Positions 1 to 64,000 of a DNA stretch of 64,000 bases are shown piece after piece (positions within the stretch are counted from its first letter, which is position 1; every line of letters begins with the position of its first letter). The position numbers were made by a program, and so were the translations under genes. This DNA is from an uncultured Rhizobium sp. GTDB lineage: Bacteria; Bacteroidota; Bacteroidia; NS11-12g; UBA955. A model generated the notes under the pieces. The model was given only the letters and a program-made list of their open reading frames with translations. It did no database searches and had not been told where the DNA came from. The DNA lies in assembly GCA_964527775.1 (NCBI GenBank), contig CAZGQS010000009.1, positions 3,416-67,415 on the forward strand, written 5' to 3'.

Positions 1-3000
1 AAGGACAACTTCCAATTTTGAACAGAGCATTGAAGAATGAAACAGTTATTGGTTTGTTACCAACAGGTGGCGGTAAATCTTTAACTTATCAATTAGCAGC
101 ATTGTTGCAACCAGGAATTACTATCATCATCGACCCCATTCGCTCTCTAATGGTTGATCAGTATGAAGGGTTGCTAGACATTGGCATTGACAAATGCGAT
201 TTCATCAATTCAATCTTGACAAGAGAAGAAAAAGTTTTTGTTCAAAATAAAGTTTTGCCTCACGGCAAAACTCAATTTCTTTTTTGTTCTCCTGAAAGAT
301 TGGTTATTCAAGAATTCAGAGAGGCGCTGAAAAAAACAAATGAGAACGGTTTTTTCTTTTCCTATTGCGTGATTGATGAAGCACATTGCGTTTCCGAGTG
401 GGGCCATGATTTTAGAACACCATATTTAAACTTAGGGGAAAATGCAATTAGACATTGCTATACTAAAGACACAAAAATTGAAATTGAAGAAGGGTTAGAA
501 GTAATTCATAATCCAATTCCAATTTTCGGTTTGACAGCAACAGCTTCCTTTGATGTTTTGTCAGACATTGAAAGAGAATTGAAATTAAAACGTAATGACG
601 GCAAGGCCGTCATTCGTTATGAGAACGCAGTACGAGATGAAATAAACTACCAAATACATCCAATAACCATTATTGCTGAAAATGGTGTGCAAGTCAATAA
701 AAAAACAGTAGGTGAAAAAAAATTGCAGCGAACGCAAACAATTATAAATCACATCAATGAACCAGATAAACTGCTATTAAAATACAATAGCCCGAATGTG
801 TATTCGGAAATTTTACAAAAGACATATAGGGATTATTTGCCCAATGCAGAACAATCTGTAATCACTGAAACAGAATTTATTGAAAGCAATACGGACAGAA
901 TAATATTAAGCTTTGAAAACGATTTGCCATTTCAGAAAAGCGACAAAGAAAAATTCAATTACGGTGTAATTATTTTTTGTCCTCATAAGACAAGTGAATT
1001 GGGAGTAGAAACATATGTTCAACAATTGCAGTCGGCAAACGACAAAATAGTTTACTTCAAAGGAAATGGAAACTCACTTGATAAAGACGAGCATGACAAA
1101 CTATCATTTGATAATTTAAAATTGTTTAAAGAAAATGACGCATCAGTAATGGTAGCTACGAAAGCATTTGGAATGGGAATAGACAAACCAAATGTTCGCT
1201 TGACAATTCACAGCAACATATCTTCGTCAATTGAGTCTTTTGTTCAAGAAAGCGGAAGAGCAGGAAGAGACGGAAAAACTTCTTTGTCAATAATTCTTTA
1301 CAATAACCAAATTAACAGAGACAGAGAGGTTTTAGACCATTTCTATAAAACATCATTCAAAGGTGCTGATAAAGAACGAAGTATAATTTGGGAATTGAGA
1401 AACAAAATAACTTTCCCAAACATTACAAACTTGCGATTGCTGAGTGATAGACTAAGCGAAGTATTTGACGAGGAATTGAATTTGAAATTAGGAGGAATCA
1501 CAAAAGGTAAACAAGGCGAACCCGATAGAGATTGGACACATATAATATTCATTAAAAACAGTCAAGATGTTAATATCGGTTGGATTAACATTGAAAATAA
1601 AACAACAACAAATTTTGCAAGCAGAGAATTAGCAAATGAATATCTTGAAATTATAAATTCATTTATTCCTAATTTTCAAACGATAAGCAAAGAGGAAATA
1701 AGAATTTTCTTAAATTTAAAAACAGCCAACACTGACGCACATACAGGACTTGAAAAAATATTAAGTGATATTGACTTTGACTTCTCATTGCCAATAGTAA
1801 TTCCCTTCAAGAATATGTTTTTCAGCAAAGGGGAAAAAGGCAGTTCTGAAATTACAGACGAGTTTGCATTTGAAAAACACTACGACTATTTCAAACAGAG
1901 CCTTCAAATGCAATCGATATTGAAAAATAACGGAATTAACGAATCTGACTTGAAAAGTAAATTCAAAGACGCAATTAAATGGGATAATAGTTATGAGGAC
2001 TTTATAAATGGTTTGCCTTTGACAAATGAAGAAGATAGATCTCTTTTACTTGAAACGGCAATGATGAAGGTTAAGTATTACATACCAAGAAACGAAGACG
2101 ACACCGCCAAAGCCATCTATCGACTTACGAGTATCAATATTATTGACACTTACACAATAGAATATCAACAACAGGTTTACAAGGTTAAACTCAGTAAGAA
2201 ATCAGATAAACAGTATTTTGACAATTACCAATCCTTAGTTGAAAGATATACTTCAAAAGAAGAAGCACGAAAGCTAAGAGAGAAATGCGAACTCGATTTA
2301 TATGAGAATGAAAAATCAACAGTAATAAGTAAGTGTTTGGAGCATCTAACAAATTTCATTTACGATAAAATTGCTGACAAACGAAAACGAGCAATTGATG
2401 ATATGGTTAGTTTGTGTGATGAAACAATTGGGATTTCAGACCCAATTGAGCAATCAAAAAAAATCAAAGACAACATCTACTATTATTTCAATGCCAAATA
2501 TTCAAGAGAGGGAAATGTTGCACAAACAGAAACTGGGGATATTATTGATGCAGATTTGAATAAAGATTTTGTTTATAATTTGCCGATTGAAGAAACCGTT
2601 TGGAAATACATTGAAAAGATTATTGACTTTGATGATAATGGAGCACAAGTAAACAACATAAAACATTTGCGGGGTGCGACAATGCGAATGTTGAGAGGGA
2701 CTAGCGGAGCGCCTCAATTTAACATCTTGAAATCATATTCACTTTATCTTCTTTCACCAAACTCACCACAGTTGGTTACAGAAGCGATTGAAGAATTGAA
2801 AATTGGAATCAATAGCTGGAGTGAACTTGAACCAGATACTTTTATCTTTGAAAAGTTCTTTTTGCGGTTTAAAGAAAATATCAAAAAACACACCGGAGAA
2901 ATTCATGATGAATTATTTGGTGATGTTGATGACGACTACTACACAACAAAGAATTTGAATTGGCTCAATAAGTTCAACCATAGATTTTTAATAGATTATA

Positions 3001-3026
3001 ATAATGCCATCACAACAAGTAATTGA
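1..3026 (+). CDS. RecQ-family (DEAH) superfamily-2 helicase with an approximately 560-aa uncharacterised C-terminal region. It is 5'-partial: the reading frame is open to the window edge, and the Walker A motif lies only about 20 codons from position 18.
   Basis: The RecQ helicase motifs are present in order: motif I LLPTGGGKSLTYQLAAL, motif II CVIDEAHCVSEWGHDFRTPY, motif III IFGLTATAS, motif IV/V GVIIFCPHKTS...VMVATKAFGMGIDKPNVRLTIH, and motif VI QESGRAGRDG. There is no Cys4 RQC zinc motif and no obvious HRDC domain after motif VI. The frame has no stop codon between positions 3 and 17, so the true start lies upstream of the window. Confidence 0.7.
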   Translation, partial: GQLPILNRALKNETVIGLLPTGGGKSLTYQLAALLQPGITIIIDPIRSLMVDQYEGLLDIGIDKCDFINSILTREEKVFVQNKVLPHGKTQFLFCSPERLVIQEFREALKKTNENGFFFSYCVIDEAHCVSEWGHDFRTPYLNLGENAIRHCYTKDTKIEIEEGLEVIHNPIPIFGLTATASFDVLSDIERELKLKRNDGKAVIRYENAVRDEINYQIHPITIIAENGVQVNKKTVGEKKLQRTQTIINHINEPDKLLLKYNSPNVYSEILQKTYRDYLPNAEQSVITETEFIESNTDRIILSFENDLPFQKSDKEKFNYGVIIFCPHKTSELGVETYVQQLQSANDKIVYFKGNGNSLDKDEHDKLSFDNLKLFKENDASVMVATKAFGMGIDKPNVRLTIHSNISSSIESFVQESGRAGRDGKTSLSIILYNNQINRDREVLDHFYKTSFKGADKERSIIWELRNKITFPNITNLRLLSDRLSEVFDEELNLKLGGITKGKQGEPDRDWTHIIFIKNSQDVNIGWINIENKTTTNFASRELANEYLEIINSFIPNFQTISKEEIRIFLNLKTANTDAHTGLEKILSDIDFDFSLPIVIPFKNMFFSKGEKGSSEITDEFAFEKHYDYFKQSLQMQSILKNNGINESDLKSKFKDAIKWDNSYEDFINGLPLTNEEDRSLLLETAMMKVKYYIPRNEDDTAKAIYRLTSINIIDTYTIEYQQQVYKVKLSKKSDKQYFDNYQSLVERYTSKEEARKLREKCELDLYENEKSTVISKCLEHLTNFIYDKIADKRKRAIDDMVSLCDETIGISDPIEQSKKIKDNIYYYFNAKYSREGNVAQTETGDIIDADLNKDFVYNLPIEETVWKYIEKIIDFDDNGAQVNNIKHLRGATMRMLRGTSGAPQFNILKSYSLYLLSPNSPQLVTEAIEELKIGINSWSELEPDTFIFEKFFLRFKENIKKHTGEIHDELFGDVDDDYYTTKNLNWLNKFNHRFLIDYNNAITTSN

Positions 3027-3705
3027 AAAATTAGAAAAACTTCAAATCGAACTTGAAACAGTTTCTGTTGCAATAAATCATATCGAGGATGCATCTAAGG
3101 TTGCTAAGTCATCCGCTGATATATTGAATAAAATCCCCGAATTGCTTACTGAATTAAAATCAGTTGAGGAAAAACACCGCGAAGATTTACAACAAGCTCT
3201 CAAAGAAAAAATAGATGCTATTGAAAAACAATTGCAATTATTATTGACCGAGTTAAAAGACAAAGTCAAGCAAGTAAACCAACTCATAGAGGATACAAAG
3301 AAATTAGAGATAGCAATTAATGAGTACGTATTAGAAGTGAGGAAGATAAATTTCCCGGAAAGATTAGACAAAATTGACAACCAAATTTCATCAATCAATA
3401 TTGGAGTTGGTAATCTTCAAACAACTATTCAGCGTTCACACGAAAAAATCGAAAAGGGATTTGAAGACACCAACCAAAATTTAAAAATCGGCTTTTCCTC
3501 TAACAATGAGAGTATCAAACGATCTCAGGAGAAGGTTACTTCTGATTTATTGTCACTTGCAAACGACAAGACATCTGAAATTATTCAAAAATTAACAGAA
3601 CAAAACCAGTTGTTGAAAAACGAAGTCACAACAAACAGAATAATTCAGATTGTGGGACTAACAATAATTTCAATCATTCTCATTTATGTTGCAGTCAAGA
3701 ACTAA
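3004..3705 (+). CDS. Coiled-coil protein with a single C-terminal transmembrane anchor, translationally coupled to the upstream helicase gene (23-nt overlap)
   Basis: Heptad-rich, charged sequence (EKLEKLQIELETV..., KQLQLLLTELKDKVKQVNQLIEDTKKLEIA) ends in a hydrophobic stretch IIQIVGLTIISIILIYVAV. The ATG at 3004 overlaps the stop of the helicase ORF at 3026. Confidence 0.45.
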   Translation: MPSQQVIEKLEKLQIELETVSVAINHIEDASKVAKSSADILNKIPELLTELKSVEEKHREDLQQALKEKIDAIEKQLQLLLTELKDKVKQVNQLIEDTKKLEIAINEYVLEVRKINFPERLDKIDNQISSINIGVGNLQTTIQRSHEKIEKGFEDTNQNLKIGFSSNNESIKRSQEKVTSDLLSLANDKTSEIIQKLTEQNQLLKNEVTTNRIIQIVGLTIISIILIYVAVKN

Positions 3706-3762
3706 CGTCTGGGCAATTGTAAGTAAATTTTATTTTTTTCAATAGTCAATTAAGGGGCTATC

Positions 3763-3836
3763 TATAATACTCCCTGAATCTTGGACCAGTGGTGTGGTTG
3801 AATAATTGAGTCCAACAACTGGGGAGTATTATAATC
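3763..3836. mobile_element. 74-bp MITE-like element: a pair of imperfect terminal inverted repeats related to the ends of the degraded IS3-family element at 6953-7796
   Basis: TATAATACTCCCTGAATCTTGGACCAG (3763-3789) is mirrored by ...CCAACAACTGGGGAGTATTATA (3811-3836). The same TATAATACTCCCTGAATCCTGGACCAG terminus recurs at 6953 and, inverted, at 7785-7796. Confidence 0.5.
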
Positions 3837-3927
3837 TGTTTCGCAATTAATTATCTAAGACAGGTAAATTTGAGTATGTCAAAATATCGTAAACATTAGA
3901 GCAAAGTAATCATAATTAAAAAAAATC

Positions 3928-4290
3928 ATGAACTTGAATTTTATTTTCGAATCTTCCGACCATCTTCGTTATGAAAATGGCAAAATAGTTTCAGGGCCGC
4001 ATGGTGGTGCGCCAAGAGCAGTAAAAGTAGAGCCAAACATCAGTGGCAATGAAGGCCTAACTGTTACAATGTTTAATACAGACGGGCAATTTGTAACTCA
4101 AATGGCTCCTAAGCAAATGAAAATAATCCAACAAACCGAGGAAAAGGTAGTTCTTCGCGGTTACGGACAAGATATGATGGGCCAATCATTTGATGACTAT
4201 GGTTTAACTATTTATTTTAATAATAAACAAGTCTCAAAATGTATTTTGCACATGCACGACAGGAATATTGATATTGAATATTTACCTTAA
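3928..4290 (+). CDS. Hypothetical protein (120 aa)
   Basis: ORF in the AT-rich accessory region; no recognisable motifs. Confidence 0.3.
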   Translation: MNLNFIFESSDHLRYENGKIVSGPHGGAPRAVKVEPNISGNEGLTVTMFNTDGQFVTQMAPKQMKIIQQTEEKVVLRGYGQDMMGQSFDDYGLTIYFNNKQVSKCILHMHDRNIDIEYLP

Positions 4291-4455
4291 AAAAATTTAA
4301 TGAGCCAAACGAAAAACATAACAGAACAAAGCATGACTCATTTAATGACAATAAAAGGAAATTTAAACGTTAGTGAAATCGAAGCTGAATTAATTAACTT
4401 AATTAGTTACTTAATTCTTCGTCAATCTTTTGAGATTTGATGGAAATTAGATTAT

Positions 4456-4677
4456 TTGGATGATAATAAAATTCAAGAAGTTATTAATAATAATGAAGAT
4501 GCTATGGACGAGGTAACTGATACTGCGCAAAGATTATTTTCAGGGGAATATACGCAAAATCATGCTTTATTTGGAATGCAAGTCGTTATAATGAATTTGA
4601 AATTAATGACCACCATTGATTATTCAGAATATTTAAAAAATTACTTTTCTATTACTCATAAAGTGACAATAAAATGA
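4456..4677 (+). CDS. Hypothetical small acidic protein (73 aa)
   Basis: Short ORF with no motifs; the coding call is tentative. Confidence 0.2.
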   Translation: MDDNKIQEVINNNEDAMDEVTDTAQRLFSGEYTQNHALFGMQVVIMNLKLMTTIDYSEYLKNYFSITHKVTIK

Positions 4678-4835
4678 TTTTACAGTGCATACTGACTATT
4701 AGTGATTTATTTTTTCCGTTGCACGCTTAACGTGATTTTAAAAAATCAAAATAGTGTAAAAAAAATTATTTGTGATAGTTAGTTTAATAATTATCACATT
4801 TTTATTAAGTAAAATTTTAAGTTAAATAAAAAAAT

Positions 4836-5462
4836 ATGACAAAGACAATTAGTGAAATTTTAGCAATAATTGAAAATGAAAAAGCTCGCAATCTTGGTTC
4901 TGCAGATTTTCTAAAAATGATAAATTTAAGATTTTTAAACACTCAACAAAACATTATTGACCAGGCAAATCAATATGTTCACGATGGATTAAATGCTTTT
5001 CAAAACGATCAAAATGAGATAGCCAAAATATACTATCAAAAAGCTATTGATTTATTTCCAACATGTAATTCTTATTTTTTATTGTCAATGGTAGAATATG
5101 ACGAAGGTAATTATTATCAAGCTTGGCGTTGGTCTATTGCGGCATCGATGTTTATTAATAAAGCTGAGTTTAATTATTGGAACGCAATCCTGTTAAGAAA
5201 TTTTTGTGTTTTAAACTTGCTTTCCACGAACAACGAAGATTGGCAGAATCAACAAAACAATTTGCATGGAATTATAAAGGATTACATAATTCCTAATTTC
5301 GAATTCTATGAAACTCAAAGAAAAAATTATGGATTAACAGAACTATTTAAAACTGAATTTGAGAATTTAGAAATAGATAAAAATACAATACAATCTTTGC
5401 TTCCTCCAATTGGTTGGATATACAATTTTATCCAAGATAATAAAACTGAACTTCCGAATTAA
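4836..5462 (+). CDS. Hypothetical protein, possibly with TPR-like helical repeats
   Basis: The segment YYQKAIDLFPTCNSYFLLSMVEYDEGNYYQAWRWSIAA resembles a TPR-like helical hairpin. A 7-bp inverted repeat sits upstream at 4771-4798. Confidence 0.4.
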   Translation: MTKTISEILAIIENEKARNLGSADFLKMINLRFLNTQQNIIDQANQYVHDGLNAFQNDQNEIAKIYYQKAIDLFPTCNSYFLLSMVEYDEGNYYQAWRWSIAASMFINKAEFNYWNAILLRNFCVLNLLSTNNEDWQNQQNNLHGIIKDYIIPNFEFYETQRKNYGLTELFKTEFENLEIDKNTIQSLLPPIGWIYNFIQDNKTELPN

Positions 5463-5569
5463 TTACATAATTAGCAGTCTTATTCGAATATTATATTAAA
5501 AGCAAAATGTACGAAAATACAAAAAATGGGAATAGATGTAACATATTAGAATAAATAAAAATAAAAACT

Positions 5570-6883
5570 ATGGATTTTTCATTTCACATACAACAAGGAC
5601 AAAAACTATTAGAAAAGAAAGATGCTATTTTAGTCAAAAAAGCTCTTGAACATTTCATAAAAGCCAATGAAATGACCGATGAAGAAGATATTGGAAAACC
5701 AAAAATACTGTATCTATTAGCATTTGGAAATTTAATAATTGGACAGATCGAACAATCATATAGACTTGCATTTAAAGCGAAACGTAGTATAGATGTAGCT
5801 ATTGAAAACAGTATCTTTTCAATGAATAATATGCGACAAATGCTTGGAGAAAATGATATTGATGCTTTGATCCATCATATTGAAGAAAAATATGCTCAAG
5901 TTGTTTATCAAATAGATACAGAAGATGACAATTTTGACGAAAATGTTTTAGATTTTTCACATATTAGTCAAATGTATCCATCTGTTGTCACTAAAGATAT
6001 AGAGCCAGAATTTTCAATTAACGAAACGGAATTGGCTAAAATGAGCTTTACTGAACATTCTGCACTTTCTAAAAAATGTGCAGAAAATGGTGATCTTGAA
6101 TCTCTTTTAACAATTTCAAAGTATCGCTTTATACATGGTTCAGCGGGAACAAATGAATTTGATTTCCCCATTATGTGTTATTATTATGGACGGTTATCCA
6201 GGATTGAAGAATTAAAAGAGTTATTAATCGAAAAACAATTCCATTTGTTTTTACTGCCAGATTCTTGCAAAGAATTAGCCCAAAATTTACTAAATATTGG
6301 TTTGAAATTTCCACATTTAAACGAACAAGAAATTTCTTACCTTCAACAAAAATACTGTGACTCCAAAACTTACCAAGTGTTAGACGCCATTATGTTCGAC
6401 AGCGATAAACTTTCAAGACCAATTAAAAAATTTGATACTAATTTACTGCGAACTAAAAACACTGAATTTTCAAGGGATTTATTGCTGGATGTCTTTAGCC
6501 ACTTTTCAGCAAATGAGGACCTTGATGACGGATATTCTGAACTTTATGTATATAGTCGAATTAAAAATAATATTATTCGCAAAAAACATGAACACGTTGG
6601 CTTGGGAGAATATTGCATATTCGATCCAATTCTTTCAAATGAATTCTATAACATTTTGAAGAGAAAATACGGAATAGAATGCGCAGATTATTTCGCAGAA
6701 ATACTTTCCTCAGATGACGACTTAGAGAGTTTTAAAACAGATGACTTTTACATTCTTGATGCAAAAAGAATAGAAGACGTAGCGAATGACTATTTTCAAA
6801 ATCCTTCTAAAGTTGAAGACTTGAAGATTGAAATTGCTCAACTATGGCTAAATAAAATTAACTCACGTGAAATAAAATTATAG
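5570..6883 (+). CDS. Hypothetical protein (437 aa) with a helical-repeat N-terminus
   Basis: Long ORF ending 70 bp before the IS-end repeat at 6953; no catalytic motifs recognised. Confidence 0.4.
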   Translation: MDFSFHIQQGQKLLEKKDAILVKKALEHFIKANEMTDEEDIGKPKILYLLAFGNLIIGQIEQSYRLAFKAKRSIDVAIENSIFSMNNMRQMLGENDIDALIHHIEEKYAQVVYQIDTEDDNFDENVLDFSHISQMYPSVVTKDIEPEFSINETELAKMSFTEHSALSKKCAENGDLESLLTISKYRFIHGSAGTNEFDFPIMCYYYGRLSRIEELKELLIEKQFHLFLLPDSCKELAQNLLNIGLKFPHLNEQEISYLQQKYCDSKTYQVLDAIMFDSDKLSRPIKKFDTNLLRTKNTEFSRDLLLDVFSHFSANEDLDDGYSELYVYSRIKNNIIRKKHEHVGLGEYCIFDPILSNEFYNILKRKYGIECADYFAEILSSDDDLESFKTDDFYILDAKRIEDVANDYFQNPSKVEDLKIEIAQLWLNKINSREIKL

Positions 6884-7017
6884 CTAAAAGCTAAAAATCA
6901 CGAGAATACATATTATATCAGTGCTGTCCGGTTAACTTTTTTTCAATCCCTTTATAATACTCCCTGAATCCTGGACCAGAAGTTTAGTTAAAAAATCACT
7001 TAATTTGACTAAACGAT

Positions 7018-7194
7018 ATGACCAAACAAACCCGACGCAAATTCACGCCTGAATTCAAGGCAAACGTTGCATTAGAAGCAGCCAAAGACCAAATCACCTT
7101 GGCTCAGTTGTCGCAAAAATTTGAAGTAAACGCTGTAACCATTTCAAAGTGTAAATCAGAGTTTTTGGCGAATTTTATCCAGTTCGAATTTTAG
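7018..7194 (+). pseudogene. IS3-family transposase OrfA N-terminal fragment (helix-turn-helix region), truncated
   Basis: The translation MTKQTRRKFTPEFKANVALEAAKDQITLAQLSQKFEVNAVTISKCKSEFLANFIQFEF* matches the conserved IS3/IS150 OrfA N-terminus (...RRKFTPEFKAKVALEA...LAQ...V....IS.WKKEFL). The conserved Trp is replaced by Cys and the frame terminates early. Confidence 0.6.
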
Positions 7195-7465
7195 GTTCAC
7201 TTACATTTCCAATGTAAAAGAAACGGAAAATAGCGAACCAGAGGTGCCTGTGGAGAAGCTTCATTATGCGCAAATTGGCAAGATCAAAGTAGAGCTAGAC
7301 TTTCTAAAAAAAAGTGCAAAGAAATTGGGAATACCCGAGAGCGAATAGAAGCCGTCAAACTGAAACGAAGTCCCACTTCGCAGACAATGCGAATTGCTTT
7401 GTATTCCACGCAGTTCGTTGTACTATGCACCAATACCTGAAAAGCCTGAGAATCTGAAGATGATG

Positions 7466-7720
7466 TCATTGATGGATAAATACTTAACATACCATCCCAC
7501 AGAAGGGGTTTTATCGATGGTGGAAAAGGACGTGCAACAGACAATATTTTGATCGAGAGCTTCTGGAAAACTATCAAATACAATCACATTTACCTCAATC
7601 TTTGCGATACAGGTCTTGAACTATTTAAGGAGTTCAGAACTATATCAAGTGTTATAACTAGAAAAAACACCAAGGCATTGGGATGAAACCCAATAATGCA
7701 TATTACAAATCTTTAAAACA
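7466..7720 (+). pseudogene. IS3-family transposase OrfB (DDE integrase) C-terminal fragment, frameshifted
   Basis: The fragments ...GKGRATDNILIESFWKTIKYNHIYLNLCDTGLELFKEFRTI... and ...KNTKALG.NP match the ESFWKTLK...Y.T..E...I..YI..YN..R.HQALG tail of IS3 OrfB, interrupted by stop codons. Confidence 0.5.
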
Positions 7721-7824
7721 AAATGCTGCCTAATACAGCGCAAAATATTAAATTAGCATCAATAACCTTTGGGCCCGACAACTAGGGAGTATTATAGTAT
7801 TTTACATGCAACCAAAATAGTTAG

Positions 7825-10800
7825 CTATATTCTTGTCAATCGTTGCGATTCGATTTTGTTAATATCTTGTAATGTTATGTTATTTTCAGTTACTAAATTT
7901 TCAAGAAATGCGCGGTTTAGTAATGTTATATCATTAGACTTTGCCAAAATTGTTGCTGATGAACTGTAATCATTATTGGTTATTATCATCAGTTTAAATT
8001 GTTCTTTAAATCTGTCCTCATAATAATTTTTTCCTGTGTAAATTTCTTGTATTGCTTCAATTCCAACTAAGGATTTTGTTTGTTTAGCTTGAATAAGATA
8101 ATTTTCTCCCTTTTTTAAAAGCACAATATCAACACCCTTGTCATTAGAATACGGTGTTAGATATACTTCAAAACCTTGTGTTTTGTATAATGCTCCGATT
8201 GTTGCTTCAAACAAATTGGGGTTTAACCGATCAATTTCAGTGAGGGTTTGAAATTTGGGTTTACTTTCGGTTTTTGTTCCAAAAATAGTTCCAAATATTT
8301 CATCAGGTGTAATTTCAGCTTGTTCTGTTGGAAATAAAGTATTACTTGCCAAAGATTTTTTGTTATTCAATAAAGCATCAAGAACTTCATCAAAAGATTT
8401 CATTCTATTACCTTCTTGGTCTTTCATTTCTTCTGGAAATATTGCCATAGGATAATAGACAAAAACATCTTTTTGTTGACCTATACGATAAGCCCTGTCA
8501 GTCGCTTGTTCTTCTTTCGCAGGATTCCAATGCCGTGTGTAATGAACAATATGATTGGCTTTGGTTACATTCAAGCCAACACCTGCTGAAATGGGCGACA
8601 TAATGATCACATTGAAGCCTTCATCCTCCTGAAAACGGTCAATGGTTTGTTGTCGGCTTAGTTTAGATTTCCCTTGAAGCTGTTTTGTAGTTGGTGTATC
8701 TCCATTTATAATACTTGTGAAAACTCCAAAGGTATCGTAAACAACTTTCTGCAACATCTTTTGAGTTTCTCGCCTGTCAGCAAAAATAATTACTTTTTCA
8801 TTTTTGGATTTTATATCCGCTAAAATACCCACGGTAGTTTGAAGTTTAGAGGAACTATTTATAAGTTCATCACTAGAAAACTTCAAAATTTGACTTTCTA
8901 ATAAATACGGATGGTCCGAAATGTCTCTAACTGCCCAAAGTGATTTCAATTTTTGATTTCTTTTTTCCACACCTTCCAATTCTGAATCATTCGCCATTTC
9001 AATTTCCTGCTTGTATCTATCTATTTGAACGGTCGGCATCACTCTTTTAATTCTTGAATTTTGATCATCGTGCTTTTTAGGCAAATCTTTTGCGACATCA
9101 CTTTTTAATCTTCTTTTTATAAATATTCCAATGTTGTTGCGAAGTTGTTCCGTTAATGTTCTTATGTCTGTATTTTCATCACTCAAAGGTTTTTGGTATT
9201 CTTTCGCAAAATCTTTGGCATTGCCTAAAAGTCCTGGAACTGCAAAGTCCATTAAACACCAAATATCAACCAAGGTGTTTTCTACTGGTGTTCCTGTAAT
9301 TGCAATTTTAAAATCGGCTTTCAATGCTTTACTTGCATTGGTTATAAGCGTTCCTGGTGTTTTTATTTTTTGTGCTTCGTCCAATGCTATTATTGCAAAA
9401 TCAACCAATCCTAAACTGATTTGATAAGACCTTAGTGTTTCATAATTAGTTAAAATAATTTGTTTGAATTGTAGCCGTTTTGCATCTTGTTGGTTATGAA
9501 TTGGGTTATTTTCTTTTGTTAAAGATACACCACTATACAGTTTACACAATGGTAAATTCTTTGGACTAAAAAATTTCTCATATTCGTTTTCCCAATTTTC
9601 AAGCAAGCTAACGGGGGCCACAATTAAGTATGGTTTGCCTTCATTATAACTTTGGCTGTGCCATTCTATGAAATACAAAAGTTGCAAGGTTTTACCTAAA
9701 CCCATATCATCAGCAAGCAATCCACCAGCAAAATTTTCTTTAAACAAAGATTGCAGCCAAGAAACACCTTCTTTTTGATGTTCTTTTAAGGTGATGTTAT
9801 TTTTTAAATTTGGTATTTCATAGAAGCTATGTTTCAAATTTTCGGGCAACTCATTTCCATTTGAAAACTCGGTAAGTTCTGCATTTTCTTTAATTATCAG
9901 AACTTCGTGATCTGTTTGCTTCTCATGTTTTATTGGTTTTCTTGGATTTTCAAATTGCTTTTTCGCAATCTTGATAAATTTTACAGCATCTTCAATTGGA
10001 ATTTCAGCGTTTTCCCATACAACGGTTTGCTTTTTTTCATTTATAGCTTTTTCCTTCTGCTCAATGAAGTCATTTAGTTTTTCAGGAGTTTTGAAATAAA
10101 TTTTCTTTTCTCCGTGAACCTTATCTTTTATTACAATGCCTGGAATCCATTGTGATTTATATGGACTTGCAAAAGGGTAGAACTTTGGACTATAAACGCC
10201 AATTTCTTTTACTCTGTCGCTGTAAAAAACAGTAAAATCAATTACATCATCATCAAAAAACAATTCTGGGTGCTCAATGATTTTCTGAATTGCTCCTTGG
10301 TCTGAAATTTTTCTATGAGTTTTAATTTTTCGAAGTTCAACTTTCTGATTTTCTGTAATAACTACTCTTGTTGTTTCGCCATTGTTTGAAGAAACAGGAT
10401 AAACATCACGTATCATTGGCAACTTATCGAAAGTATTGGTAAAACCTATTGCGTTATCAATTTCAACTGATGGTATAATTTCAAAAATGCCATTATTGAA
10501 ATCAACATCCAATTTAATTTTTTCAGGAACATATAATTCCTGATTGTTTAAAAATTGCTCCAAGGTCAACCCACTTTCTTTTGAAAGTGATTTTAATTCT
10601 GATAATTTTTTAAGATTAATAAAATTCCCTTTTTCGCTATCGGATAATTCGTTGAATTCGTCAATCGCTTGACAGAGCAAATACTGGTTTTCGGAAAGTA
10701 GATACACGTTTTCTTCTACTTGTAAAATTGCTCCATTTCGAATTGTCTTTAATCTTGTTCCGTTCGGAGCAAAGTCATAAAATCCATATTTGAACTTAAA

Positions 10801-11094
10801 AGAATTATGTGTTAAAATTCCGCTTGATTCTACAAAAATCTCATAAGGATAACCTTCAGGCAAATCCAATATTTGCTTGTCTATATCATTTAACCTTAAA
10901 ATATCAATACTATCAACTTCACAAGTGTGTTCCGTGTAATCCGCTAATCCGTTATCATACAATTCTTTAAGAATTGCAAGTTGAGATAGATTTTCTGATT
11001 GTAGTTTTTTCCATTCAGAAACAGAAATATTGCTCTCAGTTTCATTTAGGAAAAAGAAAGAAAATTTGTTGTTAGCTTGAATATATTTAAACAT
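7825..11094 (-). CDS. ZorD-like SNF2-family helicase/ATPase (1089 aa) with an N-terminal domain of about 420 aa of unknown function and a C-terminal Mrr-like PD-(D/E)xK restriction-endonuclease domain
   Basis: SNF2 motifs: LKEHQKEGVSWL...LLADDMGLGKTLQ (motif I), IIALDEAQKIKTPGT (DEAQ motif II) and HYTRHWNPAKEEQATDRAYRIGQQKDVFVY (motifs V/VI). The C-terminus FEATIGALYKTQGFEVYLTPYSNDKGVDIVLLKKGENYLIQAKQTK fits the Mrr_cat pattern (S/T.DxGIDhh...hhIQCKR). This is the last gene of a tightly overlapped four-gene operon. Confidence 0.8.
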   Translation of the reverse strand: MFKYIQANNKFSFFFLNETESNISVSEWKKLQSENLSQLAILKELYDNGLADYTEHTCEVDSIDILRLNDIDKQILDLPEGYPYEIFVESSGILTHNSFKFKYGFYDFAPNGTRLKTIRNGAILQVEENVYLLSENQYLLCQAIDEFNELSDSEKGNFINLKKLSELKSLSKESGLTLEQFLNNQELYVPEKIKLDVDFNNGIFEIIPSVEIDNAIGFTNTFDKLPMIRDVYPVSSNNGETTRVVITENQKVELRKIKTHRKISDQGAIQKIIEHPELFFDDDVIDFTVFYSDRVKEIGVYSPKFYPFASPYKSQWIPGIVIKDKVHGEKKIYFKTPEKLNDFIEQKEKAINEKKQTVVWENAEIPIEDAVKFIKIAKKQFENPRKPIKHEKQTDHEVLIIKENAELTEFSNGNELPENLKHSFYEIPNLKNNITLKEHQKEGVSWLQSLFKENFAGGLLADDMGLGKTLQLLYFIEWHSQSYNEGKPYLIVAPVSLLENWENEYEKFFSPKNLPLCKLYSGVSLTKENNPIHNQQDAKRLQFKQIILTNYETLRSYQISLGLVDFAIIALDEAQKIKTPGTLITNASKALKADFKIAITGTPVENTLVDIWCLMDFAVPGLLGNAKDFAKEYQKPLSDENTDIRTLTEQLRNNIGIFIKRRLKSDVAKDLPKKHDDQNSRIKRVMPTVQIDRYKQEIEMANDSELEGVEKRNQKLKSLWAVRDISDHPYLLESQILKFSSDELINSSSKLQTTVGILADIKSKNEKVIIFADRRETQKMLQKVVYDTFGVFTSIINGDTPTTKQLQGKSKLSRQQTIDRFQEDEGFNVIIMSPISAGVGLNVTKANHIVHYTRHWNPAKEEQATDRAYRIGQQKDVFVYYPMAIFPEEMKDQEGNRMKSFDEVLDALLNNKKSLASNTLFPTEQAEITPDEIFGTIFGTKTESKPKFQTLTEIDRLNPNLFEATIGALYKTQGFEVYLTPYSNDKGVDIVLLKKGENYLIQAKQTKSLVGIEAIQEIYTGKNYYEDRFKEQFKLMIITNNDYSSSATILAKSNDITLLNRAFLENLVTENNITLQDINKIESQRLTRI

Positions 11095-12514
11095 TTATTC
11101 CTGCTATATTTTTAAACCAATACTCAAAAACTTGTTCCCATCTTAAATCTCCATCATTATGAGTTAAACGACCTTCTATGTTAGTGTCATTTATACTGTA
11201 TCCAGAACGATAAACAAGCATTGGCATTGAGCCATTTCTTAATTCATCTACACTTTCTAAACGATAATTTAAATTTGGTTTATTATTACCATTCATTTTG
11301 TAAGCATAAAAAGCATAACCAGCATCACTAAATTCAATGAGCATATAGTCTCCTATGTAAAGTATAAATGCCGACACTTCTCTGTTGCTTGAAACAACTT
11401 GAAATCGCCCGTCTAAATATTCTACAATTCTTCTGTCTCTCTTGAGAATATATTTAGTTTGAGTCGGTCCGTAAACTTTAAAAGAAACTCTATTCTTTGA
11501 AGCCACTCTAAGCCAAAAACGTTTTCTTCTTTCATCATTGATACAAACTCTAAAAAAAATATCAATGAAATGTTTAGCAATCCATTCGTCTAGAATATTT
11601 CTTGCTTCAATGATTTCACTTCGTTCAATATCAGTTGCATTTTCAAAAGCACTCCAATTTGAAACATTGCTTGGGTCACCTATTTGAGTAAAAGCAATTC
11701 TTTTTATACTGTCTTGAAGTTCGGAAAATTCAGGCTTATTCGCTTGTATAATTATTTTACTGATTAATCTTTTATTTGTAATTGAACTATTATGTTTAAG
11801 TAAGGCTTGATTCAAATTTTCAATTTCAGTTGATATATTATTTTTGTTCCTTTCGTAATAATTTACAATAACTTTAGAGAAATAGGCATAATCAAACCAC
11901 GATTCAGGAACACCTAATATTTTTGTAGCTTCTTGAATTGGCTTATTAAGTTTTGCTATGGTGTCGCCTAATTCCGAATCTCCATCTTTTAAGTTGAAAA
12001 ATATTTTGTTTTTTTTGAATAAGGCTAATGTATTTCGATTGCCTGAATAATTAACTAATTTTTGACTGATGAAATGCTCTAATTGCTCTAATGATTTCGG
12101 ATATCTTGTTTCCCAATTCCTCAAAAAGCAATCTATCAAACCAACCAAAAATGAATCCCGCCAGTTTGATTCTAACAATGTCAAAGCATATTTCAACTCG
12201 TTTTCATTGATAAAAATGGAAGTTAAACTCTGTTCTGAATGATTCAAGGAATAGGTAAGCGTTCTTAATTCTCTTCGTTCGAAACTCACATCTGTTATTA
12301 TAATAGATTTTTTAAATTTTCTAAACACTTGAGGTATCAGATTATTCCCTGAAAATGTAAACGAATTTGCTCCAACTTCTTCTGATATTTTTTGAAGTTT
12401 GTCAATTCTATGTTCATTCAAAGATGTAACGGCAATTGGAATAATCTTTTGTGCCGTCTGCTGAAATGAAGTCGGTGAAAAATGAAATTGCAAAATGTCC
12501 TGGATCGTTAACAT
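11087..12514 (-). CDS. Hypothetical 475-aa protein occupying the ZorC position of the Zorya-like operon (unverified possible EH-signature-like protein)
   Basis: It overlaps the upstream gene by 1-3 nt and the downstream SNF2 gene by 8 nt. I recognise no motif. It contains a single LEH triplet, and its size is comparable to ZorC. The assignment is positional only. Confidence 0.4.
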   Translation of the reverse strand: MLTIQDILQFHFSPTSFQQTAQKIIPIAVTSLNEHRIDKLQKISEEVGANSFTFSGNNLIPQVFRKFKKSIIITDVSFERRELRTLTYSLNHSEQSLTSIFINENELKYALTLLESNWRDSFLVGLIDCFLRNWETRYPKSLEQLEHFISQKLVNYSGNRNTLALFKKNKIFFNLKDGDSELGDTIAKLNKPIQEATKILGVPESWFDYAYFSKVIVNYYERNKNNISTEIENLNQALLKHNSSITNKRLISKIIIQANKPEFSELQDSIKRIAFTQIGDPSNVSNWSAFENATDIERSEIIEARNILDEWIAKHFIDIFFRVCINDERRKRFWLRVASKNRVSFKVYGPTQTKYILKRDRRIVEYLDGRFQVVSSNREVSAFILYIGDYMLIEFSDAGYAFYAYKMNGNNKPNLNYRLESVDELRNGSMPMLVYRSGYSINDTNIEGRLTHNDGDLRWEQVFEYWFKNIAGINV

Positions 12515-12515
12515 A

Positions 12516-14051
12516 CTAGTTTCTTCTTCCGTTCAACTTACTCAGTTGTTCAGTTAGTTCTTCTAAAATATCTTCTTGTTTTGACGATGCTCCTGCAAGT
12601 GATTCCGCTGTCTTGGTCAATGCATCTGTGTATTTAACTAAATAAGTTTCAAGACTTCCTCCCACAGTCGCTTGGTAATCTTTTAACCCAATTGTTATTT
12701 TTCCAAAAATTTCTTGTAGTCCTTTTTCTATAATTTCAAATTTCTGTGCGTAATCGGCAGAAACAATTTTTGCTGTTTCTAAAGATTTTTGAATTTCAGT
12801 AATTGTATTGGAATTGTTTTGTAAGAACTGGTTTGAGTGCTTAGAAAACTCGTTTTGCGATTCCCCGAATTTACTTGATGATGAGTTTATTTCCTGAGAA
12901 ATATTTCTAAAAGTTGAAATCACCGTTTCAAGTTCTGATTGAGCTTGATTAAGTTTTGAAATGCTACCGTTTACTTCCATGGATAGTCCATTCATTTTTT
13001 CAATACTTAAATTGAAAGCACTCAAAAGATTTTCAGAAACTTGTAAGTTTTTAGATTGTTCGGTTAATAATGTTTGTTGTCCAGTTTGTAAACCTCCGAC
13101 CTGTTCTCTCAATATTTCACTCATATGTTCAACCTGCATTTTCATTTGGTTGGTAGATTCTTCGGATTGAGAAAGTGTTTGCCTAGAAATTTGTTGCACA
13201 ACGTCTTGTAAACCCCTAAAGTTCTCATTGAGGTTATCTGTCATTTTCTGCAATTTTAAGGGGAAATCCGATAACGATCCACCTGCTTGACCAAGTAATC
13301 CAGCCAATCGTTCCATTTCATTTTTAGTATCTCCGCTCATTGAAGTTTTAAATTCTTCGACCATTTTACCCATAGATTCCTGCAGATCTTTAACAATATT
13401 TTGGGTCATATCAGTTGCTGGGTCTTTGAGTTTGTTGCCTAAACTCTCAATTTCGGCTTTCACCAATTTTAACTCAGCTACCACTCCTTCTGCTGGATTA
13501 TTTAAAATTTCCTCAAAACCTGCTGAAATCGTTAATGCTAAATCAGAAGAAAATGTTTGTAAGGATGTTGATTGCTTTTGAGATTCTTTATAAATATCAC
13601 GGAAAATATTTCCTGGTCTAATTGTGTTCCCGTTTTCATCGATAGAAGAGAAATTATTTCTTAATTCTTCAATGACTTCGATAAGTTTGTTTATGGCTTT
13701 AGTTTCATCACTTAAAACTCCTTTTTCATTTTTGTTTTTTACAAATGCTATTCGTTTTGAAAAGATAATGGAAAGCGCTATTCCAACTATAGAAGCAAAA
13801 AATGCTGTTTTTAATCCCTGCAGTAATGTTGGAATACTTTTTTCAATGTCATCAGGATTAAAGAACCATAAGCCGTAAGCAATACCACCAAAAGTCCCTA
13901 AAATACCTATTGTAGTAAACATTGAAGGAATTAATTCTAAGTCATTTAGATTTACTTCACTGTAGTTTTTCTTCGCAATATTGAGTACATAGATTCCATA
14001 AATAAGATATGAAAACATCGATATTGTGATAAAGATTTCAACTATGTTCAT
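12516..14051 (-). CDS. ZorA-like MotA/TolQ/ExbB-family proton-channel protein: a compact three-TM N-terminal domain followed by an approximately 410-aa coiled-coil cytoplasmic tail
   Basis: TM2-TM3 signature IPSMFTTIGILGTFGGIAYGL...LLQGLKTAFFASIVGIALSIIF, compared with ExbB/TolQ LLGLLGTVWGI...GIAEALLATAIGLVAAIPA. The remainder is long heptad-rich, low-complexity helix. The start overlaps the stop of the upstream MotB-like gene by 4 nt. Confidence 0.7.
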   Translation of the reverse strand: MNIVEIFITISMFSYLIYGIYVLNIAKKNYSEVNLNDLELIPSMFTTIGILGTFGGIAYGLWFFNPDDIEKSIPTLLQGLKTAFFASIVGIALSIIFSKRIAFVKNKNEKGVLSDETKAINKLIEVIEELRNNFSSIDENGNTIRPGNIFRDIYKESQKQSTSLQTFSSDLALTISAGFEEILNNPAEGVVAELKLVKAEIESLGNKLKDPATDMTQNIVKDLQESMGKMVEEFKTSMSGDTKNEMERLAGLLGQAGGSLSDFPLKLQKMTDNLNENFRGLQDVVQQISRQTLSQSEESTNQMKMQVEHMSEILREQVGGLQTGQQTLLTEQSKNLQVSENLLSAFNLSIEKMNGLSMEVNGSISKLNQAQSELETVISTFRNISQEINSSSSKFGESQNEFSKHSNQFLQNNSNTITEIQKSLETAKIVSADYAQKFEIIEKGLQEIFGKITIGLKDYQATVGGSLETYLVKYTDALTKTAESLAGASSKQEDILEELTEQLSKLNGRRN

Positions 14052-14770
14052 TTTTGTTCAATTTTTTTAAGTGCTTCGTTAATAATGTCTTCGCTAGTTG
14101 TTACAATTCTAAATTCAACTCGTCTTGATTTGTCATTGTCAATTGGCTGCTTGCTGCCAAATGCTATTTTAAATTCTTTATCTACAGTTCGTCCGTATGA
14201 AAGACCATTGGCTGTCAACCAATACTGTAATCTATCTTTTTTATTTGGTTCTAGATTAATAAAACAATCTTGTTGTCTCAGAAATCCTAAAACATTTCTT
14301 GCTCTGTTTTGAGACAATTCCATATTGTCAATGTAGGGGTCGCTCGTTTTATTAATGGGTTTAGTATTTGTGTGTCCTTCGATACGAATTTCTGCAATTT
14401 TATCAATGTATTTATCTTGTAAAACAACTCTTAAATATTTAGGCAGAAACTCTCTTAAAATACTTTGGAAAGTAGTAGTAACATCTGATTTTCCTTCATC
14501 AAACAAAACCTGTGGATTTGTAAATTTTATTGACAAATCATTGTCAAGTTTTAAATTCCATTTTGCAAAATCTTTTTTAAAAGCTTCATTTAATTCGATA
14601 TATAAAGCGACTTTTGATTCTTCATAGTCCTTAAATATTTGATTTTGTTCCTTCTGTCGCTTTTCCATCAATGCCATATAAGAAATAGACATGAAAAGAA
14701 AAATCACCATTAAAACTGTCATAAGGTCGGCCAAGGGAATCCAATGACTTTCTTTCTTCGTTCCTGACAT
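14048..14770 (-). CDS. ZorB-like MotB/OmpA-family protein (N-terminal TM plug with the conserved Asp, plus a C-terminal OmpA-like peptidoglycan-binding domain)
   Basis: HWIPLADLMTVLMVIFLFM matches the MotB IAYADFMTAMMAFFLVMW motif, including the conserved Asp. IRIEGHTNTKP...NMELSQNRARNVLGFL matches the OmpA_C signature (GHTD...N..LS..RA..V). It is the first gene of the minus-strand operon. Confidence 0.75.
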   Translation of the reverse strand: MSGTKKESHWIPLADLMTVLMVIFLFMSISYMALMEKRQKEQNQIFKDYEESKVALYIELNEAFKKDFAKWNLKLDNDLSIKFTNPQVLFDEGKSDVTTTFQSILREFLPKYLRVVLQDKYIDKIAEIRIEGHTNTKPINKTSDPYIDNMELSQNRARNVLGFLRQQDCFINLEPNKKDRLQYWLTANGLSYGRTVDKEFKIAFGSKQPIDNDKSRRVEFRIVTTSEDIINEALKKIEQK

Positions 14771-15303
14771 TTATTTCTCTGTATTATTTAAGAATGTGGA
14801 ATGTAATTTTGTGCGATGGGTTGCAATTCTTTTGGTTTTGCGAAAGCGTATAATTGCCTATTCATTTTTTTAGTCTTTTTAATTTAGCATTGTCTATGTT
14901 TTAGTGACAGCTAATTCAGTTATACTCTCAATGATAATTCGCTTTGGGATTCAATAGGGCCTTTTTGCGCAATTTCATTTAACATATAATCCCTCCAAAA
15001 TTAATCAAAATCAAGAAAATAACCATATCGGTTGATAATAACCTGCAATGGTAAATAATAGTCAACTAGCATCCAACAATCATCTCAAATATTGTCTACT
15101 CAAAAGGAAAAATAAATTAAAACTCCATCGGCATTCACGCTGCAATGACCGTCTCAGAAATGATTAACAGTTTCGATAAAGCTGATTCCATTAGACCAAG
15201 ATGGCGATCACTTTTGGATCATTAGCAAATGTGATGGTCTATGCAGCTGACTCTGCCGGAGTTGAATATGTGATCAACGGTTTCGACAAATTATCCGGTT
15301 AGA

Positions 15304-16083
15304 TTAGTTAAAAAATTGCCCTCGTTCAGTTGGTTTAGATAAATTCATCCAATAAATGACCACAGGCTCCAACTCTTCTGATTTTCCATTGGAATTTACA
15401 TCTTTACGAGCAAAAATGTATAAATAGTCATTAATGTGATCATATTCAGATTTAATCACATTTAGATTTTTGGGAATTAGTTCAGATATTTTATCGCCTG
15501 ACATATCAAATAGATATAACCTTCTCAAGTCCTTATCATTGATAAAACTATCCTTATTTGTATCTTCGTCATACGCTGAAACCATGATGTAATCTCGTAA
15601 TATACGTTTACCTTTTAATGTATCTATTGTTTCGGTTGGATAATAAATAGTGTTTATTAACAATGGTTTATTAAACAATGCTTTTTGTTTTTTTTGATTT
15701 AGATCATGGATGTATACATTTACCATTTTACGCCCATAAACTGCTCTAAAACCCGGAATTAAGTTATTATTCCAGTTATCGTTTGTTATACCTGGGGCGG
15801 GATAAGAGTAATGAAAATCAGGTGAACCAGAATAGAATCCATCAGTGTAATTGTTTTTCAGCATCTGAAAAATAGGCGTAATTCGAATGTTTGGATATCT
15901 AGTGATTAAAATGTTTTGGGGACGTGAGGCTACATTACTTGCATTTGATGGAATCTCATTGCAATCAACACTCGAACCCTCTGTTGCTCTTGTAAGAGTT
16001 TGTCTCCTACTCTTCTTTTGATTATCAGAACAGCTCAATATTAAACATATACTTAAAAGGCGAAAAACGATTGTGATCTTCAT
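15304..16083 (-). CDS. Hypothetical lipoprotein (signal peptide plus lipobox Cys)
   Basis: The N-terminus MKITIVFRLLSICLILSCSDNQ has an LSC lipobox; no other motifs. Confidence 0.45.
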   Translation of the reverse strand: MKITIVFRLLSICLILSCSDNQKKSRRQTLTRATEGSSVDCNEIPSNASNVASRPQNILITRYPNIRITPIFQMLKNNYTDGFYSGSPDFHYSYPAPGITNDNWNNNLIPGFRAVYGRKMVNVYIHDLNQKKQKALFNKPLLINTIYYPTETIDTLKGKRILRDYIMVSAYDEDTNKDSFINDKDLRRLYLFDMSGDKISELIPKNLNVIKSEYDHINDYLYIFARKDVNSNGKSEELEPVVIYWMNLSKPTERGQFFN

Positions 16084-16239
16084 TTTATTAGGATTAGTTT
16101 TTTTATTATTCGGATTGCAGCGCTTAGTTATTGATTGGGCTAAAATAGTATTTTACCTATGTATTAAAAAGGGAATTCAGATGAATCTGTTATTAACCCC
16201 AAGGCCAACAACACAACAAATATTATATTCGTATTCATA

Positions 16240-16704
16240 ATGACCATTCAAAACAAGTATATTTTTTTTATTTATAATTCAGATAAAAACGATCTCACAA
16301 CTGAAAAAATAATGAGATGGCGGGATCTGTTCATTAATGAAAACATATACATTGACAGTTGCGGTATTGATTTAGCTCGTGATGAATATTCAGACTATTC
16401 AGACGCTATTAATATAATTTTAAAGTCAACAATTGAAAAATCTGATGTAGTATTTTTACTAATCACAGAAAACACACACCTAGATTCACAAACAATGGAG
16501 CATTTAAAAATAGCCATTGAATGCCGCAAGAAAATTATTGGATTTGTTTCTGAAGCCATCAAAAATCTAAATGATTACTGGCTAAAATTCAGACTGAATT
16601 CTATATTACCTTTGCAAGACGATGTAATTTTAAATCAGATTAAGAATATCAGAAATTCAACTTTTCCAATCCAAAAAGACCGTGATATTCTTGATATCTC
16701 TTAG
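16240..16704 (+). CDS. Hypothetical 154-aa protein with a possible TIR-like / flavodoxin-like fold (STIR/TIR_2-like pattern)
   Basis: KYIFFIYNSDKND resembles the beta-A strand of TIR (xVFISYxxxD). GIDLARDEYSDYSDAINIILKSTIEKSDVVFLLITENTHLDSQTMEHLKIAIE follows the TIR_2 spacing D..G...I...I..S...VVL.S..S..S....E...A. The resemblance is weak and rests on recall only. Confidence 0.3.
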   Translation: MTIQNKYIFFIYNSDKNDLTTEKIMRWRDLFINENIYIDSCGIDLARDEYSDYSDAINIILKSTIEKSDVVFLLITENTHLDSQTMEHLKIAIECRKKIIGFVSEAIKNLNDYWLKFRLNSILPLQDDVILNQIKNIRNSTFPIQKDRDILDIS

Positions 16705-16980
16705 ATAAAGATCATAATAACTCTTGAATAAGTCCGCATTTTTTAATTTATCACCGTACATTAAAAAATTGTAAACATATATATCCTCATTCAGATTGTT
16801 GTTAAATCTAAATTTATCCAAATCGAAGGTTTTTGATATGAAATTGCGTAGATACAGCGGTGAAAGGACTTTCAATTGCATGGCATATTTTATCACCTCT
16901 TCAAATTCTTCTTTATTTAAATTATGTTTACAACTAAACAGAATTACCATGGATTTATAATCTTTGGGATACTTTTTCAT
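16657..16980 (-). CDS. Hypothetical protein (107 aa)
   Basis: ORF overlapping the 3' end of the previous gene by 48 nt; no motifs. Confidence 0.25.
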   Translation of the reverse strand: MKKYPKDYKSMVILFSCKHNLNKEEFEEVIKYAMQLKVLSPLYLRNFISKTFDLDKFRFNNNLNEDIYVYNFLMYGDKLKNADLFKSYYDLYLRDIKNITVFLDWKS

Positions 16981-17580
16981 TCTTTTGTTCTTTATTACTA
17001 AAACTGAAATAAATCACTCTCCTACATCAAAAAAATCTTATTGATGTTCAGTTCATATTCTATGCAAAACTATGAGGTTTGTAATTAAATTCAGTTTCAA
17101 GATTAAATGTGTACATATATCTTTTTGGTACTGCAATACTACAATTCATCTATGCAGTTTTACTTCACACATTTAAATGTGTTATTTTCAATTAGCTTCG
17201 AGATAAATTTAGAAATCGTAATTTAACCACAAATGCCCACCCCATCACCCATATCACAGAAATTCAGATCCCTCAAAAACTTCTTAAAATCGAAATTCCC
17301 GAAGTCGAAAAAAATATATTTACTGCGGTTTTGCCTATTCTTCATGAGCTATGCAATGATCATTTTCGTTGATCTGTATTATCTTGGAAATAAAAACCAT
17401 TGGAACACCTTTGACAAAATACGTATAAAGACCTACCTTAAGTCGGTGATTTATGTAGGATATACCACCCCTCCAATCGGGCCGCTCAGAATGATGCACT
17501 ACTCCAGCCGACTTGGAAATGCATTCTTAAAAAAGGAAATGGCCAATCCGCCGCTAATATTGTAGCAGAAAACCAATAAC

Positions 17581-18537
17581 ATGCCTCACACTCCTATTAT
17601 CATTGCCACCAACACCATTAAATCTGCCTTCCTAGGCCTGGCCATTGGTGATGCGCTCGGGGTTCCGGTGGAGTTTAAGTCAAGAGAATACTTGAATGAA
17701 AATCCGGTGACAGATTTTATGGGATTTGGAACGCATTCGCAGATGCCAGGCACCTTTTCCGACGATGCATCGATGGCGTTTTGCCTTGCCGAAAGTTTGA
17801 TTCAAGGATATGAATTAGATCGTACAGCACAGTATTTTCTTAAATGGTATAAGGAGCAATACTGGACGGCACGCGGTAATATTTTCGATATTGGACTTAC
17901 AACCCAAGAAGTCATGCAAAAACTCGCCGATGGTCATTCGCCTAAACACAGCGGCAAATACACCATCAACAGCAATGGAAATGGTTCCCTCATGCGAACA
18001 TTGCCCTTGGCATTTTACACCGCCAATCTGCCCATCCACGAGCGCTTTCGAATCACCACGGAGGTTTCCAAAATTACTCATGCGCATGCCTTATCCTATA
18101 TCAGTTGCTTCTATTACACCGAATTTGCCCGTGAACTCATCCAAGCCAAAACCAAGGAGGAGGCAATCCAAAATCACATCCTGAACTTCACGAATTTCCT
18201 CTCTACCATATCCCTTGATGAAGACACCCTGCCCTACTTCGCGCGGCTGCTTTCAGCAGATTTCGCCAGTTTAACGTCCCCCGAAATAAAAAGCACGGGA
18301 TTTGTGATTGACACTCTCGAAGCCGGCATGTGGTGCTTCTTGAACACCTCCAATTTTTCGGATGCCGTTCTCAGGGCCGTAAACCTCGGCAATGATACCG
18401 ATACCGTGGGATGCGTTACCGGGGGACTTGCCGGACTTTTTTACCCCCTCAGCTCCATTCCCGCCCATTGGATTTCGCAACTCGCCCGCTCTGAAGACAT
18501 CGTGAATCTCGCAGAGCGTTTAGAGTTTAGAGTGTAG
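17581..18537 (+). CDS. ADP-ribosylglycohydrolase family protein (DraG/ARH-like)
   Basis: The N-terminal signature AFLGLAIGDALGVPVEF (the GDALG.P.E motif of pfam ADP_ribosyl_GH) is followed by conserved Asp/Thr-rich metal-site regions (NDTDTVG). Confidence 0.8.
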   Translation: MPHTPIIIATNTIKSAFLGLAIGDALGVPVEFKSREYLNENPVTDFMGFGTHSQMPGTFSDDASMAFCLAESLIQGYELDRTAQYFLKWYKEQYWTARGNIFDIGLTTQEVMQKLADGHSPKHSGKYTINSNGNGSLMRTLPLAFYTANLPIHERFRITTEVSKITHAHALSYISCFYYTEFARELIQAKTKEEAIQNHILNFTNFLSTISLDEDTLPYFARLLSADFASLTSPEIKSTGFVIDTLEAGMWCFLNTSNFSDAVLRAVNLGNDTDTVGCVTGGLAGLFYPLSSIPAHWISQLARSEDIVNLAERLEFRV

Positions 18538-18598
18538 GGTTGAGAGTTTAGAGTTGAGAGTCAATCAGAAAGATGTTTGAAAACCTTATATTTGTGTT

Positions 18599-18892
18599 AT
18601 GAATTTGGACAACCCAACTTTAGAAGCCATCAAAGAGTACTTTAGAACTCGACCAGTTCTTAAAGCATATTTATTTGGCTCCTATGTTAGGGGACAAGCT
18701 GACAACCAAAGCGATATTGATATTTTAGTCGACTTAGATTATTCTCAAAGGATCGGTTTAGGTTTCGTTCAAATGCAAATAGATCTCGAGCGAATTCTTA
18801 AAAAGAAAGTAGACTTAGTATCTTCTAACAGCCTGTCAAAATATATTAAGCCAATAGTTGAGAACGAAAAGAAGCTAATTTATGCGCGGTAG
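18599..18892 (+). CDS. Nucleotidyltransferase-domain protein (MNT-type antitoxin of a HepT/MNT pair)
   Basis: The Pol-beta NTase motif GSYVRGQADNQSDIDILVDL is present. Confidence 0.7.
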   Translation: MNLDNPTLEAIKEYFRTRPVLKAYLFGSYVRGQADNQSDIDILVDLDYSQRIGLGFVQMQIDLERILKKKVDLVSSNSLSKYIKPIVENEKKLIYAR

Positions 18893-19100
18893 ATTAGGAG
18901 ACAATGCTCGGTTGAAACATATACTTGATGCAATTGTCGAAATAGAATCCTATTTAATCGACACTGATTATGAAGCATTTCTGAACAATTCAATAATGAG
19001 ATTGGCTTGCATAAAACAAATGGACTTCAATCTAAAGAATGTAATTCGAGAAAATTGCATAAATTGCATTCATGTTAACCAGAGCAGAAATAGAAAGTAA
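18882..19100 (+). pseudogene. HepT/DUF86-like toxin fragment (truncated at 72 aa; lacks the RX4HXY motif)
   Basis: The N-terminus RLKHILDAIVEIESYLIDTDYEAFL matches the DUF86 start (..L.HIL.AI..I..Y). The ORF then ends prematurely in low-complexity sequence. Confidence 0.4.
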
Positions 19101-19362
19101 ATTAAGGCAAATGAAGCCGGAACTTGCTTACAAGTTTCACGTTAGTCAAATTGGCTATTTCGGCTCATTCGCAAATGACAAACAAACTGAAAGTAGCGAC
19201 CTAGATATACTTGTTGAATTTTCAGAGCCAATCGGCTGGGAGTTCTTCACACTTGAACGTTTTCTGGAACAATCATTTGGAATCCCGATTGACCTCGTAA
19301 CAAAAAATGCTCTTAAAGAAAGAATCAAAGACCCTATTTTAAACCAAGTCAACTACATTTGA
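19072..19362 (+). CDS. Nucleotidyltransferase-domain protein (MNT-type antitoxin)
   Basis: FGSFANDKQTESSDLDILVEF is the GS...SD.D motif. Confidence 0.7.
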   Translation: MLTRAEIESKLRQMKPELAYKFHVSQIGYFGSFANDKQTESSDLDILVEFSEPIGWEFFTLERFLEQSFGIPIDLVTKNALKERIKDPILNQVNYI

Positions 19363-19715
19363 AACCGAGCGAAAGAAATCCAATTCTTTATTTGGAAGAC
19401 ATGAAATTGTCTATGGAAAGAGTACAGGAATACATTGAAGGGCTCGATTTTCAACATTTCAAGTGGGACTATAAGACTGTTGATGCAGTAATCCGAAATT
19501 TTGAAATTATTGGTGAAGCAAGTAAAAATTTGCCCAGGCAGTTAAAAGATAAATATTCGAATATTCCGTGGGAGGAAATGTACCGCTTAAGAAATAGAAT
19601 ATCACACGAGTACTTTGGAATTGACTATGAAATTCTTTGGGATATTGCAAGCAATCATTTGCCTCAGAATTATGCTGACATTTTAAGGGTTATAGAAGTC
19701 GAACGTCAGTCGTGA
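19359..19715 (+). CDS. HepT-like (DUF86) nucleotidyltransferase-substrate-binding toxin
   Basis: It has the RNRISHEY motif (the RX4HXY motif of HEPN/DUF86) and overlaps the upstream MNT gene by 4 nt. Confidence 0.7.
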   Translation: MKPSERNPILYLEDMKLSMERVQEYIEGLDFQHFKWDYKTVDAVIRNFEIIGEASKNLPRQLKDKYSNIPWEEMYRLRNRISHEYFGIDYEILWDIASNHLPQNYADILRVIEVERQS

Positions 19716-19799
19716 ATCCGCACTAGGCATTTATAGCATTCGTCCAAAATTGTAAATACTATTTTAGTTTAGACTTCCTAGCTAATCGGCAGACACATC

Positions 19800-20489
19800 G
19801 TTAAATTTGAGCAAGGCGGTAAGAAAAAGGTAGAATATGGAAGTTTTCTTGATGAAAAGCTTTCAAAAGACCTTCCACGATTATATGGGAAGGGGAATAG
19901 TAGATCTAACTTGCTTTACATGAGATAACTTTAACTGACTTTCCCAAAAAGTGAGACGCTGTCTAACGTATTGGGTTGGAGCCATTATTTTGAAATTTTA
20001 CGTTCCGACAACGAACTTGAAATCAGCTTCTACATCAAACAAGCAGAGAAAGAAAATTGGAGCGTGAGAGAACTTAAACGACAAATGAAAAGTATTCTAT
20101 TTCATCGTTTAGCTTTAAGTAAAGACAAAAACGGAATTTTGGAACTTTCCGAGCAGACGATGATGGAAAATTTAAAACTCGCACCAGCGGTGAGAGAAAG
20201 AAATAAAGACATTTCTAATACCTTCAAAGTCGGCTACGTTTTTGAATTTTTGAACTTGCCGGACCCTCATAGTGAAACCGACTTGCAGCGCGGACTTGTA
20301 AGTCAAATGAAAATCCTAGCATTGGAGTTCTCTTGTGCAAGGACAAAGACAGTGAAGTTGTAGAATATGCTTTGAGTAGAAGCCTTTCTCCAACAATGGT
20401 TTCTGAATATAAAACAAAACTCCCCGACAAGAAAATTTTACAACAAAAACTGCACGAACTATTTGATACTGAAAAGGGCAATAAATAGA
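19800..20489 (+). pseudogene. YhcG/DUF1016-family (PDDEXK-nuclease-like) pseudogene with frameshifts and an internal deletion of the nuclease core
   Basis: Three frames carry ordered pieces of the family: ...KKVEYGSFLDEKLSKDLPRLYGKGNSRSNLLYMR...; LGWSHYFEILRSDNELEISFYIKQAEKENWSVRELKRQMKSILFHRLALS...DPHSETDLQRGLVSQMKILALEF (the typical YhcG N-terminal half); and a C-terminal tail ...EVVEYALSRSLSPTMVSEYKTKLPDKKILQQKL in another frame. Confidence 0.5.
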
Positions 20490-20504
20490 GTGAATGTTGC
20501 TAAC

Positions 20505-20780
20505 TAAGAGTTTAGGGTTGAGAGTTGACGGCTTCGCCGGAGACTGACGGCTTCGCCGGAGACTGACGGCTGCGCCGGAGACTGATGGCTGTGCCAGAGA
20601 CTTTGAGACTGGCGCTCCGCGTGGCTGGGCAGCTTCGCTGCTGCTATCAGCTATCAGCTATCGGCTGTCGGCCGACCACCGACCACCGACCACCGACCAC
20701 CGATCACCGATCACCGATCACCGACCACCGACCACCGACCACCGAAAACCGACCACCGAAAACCGATTACCGCCCCCACA
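20505..20780. repeat. GC-rich composite tandem-repeat block: a 19-bp unit x4 (20527-20602), a CTATCAG-like heptamer x4 (20644-20671) and about 12 copies of the 8-bp unit CCGACCAC (20672-20772)
   Basis: Direct reading: GACGGCTTCGCCGGAGACT x2, then GACGGCTGCGCCGGAGACT and GATGGCTGTGCCAGAGACT. Then ctatcagctatcagctatcggctgtcgg. Then (ccgaccac)n with the variants ccgatcac and ccgaaaac. The block is strongly GC-rich against an AT-rich background and lies immediately upstream of typA. Confidence 0.8.
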
Positions 20781-20831
20781 TAACAATTAATTCATAAATT
20801 ATACCGAAATTCGCGCAATTTTAATTTTAAC

Positions 20832-22646
20832 ATGTCTCAACTGCGCAACATTGCAATCATCGCCCACGTTGACCACGGGAAAACCACTCTGGTCGACAAA
20901 ATGCTCCACCAAGCCAAACTATTTCGTGAAAATCAAGACTTCGGCGAACTTATTCTAGATAATAATGACCTCGAACGCGAACGCGGAATTACCATCCTAG
21001 CGAAAAATGTTAGCGTCATCTGGAAAGGCACCAAAATTAATATCATCGATACCCCTGGTCACGCCGACTTTGGCGGTGAAGTTGAACGTGTATTGAATAT
21101 GGCCGACGGTGTGCTTCTGCTTGTAGATGCCTTCGAAGGACCTATGCCCCAAACCCGTTTTGTATTGCAAAAAGCCCTTGCCCTTGGCAAGAAGCCTATT
21201 GTGGTTATTAATAAGGTGGATAAACCAAACTGTGATCCCGAAAAAACCCATGACGATATCTTCGACCTTTTCTTTAACCTAGGTGCTAACGAAGAGCAAC
21301 TCGACTTTACCACCGTTTTCGGTTCTGGTAAAAATGGTTGGTTCGGTCCTGATTTTAGAAATCCTACGCCCGATTTGACTTTCTTGATGGATACCATCGT
21401 GAAAGTGATTCCTGAGCCTCACGTAGAAGAAGGAACCAACCAAATGCAAATCACCAGCTTAGACTATTCTAGCTTTACAGGTCGTATTGCCATTGGTAGA
21501 TTGAAGCGCGGACATTTGAAAGAGAACATGCCCGTTTCGTTGGTGAAGCGCGATGGACGTATTGAAAAGCATAAAATCAAAGAAATTTATACTTTCACCG
21601 GATTGGGTAAAGCCAAGGTAACCGAGGTTACTGCTGGTGATATTTGTGCGGTTACGGGATTGGAAAACTTCGAAATTGGAGATTGTATCTGCGATCTTGA
21701 AAATCCAGAAGCATTGCCACAAATGAAGATTGACGAGCCTACCATGAGTATGCTTTTTGCCATCAACAACTCTCCTTTCTTTGGTAAAGAGGGTAAGCAC
21801 GTGACTTCTCAGAAGATTCGTGAGCGTTTGATGAAAGAGACCGAGAAAAACTTGGCATTGAGGGTTCAAGAGACCAACTCTGCTGATCAGTTTTTGGTTT
21901 TTGGACGTGGAATTCTTCACTTGGGCGTATTGGTTGAAACCATGCGTCGTGAAGGTTATGAATTGCAATTGGGTCAGCCCCGCGTCATTTTGAAAGAAAT
22001 CGACGGCGTTAGATGTGAACCTATTGAGATATTGACCGTTGACGTACCTGATGCACACTCAGGTAAAGTAATTGAATACGTGTCCCAAAGAAAAGGTGAA
22101 ATGCTTAGCATGGAACCTAAGGGTGATATGGTTCGTTTGGAATTTGAGGTTCCTTCTCGCGGACTTATTGGCTTGAGAAACAATTTGTTGACTGCTACCC
22201 AAGGGGAGGCCATCATGGCGCATAGATTCAAGGCATACGAAGCTTACAAAGGTGAGATTCCGGGTCGTATCAACGGAGTATTGATATCCAAAGAAAAAGG
22301 AAGCTCTACGGGCTATTCTATGGACAAGTTGAAAGACAGAGGAAACTATTTCATTCCTACGAATTCGGAGATTTATGCCGGACAGATTGTTGGTGAGCAC
22401 ATCAAGCCAGGAGATTTGGTGTTGAACCTTTGTACTGCTAAGCAGTTGACCAACTTCCGTGCTGCGGGTAAAGACGATAGCACTGTTTTGGCGCCACCAA
22501 AGGTGTTTTCATTGGAGGAAGCAATGGAATACATTCAGGGAGATGAGTACGTTGAGGTAACCCCTGAAAACATTCGTTTGAGAAAGATTTTGTTGGATGA
22601 GAACGAGCGTAAGCGCGCATCCAATAAGTTAGAAACCATGAGTTAA
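20832..22646 (+). CDS. typA: Translational GTPase TypA/BipA
   Basis: IRNIAIIAHVDHGKTTLVDKML, DNNDLERERGITI and NIIDTPGHADFGGEVER; 604 aa. Confidence 0.95.
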   Translation: MSQLRNIAIIAHVDHGKTTLVDKMLHQAKLFRENQDFGELILDNNDLERERGITILAKNVSVIWKGTKINIIDTPGHADFGGEVERVLNMADGVLLLVDAFEGPMPQTRFVLQKALALGKKPIVVINKVDKPNCDPEKTHDDIFDLFFNLGANEEQLDFTTVFGSGKNGWFGPDFRNPTPDLTFLMDTIVKVIPEPHVEEGTNQMQITSLDYSSFTGRIAIGRLKRGHLKENMPVSLVKRDGRIEKHKIKEIYTFTGLGKAKVTEVTAGDICAVTGLENFEIGDCICDLENPEALPQMKIDEPTMSMLFAINNSPFFGKEGKHVTSQKIRERLMKETEKNLALRVQETNSADQFLVFGRGILHLGVLVETMRREGYELQLGQPRVILKEIDGVRCEPIEILTVDVPDAHSGKVIEYVSQRKGEMLSMEPKGDMVRLEFEVPSRGLIGLRNNLLTATQGEAIMAHRFKAYEAYKGEIPGRINGVLISKEKGSSTGYSMDKLKDRGNYFIPTNSEIYAGQIVGEHIKPGDLVLNLCTAKQLTNFRAAGKDDSTVLAPPKVFSLEEAMEYIQGDEYVEVTPENIRLRKILLDENERKRASNKLETMS

Positions 22647-22679
22647 TTATATTATCTTCGCATCACAAAAGATCAGACC

Positions 22680-24068
22680 ATGAAATTTGATATTGCTGTC
22701 ATAGGTAGTGGACCCGGCGGTTACGTTGCTGCCATCCGCGCTTCACAATTGGGTAAAAAAGTTGCCATCATCGAAAAAGCAGATTTAGGTGGTGTGTGTT
22801 TGAACTGGGGTTGTATACCCACCAAAGCCTTGTTAAAGAGTGCTCAGGTGTTCGATTACATCAACCACGCATCTGACTACGGAATTTCCGTAGCTGACGT
22901 TAAAAGCGATTTCGACGGCATGATTAAACGCAGTCGCGGAGTTGCCGATGGAATGAGCAAGGGTATTGCCTTCTTGATGAAGAAAAACAAGATTGAAGTC
23001 ATCAAAGGAACTGCAAAATTGGCCGGTAAAGGCAAAATTGCAGTTACTGGAGAAGATGGTAAAGTAAATACCGTTGAGGTAGATCATACTATTCTTGCAA
23101 CAGGTTCAAGAAGCCGCCAATTGCCAAACATTCCAATTGATGGAAAACACGTCATTGGATACCGCGAGGCGATGGTTCTTCCAAAGCAACCTAAAGAAAT
23201 GTTGATCATTGGTAGCGGTGCTATTGGAATGGAGTTCGCATACTTCTACAACACCATCGGTACCAAAGTGACCATCGTTGAGTTCATGAGCCGCATTCTT
23301 CCTGTGGAAGATGAGGAAGTGAGCAAGGCCATGGCCATGTCATACAAGAAAAAAGGCGTTGAAATTCTTACAGAATCAAGCGTTGAGAAAGTAGATATTA
23401 AAGGCGACCGTTGCACCGTGAGCATCAAGACCGCAAAAGGTGTTGAAACCCGTGAATGCGACATCGTTTTGAGCGCAGCAGGCGTTGAAACCAACCTTGA
23501 AAACTTAGGTTTAGAGGAGATGGGCGTTAAAACCGAAAGAGGTAAAGTAGTGGTAGACGAGTTCTACAAAACTACCGTTCCTGGCGTATATGCCATCGGT
23601 GATATCGTACCAGGTCCAGCTCTTGCGCACGTGGCTTCTGCAGAAGGAATCATTTGCGTTGAAGCTATCTGCGGACACCACCCCCAGCCGTTGAACTACG
23701 GTAACATCCCAGGTTGTACTTACACTCATCCTGAGGTTGCTTCAGTGGGACTTACTGAGGCTCAAGCTAAGGAAAAAGGGTACGAAATTCGCGTGGGTAA
23801 ATTCCCCTTCAGTGCAAGCGGAAAAGCCAGCGCTAGCGGACATAAAGACGGATTTGTTAAGGTTATTTTCGACAAGAAATACGGTGAGTGGTTGGGTTGC
23901 CACATGATGGGCGAAGGTGTTACAGACATGATCGCTGAAGCAGTGGTTGCTCGTAACCTTGAAACTACCGGTATGGAAGTGTTGAAGTCAGTGCATCCGC
24001 ATCCCACCATGAGCGAAGCCGTGATGGAAGCAGTAGCACAGGCCTACGATGAGTGTATACACTTATAA
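22680..24068 (+). CDS. lpdA: Dihydrolipoyl dehydrogenase
   Basis: FAD motif VIGSGPGGY, redox-active disulfide GGVCLNWGCIPTKALL, and the C-terminal dimerisation HPHPT motif. Confidence 0.9.
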   Translation: MKFDIAVIGSGPGGYVAAIRASQLGKKVAIIEKADLGGVCLNWGCIPTKALLKSAQVFDYINHASDYGISVADVKSDFDGMIKRSRGVADGMSKGIAFLMKKNKIEVIKGTAKLAGKGKIAVTGEDGKVNTVEVDHTILATGSRSRQLPNIPIDGKHVIGYREAMVLPKQPKEMLIIGSGAIGMEFAYFYNTIGTKVTIVEFMSRILPVEDEEVSKAMAMSYKKKGVEILTESSVEKVDIKGDRCTVSIKTAKGVETRECDIVLSAAGVETNLENLGLEEMGVKTERGKVVVDEFYKTTVPGVYAIGDIVPGPALAHVASAEGIICVEAICGHHPQPLNYGNIPGCTYTHPEVASVGLTEAQAKEKGYEIRVGKFPFSASGKASASGHKDGFVKVIFDKKYGEWLGCHMMGEGVTDMIAEAVVARNLETTGMEVLKSVHPHPTMSEAVMEAVAQAYDECIHL

Positions 24069-24076
24069 GCAGAGGC

Positions 24077-24718
24077 ATGCCTTTGCAGTCGTTTACCTTC
24101 AATCCTCTGGCTGAGAACACCTACATCCTCTGGGATGACAACACCAAACACGCCGCCATCATTGATGCCGGCATGTACAACCGAGACGAATGTCAACAGA
24201 TTAAGTCTTTTTTAGAAGACCATCAATTGACACTCACTCACTTGTTAGGTACTCACGCACATATTGATCACATTTTTGGTAATTGGTACATCAAGCAAGA
24301 ATTTGCTGATGTACCATACTACCTTCACGCCGATGACGTGAAAATGATTCAGCGCTCCGACGCCATGGCCGCAGTTTGGAGCCTAGATTATACTCCTTCT
24401 CCCCTCCCCGATCACTACGTTCAACACGGAGATTCCATTGTCATTGGAACCCTGAAGTTGGATGTTCGATTCGTTCCTGGACATTCACCCGGACACGTGA
24501 TTTACATCCAAGAAGACGAAAACATAGCCATCGTAGGTGATTGTGTTTTCCAAGGATCTATTGGTAGAACCGATCTTCCCGGAGGAAACCACGATCTACT
24601 TTTAGAGAAAATTCGTTCAGAAATCTTTACCCTTCCGGCAGACATGAAATTGTTCTGCGGACACGGACCTTCCACCACCGTGGAACACGAAATCAAACAC
24701 AATCCTTTTTTTCAGTAA
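24077..24718 (+). CDS. MBL-fold metallo-hydrolase (hydroxyacylglutathione hydrolase-like)
   Basis: HAHIDHIFG is the H.H.DH zinc-binding motif. The ATG is chosen at MPLQSF; an alternative upstream start at 24053 overlaps lpdA. Confidence 0.75.
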   Translation: MPLQSFTFNPLAENTYILWDDNTKHAAIIDAGMYNRDECQQIKSFLEDHQLTLTHLLGTHAHIDHIFGNWYIKQEFADVPYYLHADDVKMIQRSDAMAAVWSLDYTPSPLPDHYVQHGDSIVIGTLKLDVRFVPGHSPGHVIYIQEDENIAIVGDCVFQGSIGRTDLPGGNHDLLLEKIRSEIFTLPADMKLFCGHGPSTTVEHEIKHNPFFQ

Positions 24719-24733
24719 AGTGTTAGTATAGGC

Positions 24734-26344
24734 GTGCTGTCTCAAAAGCTAGATTATATCGCCCAATTACTCACCGAAGTCGGAATCACCCAATGGGTGG
24801 TATCTCCAGGTTCTAGAAATGCACCTATTGTAGCGGCACTTTTACGAAACGGACATAATCTTCACAGCCTCCCAGATGAGCGATCAGCGGCTTTTGCTGC
24901 CCTAGGCATGGCTCAAGCAAATCAATTCCCTGCGGCGTTTCTTTGCACATCGGGATCAGCCTTAGTCAACGCTTTCCCAGCGGTGGTTGAAGCGTATTAC
25001 CAACGCATACCCTTGCTGATTGTATCGGCTGACCGCCCCGAAGAACTCATTGACCAATGGGACGGCCAAACTTTGAGACAACCCGGTATTTTTGGAACCT
25101 ATTCCCGGCACGCACATCATTGCAATCCGAGAAAAACTGATTTTGCTCAACTTCAACAAGGACTCTACTCTTTATTTACGGAAGCATTCATTGACATTCC
25201 CGGTCCAATCCATTTAAATATAGCACTTTCGGAGCCCATATACGAAGGTATTTCAGAAAATGCCACTCATTTTGAGGTTCCTCCGTTTGTATTTAAAGCC
25301 ATCAAGCAACCCGAAGTCACCATAGACTCGGTCGCGCAACAGTTGAATGGGTTTTCAAAAATTGCCGTTTTGGTAGGACAAAATCCTCCATCAGATACTC
25401 TTTCTTCTGTTTTAGCTCAATTGGAAAATCACTTACCAGTTTTCACCGACGTTTGCAGTTCACAACAGCAATTCGGTTTAAAAGGTTGGGATTTCGCTCT
25501 ATTGAAAAGAGATATTCCTTCAGATTTATCCCCTGATTTATTGATCACCCTAGGAACGGTTACCCTGTCTAAACCCCTTAAAAACTTCCTCAAGAAACAC
25601 AAACCCAAGCACCTGCATCTCGGTTCTTACAGTGAAATTGGAGATCCCTTTGAAACGGCACCCAAATGGATACCTTGTTTTGAAGCAGATTATTTGCAAG
25701 GTGTTGTAGAATGCTTGAAGGAGCAGAATGCCCTTGATCAGCATTTCCTTACCTGTAAGAATTTTCTGGCTGACTGGAATCACTTTTTAGGAAATCAAAC
25801 CTTAAAACCCCAAGATTTATCAGAACCCTTCGCTTCAGAATTGGCTTGGATGAAGGCGTTGTTTCAGAAACTGAATGGAGATCATTTGGTGCATTTGGGT
25901 AATTCGATGTCGGTTCGCTACGGAAGTTGGTCCACTCCCACCCAAGCTCAGATTTATTCAAACCGCGGAGTCAGCGGCATTGATGGTTGTTTGAGCACCG
26001 CTGTGGGCTCAGCATGGGCAAATCTAGATAAAACCGTAATTGCCATTGTAGGTGATGTGACCGCCGTATATGATTCAAACGCCTTTTGGACCAACCTACC
26101 TCCAAATTTGAGAGTGGTCATATTCAACAATACCGGCGGAAGAATTTTTGATTGGATTGAAGGGCCTAACTCATATGAACCCTTACGAGAGTTCATTCAT
26201 ACGCCCAGAAAGTTCAACTTTAAGCATCTAGCTGCCCAATTTGAGGTTGAACATGCTTCTTACCGCATTTCGGAAATTGATAACAGCATTCAGGATTTAT
26301 TTTTTGCAAAAAATGCAAAACTTATTGAGCTTATTTCTCAATAA
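24734..26344 (+). CDS. menD: 2-succinyl-5-enolpyruvyl-6-hydroxy-3-cyclohexene-1-carboxylate synthase
   Basis: VVSPGSRNAPI, SADRPEELIDQWDGQTLRQPGIF and SNRGVSGIDGCLSTAVG match E. coli MenD PGSRSTPL, TADRPPELID...IRQPGMF and SNRGASGIDGLLSTAAG. Confidence 0.8.
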   Translation: MLSQKLDYIAQLLTEVGITQWVVSPGSRNAPIVAALLRNGHNLHSLPDERSAAFAALGMAQANQFPAAFLCTSGSALVNAFPAVVEAYYQRIPLLIVSADRPEELIDQWDGQTLRQPGIFGTYSRHAHHCNPRKTDFAQLQQGLYSLFTEAFIDIPGPIHLNIALSEPIYEGISENATHFEVPPFVFKAIKQPEVTIDSVAQQLNGFSKIAVLVGQNPPSDTLSSVLAQLENHLPVFTDVCSSQQQFGLKGWDFALLKRDIPSDLSPDLLITLGTVTLSKPLKNFLKKHKPKHLHLGSYSEIGDPFETAPKWIPCFEADYLQGVVECLKEQNALDQHFLTCKNFLADWNHFLGNQTLKPQDLSEPFASELAWMKALFQKLNGDHLVHLGNSMSVRYGSWSTPTQAQIYSNRGVSGIDGCLSTAVGSAWANLDKTVIAIVGDVTAVYDSNAFWTNLPPNLRVVIFNNTGGRIFDWIEGPNSYEPLREFIHTPRKFNFKHLAAQFEVEHASYRISEIDNSIQDLFFAKNAKLIELISQ

Positions 26345-26793
26345 CGCGTGCGATCTAAGTCGCGTTGGATGTCTTTTTCTTTAAGGTCTTCGCGCTTATC
26401 GAAGGTTTTCTTACCTTGACCAAGACCAATTTCTAGCTTGAAAAATCCGCGATCGCTTTCAAACAACCTTACTGGAAAAACGGCATAGCCTTTTGATTTG
26501 ATGCGCGCTTCAATTTTGGCTAATTCGCGTTTATTGAGAAGGAGTTTCCGATCTCGCATGGGTTCATGGGCATCATAACTGGCCTGCTTCCATTCCGATA
26601 TATGCACATTTCTCAAGAAAAGCTCTCCATTTTCCATATAGCAATACCCATCACCCATATTCACGGAATTGCTTCTGATGGACTTTACCTCAGAACCTCT
26701 CAATTCCATACCGGTTTCAAATCGTTCTTCAATGTGATAATTGAACGACGCTTTTCGGTTGTGGATTTCTATTTTCTTGATTCCTTTACTCAC
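26338..26793 (-). CDS. smpB: SsrA-binding protein
   Basis: IHNRKASFNYHIEERFETGMELRGSEVKSIR; 151 aa. Confidence 0.9.
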   Translation of the reverse strand: MSKGIKKIEIHNRKASFNYHIEERFETGMELRGSEVKSIRSNSVNMGDGYCYMENGELFLRNVHISEWKQASYDAHEPMRDRKLLLNKRELAKIEARIKSKGYAVFPVRLFESDRGFFKLEIGLGQGKKTFDKREDLKEKDIQRDLDRTRY

Positions 26794-27185
26794 TTTGATA
26801 TTTGATCAATGATGCGTTGTACTTTTTCCTTCAAGAGGATTTTTTGGCCTTGTTGTCCTTCAGCCACCAGCCTATCCCCTACATAAACCCAGAAATCACA
26901 ATCAATGCTGTTGCCCTCTAGTCGAGAGATTTCAGCTTTTATCGTTACGGTTTCACCGAGCAAAGCGGGCGAGGCATGTTTGATGTTCAGAAAAGTTCCT
27001 ATGCCTTCTTCGTGATCTTCTTTCATGTTGAGTACGAATTGTCGGCAGGTCCACTCAGCGTCACGTCCCAAAGAAAACGTTGAATAAAAAGGATGTACCC
27101 TTTCACCGTTGAAAGCGGCCAAATCGTTTTCTGTAACTAAAAACGACAATTGAGTTTGGTCGCCAACTTGGTGAATCGGTTTCAT
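26790..27185 (-). CDS. Hotdog-fold thioesterase family protein
   Basis: The size (131 aa) and sequence pattern are consistent with PaaI/YbgC-type thioesterases. The call is weakly supported. Confidence 0.45.
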   Translation of the reverse strand: MKPIHQVGDQTQLSFLVTENDLAAFNGERVHPFYSTFSLGRDAEWTCRQFVLNMKEDHEEGIGTFLNIKHASPALLGETVTIKAEISRLEGNSIDCDFWVYVGDRLVAEGQQGQKILLKEKVQRIIDQISK

Positions 27186-27520
27186 TAAAGTTCTTCTAAA
27201 AGCTCTTTGGGCGAAATTTCCATGTGCGAAGCATCATAGGTGCACTCGCCATTTTTCACTACAATAATTTGGGGTGATTCGTGATAAACATGGAGTTTTT
27301 CAGCGATATAATTTGACACAGGCCTATGAGCAATGAGATCTAGATAATAGAAATCTGCCTTTTCCAAGGCACTTTGGTCTAAATTTTTCAACCGGTTCAT
27401 GGCCATGGTAGATATAGAACAACGGGTAGAATGTTTAAAAAAAACGACCGGTTTCTGGGCCGAGTTTTGAACGGCTTGATCTACTTGTTCAGTACTCAAT
27501 AAATCGTGCCAACCCTGCAT
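27185..27520 (-). CDS. ytxJ: Bacillithiol-system thioredoxin-like protein YtxJ-like
   Basis: VVFFKHSTRCSIS matches the YtxJ FKHSTRCPIS motif. The start is chosen at MQGWHD; the ORF extends to 27616. Confidence 0.55.
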   Translation of the reverse strand: MQGWHDLLSTEQVDQAVQNSAQKPVVFFKHSTRCSISTMAMNRLKNLDQSALEKADFYYLDLIAHRPVSNYIAEKLHVYHESPQIIVVKNGECTYDASHMEISPKELLEEL

Positions 27521-27774
27521 TCTATTAGCGGTTGATGGTGGTTCTCTCACCCATGCTTGGGCATTTGTCTTTTTTGCGAACGCCACATGCAGTGAACAGA
27601 GTTGCAGCGATACCAATAATTGCGATTAATTTTGCAGTCTTCATGATTTCCGATTTAATATGCAAATTAAACGCTTTTGAGGGCATTTCTCTTGCTTTGT
27701 CCGCTATTAATTCGGAAAAATCGTTGCAGAAAACACCATCACTCGGCGAACTGCAGAAAAAGTTCGGTGAATTC

Positions 27775-28875
27775 ATGCCCCTAGCCTTAGAACAGTTCAA
27801 GCTTAAAGATAAGGCTGTCAAGAAATTACCTACTTTTGTTTCCGGGGGATGTTTATTCGAACAACGAAGTCTTGAGCAATCAACCTCAGAAGCTGTAGCC
27901 CGTTGGAAATCGGCTTACTTTTCAGCAAAAATGGTGCTCAGCCTTACCGGCGGACTTGGAATAGACGATTGGGCTTGGCTTAAAACCGGAAGTACGGTCA
28001 TCAGTTTAGACCCGAATGAGGCGCTAAATCAATTGGTCAACTTCAATTTTAGCAGATTAAATTCACATTTGGGTTACACCAGGCTGACGGTTACCGCCGA
28101 AGAATATTTAGCGGCCCATAACATAGATCAGATTACTGATTTAATATATATAGACCCTGACCGAAGACAAGAAAATGAGCGATTGGGAGGCAATTTTTCT
28201 GTTTTCCAACCCAATATTGTGGAGTTGATAGAAAAATATGGCACCCAAGATATTCCTTGGCTGATCAAATTGAGTCCTGCTACAGATTTCAGAGAAATTA
28301 GAAAATGGCTTCCTGGCAAATTGCACTTTTACAGTGTTATGCACAAATCGGAAGTGAAGGAATTATTGGTGGTGGTTCATCCCCAGAAAGCTAAAAACAT
28401 CCTCCGCAGCGCGGTATTCATTAAAGAAAACGGAGAAGCTGATATCTTCAACGAAGACGATGATTTGAAACCATTAGAAAGTGCGAGAGATGGCGAAAAT
28501 TACATTTTTGAACCACACGGACATTTGAACGTGTTGGGGTTGAATGAGAAGTTCAAAGGGCTCGCTGATTTGGTATCGGTTACAACTCAAAATACCTTGT
28601 TTGTGGGACCCATGGCATTTCCGAATCATTTAGGACGGACATTAAGGGTAGATTTTGAGTTTGCCGGCAGTTTGAAAGAACTCAAACGAATGTTGAAAGA
28701 TCAAAACATTGTTCAGGGGACTGTCACACCCAGGGATTGTGGGGGCATGAAAGGCCAAGAAATCTTGAAATTTTTGGGAATAAAAGACGGCGGGAATCAG
28801 GTTGTTTTCATCACCAAAAGAGGATCAGAATTCAGGGCCTGGATAGGTATTTACTTGTTTACTCTAGACAGATAA
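27775..28875 (+). CDS. Conserved hypothetical protein
   Basis: Long ORF with the start placed at MPLALEQ to avoid the antisense overlap with ytxJ. It contains an LIYIDPDRRQENERLGGNF segment (methyltransferase-like?). The function is unresolved. Confidence 0.4.
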   Translation: MPLALEQFKLKDKAVKKLPTFVSGGCLFEQRSLEQSTSEAVARWKSAYFSAKMVLSLTGGLGIDDWAWLKTGSTVISLDPNEALNQLVNFNFSRLNSHLGYTRLTVTAEEYLAAHNIDQITDLIYIDPDRRQENERLGGNFSVFQPNIVELIEKYGTQDIPWLIKLSPATDFREIRKWLPGKLHFYSVMHKSEVKELLVVVHPQKAKNILRSAVFIKENGEADIFNEDDDLKPLESARDGENYIFEPHGHLNVLGLNEKFKGLADLVSVTTQNTLFVGPMAFPNHLGRTLRVDFEFAGSLKELKRMLKDQNIVQGTVTPRDCGGMKGQEILKFLGIKDGGNQVVFITKRGSEFRAWIGIYLFTLDR

Positions 28876-29612
28876 TCTTCTAAGGCAGCCACCATACTTG
28901 GAATGTTCACCGCAGGTGCAGGAATATCCAAAATCAGATTGTGTTCTTCAATGGCCTGCTGGGTAGAACTTCCGAATCCGGCGATTCTGGTTTTATTCTG
29001 AACAAAACCGGGGAAGTTATCGTACAAAGATTTGATATCGGCGGGTGAAAAGAATACAATCACATCGTAGAAAACGTTCTCAAGGTCGCTCAAATCTGAG
29101 GAAACGGTGCGATAGATGATGACTTCGGTGAAGTCAAATTCATTTTGAGTAAAGTAATCAGGGATGCTTGGTTTGCGAATATCGCTGCAGGGGAACAAGA
29201 ATTTCTCTTTCTTGTGGGTTTTGAAGAGGGTCAAGAAATCTTTTTCGTTTCCTTTGGATGTAAACATTTTACGTTTACGAGGAACGATGTATTTCTGAAC
29301 GTAATTGGAAACATTCTCATTGATTGAAAAATACTTCATCTCAGGAGAAATTTCGACCTTCATTTCTTGGGCCAAAGAAAAGAAATAATCTACGGCATTT
29401 TTGGAATTAAAGATTACTGCAGTAAAATCAGCAAAATTGACTTTTTGCTTTCTAATTTCTTTGGGAGTTAATGGTTCAATGTGAATAAACGCCCTGAAAT
29501 CAATGGTGATTTTGTACTTTTTTGCAAACTCTTCATACACGTTTCTGCCCGGTTCTGGCGGGGGTTGCGTGATCAGAATGGATTTGACTTTGGTTTCTCT
29601 TTCCGGGTACAT
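28851..29612 (-). CDS. hemD: Uroporphyrinogen-III synthase-like protein
   Basis: The size (253 aa) and the N-terminal ILITQP...FIHIEPL pattern fit HemD. It is adjacent to hemW. Confidence 0.5.
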   Translation of the reverse strand: MYPERETKVKSILITQPPPEPGRNVYEEFAKKYKITIDFRAFIHIEPLTPKEIRKQKVNFADFTAVIFNSKNAVDYFFSLAQEMKVEISPEMKYFSINENVSNYVQKYIVPRKRKMFTSKGNEKDFLTLFKTHKKEKFLFPCSDIRKPSIPDYFTQNEFDFTEVIIYRTVSSDLSDLENVFYDVIVFFSPADIKSLYDNFPGFVQNKTRIAGFGSSTQQAIEEHNLILDIPAPAVNIPSMVAALEDYLSRVNK

Positions 29613-29615
29613 GAA

Positions 29616-30557
29616 TTATGATATGTTTATTCCTAAAAACTTTAGCAAAAGCAAATAAGGGATAATTTCCAAGGTGCAAAGGTACAAAATTGAAGTGAAA
29701 TTTAATGTGTTATCTTTTATTAATCCGTAAACTTGGTACAATAAACGAATTGATATCCAAATAATTAAAGACGAATAAATGATTTTCAACCACAAAGAAT
29801 TGTTGGAGTAGTCAGCATTGTAATAACTTAGAAGAAATACCGGCATGCAAATTAGGCCGAACAACAGATTGACATTTATTTGCCTTTGAAATTGACGCAA
29901 CAACACCCCTCCCATATCCATGCTTTGTGTAAAAATGTATTGAGCAAAGAGCAACAATCCATTAAAAATACCGGTCACAATAATTGCTAAAATAAAAGTA
30001 TAAATGCTGTTCAATCGGTTGTAATCAGCGGCCACAAGGTAAAGGAGAATTCCCTGACAGAAGACCAACAATCCCAAGTTAAAAGCATGCACACTGCCGG
30101 CGGCAGAGCTTATGGCTTGTTCACGCATCAAGTCTTCGAAATAATATTGTTTGGTAAAACTGCTCATTCTGAGCTGAAATTGCTTGGCGAAAGCCGCTCT
30201 AAAATAGAGGTAATACAATATGATGAAAATACTGACCGCAAAAAACCAAAACTTCACTCTCGAAATTCTCAAATACGTTTCATGAATAAAAGGCGAGTAA
30301 GGCTCGTAAACTCGATCAACCTTAACCGAAGGTGTTTGCCAATTGAGGGCACTTTTGAATCTCCCTGAACCAGAATCCTTCGACACAGAATCCCAAAACC
30401 TAAATCCCGCTCTACTATATTTAATAACATTGCTATCAAGCAATTGCAAGGAATCTGGCTCCATTTCTACAGGAAGCGTCTGAGCCATCAATCTGTTAGA
30501 TTGGGCTGTTAACATCCAAAGAAACCAAAAAAATAGCCACTTAACCTTAGAGCTCAT
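29616..30557 (-). CDS. Polytopic membrane protein (DUF4271-like; commonly adjacent to hemD in Bacteroidota)
   Basis: Signal/TM at MSSKVKWLFFWFLWMLTAQS plus multiple hydrophobic helices. The ORF extends to 30605. Confidence 0.4.
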   Translation of the reverse strand: MSSKVKWLFFWFLWMLTAQSNRLMAQTLPVEMEPDSLQLLDSNVIKYSRAGFRFWDSVSKDSGSGRFKSALNWQTPSVKVDRVYEPYSPFIHETYLRISRVKFWFFAVSIFIILYYLYFRAAFAKQFQLRMSSFTKQYYFEDLMREQAISSAAGSVHAFNLGLLVFCQGILLYLVAADYNRLNSIYTFILAIIVTGIFNGLLLFAQYIFTQSMDMGGVLLRQFQRQINVNLLFGLICMPVFLLSYYNADYSNNSLWLKIIYSSLIIWISIRLLYQVYGLIKDNTLNFTSILYLCTLEIIPYLLLLKFLGINIS

Positions 30558-30594
30558 AAAAGTCAGATTGGCAAAAATACAATAACTTCGCACT

Positions 30595-31719
30595 ATGTCG
30601 GGCATCTATTTGCACATTCCCTTTTGCAGAAAAGCGTGCCACTATTGCAACTTCCATTTCAGCACATCGCTAAAGCTAAAGAATGAATTTCTTGAAGCGC
30701 TCCTGCTAGAAATTGACCGCAAAAAGAATCAACAACTGACTCTTGAAACCATCTATTTTGGTGGTGGCACTCCATCCCTGCTTGAAAAAGATGAGTTGCG
30801 CCAAATTTTGGATGCACTGAATTCGTCGTTTAATCTTTCCCAAATCCAAGAAATAACCTTAGAATGTAACCCCGAAGACATCACTTCAAAACAACTGGAA
30901 TCTTGGCTGGAACTGGGTATAAATAGACTGAGTATTGGGGTTCAATCGCTCAACGATACTGAGTTGCAGTTGATGAACCGAAATCACCAGGCTGAGCAAT
31001 CCAAAAAATCGGTTCAACTCGCAGTAGAAACCGGATTTCAAAACTTGACCATTGATTTGATCTATGGAACGCCTTGGAAATCCCTTCAGGAGTGGGAAAA
31101 CGAACTTCGATGGGCGCTCAACTCCGGTATAACCCACATATCTGCCTATGCGTTAACGGTAGAACCCAAAACCGCATTGGCGCATCAGGTTAAAAAAGGT
31201 CAAGTTCAAGAACCCGCAGACGAGCGAATGACCGAAGATTTCATGCTTTTACAAAAATTGATGCTTGATTTTGGATGGGACGCCTATGAAATCAGCAATT
31301 ATTGCAAATCAGGACACAGATCAAAACACAATTCCAATTATTGGAAAGGTTCGGCTTATTTGGGACTTGGGCCTTCAGCTCATTCTTTTGATGGTTCGCT
31401 AACCAGAAGTTGGAATATCAGCAATAACGCTCTTTACATTGAAGGAGAAAAAAAGGGAAACCCTGCTGTAGAATTTGAGAATTTAACTTCCATGGATCGT
31501 TGCAATGAACTCATTATGACTAAATTAAGAACCAGAGAAGGTTTTCAAATCAGCGAATTAGGTGAATGGTCAGAAAGATTTAAATCCAACAATTTCATTT
31601 TTTTAAAAAACGCATACCAAAACGGTTGGATTGCAGAATTTGAAAATTCTATATCGCTCACAAATGATGGAAAACTTATATCTGATTATATAATTTCAGA
31701 ACTCATGTTAATTGATTGA
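30595..31719 (+). CDS. hemW: Radical SAM heme chaperone HemW (coproporphyrinogen-III oxidase-like)
   Basis: The radical SAM cluster motif GIYLHIPFCRKACHYCNFH is followed by the GGGTPS motif. Confidence 0.85.
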   Translation: MSGIYLHIPFCRKACHYCNFHFSTSLKLKNEFLEALLLEIDRKKNQQLTLETIYFGGGTPSLLEKDELRQILDALNSSFNLSQIQEITLECNPEDITSKQLESWLELGINRLSIGVQSLNDTELQLMNRNHQAEQSKKSVQLAVETGFQNLTIDLIYGTPWKSLQEWENELRWALNSGITHISAYALTVEPKTALAHQVKKGQVQEPADERMTEDFMLLQKLMLDFGWDAYEISNYCKSGHRSKHNSNYWKGSAYLGLGPSAHSFDGSLTRSWNISNNALYIEGEKKGNPAVEFENLTSMDRCNELIMTKLRTREGFQISELGEWSERFKSNNFIFLKNAYQNGWIAEFENSISLTNDGKLISDYIISELMLID

Positions 31720-31806
31720 TTTTTTTACACTTCCAATACAACGAGTTTGACCTTTCACACGTCATATATCATATTTTTGTATAACAAATAAACTAAACAC
31801 AAAACC

Positions 31807-33987
31807 ATGAAATCACTGCTACGCATTTTGGCACTGTCCTTATTATTGTTATTTGTAGGAACTTCTTCGGCTCAGTCCAAGGTTGGTTTTTCAACCCAAG
31901 CTCAGTGTTTAACCGTTTACGCAAGTCCCTATTATTATGACAGCTGCGAGAGCATTTCATGGTCAGTGAGCAATACCGTTATTGGAAAAACCAGTAGTTT
32001 AAAATACACCTTCTCTGCAGCTGGCACTTATACCTTGTGCATGAAAATAGTGAACAATTGTAAAAGATGGGACACTACCATTTGCCAACAAATTAAAGTA
32101 GCTGCTTGTCCGTGCGATACCACCAAAGTTGCAATGTCAATTGTGAAGGATACCGCCACTTGTGGCAAATACAAATTCAATGTAACGCCAAAAAACAGTG
32201 CAAATTCTAACATTAAATATACCTACAGCTGGGATTTTGGAAACAGCTCAACCTCTTCCAATGCAGATCCAACCCAAACCTATACAAAAGACGGTTCTTA
32301 CAAAACATGTGTTACGGTAAAATGGACCTTGAACAGCACAACATCTTGTAGTAAAACAGTTTGCGAAACCATCACCGTTAAATGTTCAACTCAAACCAAG
32401 AAGTGCGATTGGAGTAAAACAAAAATTAGCATCACCAACAAATGCAATGCCTTCAAATTTGAGGCGGGTCCTGCAGATTCTTGCATTTCATACTATTGGG
32501 TGCTTGATTCCACAAAGTATAAGGGCAATATCATTGATCATAAATTCAGTACCAAAGACTCTCACAATTATTGCTTGATAGCGTATAATTCTTGTCTACA
32601 GTGTGACACAACCATTTGCGGAGTTGTCTACAATGATTGTCTTCCAAAGTCTTGTAATTGGTCAAATTACCAACTCAACACCAGTTACGCCAATGTAAAA
32701 GATTCATGTGGTAAAATTGTGATGGAAGCTACAGCCATCAAAGACACCTGCATCAGAATTGATTTTTACTGGGGGAATACCCTCATTGAAAATAAGCGAG
32801 GTTGGTCAACCCGAGTTACTAAAAATGGTTATTATCCGTTCGGATTTAGATATGTGAATAAATGCACCGGTTGTGACACCACCATATGGAAGTATGCCGT
32901 TGTTGACTGTCTATCAAAACCCAAATGCACTTGGCCAACCAACATGGGCTTCAAAGTAGTTATGACTACTTGTCCGAAGTTAAAAATTGGCATCAATGAG
33001 TTTGACGACTCTTGCTACCAAATTACGGCAGTAGTTAACAACACCACCATTAAACCATTGGCCAATAATTCAAGATATTATGAATACACCATGACTCAAA
33101 ATGGCAAGTATTCCATTTGTTTAAACTTCAAGAATTTGTGCACAGGATGTGACACCACCATTTGCACTACATGGTCAACAGATTGCATCAAAACCACCAA
33201 ATGTGATTGGAGTAAATTCAATTTTTCTTACGGAAACAAATGCAAAACCTACAGTTTTGAATCAACCCTTCCCAATGATTCTTGTGTAGTTCAAAAGATG
33301 AAAATTGTGAGTGGCAACACGGTCATTTACTATGAAACAGGGTCTAATCATACTTATACTTTCAAAGAAAACGGTTATTACAATGTTTGCTTCTGGGCGA
33401 AAAATGAGTGTTTGAATTGCGATACTTGGATTTGCAAAACCGTTTATGTGAATTGTAAAGACACTACACCGGTTAATAAGTGCAGTCTACAAGGCAAAGA
33501 TTTTGGCGTGGGAACATCAGCAAAAGACTCTTGCGTTAAGATTTTCGAAGCCCCATATTTTGCTAATGGTTGTGTAAAATACAAGTGGTATATAGAAGGG
33601 TCTACCACTGTTAAGACATCAAGAACCGTTGATTTTAAATTCCCAGCTTGGGGTGCATACATGGTGAAATTGGTCATGACCGACACTTGCAATAAGTGTG
33701 ATACTGCCATCACAAAAGTAGTTGGTGTTTATTGCGGAAAAGCTTCCACTCAAGGTTTTGAATCTAAACTGTGGCAGCCACAACCCAATCCAGCGTTTGA
33801 TAACATCACTTTCAATAACAGCGAGGCCTTAAATATTGAATTGATCAATTCATTGGGACAAACCATATTGACCAAGAAAATTCAGGCGGAAGAGACTTTG
33901 TATGTAGGTGATATTGCAACCGGTACCTATTACATCAGATTGACAGGTACTGTCAAAAACGCTTCCTATGTACTAATAAAACAATAA
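31807..33987 (+). CDS. Secreted cysteine-rich repeat protein with a T9SS C-terminal sorting domain
   Basis: It has a signal peptide, about 7 tandem modules of roughly 85 aa each carrying C..CDTTIC, and a C-terminal ...TGTYYIRLTGTVKNASYVLIKQ typical of Por secretion-system CTDs. Confidence 0.7.
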   Translation: MKSLLRILALSLLLLFVGTSSAQSKVGFSTQAQCLTVYASPYYYDSCESISWSVSNTVIGKTSSLKYTFSAAGTYTLCMKIVNNCKRWDTTICQQIKVAACPCDTTKVAMSIVKDTATCGKYKFNVTPKNSANSNIKYTYSWDFGNSSTSSNADPTQTYTKDGSYKTCVTVKWTLNSTTSCSKTVCETITVKCSTQTKKCDWSKTKISITNKCNAFKFEAGPADSCISYYWVLDSTKYKGNIIDHKFSTKDSHNYCLIAYNSCLQCDTTICGVVYNDCLPKSCNWSNYQLNTSYANVKDSCGKIVMEATAIKDTCIRIDFYWGNTLIENKRGWSTRVTKNGYYPFGFRYVNKCTGCDTTIWKYAVVDCLSKPKCTWPTNMGFKVVMTTCPKLKIGINEFDDSCYQITAVVNNTTIKPLANNSRYYEYTMTQNGKYSICLNFKNLCTGCDTTICTTWSTDCIKTTKCDWSKFNFSYGNKCKTYSFESTLPNDSCVVQKMKIVSGNTVIYYETGSNHTYTFKENGYYNVCFWAKNECLNCDTWICKTVYVNCKDTTPVNKCSLQGKDFGVGTSAKDSCVKIFEAPYFANGCVKYKWYIEGSTTVKTSRTVDFKFPAWGAYMVKLVMTDTCNKCDTAITKVVGVYCGKASTQGFESKLWQPQPNPAFDNITFNNSEALNIELINSLGQTILTKKIQAEETLYVGDIATGTYYIRLTGTVKNASYVLIKQ

Positions 33988-34062
33988 GTTAGCATTCATG
34001 ACTAAGGTCATAGATTCTGCTCACTTTTGTTTGTAACTTTGCATCATTAGAATTAGTCAGTT

Positions 34063-34932
34063 ATGTCTAGACAAACCAACAACAATATTTTGGTGCCTAC
34101 CGATTTTTCGGATGTGGCCGAATGCGCTGTAAAGCATGCAATCAATGTAGCTAAAGCCTACAAGAATGAAATCACTTTGATGTATGTCATAGAAGAAGGA
34201 CTTTTAGGCAGCATTTTTTCAAAATCTCAATCTGATTTATTGAAAGATGCTATGCAAACCAAGCTTCAAGTTCGTGCTGAAGCCATTGCTAAAGAAACCG
34301 GTATAAAGGTTGCTACTAGAATTGGATCTGGTAAAGTGTATAAAGTGGTTGCAGAAACTGCAAACATTGAAAAATATGACTCTATCATCATGGGAAGTCA
34401 TGGTGCTAGCGGATTGGAGCGTATTGTGGGATCCAATGCCTCAAGAACCATTCAGTATGCCGAAGTGCCTGTAGTAGTGGTTAAAAATTCTACCGTTTCT
34501 TCTGATGGATACAAGAAAATTGTGATGCCCTTTGATTTGACCGTAGAATCAAGACAAAAATTAGATTGGGGTATTAACATCGCTCAGAAATTCAATTCTG
34601 AAATTCACATTGTATATACTCGTCCAGATGACGAATACCTGAGCAACAGAATGTTGGCAAACATCAAATTGGTTGAATCTGCATTGAATACCCACAAGGT
34701 GAAATACAAGCTTTATGAGTTCAAAGATTCTTTGCTTGATAACTTCGCTACAGAAGTACACAATTACGCAAACATCACCGATGCTGACTTAATTGTTGCC
34801 ATGACACACATGGAAAAAGGAATCAGTGAATTGATCATTGGTACCATGACCCAACAATTGGTAAATAGAGCCGGTAAGGTGGCTGTAATGTGTATCCACC
34901 CTACCGAAACTGGATTCAGCTACGACTATTAA
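34063..34932 (+). CDS. Universal stress protein (tandem UspA domains)
   Basis: ILVPTDFSDVAECAVKHA and a second repeat, KIVMPFDLTVESRQKLDW; 289 aa. Confidence 0.75.
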   Translation: MSRQTNNNILVPTDFSDVAECAVKHAINVAKAYKNEITLMYVIEEGLLGSIFSKSQSDLLKDAMQTKLQVRAEAIAKETGIKVATRIGSGKVYKVVAETANIEKYDSIIMGSHGASGLERIVGSNASRTIQYAEVPVVVVKNSTVSSDGYKKIVMPFDLTVESRQKLDWGINIAQKFNSEIHIVYTRPDDEYLSNRMLANIKLVESALNTHKVKYKLYEFKDSLLDNFATEVHNYANITDADLIVAMTHMEKGISELIIGTMTQQLVNRAGKVAVMCIHPTETGFSYDY

Positions 34933-37334
34933 AAATCTAAAATAATTCCAATGGTTGGGAGCACCGTTCCTGACGAATTTGGAAGAAACTCCGACTGATA
35001 GCTGCCTGGGTTGTTAGGGTCTTTAATTAAGTTACCCTGATTATCTTGGGCAGCTATTAGTGTTTCTGGGCCATAGAACTTCGTATTGAAGAAGTTTTGA
35101 ATGTCAAAATACAGATCTAAAGACCATTTTTTCTTGTACCAAACTTTATCTACACGAATGTCAAATTGATTGAAATTACTCAATCTTGCTGAGTTCAACC
35201 GATTATAATCAGGCAACGCAATTCCTCTGACATCCCAGTATTGAACTTGCATGCTTCGGGCGATATCATCTGGGGTGTAAGGTCTACCTGTCACAAAACG
35301 CCATTTAGCACCTATTTCCCAATTTTTCTTGAGTTTTTTGCCCGCTGTCAAACTCACCGTATGGCGAGAATCCCATGAACTCTCCACAAATTGTCCGCGC
35401 TTATCTTCAAACTGAGACCAAGCCAAAGTATAACTCGCTATTCCGTAAAGTCCGGTTCTTGATCTGCGCTGAATAAGAAATTCAGCACCGTATGCACGTC
35501 CCCTACCAAAAGAACTCACCGGCTCATTTCCCACCACGGCAAAATCAACGCCCAAATTAGCCAAACTGATGCTATCGTTCAAAGCAAATGGATAATTGGA
35601 ATAATGCTTGTAAAAACCTTCCACCGTAATCTTCGTTTCCTGCCCCTTGTTGTATTGGAATCCAGCAGCCACCATACGGTTTCTGATGTAATCAATGCGA
35701 TCGCGGTTCACCAAAGCATTGCCCACTCTGTAACCAATGATTGAATACGTTGGCAATTGATGAAACTGACCAATGTTTGCGTTAAAATAAATGTTCTTCG
35801 CAACCGGCACTGATGCAGATAAACTGACAGTTGGTTGACCCAATGGATTGCGGGTGTTCTTTCCGTAGTTCGCACCATCAAATCTAAGTCCACCAGAAAT
35901 CAAAATCCCCTTAAAATCTCCAGAAATTCTTCCAAATGCACTGTATTTAAATCCTTCGAGATTGCTCTCAAAATCTATCTTTTGAACCCCAAATGGTGTA
36001 ACAATATTTGCAATATTATCAATGCCGTATTGTGCATACTCGGAGCCACCGCCCACCATCCATTTCCAGCGACGGGTTTTTCCAGAATGTTCAACTCTGA
36101 GTTTGTTTTCCTCTTCGGTACTGACATAATTCAAGATGAGATTCTCAGGTCTGCTTTCATCGTTGTCTTTGTACTTGTTGGTTTCGTTGTACAACATGTT
36201 TCTTGACAAGAACACTTGTGTTTTGGTGCGTTTACCTAAATGCGTATAAACGGTACCAAAGGCATAATTCCATTGATTGTAATCAGGCAAATAACCTAAA
36301 ATGTACTTATTCGATTTCAACTGAAGACTGTCAGTAATACGGTCGTTTACCCCTGTGTTCAATCGAAAGAAATCAAAAGCACCGACTACGATTACAGCTA
36401 GTTTATCGCGCTTACCCAGATCTACATTAAGTTTACCTTGGTAATCAATAAAATTGGGTAAAAACGGCAGACCTAACAACGAAAACAACCCTTGAAGATA
36501 GCTTTGTCGAGCAGAAAAAATATAGGTTGCTTTTTTACCAATCGGACCATCAGCGGTAAGACCTAAATCAGAACTTCCCACCGTAAACCGGTATTTGCCT
36601 TTCTGTTTATTCCCTTCAATTTGCTGAAACTCCAACACCGAACTCAATCCGTTGCTGTAATTCAGGGGAAACGCCCCTGTGCTCAAGTTAACGCTCTTGA
36701 TAAAGTTCACGTTTAAAAGTCCCACAGGTCCGCCGGTGCTACCTTGAGTTTGAAAGTGATTGATTACGGGGATTTCAATTCCGTCGAGGTAAAATTTATT
36801 CTCTGAAGGAGCCCCACCCCTTATCACTACATCATTTCTGAAGCCTGGAATGCTGATTACCCCAGGCAAAGACTGAATGATTTTTGAGATATCTCTGTTA
36901 CCGCCTGGATTTCTTTCAATCTCGCGAATGGAAAGTTCTTGCGAAGACAAGGGCGATTCGGCGCTTCTTTTTTGGAGGGACGATTTTCTGATATTTACCT
37001 CGCCAATAGCATCAATGCTGGATTCGCGAACAAGTTCAATGGTGATGGGAATTTGTTTATCGAAAGTGAATAACTGCTCGTAACTGTTTGCTGATTTGTA
37101 ACCCGTTGCTTCGGCTGTTACCGAGTAAAACCCAGGCTCTTTGATAACAATGGTGAATTTACCCTCCTTATCTGAGGTGGCTAAATAATCGGTTTTGTAA
37201 ATGCTGAGTTTAGCCCCAGCTATAGGAATATTATCTTCTGAATTAACTACTAAACCTTTAATTTCTAGGCTTTGAGCCTGAACTCCTGTTGCAAAGAACC
37301 ATGTCAACAAGATTAAGAACACATACTTTTTCAT
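34929..37334 (-). CDS. TonB-dependent-receptor-like outer-membrane beta-barrel protein with an N-terminal carboxypeptidase-regulatory-like domain
   Basis: The signal peptide starts at MKKYVFLIL. GLVVNSEDNIPIAGAKLSI is CarbopepD_reg-like. The terminal F and the long beta-rich C-terminus fit a beta-barrel. The ORF extends to 37367. Confidence 0.6.
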   Translation of the reverse strand: MKKYVFLILLTWFFATGVQAQSLEIKGLVVNSEDNIPIAGAKLSIYKTDYLATSDKEGKFTIVIKEPGFYSVTAEATGYKSANSYEQLFTFDKQIPITIELVRESSIDAIGEVNIRKSSLQKRSAESPLSSQELSIREIERNPGGNRDISKIIQSLPGVISIPGFRNDVVIRGGAPSENKFYLDGIEIPVINHFQTQGSTGGPVGLLNVNFIKSVNLSTGAFPLNYSNGLSSVLEFQQIEGNKQKGKYRFTVGSSDLGLTADGPIGKKATYIFSARQSYLQGLFSLLGLPFLPNFIDYQGKLNVDLGKRDKLAVIVVGAFDFFRLNTGVNDRITDSLQLKSNKYILGYLPDYNQWNYAFGTVYTHLGKRTKTQVFLSRNMLYNETNKYKDNDESRPENLILNYVSTEEENKLRVEHSGKTRRWKWMVGGGSEYAQYGIDNIANIVTPFGVQKIDFESNLEGFKYSAFGRISGDFKGILISGGLRFDGANYGKNTRNPLGQPTVSLSASVPVAKNIYFNANIGQFHQLPTYSIIGYRVGNALVNRDRIDYIRNRMVAAGFQYNKGQETKITVEGFYKHYSNYPFALNDSISLANLGVDFAVVGNEPVSSFGRGRAYGAEFLIQRRSRTGLYGIASYTLAWSQFEDKRGQFVESSWDSRHTVSLTAGKKLKKNWEIGAKWRFVTGRPYTPDDIARSMQVQYWDVRGIALPDYNRLNSARLSNFNQFDIRVDKVWYKKKWSLDLYFDIQNFFNTKFYGPETLIAAQDNQGNLIKDPNNPGSYQSEFLPNSSGTVLPTIGIILDF

Positions 37335-37493
37335 CGAAACTTTTAACTCTATGACAGATAAACACACTGTTAAAGATTTTGTTTAATCTTTACCTTAAAA
37401 ATTTAACAAAATAAATTCCGACGAAAATGTAAAAAGAGGCTATCAGTCACTTTAAAGGCACGTCAAAAAAGCGTAACTTTGCATTTTTCAGTT

Positions 37494-40400
37494 ATGTTTG
37501 GAAATATATTAGGCGGTATCGCTAAGATTTTCGGTGGAAGTGCTCACGAAAAGGCCTTGAAAGAGGTTCAACCCGTGGTAGACGCCATCAATGAATACTA
37601 CAATTCTTATTCAACTTTAAGCAATGACGAACTTCGCGGTAAAACCACCGAGTTCAAAAATAGAATTGCTGAATATTTAAAAGACATTGACAGTCAACTG
37701 CTTGACGTTCAAAATCAGATCAAAGAACTGGGCAACGAAGCGATTGATCAGAAAGAACAACTTTTCAAGGAAGTAGCTGAATTGGAAAAAAGCAGAGATG
37801 CCAAATTGGAAGAAATATTAAAAGACCTTCTTCCTGAGGCCTTTGCCACCATCAAAGAAACGGCCCGCAGATTTTCTGAAAATGAAATTGTTTCTGCCGC
37901 AGCTACCCCTTTAGACCGTGAATTGGCTACCACCAAACCGCACATCCAAATCAGCGGTGATCAAGTTCAATACGCCAATGAATGGCTTGCAGCAGGTGGT
38001 AAAATCAAGTGGAACATGGTTCATTATGATGTTCAGTTGATTGGAGGTTATGCTCTGCACAGCGGAAACATTGCCGAAATGGGAACGGGTGAGGGAAAAA
38101 CCTTGGTTTCAACACTTCCTGCTTATTTGAACGCCCTTGGCGGACGCGGAGTGCACATGGTAACGGTCAATGATTACCTTGCTCGTCGTGACGCCGAGTG
38201 GAACATGCCCGTTTTTAATTTCTTGGGACTTACAGTCGATTGTTTGGAATACCACCGACCTAACAGCGAAGAGCGCCGCAAAGCCTACCAAGCTGATATC
38301 ACCTACGGTACCAACAACGAATTTGGTTTTGACTATTTGCGTGACAATATGGTGCATGAACCCAATGAATTGGTTCAAGGAAAACACCATTACGCCATCA
38401 TAGATGAGGTTGACTCGGTTTTAATTGACGATGCTAGAACACCGTTAATCATCAGCGGACCAACTCCTCGTGGTGATATTCAGCAATTTGATGTACTAAA
38501 ACCTCGCATTCATGCTTTGGTTGAAGCACAAAAGAAATATGCTACACAATGTCTTTCTGACGCTAAACGCCTACTTGCCGAAGGCAAAGATGGCCCGTTG
38601 GAAGGCGAAGGAGGATTGGCCTTGTTCAGAGCTCATAGAGCACTTCCGAAGAACCGAAATTTAATCAAGTTCTTGGGTGAATCTGGCATGAGAAGTTTGT
38701 TGATCAAAGTAGAAAACCACTATTTGGCCGACCAACAAAAAGAAATGCCGAAAGCAGATGCCCCCTTGTTTTTTACCATCGATGAAAAATCCAACTCGGT
38801 TGATTTGACCGATAAGGGTATCGAAATGATCACAACAGGCGGCGAAGACCCTCATTTCTTCGTTTTGCCCGATGTGGGTTCGGAAATGGCTGAAATTGAG
38901 CGCAGCTCAGCATCCCTCGAAGAAAAAACCCAAAGAAAAACTCGCTTAATGCTCGAGTTTTCAGAAAAGAGCGAACGCATCCACTCAGTTCATCAACTGT
39001 TGAAAGCGTACACCTTGTTTGAACGCGATGTTGAGTATATTTTGCAAGACAGCAAAGTAAAAATTGTTGATGAGCAAACCGGTCGTGTCATGGACGGACG
39101 CAGATACAGCGATGGTCTACACCAAGCTATTGAAGCGAAAGAAAATGTCAAAGTAGAGGCAGCGACTCAAACGTATGCTACTATTACTTTGCAGAACTAC
39201 TTCCGTATGTACCACAAACTTTCGGGTATGACAGGTACTGCTGAAACAGAAGCACAAGAACTTTGGGATATTTACAAATTAGGTGTGAAGGTAATTCCCA
39301 CCAATCGCCCAATTGCGCGTATTGACAGGGAAGATTTGGTTTACAAAACCAAGCGTGAAAAATACAACGCAGTAATTGATGAGATTGTAGCTATGACCGA
39401 ACAAAAACGTCCGGTTCTGGTGGGTACAACCTCTGTAGAGGTCAGCGAATTGCTTTCAAGGATGTTGAAACTCCGCGGTATCAAACACAACGTATTGAAT
39501 GCCAAACAGCACCAAAAAGAAGCTGAGGTAGTTGCTGATGCCGGATTGCCTGGGGCAGTTACCATTGCAACGAACATGGCAGGTCGTGGTACTGACATCA
39601 AAATCTCTGACGAAGTAAAAGCTGCAGGTGGATTGGCCATCATTGGTACTGAGCGACATGAAAGCAGACGCGTTGACAGACAGTTACGCGGTCGTGCGGG
39701 TCGTCAAGGAGATCCAGGTACCTCAAGGTTCTATGTATCGTTGGAAGACGATTTGATGCGCATTTTTGGCTCTGAAAAAGTAGCCAACTTCATGGATAAA
39801 TTCGGTTATAAAGAAGGAGATGTCATTGAACACTCTTGGATGACCAAAACCATTGAACGCAACCAGAAGCGTATGGAGCAAAACAACTTTGGGGTTCGTA
39901 AGCGTTTGTTGGAATACGATGACGTGATGAATCAGCAAAGAAGCAGCATCTATCGCATCAGAAGAAATGCCTTGTTTGGTGACAAATTGAGCATTGATTT
40001 GCGCAACATGTTGGAAAATTGGTCAGTAGAAACCATTTCTCAAGCCAAAAACAACAATTATAGCTTTGAAGAATTTGAAATGGAAGTCATTCGCACCCTT
40101 GCAATGGCACCTCCTTTTGATGAAGCGACCTACAACAGCAGCAAAGACGAGAAGTTGGTTGACCTTCTTTTCGATGGATTGACGGCGCAATATCAAGAAA
40201 AATCTCAACAACTTGCCGCCCAAGCATTCCCCGTATTTTCACAAATCAAAGAAACACAAGGCGATAGAATTGAAAATGTAGTAGTTCCAATGACCGATGG
40301 AATTCACAACTTCCAAGTAACAGTACCAATGCAAGCCGCATTGAGTTCTGGTTGTGAATCTATGGTTCGCGATTTTGAAAAGTCGGTTACTCTTCAATCC

Positions 40401-40805
40401 ATTGACGAGGAATGGAAAGAACATTTACGTGAACTTGACGACTTGAAACAAAGCACTTCAAACGCACAATACGAGCAAAAAGACCCACTTTTGATTTATA
40501 AAATTGAAAGTTTTGAATTGTACGGTCAAATGTTGCAAAGGTTGAACCAAAAAATTCTAGGACTACTTTTCAGAACCCGCATTTACACTGAGGGTGAAGT
40601 GAGTGAAGCTAGAAATACCCCCCGTCGTGAAAATCCAAAGGTAGTAGCATCTAAAGAAGAAACCACTTCAGGAACTTCGTCTGAGGCAGAACAACGCGCA
40701 GTTCCAACCCAAAACCCCATCAAAAATGAAATGAAGGTCGGACGCAACGACCCCTGTCCTTGCGGAAGTGGTAAGAAATTTAAACAATGTCACGGGAAGG
40801 AGTAA
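37494..40805 (+). CDS. secA: Preprotein translocase ATPase SecA
   Basis: MAEMGTGEGKTLV (Walker A), the DEVDSVLIDDARTPLIISG motif, and the C-terminal zinc finger CPCGSGKKFKQCHG. The start is chosen at MFGNILGGIAKIFGG. Confidence 0.95.
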   Translation: MFGNILGGIAKIFGGSAHEKALKEVQPVVDAINEYYNSYSTLSNDELRGKTTEFKNRIAEYLKDIDSQLLDVQNQIKELGNEAIDQKEQLFKEVAELEKSRDAKLEEILKDLLPEAFATIKETARRFSENEIVSAAATPLDRELATTKPHIQISGDQVQYANEWLAAGGKIKWNMVHYDVQLIGGYALHSGNIAEMGTGEGKTLVSTLPAYLNALGGRGVHMVTVNDYLARRDAEWNMPVFNFLGLTVDCLEYHRPNSEERRKAYQADITYGTNNEFGFDYLRDNMVHEPNELVQGKHHYAIIDEVDSVLIDDARTPLIISGPTPRGDIQQFDVLKPRIHALVEAQKKYATQCLSDAKRLLAEGKDGPLEGEGGLALFRAHRALPKNRNLIKFLGESGMRSLLIKVENHYLADQQKEMPKADAPLFFTIDEKSNSVDLTDKGIEMITTGGEDPHFFVLPDVGSEMAEIERSSASLEEKTQRKTRLMLEFSEKSERIHSVHQLLKAYTLFERDVEYILQDSKVKIVDEQTGRVMDGRRYSDGLHQAIEAKENVKVEAATQTYATITLQNYFRMYHKLSGMTGTAETEAQELWDIYKLGVKVIPTNRPIARIDREDLVYKTKREKYNAVIDEIVAMTEQKRPVLVGTTSVEVSELLSRMLKLRGIKHNVLNAKQHQKEAEVVADAGLPGAVTIATNMAGRGTDIKISDEVKAAGGLAIIGTERHESRRVDRQLRGRAGRQGDPGTSRFYVSLEDDLMRIFGSEKVANFMDKFGYKEGDVIEHSWMTKTIERNQKRMEQNNFGVRKRLLEYDDVMNQQRSSIYRIRRNALFGDKLSIDLRNMLENWSVETISQAKNNNYSFEEFEMEVIRTLAMAPPFDEATYNSSKDEKLVDLLFDGLTAQYQEKSQQLAAQAFPVFSQIKETQGDRIENVVVPMTDGIHNFQVTVPMQAALSSGCESMVRDFEKSVTLQSIDEEWKEHLRELDDLKQSTSNAQYEQKDPLLIYKIESFELYGQMLQRLNQKILGLLFRTRIYTEGEVSEARNTPRRENPKVVASKEETTSGTSSEAEQRAVPTQNPIKNEMKVGRNDPCPCGSGKKFKQCHGKE

Positions 40806-40993
40806 AACGCACTTTTAGTAAAGCCAAAGAACACGAAGATTATTATTGGGAAAACGGATTTTGCGTTTTCACTGAGCGTTTTTTAGCTAAAAAAAAGCAG
40901 TGTTGTGGCAGTGGATGCAGGCATTGTCCTTACCTACCCAAACATGGGGCTGGCAGCTTGACTTTAGACCCCGAAGTTCTCAAAAAGTTGTAA
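40787..40993 (+). CDS. Small Cys-rich hypothetical protein (possibly DUF5522-like)
   Basis: A CCGSGCRHCPY motif is present. The ORF overlaps the secA stop by 19 nt. Confidence 0.3.
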   Translation: MSREGVKRTFSKAKEHEDYYWENGFCVFTERFLAKKKQCCGSGCRHCPYLPKHGAGSLTLDPEVLKKL

Positions 40994-41035
40994 ACATTTA
41001 CCTTTTAAGGGCTTGGCATTTCGTAAATTTGCGGA

Positions 41036-42535
41036 GTGAATTCACCTATTCGTTCAGCACTTATTTCAGTTTTTTACAAAGACGGATTAGAGCCCATTGT
41101 GAAGGCTCTGCATCAACAAAACGTGACCCTTTATTCCACCGGTGGAACCAGAAAGTTCATTGAAGATCTTGGACTACCCTGCGTTGCCGTTGAAGACATC
41201 ACAGGTTATCCTAGCATTCTAGGTGGACGCGTAAAAACCCTCCACCCAAAAGTGTTTGGCGGAATTCTCGCTCGCAGAGAATTGCAATCTGATATGCAAG
41301 AAATAGCTCAGTACGAGATACCCTTGTACGATTTAGTCATTGTAGATTTATATCCCTTCGCACAAACTGTAGCTGACGGTGGCACAGAGCAAGAGATCAT
41401 TGAAAAAATTGACATTGGAGGTGTATCCTTGATTCGCGCAGCAGCAAAGAATCACGCCCATTGTTGCATCGTAGCAGATAAGAAAGAATATACACAATTT
41501 TTGTCAGATTTCCAAAATGGCCACGGCTCTTTAAGCCATGACCAACGCAAATCATATGCTGGTAAAGCATTTGCGGTTACGGCTCAATATGACGGACAAA
41601 TCGCTGATTGGTTTGCGGGACATACCACTACCCCCTTGCGCTACGGTGAAAATCCGCATCAAAAAGCCCATTTTACAGGTAATTTAGATGAGTTATTTGA
41701 TAAAATTCAAGGTAAAGAATTAAGCTACAATAATCTATTAGATGTTGATAGCGCAGTGAATTTATTGAATGAATTCAATGAATCTGAAGGTTCAACCTTT
41801 GTGATTATCAAACACAACAATGCTTGCGGAGTTGCCACAAGATCAACGGTTTTACAAAGTTGGACAGACGCTTTGGCTTGTGACCCCGTAAGTGCTTTTG
41901 GAGGCATTCTTGCGTGTAATCATGCCATTGATACTGAGACTGCGCAGCAAATCAATGGGTTGTTTTTTGAAGTATTGATTGCACCATCCTATTCAGATGA
42001 AGCCCTGCAACTGTTAAGCGCCAAAACCAATAGAATCATTCTCCGCTCTAAAGATCTTAAGCAGGTTCAACAAACTATATACAGAACCGCTTTGAATGGA
42101 ACTTTGGTACAGGAGCGCGACAATGCCACCGAAACACGCGCCAATATGACTATTGTCACAAACACAGCACCAACAGAACAAGAATATAAAGACCTTGAAT
42201 TTGCCGTGAAGCTGGTTAAGCAAACCAAAAGTAATACCATTGTTTTAACTAAGAATGGACAGTTGCTAGCTAGCGGAACAGGTCAGACCAGCCGTGTTGA
42301 TGCATTGGTTCAAGCCATTGACAAGGCAAATAAATTTGGCTTTGATTTAAAAGGTGCAGTAATGGCGAGCGACGCGTTTTTCCCCTTCCCAGATTGCGTG
42401 GAAATTGCCGACAAAGCAGGAATAACAGCCGTTATTCAACCCGGTGGATCAATCAAAGATCAAGAAAGCATCAATTACTGCAATGACCACAATATGGCCA
42501 TGGTCACTACAGGCATCAGACATTTTAAACATTAA
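41036..42535 (+). CDS. purH: Bifunctional AICAR transformylase / IMP cyclohydrolase
   Basis: ALISVFYKDGL, GGTRKFIE and the MGS-like plus AICARFT domains; 499 aa. Confidence 0.9.
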   Translation: MNSPIRSALISVFYKDGLEPIVKALHQQNVTLYSTGGTRKFIEDLGLPCVAVEDITGYPSILGGRVKTLHPKVFGGILARRELQSDMQEIAQYEIPLYDLVIVDLYPFAQTVADGGTEQEIIEKIDIGGVSLIRAAAKNHAHCCIVADKKEYTQFLSDFQNGHGSLSHDQRKSYAGKAFAVTAQYDGQIADWFAGHTTTPLRYGENPHQKAHFTGNLDELFDKIQGKELSYNNLLDVDSAVNLLNEFNESEGSTFVIIKHNNACGVATRSTVLQSWTDALACDPVSAFGGILACNHAIDTETAQQINGLFFEVLIAPSYSDEALQLLSAKTNRIILRSKDLKQVQQTIYRTALNGTLVQERDNATETRANMTIVTNTAPTEQEYKDLEFAVKLVKQTKSNTIVLTKNGQLLASGTGQTSRVDALVQAIDKANKFGFDLKGAVMASDAFFPFPDCVEIADKAGITAVIQPGGSIKDQESINYCNDHNMAMVTTGIRHFKH

Positions 42536-42574
42536 TCAACTTTGGCATAATTTTAGCAAAGTAGATTTACACTC

Positions 42575-43603
42575 ATGTATCAGATAGTTCGTTTCATTTT
42601 ATTCCTAATGTCCCCCGAGAGGGCGCACGATGTAGCCCTTAATTTGATGGAGGCTGCTTTTCGCATTCCTATTTTAAACAGTCTGATGCGCAGCTACGTC
42701 AAACCAGTGGGGAATAAACCCATTGAATTTGCGGGCATTACATTTCCAAATATCGTAGGACTCGCTGCTGGTTTTGATAAAGACGCTAAACATTTAAACC
42801 TTTGGAAGGACTTAGGTTTTGGACACGTTGAAGTGGGAACAGTAACTCCCGTTGGACAACCCGGAAATCCCAAACCCCGGTTGTTTCGTTTGGTTCAAGA
42901 CCAAGCCATCATCAACAGGATGGGCTTCAATAACCAAGGAATCGATTCAATGGTGGAACGCTTAAAAAAACGTCCCCAAGGAATCGTAGTAGGCGGAAAC
43001 ATTGGCAAGAACAAAGAAACTCCCAACGAATTTGCCGAAGACGATTACATCATTTGTTTTGAAAAAATTTACGACCACGTAGATTATGTCACAGTCAACG
43101 TTTCTAGTCCCAACACACCTGGACTAAGAGATTTACAAACGGAAGCTTTCTTAGTTCCTCTCTTTGAAAAACTCAATACCATCAGATCTCAACGTAGCAC
43201 TTTCAAACCCATTTTCATCAAAATTGCCCCTGACTTTCAGATGAGCGGTTTGAAAAAATTGGTAGCTGTCATTAAAAAGCTCAATGTTCAAGGTGTTATT
43301 GCTACCAATACCACGGTTTCAAGAGATGGATTGAACACCAATTCTGATGAACTCGAAAAAATTGGCGCTGGCGGATTGAGCGGATTGCCTTTATTTGAAG
43401 CCAGCAATGCCATTCTTGCTAGTTTGAGCATAGAACTTGGAAGTAAAATACCTCTAATTGGAGTTGGTGGAATATTCAACGGCGAAGACGCCACCGAAAA
43501 GCTCATGCGAGGTGCAAGCTTACTACAAGTATATACGGGCTTTATTTACGAAGGACCTAGAATTGTTCGCAATATCTTGAGAGACATTCAATACGAAAAT
43601 TAG
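42575..43603 (+). CDS. pyrD: Dihydroorotate dehydrogenase (quinone), class 2
   Basis: FPNIVGLAAGFDKDAKHL, the N-terminal membrane-association helix, and GGIFNGEDA. Confidence 0.9.
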   Translation: MYQIVRFILFLMSPERAHDVALNLMEAAFRIPILNSLMRSYVKPVGNKPIEFAGITFPNIVGLAAGFDKDAKHLNLWKDLGFGHVEVGTVTPVGQPGNPKPRLFRLVQDQAIINRMGFNNQGIDSMVERLKKRPQGIVVGGNIGKNKETPNEFAEDDYIICFEKIYDHVDYVTVNVSSPNTPGLRDLQTEAFLVPLFEKLNTIRSQRSTFKPIFIKIAPDFQMSGLKKLVAVIKKLNVQGVIATNTTVSRDGLNTNSDELEKIGAGGLSGLPLFEASNAILASLSIELGSKIPLIGVGGIFNGEDATEKLMRGASLLQVYTGFIYEGPRIVRNILRDIQYEN

Positions 43604-43605
43604 CC

Positions 43606-44358
43606 ATGAAACACTCGGGAATATTCTTTGTTTCCGTTGCGCTGCTATTATTCACTACAGCAGCTCAACCTAAACCTAAAACCTCCCGATTAGAAATCCC
43701 TCAGCGCGGGCCCAACGAAAAAATCATTCAACACACGGGCTACGCCACTTCTTACAATCATCAACACCACCAGCCCAATTGGGTGGCGTACGAACTTTTT
43801 AGTCAGCGTTTGGTCGCAGTAACTGAAAGAAACAGCCGTTTTACCCAAGACCCTATGGTAAAGCCCCCCACTTGCCTCAGCGCAGATTACACCAAATCGG
43901 GCTACGATCGCGGGCATCTTGTACCGGCTGCTGATATGCTTTGGGACGATGACGCCATGCGCGAAAGCTTTTATATGAGCAATATTTCACCACAAGTCCC
44001 TGGATTCAACAGAGGCATTTGGAAAGTTCTCGAAGAAAAAGTTCGTGACTGGGCTCGTTCAGGCTCACACTTATTCATTTGTACGGGTCCACTTTTGGGG
44101 GACACTTTGAAGCGACACATTGGCGTGCGCAACGCTGTCACCATTCCCGATTATTTCTTTAAAGCCATCATCGATACGGTAGGCGTTGACCGCGGAATAG
44201 CCTATATCATTCCAAATCAATCGAGCAAAGCATCGCTGTCAACTTTCGCCGTACCCATTGATTACCTCGAAGCCATTATCTCTCGTGACCTCTTCCCCGC
44301 CCTCGATGACGAGATTGAAATGAAAATTGAAAAAGTGATTGGGTTTAGGGAAAGGTGA
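43606..44358 (+). CDS. Secreted DNA/RNA non-specific endonuclease (NucA/EndoG-like His-Me finger)
   Basis: It has a signal peptide and the DRGHLVPAADM catalytic motif. Confidence 0.8.
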   Translation: MKHSGIFFVSVALLLFTTAAQPKPKTSRLEIPQRGPNEKIIQHTGYATSYNHQHHQPNWVAYELFSQRLVAVTERNSRFTQDPMVKPPTCLSADYTKSGYDRGHLVPAADMLWDDDAMRESFYMSNISPQVPGFNRGIWKVLEEKVRDWARSGSHLFICTGPLLGDTLKRHIGVRNAVTIPDYFFKAIIDTVGVDRGIAYIIPNQSSKASLSTFAVPIDYLEAIISRDLFPALDDEIEMKIEKVIGFRER

Positions 44359-44460
44359 GCAGACGACAGCGGTCAGCTATCAGCTACCAGCCGTCAGCCG
44401 TCAGCTGATAGCAGCAGCGAAGCTGCCCAGCCGCGCCGAAGGCGCTGAGTCCTAGCGCAG
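44343..44460. repeat. GC-rich repeat element related to the 20505-20780 block, in inverted orientation; it contains a 10-bp-stem hairpin between convergent genes
   Basis: Its reverse complement contains GGCTGGGCAGCTTCGCTGCTGCTATCAGCT, which is about 33 nt identical to 20622-20651. The hairpin is GCTATCAGCT-n17-AGCTGATAGC. The head gggtttaggg resembles gagtttaggg at 20509. Confidence 0.7.
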
Positions 44461-44468
44461 CGTGAGTC

Positions 44469-45014
44469 TTAAAGTCCCAATAACTCCGGACTCCCAGAAA
44501 CGTACCAATTGCCGTTCCATTCTATGAGTTCGAAACGCATGTTGTAGGAGACTTTTCGGCGTTTGAGCTTGAATTCAACACGCCAGATGGGTAAAATTCC
44601 TTGATTTTTGTATGAAATGTATTGGGTGGAATTGTATTCCATCTGTTTGTAAAAAAGTCCTTGTTTGGAGGCTTTTTTTCGAATTTGTTTGATTCCGTTG
44701 AGAAAGCGGTAACGATAATTCATGTACTGGCCGTGAACAATTACTTCGGGGGTGATGGTATCTACCATACGAACCATAATTAAAAAGTCAGACTCGGGCA
44801 TAAGGCCAAATCCGAGTGGCGACTTCTTATCGAAGCACCAAAGCATCAGACTATCAATGCTTTGAGAAATGGAATAAAATGCTCTAGTATTGGGGAGTGA
44901 TGAAGAATCTTTGGGATTTACAAATTTTGCCGACAAAGGCGTAATAAAAGACGCTAGAAAAACGACTAAAATCAACCAAACCTTCCGAACTTTGAACTGT
45001 ATGCGCTTTGGCAT
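44469..45014 (-). CDS. Hypothetical secreted protein (181 aa)
   Basis: Signal peptide [23 protein letters not shown]; no motifs. Confidence 0.35.
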
Positions 45015-45036
45015 ACCGCTAAACTACAACATTCCC

Positions 45037-47031
45037 ATGAATTCCAATAATCCACCAAACGCTTTAATTGCTTGTAAAAGCCCCTACCTCCAACAACACG
45101 CATACAATCCAGTTGAATGGCAGCCCTGGGCAGAAAGCGCGTGGACACAGGCAAAGAGTCAGAACAAGTTGGTTCTGGTGAGCATTGGCTATAGCACCTG
45201 TCATTGGTGCCATGTGATGGAAAGAGAAAGTTTCGAAGATCATCAAACCGCCGAAATCATGAATCTGGCCTTGATAAATATCAAAGTAGACCGAGAGGAA
45301 CGACCCGACATTGACATGGTCTATATGGATGCTTGCCAATTGATGACGGGCAGAGGGGGTTGGCCACTTAATGTAATTTGTCTTCCTGACGGACGGCCCA
45401 TTTATGCGGGTACGTATTTCCAAAAACCGCAATGGCAACAGATTGTCTTACAATTATCTACTCAGTACCAAAGCGATCCTGATAAGTTTTTGGAATATGC
45501 CGAAAAGTTCATGGAGGAATTGAATAAGATGAATGCTCAACCCAAAGTTTTAGGAGATTTGCAAATTTCCAAAATGATGGCCGGCGAAATTTTCGCAAAA
45601 TACGCAGAAGATATTGATTGGGAAGAAGGTGCGAAAAAACGTGCTCCGAAATTCCCAGTTCCCATACAATTTGAATATACGTTTGATTATTTTTTGGCAT
45701 CGAATGATCCTACCGCCAAAGATTATTTGCAACTAAGCTTACTTAAAATGGCCAATGGCGGCATTTATGATCATGTTAGAGGGGGCTTTTACCGTTACAG
45801 CACCGATGCAAAATGGTTTGCTCCCCATTTTGAAAAGATGCTATATGACAATGCTCAGCTGATTGGATTATACTCTAGGGCATTTGCTTGGAGTCAAGCC
45901 GATATTTTCAAACAAGTGGCTGAACAAACCATCGATTTTTGCATCCGCGAGCTGAAAAATCCTCAAGGCGGATTTTACTCTGGGTTGGATGCTGATTCCG
46001 ATGGAATTGAAGGAAGATACTACACCTTTACGTCCCAAGAATTAAAAGAAATCCTCAACGCGAAAGAATTGGAATGGCTCACGCATTGGTCTGATATTAG
46101 GGAGGACGGCAATTGGGAGCACGATCTGAATATCATTCACGTGAATAAGGCTCCTTTACAGGTGCTTGAGGATGTGAAAATTTCGGCGGAAGAATTTCAC
46201 ACACTGAAGTTTTCGGTTTTGGGTAAATTATTCAATGCACAGGTCACTAGAAACAGACCCTCATTAGACTATAAAATCATTGCCTCTTGGAATGGTTTGA
46301 TGCTAAAGGGACTTTGTCAAGCGGGTAAATTCTTGAATGCTCAATACATTCAAGAAGCCGTTGAATTGGGTAGTTGGATCAAGGATACCCTCATAAAAGA
46401 CAACATCATTTATCGCATTCACGCTCAAGGCGAAACCTATACCGAAGGCTTTTTAGAAGATTATGCATCGGTATCATTAGGATTTATTGAACTATACAAA
46501 ACCACCCTTGACGCAAAATGGTTAACCATCGCCAAAGAATTGGCTGATCGTGCAGTTGAATTGTTTTACAATAAAGATCAAGGTACATTCAGTTTCACAT
46601 CTTCGGAAGCAGAAAAATTGATCATCAAAAAATCTGATTCTACTGATGATGTTATTCCAGGTAGCAATACGTTGATGGCCGAAGTTTTGTATTTTTTGTT
46701 TACTCATACTTCAAACCTTGAATACAAAGGAATTTTTGATACCCTGATTAAGCCTATGGCTCAGCACATTGAAAAATTTCCTGGTTGGTATAGCGGTTGG
46801 GCAAGATTACACAATATGTTGACCTACGGAGATGCGCACATCATCATTAGGGGCAACTTAAGCATTCCGAGTCAAGATCAGTTGGCCCATTACCCTTCTT
46901 GGATGAGCATTACAAAAGAAAACAGCGGCCAAGAGGGATATTACATCTGCTCTGGTGACCGCTGTTTTGAACCTGTTCAAACGTGGGAACAAGTAGAAGA
47001 ATTACTGGATGAACTCTTCAGTATTGATTGA
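45037..47031 (+). CDS. Thioredoxin-domain protein of the DUF255/YyaL family (N-acyl-glucosamine-epimerase-like fold)
   Basis: [17 protein letters not shown] and [16 protein letters not shown] (thioredoxin-like CxxC). The start is chosen at MNSNNPP; the ORF extends to 44890. Confidence 0.85.
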
Positions 47032-48429
47032 TTACAAAGCTTTTACTTCGTTGACTAACTTTTGAAGGCTGTCTTTAGCATCGCCAAACAACATTCCACA
47101 TTTAGGGTCAAAGAACAGGGCATTTTCAATGCCCGCGTAACCTGACTTCATGCTTCGCTTTAGTACCACAATTTGCTTTGCATTGTCTACATCTAATATG
47201 GGCATGCCGTAAATGGGGCTGGTAGGATCGTTTTTAGCAGCTGGATTAACTACGTCATTTGCACCTACAACCAAAACAACATCGGTGGTGGTAAACTCTG
47301 GATTGATCTCTTCCATTTCTATCAATTTATCATACTCCACGTTACTTTCAGCCAGCAATACATTCATGTGTCCTGGCATACGTCCTGCAACAGGGTGAAT
47401 AGCATATTTCACATCCACACCTTCTTCTAAGAGGATGTTTTCCAATTCGTGACAAACGTGTTGTGCTTGTGCTACCGCTAAACCATAACCTGGAACAATC
47501 ACCACTTTTTGAGCGTATTTCATCATGATAGCCACGTCAGTAGCTTGAACTTCGCGAACGCTTCCTGTAACTGCAGCACCCGAAGAACCAGAACTTGAAC
47601 CAGCCATACCAATAAGCACGTTTGTTAAAGATCTGTTCATGGCTTTACACATCACCACGGTTAAAATAGTACCCGCTGATCCAACCAATACTCCGCCCAT
47701 CAACATGACGTTGTTGTCGTATAAAAATCCGCCGCAGGCGGCCGCAACACCAGTAAATGAATTCAACAAAGAAATCACCACAGGCATATCTGCTCCACCA
47801 ATAGGGAATACAAATAGTAATCCATAAAAAATGGCTACTCCCATGGTGAGATAAAAGAAAGGCAAAGATCCATGTCCGCCGTTAACAATAGCCTCTAAAT
47901 AGGTTACAGCTGCTGCTCCAATGATAGCAAACAAAACAATGGCATTGATGTATTGTTGTCCCGCGAAGCGGAAATCACCAATTTTACCATTCAATTTACC
48001 CCAAGCAACAATACTTCCAACGAATGACACGGTACCAATAATCAGACCGGCAATGATGGGAATGAACATTCCTAAAGAGACTCCCGGTTCAATGTGTTGC
48101 CATTCTATGATGGATATCAATGCAGCGGCCAATCCTCCCATTCCGTTGAACAGAGAAACCATTTCAGGCATGGCGGTCATTTGAACACGCTTAGCCATCA
48201 AGGTTCCAACTACGGTTCCCAAGAGAATGGCACCCATGATGAGCCCAAAATTTGGAATGAGATAAAAGCCATTTTCGCCAATGAATAGGGTACCAATCAC
48301 GGCTACCGCCATACCGAAAGCTGCAACTAAGTTACCTTTTCGGGCAGAATCGGCCTTACCCATCATTTTTAAGCCTACCACGAATCCAACAGATCCAATG
48401 AGATAAGCAATTTCTTGTAAGTGATTCAT
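47032..48429 (-). CDS. pntB: NAD(P) transhydrogenase subunit beta
   Basis: Multi-TM N-terminus and the C-terminal NADP(H) domain VVIVPGYGLAVAQAQH...GMPILDV; 465 aa. Confidence 0.9.
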   Translation of the reverse strand: MNHLQEIAYLIGSVGFVVGLKMMGKADSARKGNLVAAFGMAVAVIGTLFIGENGFYLIPNFGLIMGAILLGTVVGTLMAKRVQMTAMPEMVSLFNGMGGLAAALISIIEWQHIEPGVSLGMFIPIIAGLIIGTVSFVGSIVAWGKLNGKIGDFRFAGQQYINAIVLFAIIGAAAVTYLEAIVNGGHGSLPFFYLTMGVAIFYGLLFVFPIGGADMPVVISLLNSFTGVAAACGGFLYDNNVMLMGGVLVGSAGTILTVVMCKAMNRSLTNVLIGMAGSSSGSSGAAVTGSVREVQATDVAIMMKYAQKVVIVPGYGLAVAQAQHVCHELENILLEEGVDVKYAIHPVAGRMPGHMNVLLAESNVEYDKLIEMEEINPEFTTTDVVLVVGANDVVNPAAKNDPTSPIYGMPILDVDNAKQIVVLKRSMKSGYAGIENALFFDPKCGMLFGDAKDSLQKLVNEVKAL

Positions 48430-48432
48430 GGA

Positions 48433-48747
48433 TTATTTCTTAGGCTTCTTTTTAAACATTTCCAACATGCGATCAGTCACTACAAAGCCACCAATTACGT
48501 TAAGGGTTCCTACTAAAACTCCTACAAATCCGACGATCAATGAAAAATAATCGTCAGGCGCTGAATGTCCAAGTACAATAATAGCTCCAATCAATACCAC
48601 ACCGTGAATGGCGTTTGCGCCGCTCATCAAAGGGGTGTGAAGCACCGAAGGAACATGAGAAATCAATTCAATTCCCACAAAAACCATCAAAATAATGAGG
48701 TAGATATAGGAGATATTTTGTCCAATAAATTCAATAATGCTGTTCAT
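48433..48747 (-). CDS. pntAB: NAD(P) transhydrogenase subunit alpha, part 2 (membrane segment)
   Basis: A 104-aa hydrophobic protein lying between pntAA and pntB. Confidence 0.8.
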   Translation of the reverse strand: MNSIIEFIGQNISYIYLIILMVFVGIELISHVPSVLHTPLMSGANAIHGVVLIGAIIVLGHSAPDDYFSLIVGFVGVLVGTLNVIGGFVVTDRMLEMFKKKPKK

Positions 48748-48751
48748 AAAA

Positions 48752-49837
48752 TTAAGATTGATGAGCGATTAGACATCCTTGAACAATTTCATCTTCAAGG
48801 TTAAATTCTATGGTTCCTTTCGGACCAACGAGTTTGAGCAATTCCCAGATGTTTCGAGCGAAAAGCTCAGATGCATTTGAACTTAAGCTTGATGGCAAAT
48901 TCACAGAACCAATGATTTTTACGCCATTGTGAACGTAAATTTCATTTGCCTTGGTTTGAGCGCAATTTCCGCCTTGTTCTGCAGCCATATCTACAATGAT
49001 ACTGCCGTTTTTCATGAGAGCCAATTGCTCATCATCTATAAGAATTGGTGCTTTTTTTCCGGGGACTAAAGCCGTTGTAATGACCAAATCAGCCTGAGCC
49101 AATGATTTATTAACAGCCTCTCGCTGAGCTTTTCTGTATTCATCGGATGCTTCTTTTGCGTAGCCGCCTTCGCTTCCTACTTCAACGCCTTTCACCTCAA
49201 TGAATTTCCCTCCCAAAGATTGAACTTGTTCTTTGGTTTCAGGACGGACGTCTGTTGCTTCAACCACCGCTCCCAATCTCTTGGCTGTTGCTATGGCTTG
49301 AAGTCCCGCTACACCCACACCAAAAATCAACACTTTAGCAGGTGTTACTGTTCCAGCAGCAGTCATCAAAAGCGGAAAAATTTTATCTAAATGATAGGCT
49401 CCTTCAATCACAGCTCTGTAACCAGCCAAGTTAGCTTGAGATGAGAGCACGTCCATAGATTGAGCTCTGGAGATTCGGGGAATTGCATCTAAAGAAAAAA
49501 CAGACCATTTTTTGGCCTGCAATTTTTCTACCAACTCGGTGTTTGAGCGGTGATACACATTTGAAATCCAAATTTTATTGTCTGGAAGTTCATTCATGAT
49601 TTCGGCGGTAGGCACATTGATTTGAATGTACACATCTGCCGATTTTAATTCATTGAAGGGCTTGACACTTGCACCCACTGAGGTGTAAGATTCATCGGTA
49701 AAGTGGGCAGGCGCGCCGGCGCCATTTTCTACCCAAACCTCAAAACCCATTTTCAGAAGATTAGCGGCTACGGTTGGTGTCATTGACACTCGGTTTTCAG
49801 CTTCTCTTCTTTCTTTAAAAACTGCTATTATCATGGG
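48752..49837 (-). CDS. pntAA: NAD(P) transhydrogenase subunit alpha, part 1 (alanine dehydrogenase/PNT domain)
   Basis: GVGVAGLQAIATAKRLGAVV is the NAD-binding Rossmann motif. The start is chosen at MIIAVFKE; the ORF extends to 49888. Confidence 0.9.
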   Translation of the reverse strand, partial: PMIIAVFKERREAENRVSMTPTVAANLLKMGFEVWVENGAGAPAHFTDESYTSVGASVKPFNELKSADVYIQINVPTAEIMNELPDNKIWISNVYHRSNTELVEKLQAKKWSVFSLDAIPRISRAQSMDVLSSQANLAGYRAVIEGAYHLDKIFPLLMTAAGTVTPAKVLIFGVGVAGLQAIATAKRLGAVVEATDVRPETKEQVQSLGGKFIEVKGVEVGSEGGYAKEASDEYRKAQREAVNKSLAQADLVITTALVPGKKAPILIDDEQLALMKNGSIIVDMAAEQGGNCAQTKANEIYVHNGVKIIGSVNLPSSLSSNASELFARNIWELLKLVGPKGTIEFNLEDEIVQGCLIAHQS

Positions 49838-49842
49838 GTAAT

Positions 49843-50925
49843 TTAATCTTTTACGAATCGCAACGCACCACCCCAAATTTGCATCCAATAAAGTCCAGAT
49901 GGCAAATTTTCTATGGAATAAGAGTTGTAATTTTCTTCCGTCATTGGCAATCTCTTCAACATGAATGATTGTCCAACGCTATTAAAAACAGGAAGTTCTT
50001 CTGGAGCAACAAAAGGTACAAATGTAGGCACCAAACAAGAAATAGTAATTTTATCAGATGACGGATTGGGATGAACAGCCATTGTTTTTGACGTAAAATC
50101 TTCTACACCCAAAGGATTAAATCCTCCGCTGCTCAGTCCGTTATATTTATCTCTAAATCTCACTTGGTTTGGCACAAATTGACTGGTTGGACTCAACTGA
50201 CCAGAAACTTCCATTACAGGAATCTTTTCTGAAGTTGCAAGCCATTGATAGATGATTTGTTTGCGGGGGAAACCTTGTTTAAAAAATTGAGTCTCTATGG
50301 TATCTGTTCCGTCTACAAATGTTCTCACCCGTATAACATCGGTATATTCTTTATAAGGCGTTTTGATACTGCCCCAAGCATCAACCACATTGGTTCTTTT
50401 ACCTGCTTGTTTAAAACTAAAGAGTTGTTGACCCGGAATGGCAAACGTAAACTTGTAAGTACTTACATCTGAGTCATTGTACTGCAATGGAAATTGGTAA
50501 ATTTCATCTTCGTCTTCATACATGCTCGCCAAAGGAATACCAGTGTATGAATAACCCAATCCTTCTGCTTTAAACACAGAATTTGACGCAGTATAAAATG
50601 AGTAGACATTGGTAAATGTAATGGGACCTCCACCAATGGTATCAGCTGTTTTCAAACCCGTTTGCCCAAAGAAATAAAAAGCATAAGGGGTTTTAGCTGC
50701 GCTCTGATATTGTCTTAACTCTGAAGTTTGAGCCTCTAATTTGGAAAAATCCCAAGATTGACTTGCTCCACTTTTCATCCAACCCGATGGCAAGTCAGTT
50801 GCCAAAGCGGTAGAAAAACGAATGGTATCTCCAGCGGCTGGCATGGAGGATTTTGATATGGTAATTTGGCCTTTTGCGACGCTCATCAAACCCAACAACA
50901 GCCAAAGCATGGAGTGTTTTTTCAT
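49843..50925 (-). CDS. Hypothetical secreted protein with a probable T9SS C-terminal sorting domain
   Basis: Signal peptide MKKHSMLWLLLGLMSVAKG; beta-rich; C-terminal ...SGLYWMQIWGGALRFVKD. Confidence 0.45.
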   Translation of the reverse strand: MKKHSMLWLLLGLMSVAKGQITISKSSMPAAGDTIRFSTALATDLPSGWMKSGASQSWDFSKLEAQTSELRQYQSAAKTPYAFYFFGQTGLKTADTIGGGPITFTNVYSFYTASNSVFKAEGLGYSYTGIPLASMYEDEDEIYQFPLQYNDSDVSTYKFTFAIPGQQLFSFKQAGKRTNVVDAWGSIKTPYKEYTDVIRVRTFVDGTDTIETQFFKQGFPRKQIIYQWLATSEKIPVMEVSGQLSPTSQFVPNQVRFRDKYNGLSSGGFNPLGVEDFTSKTMAVHPNPSSDKITISCLVPTFVPFVAPEELPVFNSVGQSFMLKRLPMTEENYNSYSIENLPSGLYWMQIWGGALRFVKD

Positions 50926-50981
50926 ATTAATTCAAAGATAGTTATAAAACATCATAAAAAAATGCCGATTTTTGCAGTTCT

Positions 50982-52694
50982 ATGGAAATTCGGTGGACTG
51001 CAAAATCACTTCCCAATCAAGAAATTGTAGCTCGGCTTTCCAAGGAATTGAACGTTTCTGAGCCTATGGCAACCATCTTGGTGCAACGCGAAATTGACAC
51101 CTTTGACAAGGCCAAAAACTTCTTCCGACCAGCCCTGAGCGAATTGCATGATCCTTATTTAATGAAGGACATGGAATTGGCATATAGACGCATTAAAGAT
51201 GCCATAAAAGCCCAAGAATCTCTCATGGTTTACGGCGATTATGACGTTGACGGTACTACAGCCGTAAGCCTAGTCTATTCATACTTTAAAACACTCAATC
51301 AAAACATTGAGTACTATATTCCTGATCGTTACAAAGAAGGTTACGGAATCTCTAAAATGGGAATTGACCATGCCAAAACCAATGGCGTGACTCTAATCAT
51401 TGCTCTTGATTGTGGAATCCGTTCGAACGAATTGGTTGATTATGCAAAATCCATAGGCATTGATTTCATCATTTGTGATCACCACCTTCCTGGTGCTGAG
51501 TTGCCCAATGCCGTTGCCATCCTCAATCCCAAAAGAAAAGATTGTGATTACCCCTATAAAGAACTTTCTGGTGCCGGAATTGGCTTCAAACTCCTTCAGG
51601 GTTACTCCAAGCGCGAAGGCTTCTCTGAAGACAAAGCCATGGAGTACATTGACCTTGTGGCTGTGAGTATTGCCGCCGACATGGTAGATATGAGAGGTGA
51701 AAATAGAATTCTTGCTTACTACGGACTTAAAAAGCTCAATGAAAATCCGTCCTTAGGTTTGCAAGCACTCATGGATGGAGGCCCTAAAAAACAGTCCTAC
51801 AGCATTCAAGACATCGTCTTCGGAATTGGACCTAAAATCAATGCAGCAGGTCGAATTTCAGATGCCAAAGCCGCTGTAAGAGTCCTCATCGAAACAGAAT
51901 ACACCAAAGCCATGCAATTGTCGCGCGTGTTAAACGACCGCAACGATGAACGCAAAGAACTAGATACCGATATTACAAAAACGGCCATTGAATTGATCAA
52001 TTCGCATCCAGACATGGCCAACCGCAGAAGTGTGGTCATTAAAGGTGATGAATGGCATAAAGGCGTGATTGGAATTGTTGCAAGCCGAATGGTTGAGCAA
52101 TATTACAAACCCACCATTGTGTTTTCACTCAATGACGGTATGCTAACAGGCTCTGCCCGCAGTGTTAAGAATTTTGACATCCACGAAGCCATCACTCAAT
52201 GTTCTGATTTGGTTGAGCAGTTCGGGGGACATAAATACGCCGCGGGATTGAGCTTAAAGGCTGAAAATTTCGATGCATTCGTTGAAAAATTTGAGGCGCT
52301 AGTTGCTCGTGATATTCTAAATACATCTTTAACCCCAGAAGTAGAATACGATTTAGAAATTGACATTGATAGCATAACTCCGAATATGATGAAGCTCATT
52401 GGGCAAATGTCGCCGTTCGGACCAGGAAACCCCCAGCCTATCTTCATGTCTCAACGACTTAAATCGAATAACAGTCCACGAATATTAAAGGACAAGCATC
52501 TGAAATTACAGCTTCAACAAAATAATAGCCGTTTCATGATTGATGGAATAGGATTTGGTTTGGCTGAGCAATTACCCATAGTAACCAATGGTGCCATATT
52601 TGATGCATGTTATTGCATTGAGGAGAACTTCTACAACGGACAAGTTAAGCTTCAGTTGCGTTTGCGCGACTTAAGAAATACTCGCACATCGTAA
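50982..52694 (+). CDS. recJ: Single-stranded-DNA-specific exonuclease RecJ
   Basis: DHH motifs VYGDYDVDGTT, IALDCG and ICDHH, followed by a DHHA1 region GGHKYAAGL. Confidence 0.9.
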   Translation: MEIRWTAKSLPNQEIVARLSKELNVSEPMATILVQREIDTFDKAKNFFRPALSELHDPYLMKDMELAYRRIKDAIKAQESLMVYGDYDVDGTTAVSLVYSYFKTLNQNIEYYIPDRYKEGYGISKMGIDHAKTNGVTLIIALDCGIRSNELVDYAKSIGIDFIICDHHLPGAELPNAVAILNPKRKDCDYPYKELSGAGIGFKLLQGYSKREGFSEDKAMEYIDLVAVSIAADMVDMRGENRILAYYGLKKLNENPSLGLQALMDGGPKKQSYSIQDIVFGIGPKINAAGRISDAKAAVRVLIETEYTKAMQLSRVLNDRNDERKELDTDITKTAIELINSHPDMANRRSVVIKGDEWHKGVIGIVASRMVEQYYKPTIVFSLNDGMLTGSARSVKNFDIHEAITQCSDLVEQFGGHKYAAGLSLKAENFDAFVEKFEALVARDILNTSLTPEVEYDLEIDIDSITPNMMKLIGQMSPFGPGNPQPIFMSQRLKSNNSPRILKDKHLKLQLQQNNSRFMIDGIGFGLAEQLPIVTNGAIFDACYCIEENFYNGQVKLQLRLRDLRNTRTS

Positions 52695-54163
52695 ATAGAA
52701 TCTTTTTCAGACGGGAAATAAGCTATTTCCTTATACCCTTCTAGGGCTCTCATATCATTCAATGGCATGGGTGCATCTCTGCGGGCATGGAAATTATCCC
52801 AAATAACTACTAAAGAGTCGGGCAACCAGTCATAACCGGTCCTCTTATCTATACTCCAAATGTAAAACGTGGAGGCGTCATTAAGGTTGCTTGCATCAAA
52901 AAATGGATCGAGATCGCGTTTAACATTGATTTGCGGAATTTGATGAACCAAAGGCAACTTCTTATAGCCTGCAGAATCAATGAAACTAAATGCTTTTTCC
53001 AGGTTTTTATTGCCAGGAAACCCTTCAATTGGGGATAGACTATTCCATTTCCAAGGATAAGGCATTTGAGCACCTGGAAATGCAATAAAAAAACAACCCA
53101 ACGAGGTTAAAACTTTTAATGAAATATTGATGAATCTTACATCGTAAGACATCATTCTATGAATGGAAAATTGAGCAATCAATGCTGATACAGGAGCGAC
53201 AGCCATAAAAACCCGATGTAGTCCATGCGACCCCATAGTACCTGTCCACCAGATGAAACTGTGCACAAATCCATATCCCAAGAAAAGGGGCAACCAAAGC
53301 CAGACCAATAACTGACTCATTTCGTGAGGGGTTTTATTCTGCAGGCGCTGAACAACATACTGAATGCTCAAAAACAGAGCAAAAGCCATGAGAATGGTGA
53401 TCCAAATTCCGGTAATGTAGCGTTGAGATTCAATATAATGTAAAAATGAGCCGTGCCCAGGATCAAAAACGCCTTCTTTTTCAAACTTGATGTATGGATT
53501 GTGAGTAAAGAAATAATCCCATTCCTTGGTGATTATGGCACCTAGAATAGCAAAAACCAGGGTACCTGAGAATAGCCAATATAAACTTTTCCATTGCTTG
53601 CGGGAGACAACATAGGGAACAATACAAGCAATCATGACCAACCCTTCACTTCTTACCAAGGGCAAAAAAGAAGCGACAATCAAAGCTGTTTTGAATCGAT
53701 GGGAAGCAAACAAATACAAAATCACACTCAGAACGAGAGCGTTTGTTGGTTCGGTAAGTGCTGAATATACATTTGCCAGAACAACAGGCTGTAAACCGAC
53801 GAGAAGTACTAACGTCCATGGGTTTCTCATACCTAGTTTACGGCCGGTAAGATAGGTCATCCAAGCAGCCCCAAGGGTAGCAACCATATTTAATGCATAT
53901 ACAGCGTCAATAGATATTTGAGCAAATGGAGCGGCAAGAATGGTAAAAAACGGTTTTGCCCACAAATCGAGCATGAGCTCAGGGTGTTTAAAACACCAGC
54001 GCGCAAATAAATAGTGATTCCAAGAATCTTGTCCACCTGCTGGATCTTCAGCGGTAAAGGCAACACCCAAGTAAACCAACGTTATTCCCAGTAAGGCAAC
54101 AATGGCTGCACTGGAATTTCTGCGGACTTTAAAAAAGTTTGACCACAAAGTTTTTTGGGACAT
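52652..54163 (-). CDS. Polytopic membrane protein, putative glycosyltransferase (ArnT/PMT-like family 39/83-type)
   Basis: At least 10 predicted TM helices and an N-terminal FARWCF...DLWAKPFF pattern; weakly supported. Confidence 0.35.
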   Translation of the reverse strand: MSQKTLWSNFFKVRRNSSAAIVALLGITLVYLGVAFTAEDPAGGQDSWNHYLFARWCFKHPELMLDLWAKPFFTILAAPFAQISIDAVYALNMVATLGAAWMTYLTGRKLGMRNPWTLVLLVGLQPVVLANVYSALTEPTNALVLSVILYLFASHRFKTALIVASFLPLVRSEGLVMIACIVPYVVSRKQWKSLYWLFSGTLVFAILGAIITKEWDYFFTHNPYIKFEKEGVFDPGHGSFLHYIESQRYITGIWITILMAFALFLSIQYVVQRLQNKTPHEMSQLLVWLWLPLFLGYGFVHSFIWWTGTMGSHGLHRVFMAVAPVSALIAQFSIHRMMSYDVRFINISLKVLTSLGCFFIAFPGAQMPYPWKWNSLSPIEGFPGNKNLEKAFSFIDSAGYKKLPLVHQIPQINVKRDLDPFFDASNLNDASTFYIWSIDKRTGYDWLPDSLVVIWDNFHARRDAPMPLNDMRALEGYKEIAYFPSEKDSIYDVRVFLKSRKRN

Positions 54164-54169
54164 AAGGCG

Positions 54170-54200
54170 AAAATAAAAGAAAAGCCCCGAATTCGGGGCT
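54170..54200 (-). terminator. Rho-independent terminator downstream of the leucine dehydrogenase gene
   Basis: The perfect palindrome GCCCCGAATTCGGGGC (54184-54199) is followed, on the minus strand, by a T-rich run (TCTTTTATTTT). Confidence 0.5.
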
Positions 54201-54232
54201 TTTTATAAAATTAAAATGTGTGTAATTTTAAA

Positions 54233-55351
54233 TTAATAAGTGCTCTTCACCAACATCATATCATTGATGCGCTTTTCAGCGTGCTTAATAGCTGCAATTT
54301 GGTTATTGATATTGTGATCAACGGCCATTTTATTGATATCAAGAATGGTTTGGTAAATGTTTTCTGTTTGTGCCAAGGCTCTCTCTCTAACATACCCAGT
54401 ATATTCAGAGTAAACGTTGATAAGTCCGCCAGAATTAATCACAAAATCAGGAGCATAAATAATGCCCATTTCTTTCAATTTATCGCCGTGAACTTTTTCG
54501 TCTTCCAATTGGTTATTGGCAGCACCTGCAATGATTTGACACTTTAATTTTGAGATGGTATTTTCGTTCAAAATACCTCCCAAAGCACAAGGTGCAAATA
54601 CATCAACATCTAAACCAATCATATCATCAATGGAAACAACAATTGCTCCAAATTCGTTGGCAGCTTTAGCTAAAACGTCTTGGTTGATGTCGGCAACATA
54701 AAGCTTCACACCTTCTTTATGAAGATATTCCAATAAATGCCAACCCACTTTACCAATACCTAAAACGGCTACACTTTTACCTTCTAGAGAATCAGTACCG
54801 TATGCAATCTTTGCAGATGCTTTAATACCCATGTAAGTACCATAAGCAGTAACTGGAGAAGGATCTCCGCCGCCACCCATTGATTCTGGCAAACCTACAA
54901 CGTGATCTGTTTCCATTTGCACGTACTCCATATCTTTGGTGGTGGTTCCAACATCTTCAGCGGTAATGTACTTACCGTTTAAATTATTGACAAAACGACC
55001 AAATTTTCTCATCAAAGCTTCGCTTTTTTGAGTTTTTGGATCGCCAATGATCACTGCTTTTGCACCGCCCAAGTTCAAACCAGCAACGGCCGCCTTGTAG
55101 GTCATTCCGCGTGACAATCTTAAAGCGTCTCTTACGGCATCTTTTTCGTGCTCGTAATACCACATCCTCGTACCACCCAACCCAGGACCCAACACGGTAT
55201 TGTGAATAGCAATGATTGCTTTCAAACCGGTTGCGTTGTCTTGACAAAAAACGATTTGCTCGTGGTTGGTTGATTCTAATCCTGCAAATAAGTCGAACTG
55301 AGTCGCAGGTTTTGTTTCAAATTGAACGTCTGCCATTGAATTAAAGTGCAA
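54233..55351 (-). CDS. Leucine (Glu/Leu/Phe/Val family) dehydrogenase
   Basis: GGAKAVIIGDPKT, and the NAD-binding motif GIGKVGWHLLEYLHKEGVKLYVADI. Confidence 0.85.
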   Translation of the reverse strand: MHFNSMADVQFETKPATQFDLFAGLESTNHEQIVFCQDNATGLKAIIAIHNTVLGPGLGGTRMWYYEHEKDAVRDALRLSRGMTYKAAVAGLNLGGAKAVIIGDPKTQKSEALMRKFGRFVNNLNGKYITAEDVGTTTKDMEYVQMETDHVVGLPESMGGGGDPSPVTAYGTYMGIKASAKIAYGTDSLEGKSVAVLGIGKVGWHLLEYLHKEGVKLYVADINQDVLAKAANEFGAIVVSIDDMIGLDVDVFAPCALGGILNENTISKLKCQIIAGAANNQLEDEKVHGDKLKEMGIIYAPDFVINSGGLINVYSEYTGYVRERALAQTENIYQTILDINKMAVDHNINNQIAAIKHAEKRINDMMLVKSTY

Positions 55352-55404
55352 ATTTAACCTTTTTTTCTTTAAAATTATTGATTTTCAAAGTGTCAGAATG
55401 ACAC

Positions 55405-56403
55405 TTACACCCTTGATGGTATTGGTCTTGGCGCGAATTTCTTGCATTCATGGGCAATTGCGCGAATATGATCTGGGGTGGTTCCACAGCAACCTCCCAC
55501 AATATTGACCCAGCCATGACTGCACCACTCCGCAATTACGTTTGCCATTCCCTCAGGACTGTCATCGTATTCTCCAAATTCATTGGGTAACCCAGCGTTT
55601 GGATAACAACTCACAAATACTTCAGATACCCTTGAAAGTTCCTCCACATATTGACGCATTTGATCAGCGCCCAAAGCACAATTTAGTCCTACACTCAACA
55701 AATTACCGTGAGAAATGCTGTTGTAAAAGGCCTCTGTTGTTTGTCCGCTCAGCGTCCTTCCAGATGCATCGGTAATGGTGCCGCTTACCATCAATGGAAT
55801 ATCTAGTCCTCTCTCCTCTTTAATGGTATTGATTGCGTACAATGCTGCTTTGCAATTCAATGTATCGAAAACGGTTTCTACCAAAAGTAAATCCGCACCA
55901 GCATCAATCAAGGCCAAAACTTGTTCAGTATATGCTTCAACGAGTTCGTCAAAGGTTACACCTCGATAACCTGGATTGTTGACATCTGGACTTAAACTAG
56001 CGGTTTTATTGGTTGGGCCAATAGCTCCTGCGATGAAAATAGGTCTTTCACCAAACTCTTGAACGTATTCTTCCCTCGCCGCATTTGCCACTTTAACTGC
56101 TTCTACATTGAGTTCAATCACCCATTTTTGCATGTGATAATCGCCCATAGATATGGAATTGGCGTTGAACGTATTGGTTTCCAAAATATCGGCTCCCGCT
56201 TTCAAGAAATCTTTGTGAATCTCTTTAATGATTTGAGGTTGTGTTATCACCAATAAATCATTATTCCCTTTCAGAGGATGCTCATAATCGGCAAATTTCT
56301 CGCCGCGGTAATCTTCTTCTGACAGTTTGTGCTTCTGGATCATGGTGCCCATAGCACCGTCAATGATTACTATCCGTTCATTCAATAATTGATGAATACT
56401 CAT
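55405..56403 (-). CDS. Homocysteine S-methyltransferase domain protein (a stand-alone MetH N-terminal Hcy-binding module)
   Basis: It is collinear with E. coli MetH residues 1-325 and includes the exact stretch GTITDASGRTLSGQTTEAFYNS and the GGCCGTTPDHIRAI zinc site. Confidence 0.85.
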   Translation of the reverse strand: MSIHQLLNERIVIIDGAMGTMIQKHKLSEEDYRGEKFADYEHPLKGNNDLLVITQPQIIKEIHKDFLKAGADILETNTFNANSISMGDYHMQKWVIELNVEAVKVANAAREEYVQEFGERPIFIAGAIGPTNKTASLSPDVNNPGYRGVTFDELVEAYTEQVLALIDAGADLLLVETVFDTLNCKAALYAINTIKEERGLDIPLMVSGTITDASGRTLSGQTTEAFYNSISHGNLLSVGLNCALGADQMRQYVEELSRVSEVFVSCYPNAGLPNEFGEYDDSPEGMANVIAEWCSHGWVNIVGGCCGTTPDHIRAIAHECKKFAPRPIPSRV

Positions 56404-56404
56404 G

Positions 56405-57277
56405 TTATTTTAAAATTGTATCGCTTTTCAGCGTAATAAAAACTCCTTTAAACAATGATTCTATTTGATTTCCTGGGGACGGAAATTCTTGTCCTAATGA
56501 TTGATAAATCTGAGTAAAAGGACCGTTCACTGAGAATTTCACTTCTTTAGGCTCTGATTTTTCTTTGAGTGAAGCCATTAATTCTTTTGGCAACTGATTT
56601 GGTTGAAAATGATAACCAAAGACTTTTTCAGGAGCACTTGAGTTGTAAGCTATGAATTGGGCTTTTGCGTCATACAATGCTTGCAAACCAGGATTGGTTA
56701 TAAATCCATCAGATCTACCTGAAAAAACATCTTTGAGGGCAAACTTGAGTGATTCATCGCTTATAGTTGAATCAATGGGCTTGGCAAAAACCAAAACTTT
56801 ATGTTTAAAGGCAAAATACACAGGTGAACCCACTACTTTAACTAGGTTATAGGTACCCAAGTCCATTTTATTGGAAATCAGGTTCTGTTTCTTTAGTGTA
56901 TCACAGAAACTACTGAATGATTCTTCAGAAGTCAAGGTAAAAGCAAAGAATTGCGCTTCTTTGGTTTTAAAATACACTACATCTGAGAATAGCGCTATAC
57001 CCGGTTCAGCGGGTTTATCACAATGCGAAAATACGGCCCAACTTCCTACCAAATTTGAAATACTGTCAATGAAACTTGTGGGTTTAGCCGACGCAAAATC
57101 ATCTCTAAATTTACGTGTTTGAAAATGAACAAATTGTTCCACCTTAGCAGGAACAATAACGGGCAAACTAGAGCGAGAAGTAAAATTAAAGTAGAGATAA
57201 ATACCGAATGCTACCACGGTTATAGTAATGATAACCATCAATGAAAGCGCGGTTCTTCTGAAGCCTCTAGAATCCAT
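56405..57277 (-). CDS. Hypothetical membrane-anchored / periplasmic protein
   Basis: The start is chosen at MDSRGFRRTALSLMVIITITVV. The longer ORF running to 57340 would overlap a terminator hairpin. Confidence 0.35.
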   Translation of the reverse strand: MDSRGFRRTALSLMVIITITVVAFGIYLYFNFTSRSSLPVIVPAKVEQFVHFQTRKFRDDFASAKPTSFIDSISNLVGSWAVFSHCDKPAEPGIALFSDVVYFKTKEAQFFAFTLTSEESFSSFCDTLKKQNLISNKMDLGTYNLVKVVGSPVYFAFKHKVLVFAKPIDSTISDESLKFALKDVFSGRSDGFITNPGLQALYDAKAQFIAYNSSAPEKVFGYHFQPNQLPKELMASLKEKSEPKEVKFSVNGPFTQIYQSLGQEFPSPGNQIESLFKGVFITLKSDTILK

Positions 57278-57326
57278 GGTGCAAAGATACAACAGATAAA
57301 GGGCAAACTTTTCTGTAATAAAAACA

Positions 57327-57354
57327 AAAAAGGCCGACAAAAGCCGGCCTTTTC
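57327..57354 (-). terminator. Rho-independent terminator downstream of the Cys-rich repeat gene
   Basis: AAAAGGCCG-n8-CGGCCTTTT is a perfect 9-bp stem with T/A runs on both sides, so it may act bidirectionally. Confidence 0.5.
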
Positions 57355-57373
57355 TATAAAATGTATTGAAAGA

Positions 57374-57757
57374 TTATTCTTTGGTTTTAGCGTCACCTGC
57401 TTTTTTGCAACAAGCTTTGGCTTCGCCGTCTTTAGAACACTCTTTTTTTGCAGCGCCTTCTGCAGAAGCGGTTGCACTAGCACCGTCTTTCTTGCAACAA
57501 GCCTTAGCTTCGCCACCTTTAGAACATTCTTTTTTAGCTGCACCTTCGGTTGAAGCAGTGGTTGTTTTTTTGCAACAAGCTTTTGCTTCAGCACCCGCAT
57601 TGGTGCACTCTTTTTTTACTTCACCATTTGCGTTTTTACACTCGGCTTTAACTTCACCGTTTGTGTTTTTGCACTCAGCTTTAACTGTTTCTGTTTGAGC
57701 GAATGATACTGTGGCAAAACCTACGGTAATGGCCAACAATGCAAAGAATTTTTTCAT
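57374..57757 (-). CDS. Small secreted low-complexity protein with four Cys-rich repeats (ECK/ECS...AKACCKK)
   Basis: It has a signal peptide MKKFFALLAITVGFATVSFAQ. The repeats are KAECKN(T/A)NGEV and GEAKACCKK. An antisense ORF arises from the same repeats. Confidence 0.45.
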   Translation of the reverse strand: MKKFFALLAITVGFATVSFAQTETVKAECKNTNGEVKAECKNANGEVKKECTNAGAEAKACCKKTTTASTEGAAKKECSKGGEAKACCKKDGASATASAEGAAKKECSKDGEAKACCKKAGDAKTKE

Positions 57758-57795
57758 TTGTATAAAATTTTAATTAGTACGAATATACGCTATCT

Positions 57796-58452
57796 CTATG
57801 GGAATTTAGCAATGACCGTCTCGCCGCCTGTCGTTTTTTGGTCAAGTTTCACCGTAATTTCGGCCGTCAAGGGCAAATAAATATCCACTCTTGAACCAAA
57901 CTTGATAAATCCAAACTCTTTGCCGGCTTTGGCCTTATGCCCTTCTTTGGCATAACAAACAATACGTTTAGCCAATGCACCTGCAATTTGTCTGAAGAGA
58001 ATGATACCGTGTTCGTTTTTGACAGCCACAGTAGTTCTTTCATTTTCGGTTGAACTTTTTGGATGCCATGCCACCAAGTATTTACCTGGATGGTATTTTT
58101 CGTACACCACATTTCCTGCAACCGGATATCGGTTTACGTGAACATTGATAGGTGACATGAAAATACTCACTTGTTTGCATTTTCCTTTGATAAATTCTGG
58201 TTCATCAACCTCTTCAATGACAACCACCTTACCATCGGCTGGTGCGATGACTAAATCATCGTCTTGAGGGGTATCTCGATTGGGGTGACGAAAGAATTGC
58301 ACAATGGCAATAAAAAACAAGATAGACAATCCGAAAACTACCTGGGTGTACCAGGCACCTTCAAACCAGTAACTCAATGGCGCGTTGATTAAAACCAAAG
58401 CAGCCATGGTATAAAAAATGATGGAGTAACCTTCTCTGTGAATTCTGATCAT
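57796..58452 (-). CDS. psd: Phosphatidylserine decarboxylase family proenzyme
   Basis: A membrane N-terminus and the C-terminal GFIKFGSRVDIYLP region containing the self-cleavage G-S site; 218 aa. Confidence 0.8.
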   Translation of the reverse strand: MIRIHREGYSIIFYTMAALVLINAPLSYWFEGAWYTQVVFGLSILFFIAIVQFFRHPNRDTPQDDDLVIAPADGKVVVIEEVDEPEFIKGKCKQVSIFMSPINVHVNRYPVAGNVVYEKYHPGKYLVAWHPKSSTENERTTVAVKNEHGIILFRQIAGALAKRIVCYAKEGHKAKAGKEFGFIKFGSRVDIYLPLTAEITVKLDQKTTGGETVIAKFP

Positions 58453-58468
58453 TGAAAATATAACTAAA

Positions 58469-59743
58469 TTAGAAAGACCCTCTTAATTTCAATACTGCTG
58501 ACACCTTATCTAACGCTACGCAATAAGCAGCTAAACGCATATTTACGCGGTACTTAGAAGATGCATTGTAAATATTATCGAAGGCCATTTTCATAGCGCG
58601 ATCTGCACGTCTATTTACGCGCTCTTCTGTCCAATAATAACCCAAACGGTTTTGAACCCATTCAAAATAAGAAACGGTAACACCACCAGCGTTTGCCAAA
58701 ATATCTGGAACCACTAAAATACCTTTATCATCGAGAATTTTATCAGCTTCTGCGGTTGTTGGACCGTTAGCACCTTCAACAATTAATTTTGCTTTGATGT
58801 TGTGAGCATTTTCAGGAGTAATTTGGTCTTCCATAGCGGCAGGAACAAGAACCGTTACATCCAATTCCAAAAGTTCACCGTTTGTGATTTTACGCTCGCA
58901 AGGAAATCCTTCTAAAGATCTGCTGCTTGAATTAGCTACGTGTGCAATGGCTGCATCAACGTCAATTCCTTTAGAATCGAAATAACCGCCTGAAATATCA
59001 GAAATAGCCACAATTTTAACTCCCATTTGAGAAATCAATTTTGCAGAAATAGAACCTACGTTTCCAAAACCTTGTACTGCACAATTAGCCTCAGTAGGTT
59101 TTAATCCCATTTTGGCTAAGGCACTACGAGTACTAACCATAACGCCACGTCCGGTTGCTTCCACACGTCCCAAAGAACCACCCAAAACAATGGGTTTTCC
59201 TGTAACAACAGCCCAGGCATTTTGTCCTTTGATTTTACTGTATTCGTCAACAATCCAAGCCATTTCTTGTTGGCCTGTACCCATATCTGGAGCTGGAATA
59301 TCTTGTTCTGGACCAAAAACGTCTTTCATGGCCACTGTATAGGCACGTGTTAAACGCTCTAATTCTCCTTTACTCATGGAACGTGGATCACACTTGATTC
59401 CACCTTTTGCACCACCATAAGGAATATTCACAATAGCACACTTCCATGTCATCCAAGCAGCAAGGGCTTTAACTTCATCTAGGTTAACATCCATGCTGTA
59501 ACGAATACCACCTTTAGAGGGACCCAAGTGATCTGAGTGTACCACTCTGTAAGCTTCAAATACTTGAATGTTACCGTTATCCATTGTAACAGGAATGTTT
59601 GCCATTACCACTTTATCGGGCACACGCAAAACATTGGCAAATTGGTGGTCTAAACCCAAAATTCCCACAGCCGCGTCAAAGCGGCGATTCATGCTTTCTA
59701 GCGGATTGTATCGAGGAGATCCGCCGTTCATTGGAGTTGACAT
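58469..59743 (-). CDS. gdhA: NAD(P)-specific glutamate dehydrogenase
   Basis: GPSKGGIRY and IPYGGAKGGI (the catalytic Lys-rich motif), plus the Rossmann motif GFGNVGS. Confidence 0.9.
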   Translation of the reverse strand: MSTPMNGGSPRYNPLESMNRRFDAAVGILGLDHQFANVLRVPDKVVMANIPVTMDNGNIQVFEAYRVVHSDHLGPSKGGIRYSMDVNLDEVKALAAWMTWKCAIVNIPYGGAKGGIKCDPRSMSKGELERLTRAYTVAMKDVFGPEQDIPAPDMGTGQQEMAWIVDEYSKIKGQNAWAVVTGKPIVLGGSLGRVEATGRGVMVSTRSALAKMGLKPTEANCAVQGFGNVGSISAKLISQMGVKIVAISDISGGYFDSKGIDVDAAIAHVANSSSRSLEGFPCERKITNGELLELDVTVLVPAAMEDQITPENAHNIKAKLIVEGANGPTTAEADKILDDKGILVVPDILANAGGVTVSYFEWVQNRLGYYWTEERVNRRADRAMKMAFDNIYNASSKYRVNMRLAAYCVALDKVSAVLKLRGSF

Positions 59744-59845
59744 ATTAGATGTACTTAAACTGAAATTGCCGACAAATTTAGAACAATACCCATGCGGTTG
59801 TTCAAGTTTTTTCTGAATCGCCTAAAAAATTGTTCACCTGCACAT

Positions 59846-61171
59846 TCACAGATGCATCACTTTTTTCAGCAAGCGCAATGTTATCAGGCTGTTAACCTTG
59901 AACCTAGTAAGAAAATAATTTGTTAATTGTAATGAATATAAATTCAAAAACAACACCAAAATCAAGGCAACATCTAACCCTATTAACAGCCAAAACGGAC
60001 TCACTGAAACGCACTCCATTTGGTCGTAAAAAAACAATACACTGACCATCAACATAGATATCCAAGCCATTGAATGATTGGCCAACAACGTTAAAAATCT
60101 ATTCCTTGCATGCAATAAATGTCCCAAAGGAGCTGATACTGCCAAAGCCAAAATTCCGGGTGAAATTAATACTAAACGATCTTTCATTTCGGAAAAATCA
60201 CTCCCAAACACCCATGAATAAACATCCTCAGGAACCAGAAAAATCAGAAAAATCAATGTTAGTGTTACCCAAAAACTCACGGTTGAATACAACATGGCCA
60301 ATCGATTCTGAAAATTCAAATTATTAGTATTCAAAGCTTTAGAATGCAAAACCATTCCGAATGCATTTCCAAAGATCCAAACGGTATCTGCAATTAAGAA
60401 GGTATTTGACAAAACGCCGATTTCTGACATTTCATATTGGTGGTTGGATGACAAAATGAATAGCGGAGTTTTATATATAAAGAATAAAACTATATGCCCA
60501 AGTTGCGCTGTAACCCCTTGCTTGGAATGTTCCTTAATTGTCAAATCATCTGAATTGAAAGTTGGCCTAACCCACGCTCCCATATTCGATAACTTTTTGA
60601 TGGCAGCAAATCCCCAAATCCAAGCTGCCGATGCCGTGCAAATTAAAAACCAATGGGTTGTATTGAATAGACTCCCAAAAAACGTCCCCCGGAAAGTCAT
60701 GCCAAAAATCATGACAAGAAATAAAACTACAATCAACCCTAATTTCAAAGCTTCAAAGGAGAACTGCCATCTGTTTCTCAGCGAAATTTGTTGATGAGCC
60801 TGAAAATAATTAATGACCATATTTTGCCAGGTAAGTCCTAATCCGATTAACCAAAGGAATAGCCAAATCCATGACTGATCGGGCATAACATATTCGGCAA
60901 TCATTGCGGCAAGAGAGAGAATCATGGAGGAAATCAACAACAATCGTTTCGCTAATTTCTGGAACCCGTATTGAGCAAACCAATTAGACATAGCCGATCC
61001 GGCAAAAATCTCGTTGATCATCAATACCACCTGAAGATAGAGCAGATACAGGCTCAATTGTCCCCGACCATATGCACCTAAAGTATTTGAAATGATGACT
61101 ACCGTGATAAATGAAACCACCGCTTTAGACAGTTGCCAGAAATAGGCCTTTATGGGACTGTCTTGGCTCAT
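59846..61171 (-). CDS. Polysaccharide biosynthesis / oligosaccharide flippase (Wzx-like) family membrane protein
   Basis: It has about 12 TM helices and lies in a cluster with asnB-like and glycosyltransferase genes. Confidence 0.45.
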   Translation of the reverse strand: MSQDSPIKAYFWQLSKAVVSFITVVIISNTLGAYGRGQLSLYLLYLQVVLMINEIFAGSAMSNWFAQYGFQKLAKRLLLISSMILSLAAMIAEYVMPDQSWIWLFLWLIGLGLTWQNMVINYFQAHQQISLRNRWQFSFEALKLGLIVVLFLVMIFGMTFRGTFFGSLFNTTHWFLICTASAAWIWGFAAIKKLSNMGAWVRPTFNSDDLTIKEHSKQGVTAQLGHIVLFFIYKTPLFILSSNHQYEMSEIGVLSNTFLIADTVWIFGNAFGMVLHSKALNTNNLNFQNRLAMLYSTVSFWVTLTLIFLIFLVPEDVYSWVFGSDFSEMKDRLVLISPGILALAVSAPLGHLLHARNRFLTLLANHSMAWISMLMVSVLFFYDQMECVSVSPFWLLIGLDVALILVLFLNLYSLQLTNYFLTRFKVNSLITLRLLKKVMHL

Positions 61172-63090
61172 GAACTTTGATTTTCTAGGAACAATCCTAG
61201 AGACGATATTTTAAAATACAACGAAAGTTCTTTGGTTGATAATTGTGAAAATTTAGTTGCCATTTTCTCTCGATTACCTCTATTTATATAGGCATCTAAT
61301 TTAGATGACAAAAACCAATCTTTCCAATCTGAACCAAACTTTTGCGTGAGTTGAGCCTCAGGCATGGAAAACCCTTTCTTGTCTAAACGGGCAAACAAAT
61401 CATTGGGCAATAAATCTTTGAATGTATTTCGAAGCATTCCCTTAGGCATTCCACCTTCGGAAAGCGCATTGAGTGAATACTTCCCCAAAAAATATTTTGG
61501 CAACAATAAATCGTCTGCAAACGGGTTGCGACTTTCAAGTTGAAAAGCCATTCCATTTCTATCTTCCCAAGCCAGCATTTGATACAATCTCCCGTAAAAT
61601 TTAGAATCTTGTAAAGTGCCATAGTAATCACCCAACATTCGCTCTTTAACGTCTTCCACCACGGGGTGTAATTCCAAATCATTGCTAAAAATCTGTTCTT
61701 TACTGAACCAATTTCCCCAGAGATATTGATCTACTTTGTGTTTGAATTTTTGGGACATTTTCCCGCGCCACTTTCTTTTCAAAGCTATTTTAGACGCTTG
61801 CGAATATCCAATGGGCCAATGATCTTTAAAATCTTTTAACTCTTGATCTCCATCAATGATGGATTGAATAAAATAATCTGGATATCCCCCAAAAATCTCA
61901 TCAGCACCTTGACCATTAAACAATACGGTTACCCCAACTTCCCTTACTTTTCTGCAAAGTGCAAAATGACCTATGTTGTTCCAAGCTACAGGCGGGCGTT
62001 TGGTCAATTGCACCAATTGCTCAAAGTCTGGAGTACCAAGGTCTTCCACTCGTATCTGATGCATTTGTCCGCCGTGTTTCTTTTGGACTTTTTTCTGCCA
62101 CTCGGTTTCATCGCCTTGCATGCCATTTGATCCCACCGAAAAAAGGTGCAAAGGGGCATCCATACCCAGCTGCCATCTGCCAATTCCCAGAATAATGCTG
62201 CTGTCAATTCCGCCGCTAACGGCAAAACCCATAGGCACATCACTTCTCAAACGTTTGCGCATGCTTTCGAACAAAAGTTCGCGCAAATCACGCACCTCGT
62301 TCAATCTTTGGTAGGTAGACGGGTAATACCATTGCCTATCAATGATACTTCTCAGATTGGGTATCCATCTAATCCAACAACCAGGTTTCAAGGTTTTCAC
62401 TTCAGGATACCAATCAACGGCATCAGTCATTGAATACTTAAGATGCAGATAGATTGCTGTGGGATTAATTTCTTTAGAATCGTTTATTTCTCGGAGCGTT
62501 TGTTCTTCGCTGGAGAATGCGAATGTTTCTTTATTGTTTAAATAAAACAGCGGCTTCACGCCGGTTTTATCTCTCACTAGCGTGTAGGTATTTTCTAAAG
62601 AATCATAAATGCAAAAAGCAAAAAAACCATCTAAAAGCTGCAGGCATTTATCTTCCATTTTTGCCCAAAGCTCTAACAACACTTCCGTATCAGTATCAGT
62701 TATAGTGTTGATTTTATACTGTTTCCTGAGCTCTATATAATTGAATATCTCACCGTTGAAGGTAATCCAATATCTACCTGTGGCATCGCACATGGGCTGA
62801 TGTCCTCTATCTCCAGGAGCAATTATTGAAAGTCTCTGATGCAGTATAAAACCATTAACTTGTTCGGTCAATAACTCTGTTGCGGATTTCTCAGGGATGT
62901 ATTGCAGCATATCTGAATACACTTCCCTACCCCAAAACACGGGTTTCGGGTCTGAATTCCGGAGCATGAGAAGTAGACCAGCATCATCCTTTCCACGGTG
63001 CTTTAACTCATCGGAAAAACGGGTAGCCCATCGTTTCCAATAGGTTGGGTCTCTAACGACCGATGTTGATATTCCCGCTATTCCGCACAT
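61168..63090 (-). CDS. asnB: Asparagine synthetase (glutamine-hydrolysing)
   Basis: The N-terminal nucleophile MCGIAGI, and the PP-loop AVSGGIDSS. Confidence 0.9.
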   Translation of the reverse strand: MCGIAGISTSVVRDPTYWKRWATRFSDELKHRGKDDAGLLLMLRNSDPKPVFWGREVYSDMLQYIPEKSATELLTEQVNGFILHQRLSIIAPGDRGHQPMCDATGRYWITFNGEIFNYIELRKQYKINTITDTDTEVLLELWAKMEDKCLQLLDGFFAFCIYDSLENTYTLVRDKTGVKPLFYLNNKETFAFSSEEQTLREINDSKEINPTAIYLHLKYSMTDAVDWYPEVKTLKPGCWIRWIPNLRSIIDRQWYYPSTYQRLNEVRDLRELLFESMRKRLRSDVPMGFAVSGGIDSSIILGIGRWQLGMDAPLHLFSVGSNGMQGDETEWQKKVQKKHGGQMHQIRVEDLGTPDFEQLVQLTKRPPVAWNNIGHFALCRKVREVGVTVLFNGQGADEIFGGYPDYFIQSIIDGDQELKDFKDHWPIGYSQASKIALKRKWRGKMSQKFKHKVDQYLWGNWFSKEQIFSNDLELHPVVEDVKERMLGDYYGTLQDSKFYGRLYQMLAWEDRNGMAFQLESRNPFADDLLLPKYFLGKYSLNALSEGGMPKGMLRNTFKDLLPNDLFARLDKKGFSMPEAQLTQKFGSDWKDWFLSSKLDAYINRGNREKMATKFSQLSTKELSLYFKISSLGLFLENQSS

Positions 63091-63992
63091 GAGTAATGAT
63101 GAATCAATTGCTGTGCAATGCTTTCACTCAAATAGTGAAGTCTTGCATTTTGTTGTATCAGCAATCGATCAAAGTTTTCGCATTTTTTGCAAAAATCCAA
63201 CATTGCGGTGGTTATTTTAAGTGTTTTTGCAGAATTATTCTCTTGGGGATTCCAATCTTCCATCAATACACCGTTTTCTGCATGAACCATTTCCGAAATA
63301 CCACCCACGTTTGATGCTATGACGGGGACCCCAAATGCAAGCGCTTCGGATATAACACAAGGGGCATTTTCCGAATCACTGGCTATCAGCAGAACGCTTG
63401 CTTTTTGATAAAATTCAGCCAATTCTGAAGCTGTTACCGCTCCGAAAATATGAATATCATGTTCTGTTAAATTCGTCTGTTCCACCATCAACTTCTTTCT
63501 ATACCCTTCAGGAGCTCCAACCAACGTCAAATGAACATTTGGAATCTGTTTTTTTAACTCTTTAAAGGCTTCGATGATCAAATGGGTATTCTTTCTGGGT
63601 TCAAAATTAGATACATGCAAGAAGTTCAAGGCTTGGAAAGATTGTTGCTTTGCAGGGGCGATTTCAAATGTTTCAAAAACAGGGTCTAATGCATTGGGAA
63701 ATAATACGTATTTCTTTCTTTTTCCCAGTGTATGCTCCATAGAATGGTGAAGATTCAGGTTGATGCTTGCACAGGTATCGGTTTTGCTCCACACATATTT
63801 ATAAGACCATTGAAACCACAGGTTGCGTTTTTCGAATCGATCTGGCACCCAATCATTAAAGATTGCCCAATGCTCTGTTAGCCACAACTTGTAGTTGAAA
63901 AAGGGTTTCCAAAACGCTGCTACAACTCCAATTTTATCAGCAGCGTGAATATGCACCTTGTTGGGTTGCAATTCTAAAATTAATTGAAACAT
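63078..63992 (-). CDS. Glycosyltransferase family 4 (GT-B) protein, possibly 5'-partial at the window edge
   Basis: The EX7E motif is in SDSENAPCVISEALAFGVPVIAS. The short N-domain suggests the true start may lie beyond 64000. Confidence 0.7.
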   Translation of the reverse strand: MFQLILELQPNKVHIHAADKIGVVAAFWKPFFNYKLWLTEHWAIFNDWVPDRFEKRNLWFQWSYKYVWSKTDTCASINLNLHHSMEHTLGKRKKYVLFPNALDPVFETFEIAPAKQQSFQALNFLHVSNFEPRKNTHLIIEAFKELKKQIPNVHLTLVGAPEGYRKKLMVEQTNLTEHDIHIFGAVTASELAEFYQKASVLLIASDSENAPCVISEALAFGVPVIASNVGGISEMVHAENGVLMEDWNPQENNSAKTLKITTAMLDFCKKCENFDRLLIQQNARLHYLSESIAQQLIHHYSCAE

Positions 63993-64000
63993 TTTCCCCG

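What the first reader, a model, noticed from the sequence alone, without database searches (positions are those of the whole stretch)
12516..14770. Inverted stator gene order and a minimal MotA-like channel protein with a coiled-coil tail
The MotB/OmpA-like gene (14770-14048) is transcribed first and overlaps, by the 4-nt sequence ATGA, the MotA/ExbB-like gene (14051-12516). The MotA-like TM domain is unusually compact: three closely spaced helices within about 100 aa, with no large cytoplasmic loop. It is followed by about 410 aa of heptad-repeat sequence. Known mot, exb, tol and zor loci are ordered A then B. This arrangement may mark a separate lineage of ion-driven motors adapted for defence signalling.
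Basis: partly seen in the sequence, partly recalled or inferred. Interest (0 to 1): 0.55.

Follow-up and report, generated by a model that had tools for sequence, protein, structure and literature searches.

The report
Rearranged hybrid Zorya phage-defence operon
The two genes are the membrane motor of a Zorya anti-phage system in an unusual, conserved variant: motor genes in reverse order, a small "type II" motor, and the "type I" DNA-degrading effectors ZorC and ZorD.

Summary
A 240-aa MotB/OmpA-like gene (14770-14048) precedes a 511-aa MotA-like gene (14051-12516) and overlaps it by ATGA. The MotA-like protein has three helices in about 110 aa and a roughly 400-aa helical, heptad-periodic tail.

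It is not a new motor lineage. It is Zorya, in a four-gene operon zorB-zorA-zorC-zorD (14770-7825, minus strand). The compact head is the known type II ZorA architecture (PDB 8VVI).

Three things are unusual:
- The B-before-A order is conserved. All 16 related loci from the species-genome scan where both genes are visible show it, all in Bacteroidota. All seven contigs carrying near-identical ZorA proteins show it too.
- ZorB and the ZorA head sit phylogenetically inside canonical type II zorABE systems. The effectors, however, are type I ZorC and ZorD.
- The ZorA tail has lost the type II tail signature. It weakly resembles type I tails, which suggests a head/tail chimera.

All four genes are under purifying selection (dN/dS 0.05-0.25), and some copies lie among conjugation and mobilisation genes.

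One published survey (Hu et al.) excluded non-canonical gene orders, and NCBIfam cut-offs miss all four proteins.

Verdict: a new variant of a known kind, of moderate interest.

The parts
14048..14770 (-). zorB: 240 aa. N-terminal TM helix carrying the conserved ion-coupling Asp15 (codon 14726-14728), followed by an OmpA-like peptidoglycan-binding domain.
   Evidence: PADLOC ZorB2 PDLC00641 3.4e-81 and ZorB1 PDLC00609 1.5e-58. Pfam OmpA 3.6e-08. PDB 8VVI chain A (type II ZorB) 2.6e-36 against type I ZorB 2e-05. D15 is invariant in 65 relatives.
14048..14051 (-). ATGA overlap of the zorB stop codon with the zorA start codon (translational coupling).
   Evidence: Sequence read directly. The junction stays tight in relatives, ranging from a 4-nt overlap to a 3-nt gap.
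13722..14051 (-). zorA head (residues 1-110): compact three-TM motor domain of the type II kind.
   Evidence: The head alone hits ZorA2 models over TM1-TM3 (PDLC00635 1.5e-34, residues 8-130). ZorA1 models match only TM2-TM3. AF2 pLDDT is 70-81. Foldseek top hit is 8vvi_C, TM-score 0.76. Hydropathy and charge support the topology.
12516..13721 (-). zorA tail (residues 111-511): helical, heptad-periodic cytoplasmic tail. The distal part lacks the type II signature and is weakly type I-like. The last 30 aa are 80-100% conserved across the clade.
   Evidence: Tail alone: best PADLOC hits are ZorA1 PDLC00604 at 2e-08 and four further ZorA1 models, with no real ZorA2 hit. Control type II tails score 209-364 bits on ZorA2 PDLC00635. 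hhalign against type I tails gives E 3.4e-05, against type II tails E 0.017. C-terminal motifs were compared by eye. Periodicity z=8.2.
11087..12514 (-). zorC: 475 aa EH-signature protein. It starts 1 nt after the zorA stop codon.
   Evidence: Pfam EH_Signature 5.4e-17. PADLOC ZorC1 4.1e-18. E394 aligns with EcZorC Glu400, and the EGRLxHN motif (H452) is conserved in the clade.
7825..11094 (-). zorD: 1089 aa. N-terminal ZorD domain, SNF2 helicase (GLGKT at 465, DEAQ at 572) and a C-terminal Mrr-like nuclease. It overlaps zorC by 8 nt.
   Evidence: PADLOC ZorD1 PDLC00631 E=0, 1356 bits, full length. Pfam SNF2-rel_dom 7.9e-54, Helicase_C and Mrr_cat 1.3e-18. It is 33-41% identical to annotated type I ZorD on plasmids. 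Motifs located.
14771..15303 (-). Upstream intergenic region, presumed to hold the operon promoter. Not characterised.
   Evidence: No ORF of at least 60 aa lies here. Sequence read. No promoter analysis was done.

Best explanation
The locus is a complete, functional Zorya anti-phage operon in a non-canonical arrangement, zorB-zorA-zorC-zorD.

Inferred mechanism, by homology with the solved E. coli, Shewanella and Sulfuricurvum systems:
- Five ZorA and two ZorB subunits form an inner-membrane, ion-driven rotary motor.
- ZorB anchors to peptidoglycan through its OmpA-like domain and carries the coupling Asp15.
- Each ZorA contributes three TM helices, and the five cytoplasmic tails bundle together. 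A single 400-residue helix would span roughly 60 nm.
- When phage entry perturbs the envelope, ion flow rotates ZorA and its tail.
- The tail then recruits or activates ZorC (an EH-signature DNA binder) and ZorD (an SNF2 helicase-nuclease), which destroy the incoming DNA.

The special feature is the motor's origin. ZorB and the ZorA head descend from the compact type II (zorABE) lineage of Bacteroidota. ZorE has been replaced by the type I effectors ZorC and ZorD. The ZorA tail, at least its distal 200 aa, is no longer the type II tail.

The most likely history is a recombination that joined a type II motor to a type I-like tail plus zorCD and left zorB upstream of zorA.

Shown here: the gene identities, the order, its conservation, the nesting in type II, the loss of the type II tail signature, and purifying selection.

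Inferred only: the 5:2 assembly, rotation, effector recruitment, anti-phage activity, and the recombination scenario.
For: Identity:
- PADLOC, Pfam and PDB sequence matches for all four proteins.
- The AF2 head model matches 8VVI ZorA.
- Catalytic and coupling residues are present: ZorB D15, ZorC E394/H452, ZorD GLGKT/DEAQ and Mrr_cat.

Conservation of order:
- A scan of 185,579 species genomes with a ZorB profile kept 80 loci.
- The 18 loci that carry this ZorB (about 67% identity or more, apart from one 70% type II locus, L023) include 16 in which the neighbouring gene is visible. All 16 are B-A, and the 13 that extend far enough continue into C-D.
- All 50 complete loci with ZorB at 40-70% identity are A-B. 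Most are followed by a roughly 250-330-aa ORF, and all eight of those tested are ZorE. None has ZorC or ZorD.
- The same B-A(-C-D) order is seen on all seven metagenome or genome contigs carrying near-identical ZorA proteins.

Phylogeny: the B-A clade is monophyletic (bootstrap 92). It is sister to type II locus L023 (bootstrap 75) and nested in a Bacteroidota type II subclade. The ZorA-head tree is roughly congruent.

Tail:
- Six control type II tails score 209-364 bits on ZorA2 PDLC00635. The two B-A tails tested do not reach E=0.01 on that model and score 17-20 bits on the only ZorA2 model they hit. Their best hits are ZorA1 models, at 2e-08 to 6.5e-12.
- hhalign gives B-A vs type I E 3.4e-05 over 330 co-linear columns, and B-A vs type II E 0.017.
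- The type II C-terminal motif EFYxRLNxTLxxLD is absent.

Selection and published mechanism:
- dN/dS is 0.05-0.25 for all four genes.
- Hu et al. 2024 and Mariano et al. 2025 describe the mechanism in homologues. A tail-tip deletion abolishes ZorD recruitment, and P. aeruginosa ZorCD cannot replace E. coli ZorCD.
Against: - No experiment exists for any member of this clade.
- All four proteins fall far below NCBIfam's curated Zorya cut-offs.
- Tail similarity to type I is weak. Single-sequence phmmer finds nothing, and segment-wise hhalign probabilities are all below 20% for the B-A tail.
- A type II ZorA profile still aligns co-linearly to residues 3-312, including an ENF..L motif near residue 275. 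The breakpoint is therefore uncertain (about 130 or about 300), and in-place divergence of the tail cannot be excluded.
- No donor type I lineage was identified.
- The 5:2 complex was not modelled.
- The AF2 tail is low confidence (pLDDT about 40-65).
- TM2 falls below the hydropathy threshold and is assigned by homology and the AF2 model.
Confidence: 0.75

Rival explanations
1. This is an ordinary Zorya system with a neutral permutation of gene order. The tail was not swapped; it diverged in place after ZorE was replaced by ZorCD. The 'type II motor with type I effectors' description then reflects only the coarseness of the type I/II/III scheme.
For: - A type II ZorA profile aligns co-linearly to residues 3-312 of this ZorA.
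- All Zorya tails show weak co-linear similarity to one another. Type II vs type I gives E 3.2e-05, the same level as B-A vs type I.
- Type I heads themselves vary in size. TM2 starts near residue 77 in Nitrosospira and near 131 in Klebsiella.
- The PADLOC ZorB1 model PDLC00609 scores 196 bits on this ZorB. This hints that other ZorCD-linked systems have type II-like ZorB.
Against: - The sister locus L023 has ZorB 70% identical, yet its ZorA tail scores 364 bits on the type II model. The B-A tails do not reach E=0.01 on that model.
- The conserved type II C-terminal motif is completely absent.
- Among the 16 genome loci of this clade where both genes are visible, and the seven contigs carrying near-identical ZorA proteins, none has the A-B order.
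Confidence: 0.3
2. One reading: a separate, previously unrecognised lineage of ion-driven MotAB-like motors, distinct from mot, exb, tol and zor.
For: Pfam MotA_ExbB is just below its gathering score (22.8 vs 22.9 bits). Sources annotate the homologues only as hypothetical, MotA/TolQ/ExbB family or methyl-accepting chemotaxis proteins.
Against: - All four genes match Zorya models strongly.
- The closest solved structure is type II ZorAB.
- The clade is nested within type II ZorB.
Confidence: 0.02
3. A decaying or non-functional remnant produced by rearrangement on a mobile element.
For: Two relatives are frameshifted or fragmented (L013, L041). Some copies sit among conjugation or mobilisation genes, and the window copy lies in a low-GC island.
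Against: - Reading frames are intact in this window and in 13 other genome loci.
- dN/dS is 0.05-0.25 with dS above 1.
- Gene junctions are tight and preserved, and catalytic residues are conserved.
Confidence: 0.03
4. The motor and helicase-nuclease serve the mobile element itself, for example in entry exclusion or conjugation control, rather than phage defence.
For: In two of the fetched genomes the operon is flanked by relaxase, TraG, TraJ and ParA genes of CTnDOT-like or mobilisable elements.
Against: - Defence systems are commonly cargo of such elements.
- E. coli type I Zorya acts on phages but not on conjugation or transformation (Hu et al.).
- The window copy lies in an island with other defence-type genes and no transfer genes nearby.
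Confidence: 0.05

Closest known systems
Type II Zorya (zorA-zorB-zorE), e.g. Sulfuricurvum kujiense ZorAB, PDB 8VVI
   Same: - Compact three-TM ZorA head with the tail starting near residue 100-110.
- ZorB of about 240 aa with a TM Asp and an OmpA-like domain.
- These are the best sequence and structure matches.
- ZorB and the ZorA head are phylogenetically nested in this group.
   Different: - Gene order is B-A instead of A-B.
- There is no ZorE HNH nickase; ZorC and ZorD take its place.
- The ZorA tail lacks the type II tail profile and its C-terminal motif.
Type I Zorya (zorA-zorB-zorC-zorD), e.g. E. coli NCTC9026 (PDB 8QYD) and Shewanella ANA-3 (8VVN)
   Same: - The effector pair is the same: ZorC (EH signature, E394/H452) and ZorD (SNF2 with a DEAQ box).
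- ZorC directly follows the motor genes.
- The tail is weakly type I-like and co-linear to the C-terminus.
   Different: - The ZorA head lacks the roughly 100-aa membrane-proximal cytoplasmic domain between TM1 and TM2. ZorA1 models match only TM2-TM3.
- ZorB is type II-like: 128 bits on 8VVI against 23-27 bits on type I ZorB.
- zorB lies upstream of zorA rather than between zorA and zorC.
- ZorD carries an Mrr_cat domain, as in the Nitrosospira and Polaromonas systems.
SiiA-SiiB of the Salmonella SPI-4 type 1 secretion system
   Same: A MotB-like, peptidoglycan-binding, Asp-dependent subunit (SiiA) is paired with a MotA-like subunit (SiiB) in the siiAB unit. That siiA lies upstream is taken from the gene naming and my own knowledge. 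This would be a precedent for B-before-A order in the superfamily.
   Different: It has no long tail and no nuclease effectors, and it serves adhesin secretion. It has no specific sequence relationship to this locus.
MotAB / PomAB flagellar stators and ExbBD / TolQR
   Same: All share the 5:2 ion-driven motor principle, a TM Asp on the B subunit and Ser/Thr-lined A helices. MotB also shares the OmpA-like domain.
   Different: - MotA has four TM helices and a FliG-binding cytoplasmic loop.
- ExbB and TolQ have a large TM1-TM2 cytoplasmic loop, and their partners ExbD and TolR lack an OmpA-like domain.
- None of them has a 400-aa tail or is linked to ZorC and ZorD.

Membership tests
Zorya (any type) | ZorA: a MotA/ExbB-like membrane domain followed by a long helical cytoplasmic tail | tested here: met
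   PADLOC ZorA models. PDB ZorA chains 8VVI and 8QYK. Three helices followed by a roughly 400-aa helical tail. Foldseek top hits are ZorA chains.
Zorya (any type) | ZorB: a single TM helix with the conserved Asp, plus an OmpA-like peptidoglycan-binding domain | tested here: met
   D15 is invariant in 65 relatives. Pfam OmpA. 8VVI ZorB 2.6e-36.
Zorya (any type) | ZorA5:ZorB2 assembly and ion-driven rotation | not testable with these tools
   No multimer prediction was available and no experiment exists. This is inferred from homology to 8VVI and 8QYD.
Zorya (any type) | Protection against phage | not testable with these tools
   Needs cloning and phage challenge.
Type I Zorya | ZorC with an EH signature and ZorD SNF2 helicase-nuclease encoded with ZorAB | tested here: met
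   Pfam EH_Signature 5.4e-17. SNF2-rel_dom 7.9e-54. ZorD1 model at 1356 bits. E394/H452 and the DEAQ box.
Type I Zorya | Large ZorA1 head (about 230 aa) with a membrane-proximal cytoplasmic domain between TM1 and TM2 | tested here: not met
   The TM1-TM2 loop is about 15 aa. ZorA1 models align only from residue 31 or later, to profile positions of roughly 105-225. Foldseek TM-score to type I chains is 0.23-0.27.
Type I Zorya | Canonical gene order zorA-zorB-zorC-zorD | tested here: not met
   The order here is B-A-C-D. Canonical examples fetched for comparison are L089, L090, L091 and L095.
Type I Zorya | NCBIfam equivalog scores for ZorA1, ZorB1, ZorC and ZorD | tested here: not met
   Scores against cut-offs: 35/750, 39/400, 36/490 and 585/1500 bits.
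Type II Zorya | Compact ZorA2 head and ZorB2 | tested here: met
   The best PADLOC and PDB matches are type II. The clade is nested in type II in the ZorB tree. NCBIfam scores are still below cut-off (ZorB2 128/400, ZorA2 60/700).
Type II Zorya | ZorE HNH nickase downstream of zorB | tested here: not met
   The operon has no HNH protein; the downstream genes are ZorC and ZorD. ZorE is present in all eight A-B relatives tested.
Type II Zorya | ZorA2-type tail | tested here: not met
   The tail alone does not reach E=0.01 on ZorA2 PDLC00635 and scores 20 bits on the only ZorA2 model hit. Six type II control tails score 209-364 bits on PDLC00635. hhalign probability is 2.6%.
Flagellar stator MotAB | Four-TM MotA with a cytoplasmic FliG-binding loop; MotB plug helix | tested here: not met
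   There are three TM helices and no large loop. MotB_plug scores 17 bits, below its 24-bit cut-off.

The most novel reading that the evidence does not exclude
zorBACD would be a fourth, naturally chimeric Zorya subtype. A recombination inside zorA grafted a type I-like distal tail, together with zorC and zorD, onto a type II motor. This would make the ZorA tail a portable adaptor that decides which effector a ZorAB motor fires. Further head/tail shuffling appears to be going on inside the clade: three head variants at 28-63% identity sit on tails that are 75-100% identical.
Probability: 0.4. Interest if true: 0.6.

Novelty: new variant of a known kind. Interest (0 to 1): 0.45.

Why it matters
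Zorya is one of the few defence systems built on a rotary motor. How the motor's tail selects and activates effectors is still open. Hu et al. showed that the tail tip is needed to recruit ZorD and that ZorCD from another species cannot substitute.

This clade is a natural experiment on that question. A type II-derived motor works with type I effectors, and the tail is the part that changed.

That gives concrete constructs to test:
- swap the distal tail between this system and its type II sister;
- restore the A-B gene order;
- mutate ZorB D15.

It also exposes a gap in current surveys. At least one published survey (Hu et al.) filtered for canonical gene order. NCBIfam cut-offs leave all four proteins unnamed. 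Yet the system is found in at least 18 Bacteroidota species genomes, and its ZorA has 479 matches at E<=1e-5 among 90%-identity clusters of metagenome and genome proteins. Some copies sit on mobile elements in clinically or economically relevant genera (Elizabethkingia, Myroides, Flavobacterium columnare, Chryseobacterium).

Tried and rejected
- Single-sequence phmmer of the tail (131-511) against three type I and fourteen type II ZorA proteins found nothing. Profile methods were needed.
- Segment-wise hhalign (proximal and distal tail against type I and type II) gave only weak, inconclusive probabilities of 2-19%. It could not place the breakpoint.
- I suspected that ZorB and the ZorA head had different histories, because ZorB is closest to L023-L030 while the head scores best on L036 and L039. 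NJ trees show them roughly congruent, so I dropped a separate 'ZorB swap'.
- The first NJ/bootstrap script timed out and was rewritten with numpy.
- Literature searches for zorBACD, zorBA, 'Zorya IV', 'non-canonical Zorya' and Zorya-like variants found no description of this arrangement. One search was swamped by 'Zorbax' and one search was too unspecific. Absence from this library does not prove absence from the literature. Doron et al. 2018 and the DefenseFinder and PADLOC system tables could not be read.
- The AF2 monomer gives a low-confidence tail, so no length or bundle geometry is claimed from it.
The nearest named ZorA is from Emticicia sp. 17c at 93%.
- I looked on plasmids for the donor of the tail and zorCD. 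Only canonical Proteobacterial type I systems at 31-41% ZorD identity turned up.
Full report
**1. What is there**

The finding covers two of four tightly packed minus-strand genes:
- a 240-aa gene at 14770-14048;
- a 511-aa gene at 14051-12516;
- a 475-aa gene at 12514-11087;
- a 1089-aa gene at 11094-7825.

The first two overlap by ATGA. The second and third are 1 nt apart, and the third and fourth overlap by 8 nt.

PADLOC and Pfam identify them as follows:
- ZorB: ZorB2 model 3.4e-81; Pfam OmpA.
- ZorA: ZorA2 model 4.5e-37; Pfam MotA_ExbB at 22.8 bits.
- ZorC: Pfam EH_Signature 5.4e-17.
- ZorD: ZorD1 model at 1356 bits over its full length; Pfam SNF2-rel_dom, Helicase_C and Mrr_cat.

So the 'stator pair' is the membrane module of a Zorya anti-phage system.

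**2. The compact head is known**

Hydropathy and charge give TM1 at about 3-25 and TM3 at about 76-100. The TM1-TM2 loop is about 15 aa, and a K/R-rich segment follows TM3. TM2 (about 41-63) is below the hydropathy threshold and rests on homology and the AF2 model.

AF2 models helices 3-28, 35-62 and 69-111 at pLDDT 70-81, then an almost fully helical tail at low confidence.

The closest solved structures are the type II ZorAB of Sulfuricurvum kujiense, 8VVI:
- ZorA 1e-13 and ZorB 2.6e-36 by sequence;
- Foldseek TM-score 0.76 and rmsd 2.8 A over the whole 99-residue resolved ZorA chain.

Type I chains (8QYD, 8VVN) match far less well. Mariano et al. 2025 describe exactly this difference: type II ZorA is much smaller, and its tail starts at about residue 100. 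Hu et al. 2024 state that ZorA has three TM helices.

The head on its own hits ZorA2 models across TM1-TM3. ZorA1 models match only TM2-TM3.

**3. The inverted order is real and conserved**

Hu et al. list zorABCD, zorABE and zorGABF as the canonical orders, and they excluded non-canonical arrangements from their phylogeny and tail-length analyses.

The ZorA protein has 479 relatives at E<=1e-5. The top 120 are at least 68% identical (nearly all 75% or more), and those that carry a taxon name come from Bacteroidota genera: Emticicia, Sphingobacterium, Pedobacter, Elizabethkingia, Chryseobacterium, Empedobacter, Flavobacterium columnare and Myroides. Seven further contigs carrying two of them, and the contig carrying the window's own ZorA, are all B-A-C-D as far as they extend. 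In Sphingobacterium and one Myroides genome the operon lies among relaxase, TraG, TraJ and ParA genes of conjugative or mobilisable elements.

I then built a profile from 65 diverse ZorB relatives and scanned one genome for each of 185,579 species. The 80 loci kept were annotated with phmmer:
- This ZorB (about 67% identity or more) occurs in 18 loci. The neighbouring gene is visible in 16 of them, and all 16 are B-A. The 13 that extend far enough continue into C-D.
- All 50 complete loci with ZorB at 40-70% identity are A-B. Most are followed by a roughly 250-330-aa ORF. All eight of those ORFs tested are ZorE. None of these loci has ZorC or ZorD.

**4. Where the clade sits**

In an NJ tree of ZorB rooted with three type I ZorB proteins, the B-A clade is monophyletic (92/100). 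It is sister to the type II locus L023 (75/100; 70% ZorB identity) and nested in a Bacteroidota type II subclade. The ZorA-head tree is roughly congruent but weakly supported.

The motor therefore derives from type II Zorya. It is not a separate motor lineage.

**5. The tail**

I scanned tails alone against PADLOC:
- Six type II control tails score 209-364 bits on ZorA2 PDLC00635.
- Three type I control tails score 343-905 bits on ZorA1 models.
- The window tail and the divergent clade member L020 have no real ZorA2 hit. Neither reaches E=0.01 on PDLC00635, and their only ZorA2 hit scores 17-20 bits.
- Their best hits are ZorA1 PDLC00604 (31-43 bits; 2e-08 and 6.5e-12) and PDLC00605, aligned co-linearly to the C-terminus.

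Local hhalign gives E 3.4e-05 over 330 columns against type I tails, and E 0.017 against type II tails. The conserved type II C-terminal motif (EFYxRLNxTLxxLD..IQ) is absent. The last roughly 40 residues look type I-like by eye.

There are caveats:
- Type II and type I tails resemble each other at the same weak level.
- A type II ZorA profile aligns co-linearly to residues 3-312 here, including an ENF..L motif near residue 275.
- Segment-wise comparisons are inconclusive.

I conclude that the distal tail is not the type II tail. It was probably replaced, with a breakpoint somewhere between residues 130 and 300. Fast divergence in place is not excluded.

**6. Function**

Coupling and catalytic residues are intact:
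- ZorB D15;
- ZorC E394, aligned with EcZorC Glu400, and a clade-conserved EGRLxHN His452;
- ZorD GLGKT, the DEAQ box and Mrr_cat.

Pairwise dN/dS against three relatives is 0.05-0.25 for all four genes. dS is above 1 in most comparisons, so the values are approximate.

By homology with the E. coli system, the ZorA5B2 motor senses envelope perturbation, rotates, and uses the tail to recruit ZorC and ZorD, which degrade phage DNA. Recruitment of ZorD in E. coli needs the tail tip, and foreign ZorCD does not complement. That fits a system in which tail and effectors travel together.

**7. Comparison and novelty**

The system meets the general Zorya criteria. It fails defining features of both type I (large head, A-B-C-D order) and type II (ZorE, type II tail, A-B-E order).

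NCBIfam equivalog cut-offs are missed by wide margins for all four proteins. This matches the source annotations of 'hypothetical', 'MotA/TolQ/ExbB family' and 'methyl-accepting chemotaxis protein'. A PADLOC ZorD model clearly derives from this family (1356 bits), so parts of it have been seen before.

I found no description of the zorBACD arrangement or of a type II-motor/type I-effector hybrid in the searchable literature. B-first order has a precedent in SiiA/SiiB.

I rate it a new variant of a known kind, of moderate interest.

Noticed in passing
L087:7274-11514 and L086:4415-8649 (Bacteroidales and Paludibacteraceae MAGs): Another non-canonical ZorAB combination. A short ZorA-like protein of only about 235 aa (Pfam MotA_ExbB 4.7e-06) and a ZorB are followed by a 718-aa Sel1-repeat protein and a 230-aa SprT-like metalloprotease instead of ZorE.
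   Followed up: partly
ZorA residues 1-120 across L009-L022, L038 and L056 (window 13692-14051): Within the zorBACD clade the ZorA head occurs in three sequence variants, 28-63% identical in 30-residue windows. Over most of the tail the same proteins are 75-100% identical, and ZorB is 82-83% identical, for example in Myroides (L018) and Epilithonimonas (L016). This suggests head/tail shuffling or accelerated head evolution.
   Followed up: partly
L093 (P. aeruginosa plasmid NZ_CP133095, locus 4301-8665): An EH-signature (ZorC-like) gene and a DEAD/SNF2 helicase (ZorD-like, 37% identity) sit next to a WYL regulator and two dynamin-family genes. No ZorA or ZorB is annotated, but the PLSDB gene table is incomplete.
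   Followed up: no
window 1-18000: A low-GC island (0.28-0.34, against 0.40-0.45 for most of the rest of the window) holds the Zorya operon. It also holds a RecQ/DEAD-like helicase cut off by the window start (18-3026), several ORFs with no Pfam match (3004-6883, 15304-16980) and an ADP-ribosylglycohydrolase (17581-18537).
   Followed up: partly
window 18599-19715: Two tandem nucleotidyltransferase (MNT) genes, the second followed by a HepT-like RNase. This looks like MNT/HepT toxin-antitoxin modules at the island edge. The 72-aa ORF after the first MNT has no Pfam hit.
   Followed up: partly
L013:2417-8635 and L041:8001-11615: Two MAG copies of zorBACD have split or fragmented zorA, zorC or zorD. 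This is either pseudogenisation or assembly error.
   Followed up: no
window 19971-20363: A truncated YhcG/DUF1016 PDDEXK-nuclease-like ORF lies just before the GC rise and the typA/bipA gene (20832-22646). It may mark the island boundary.
   Followed up: no
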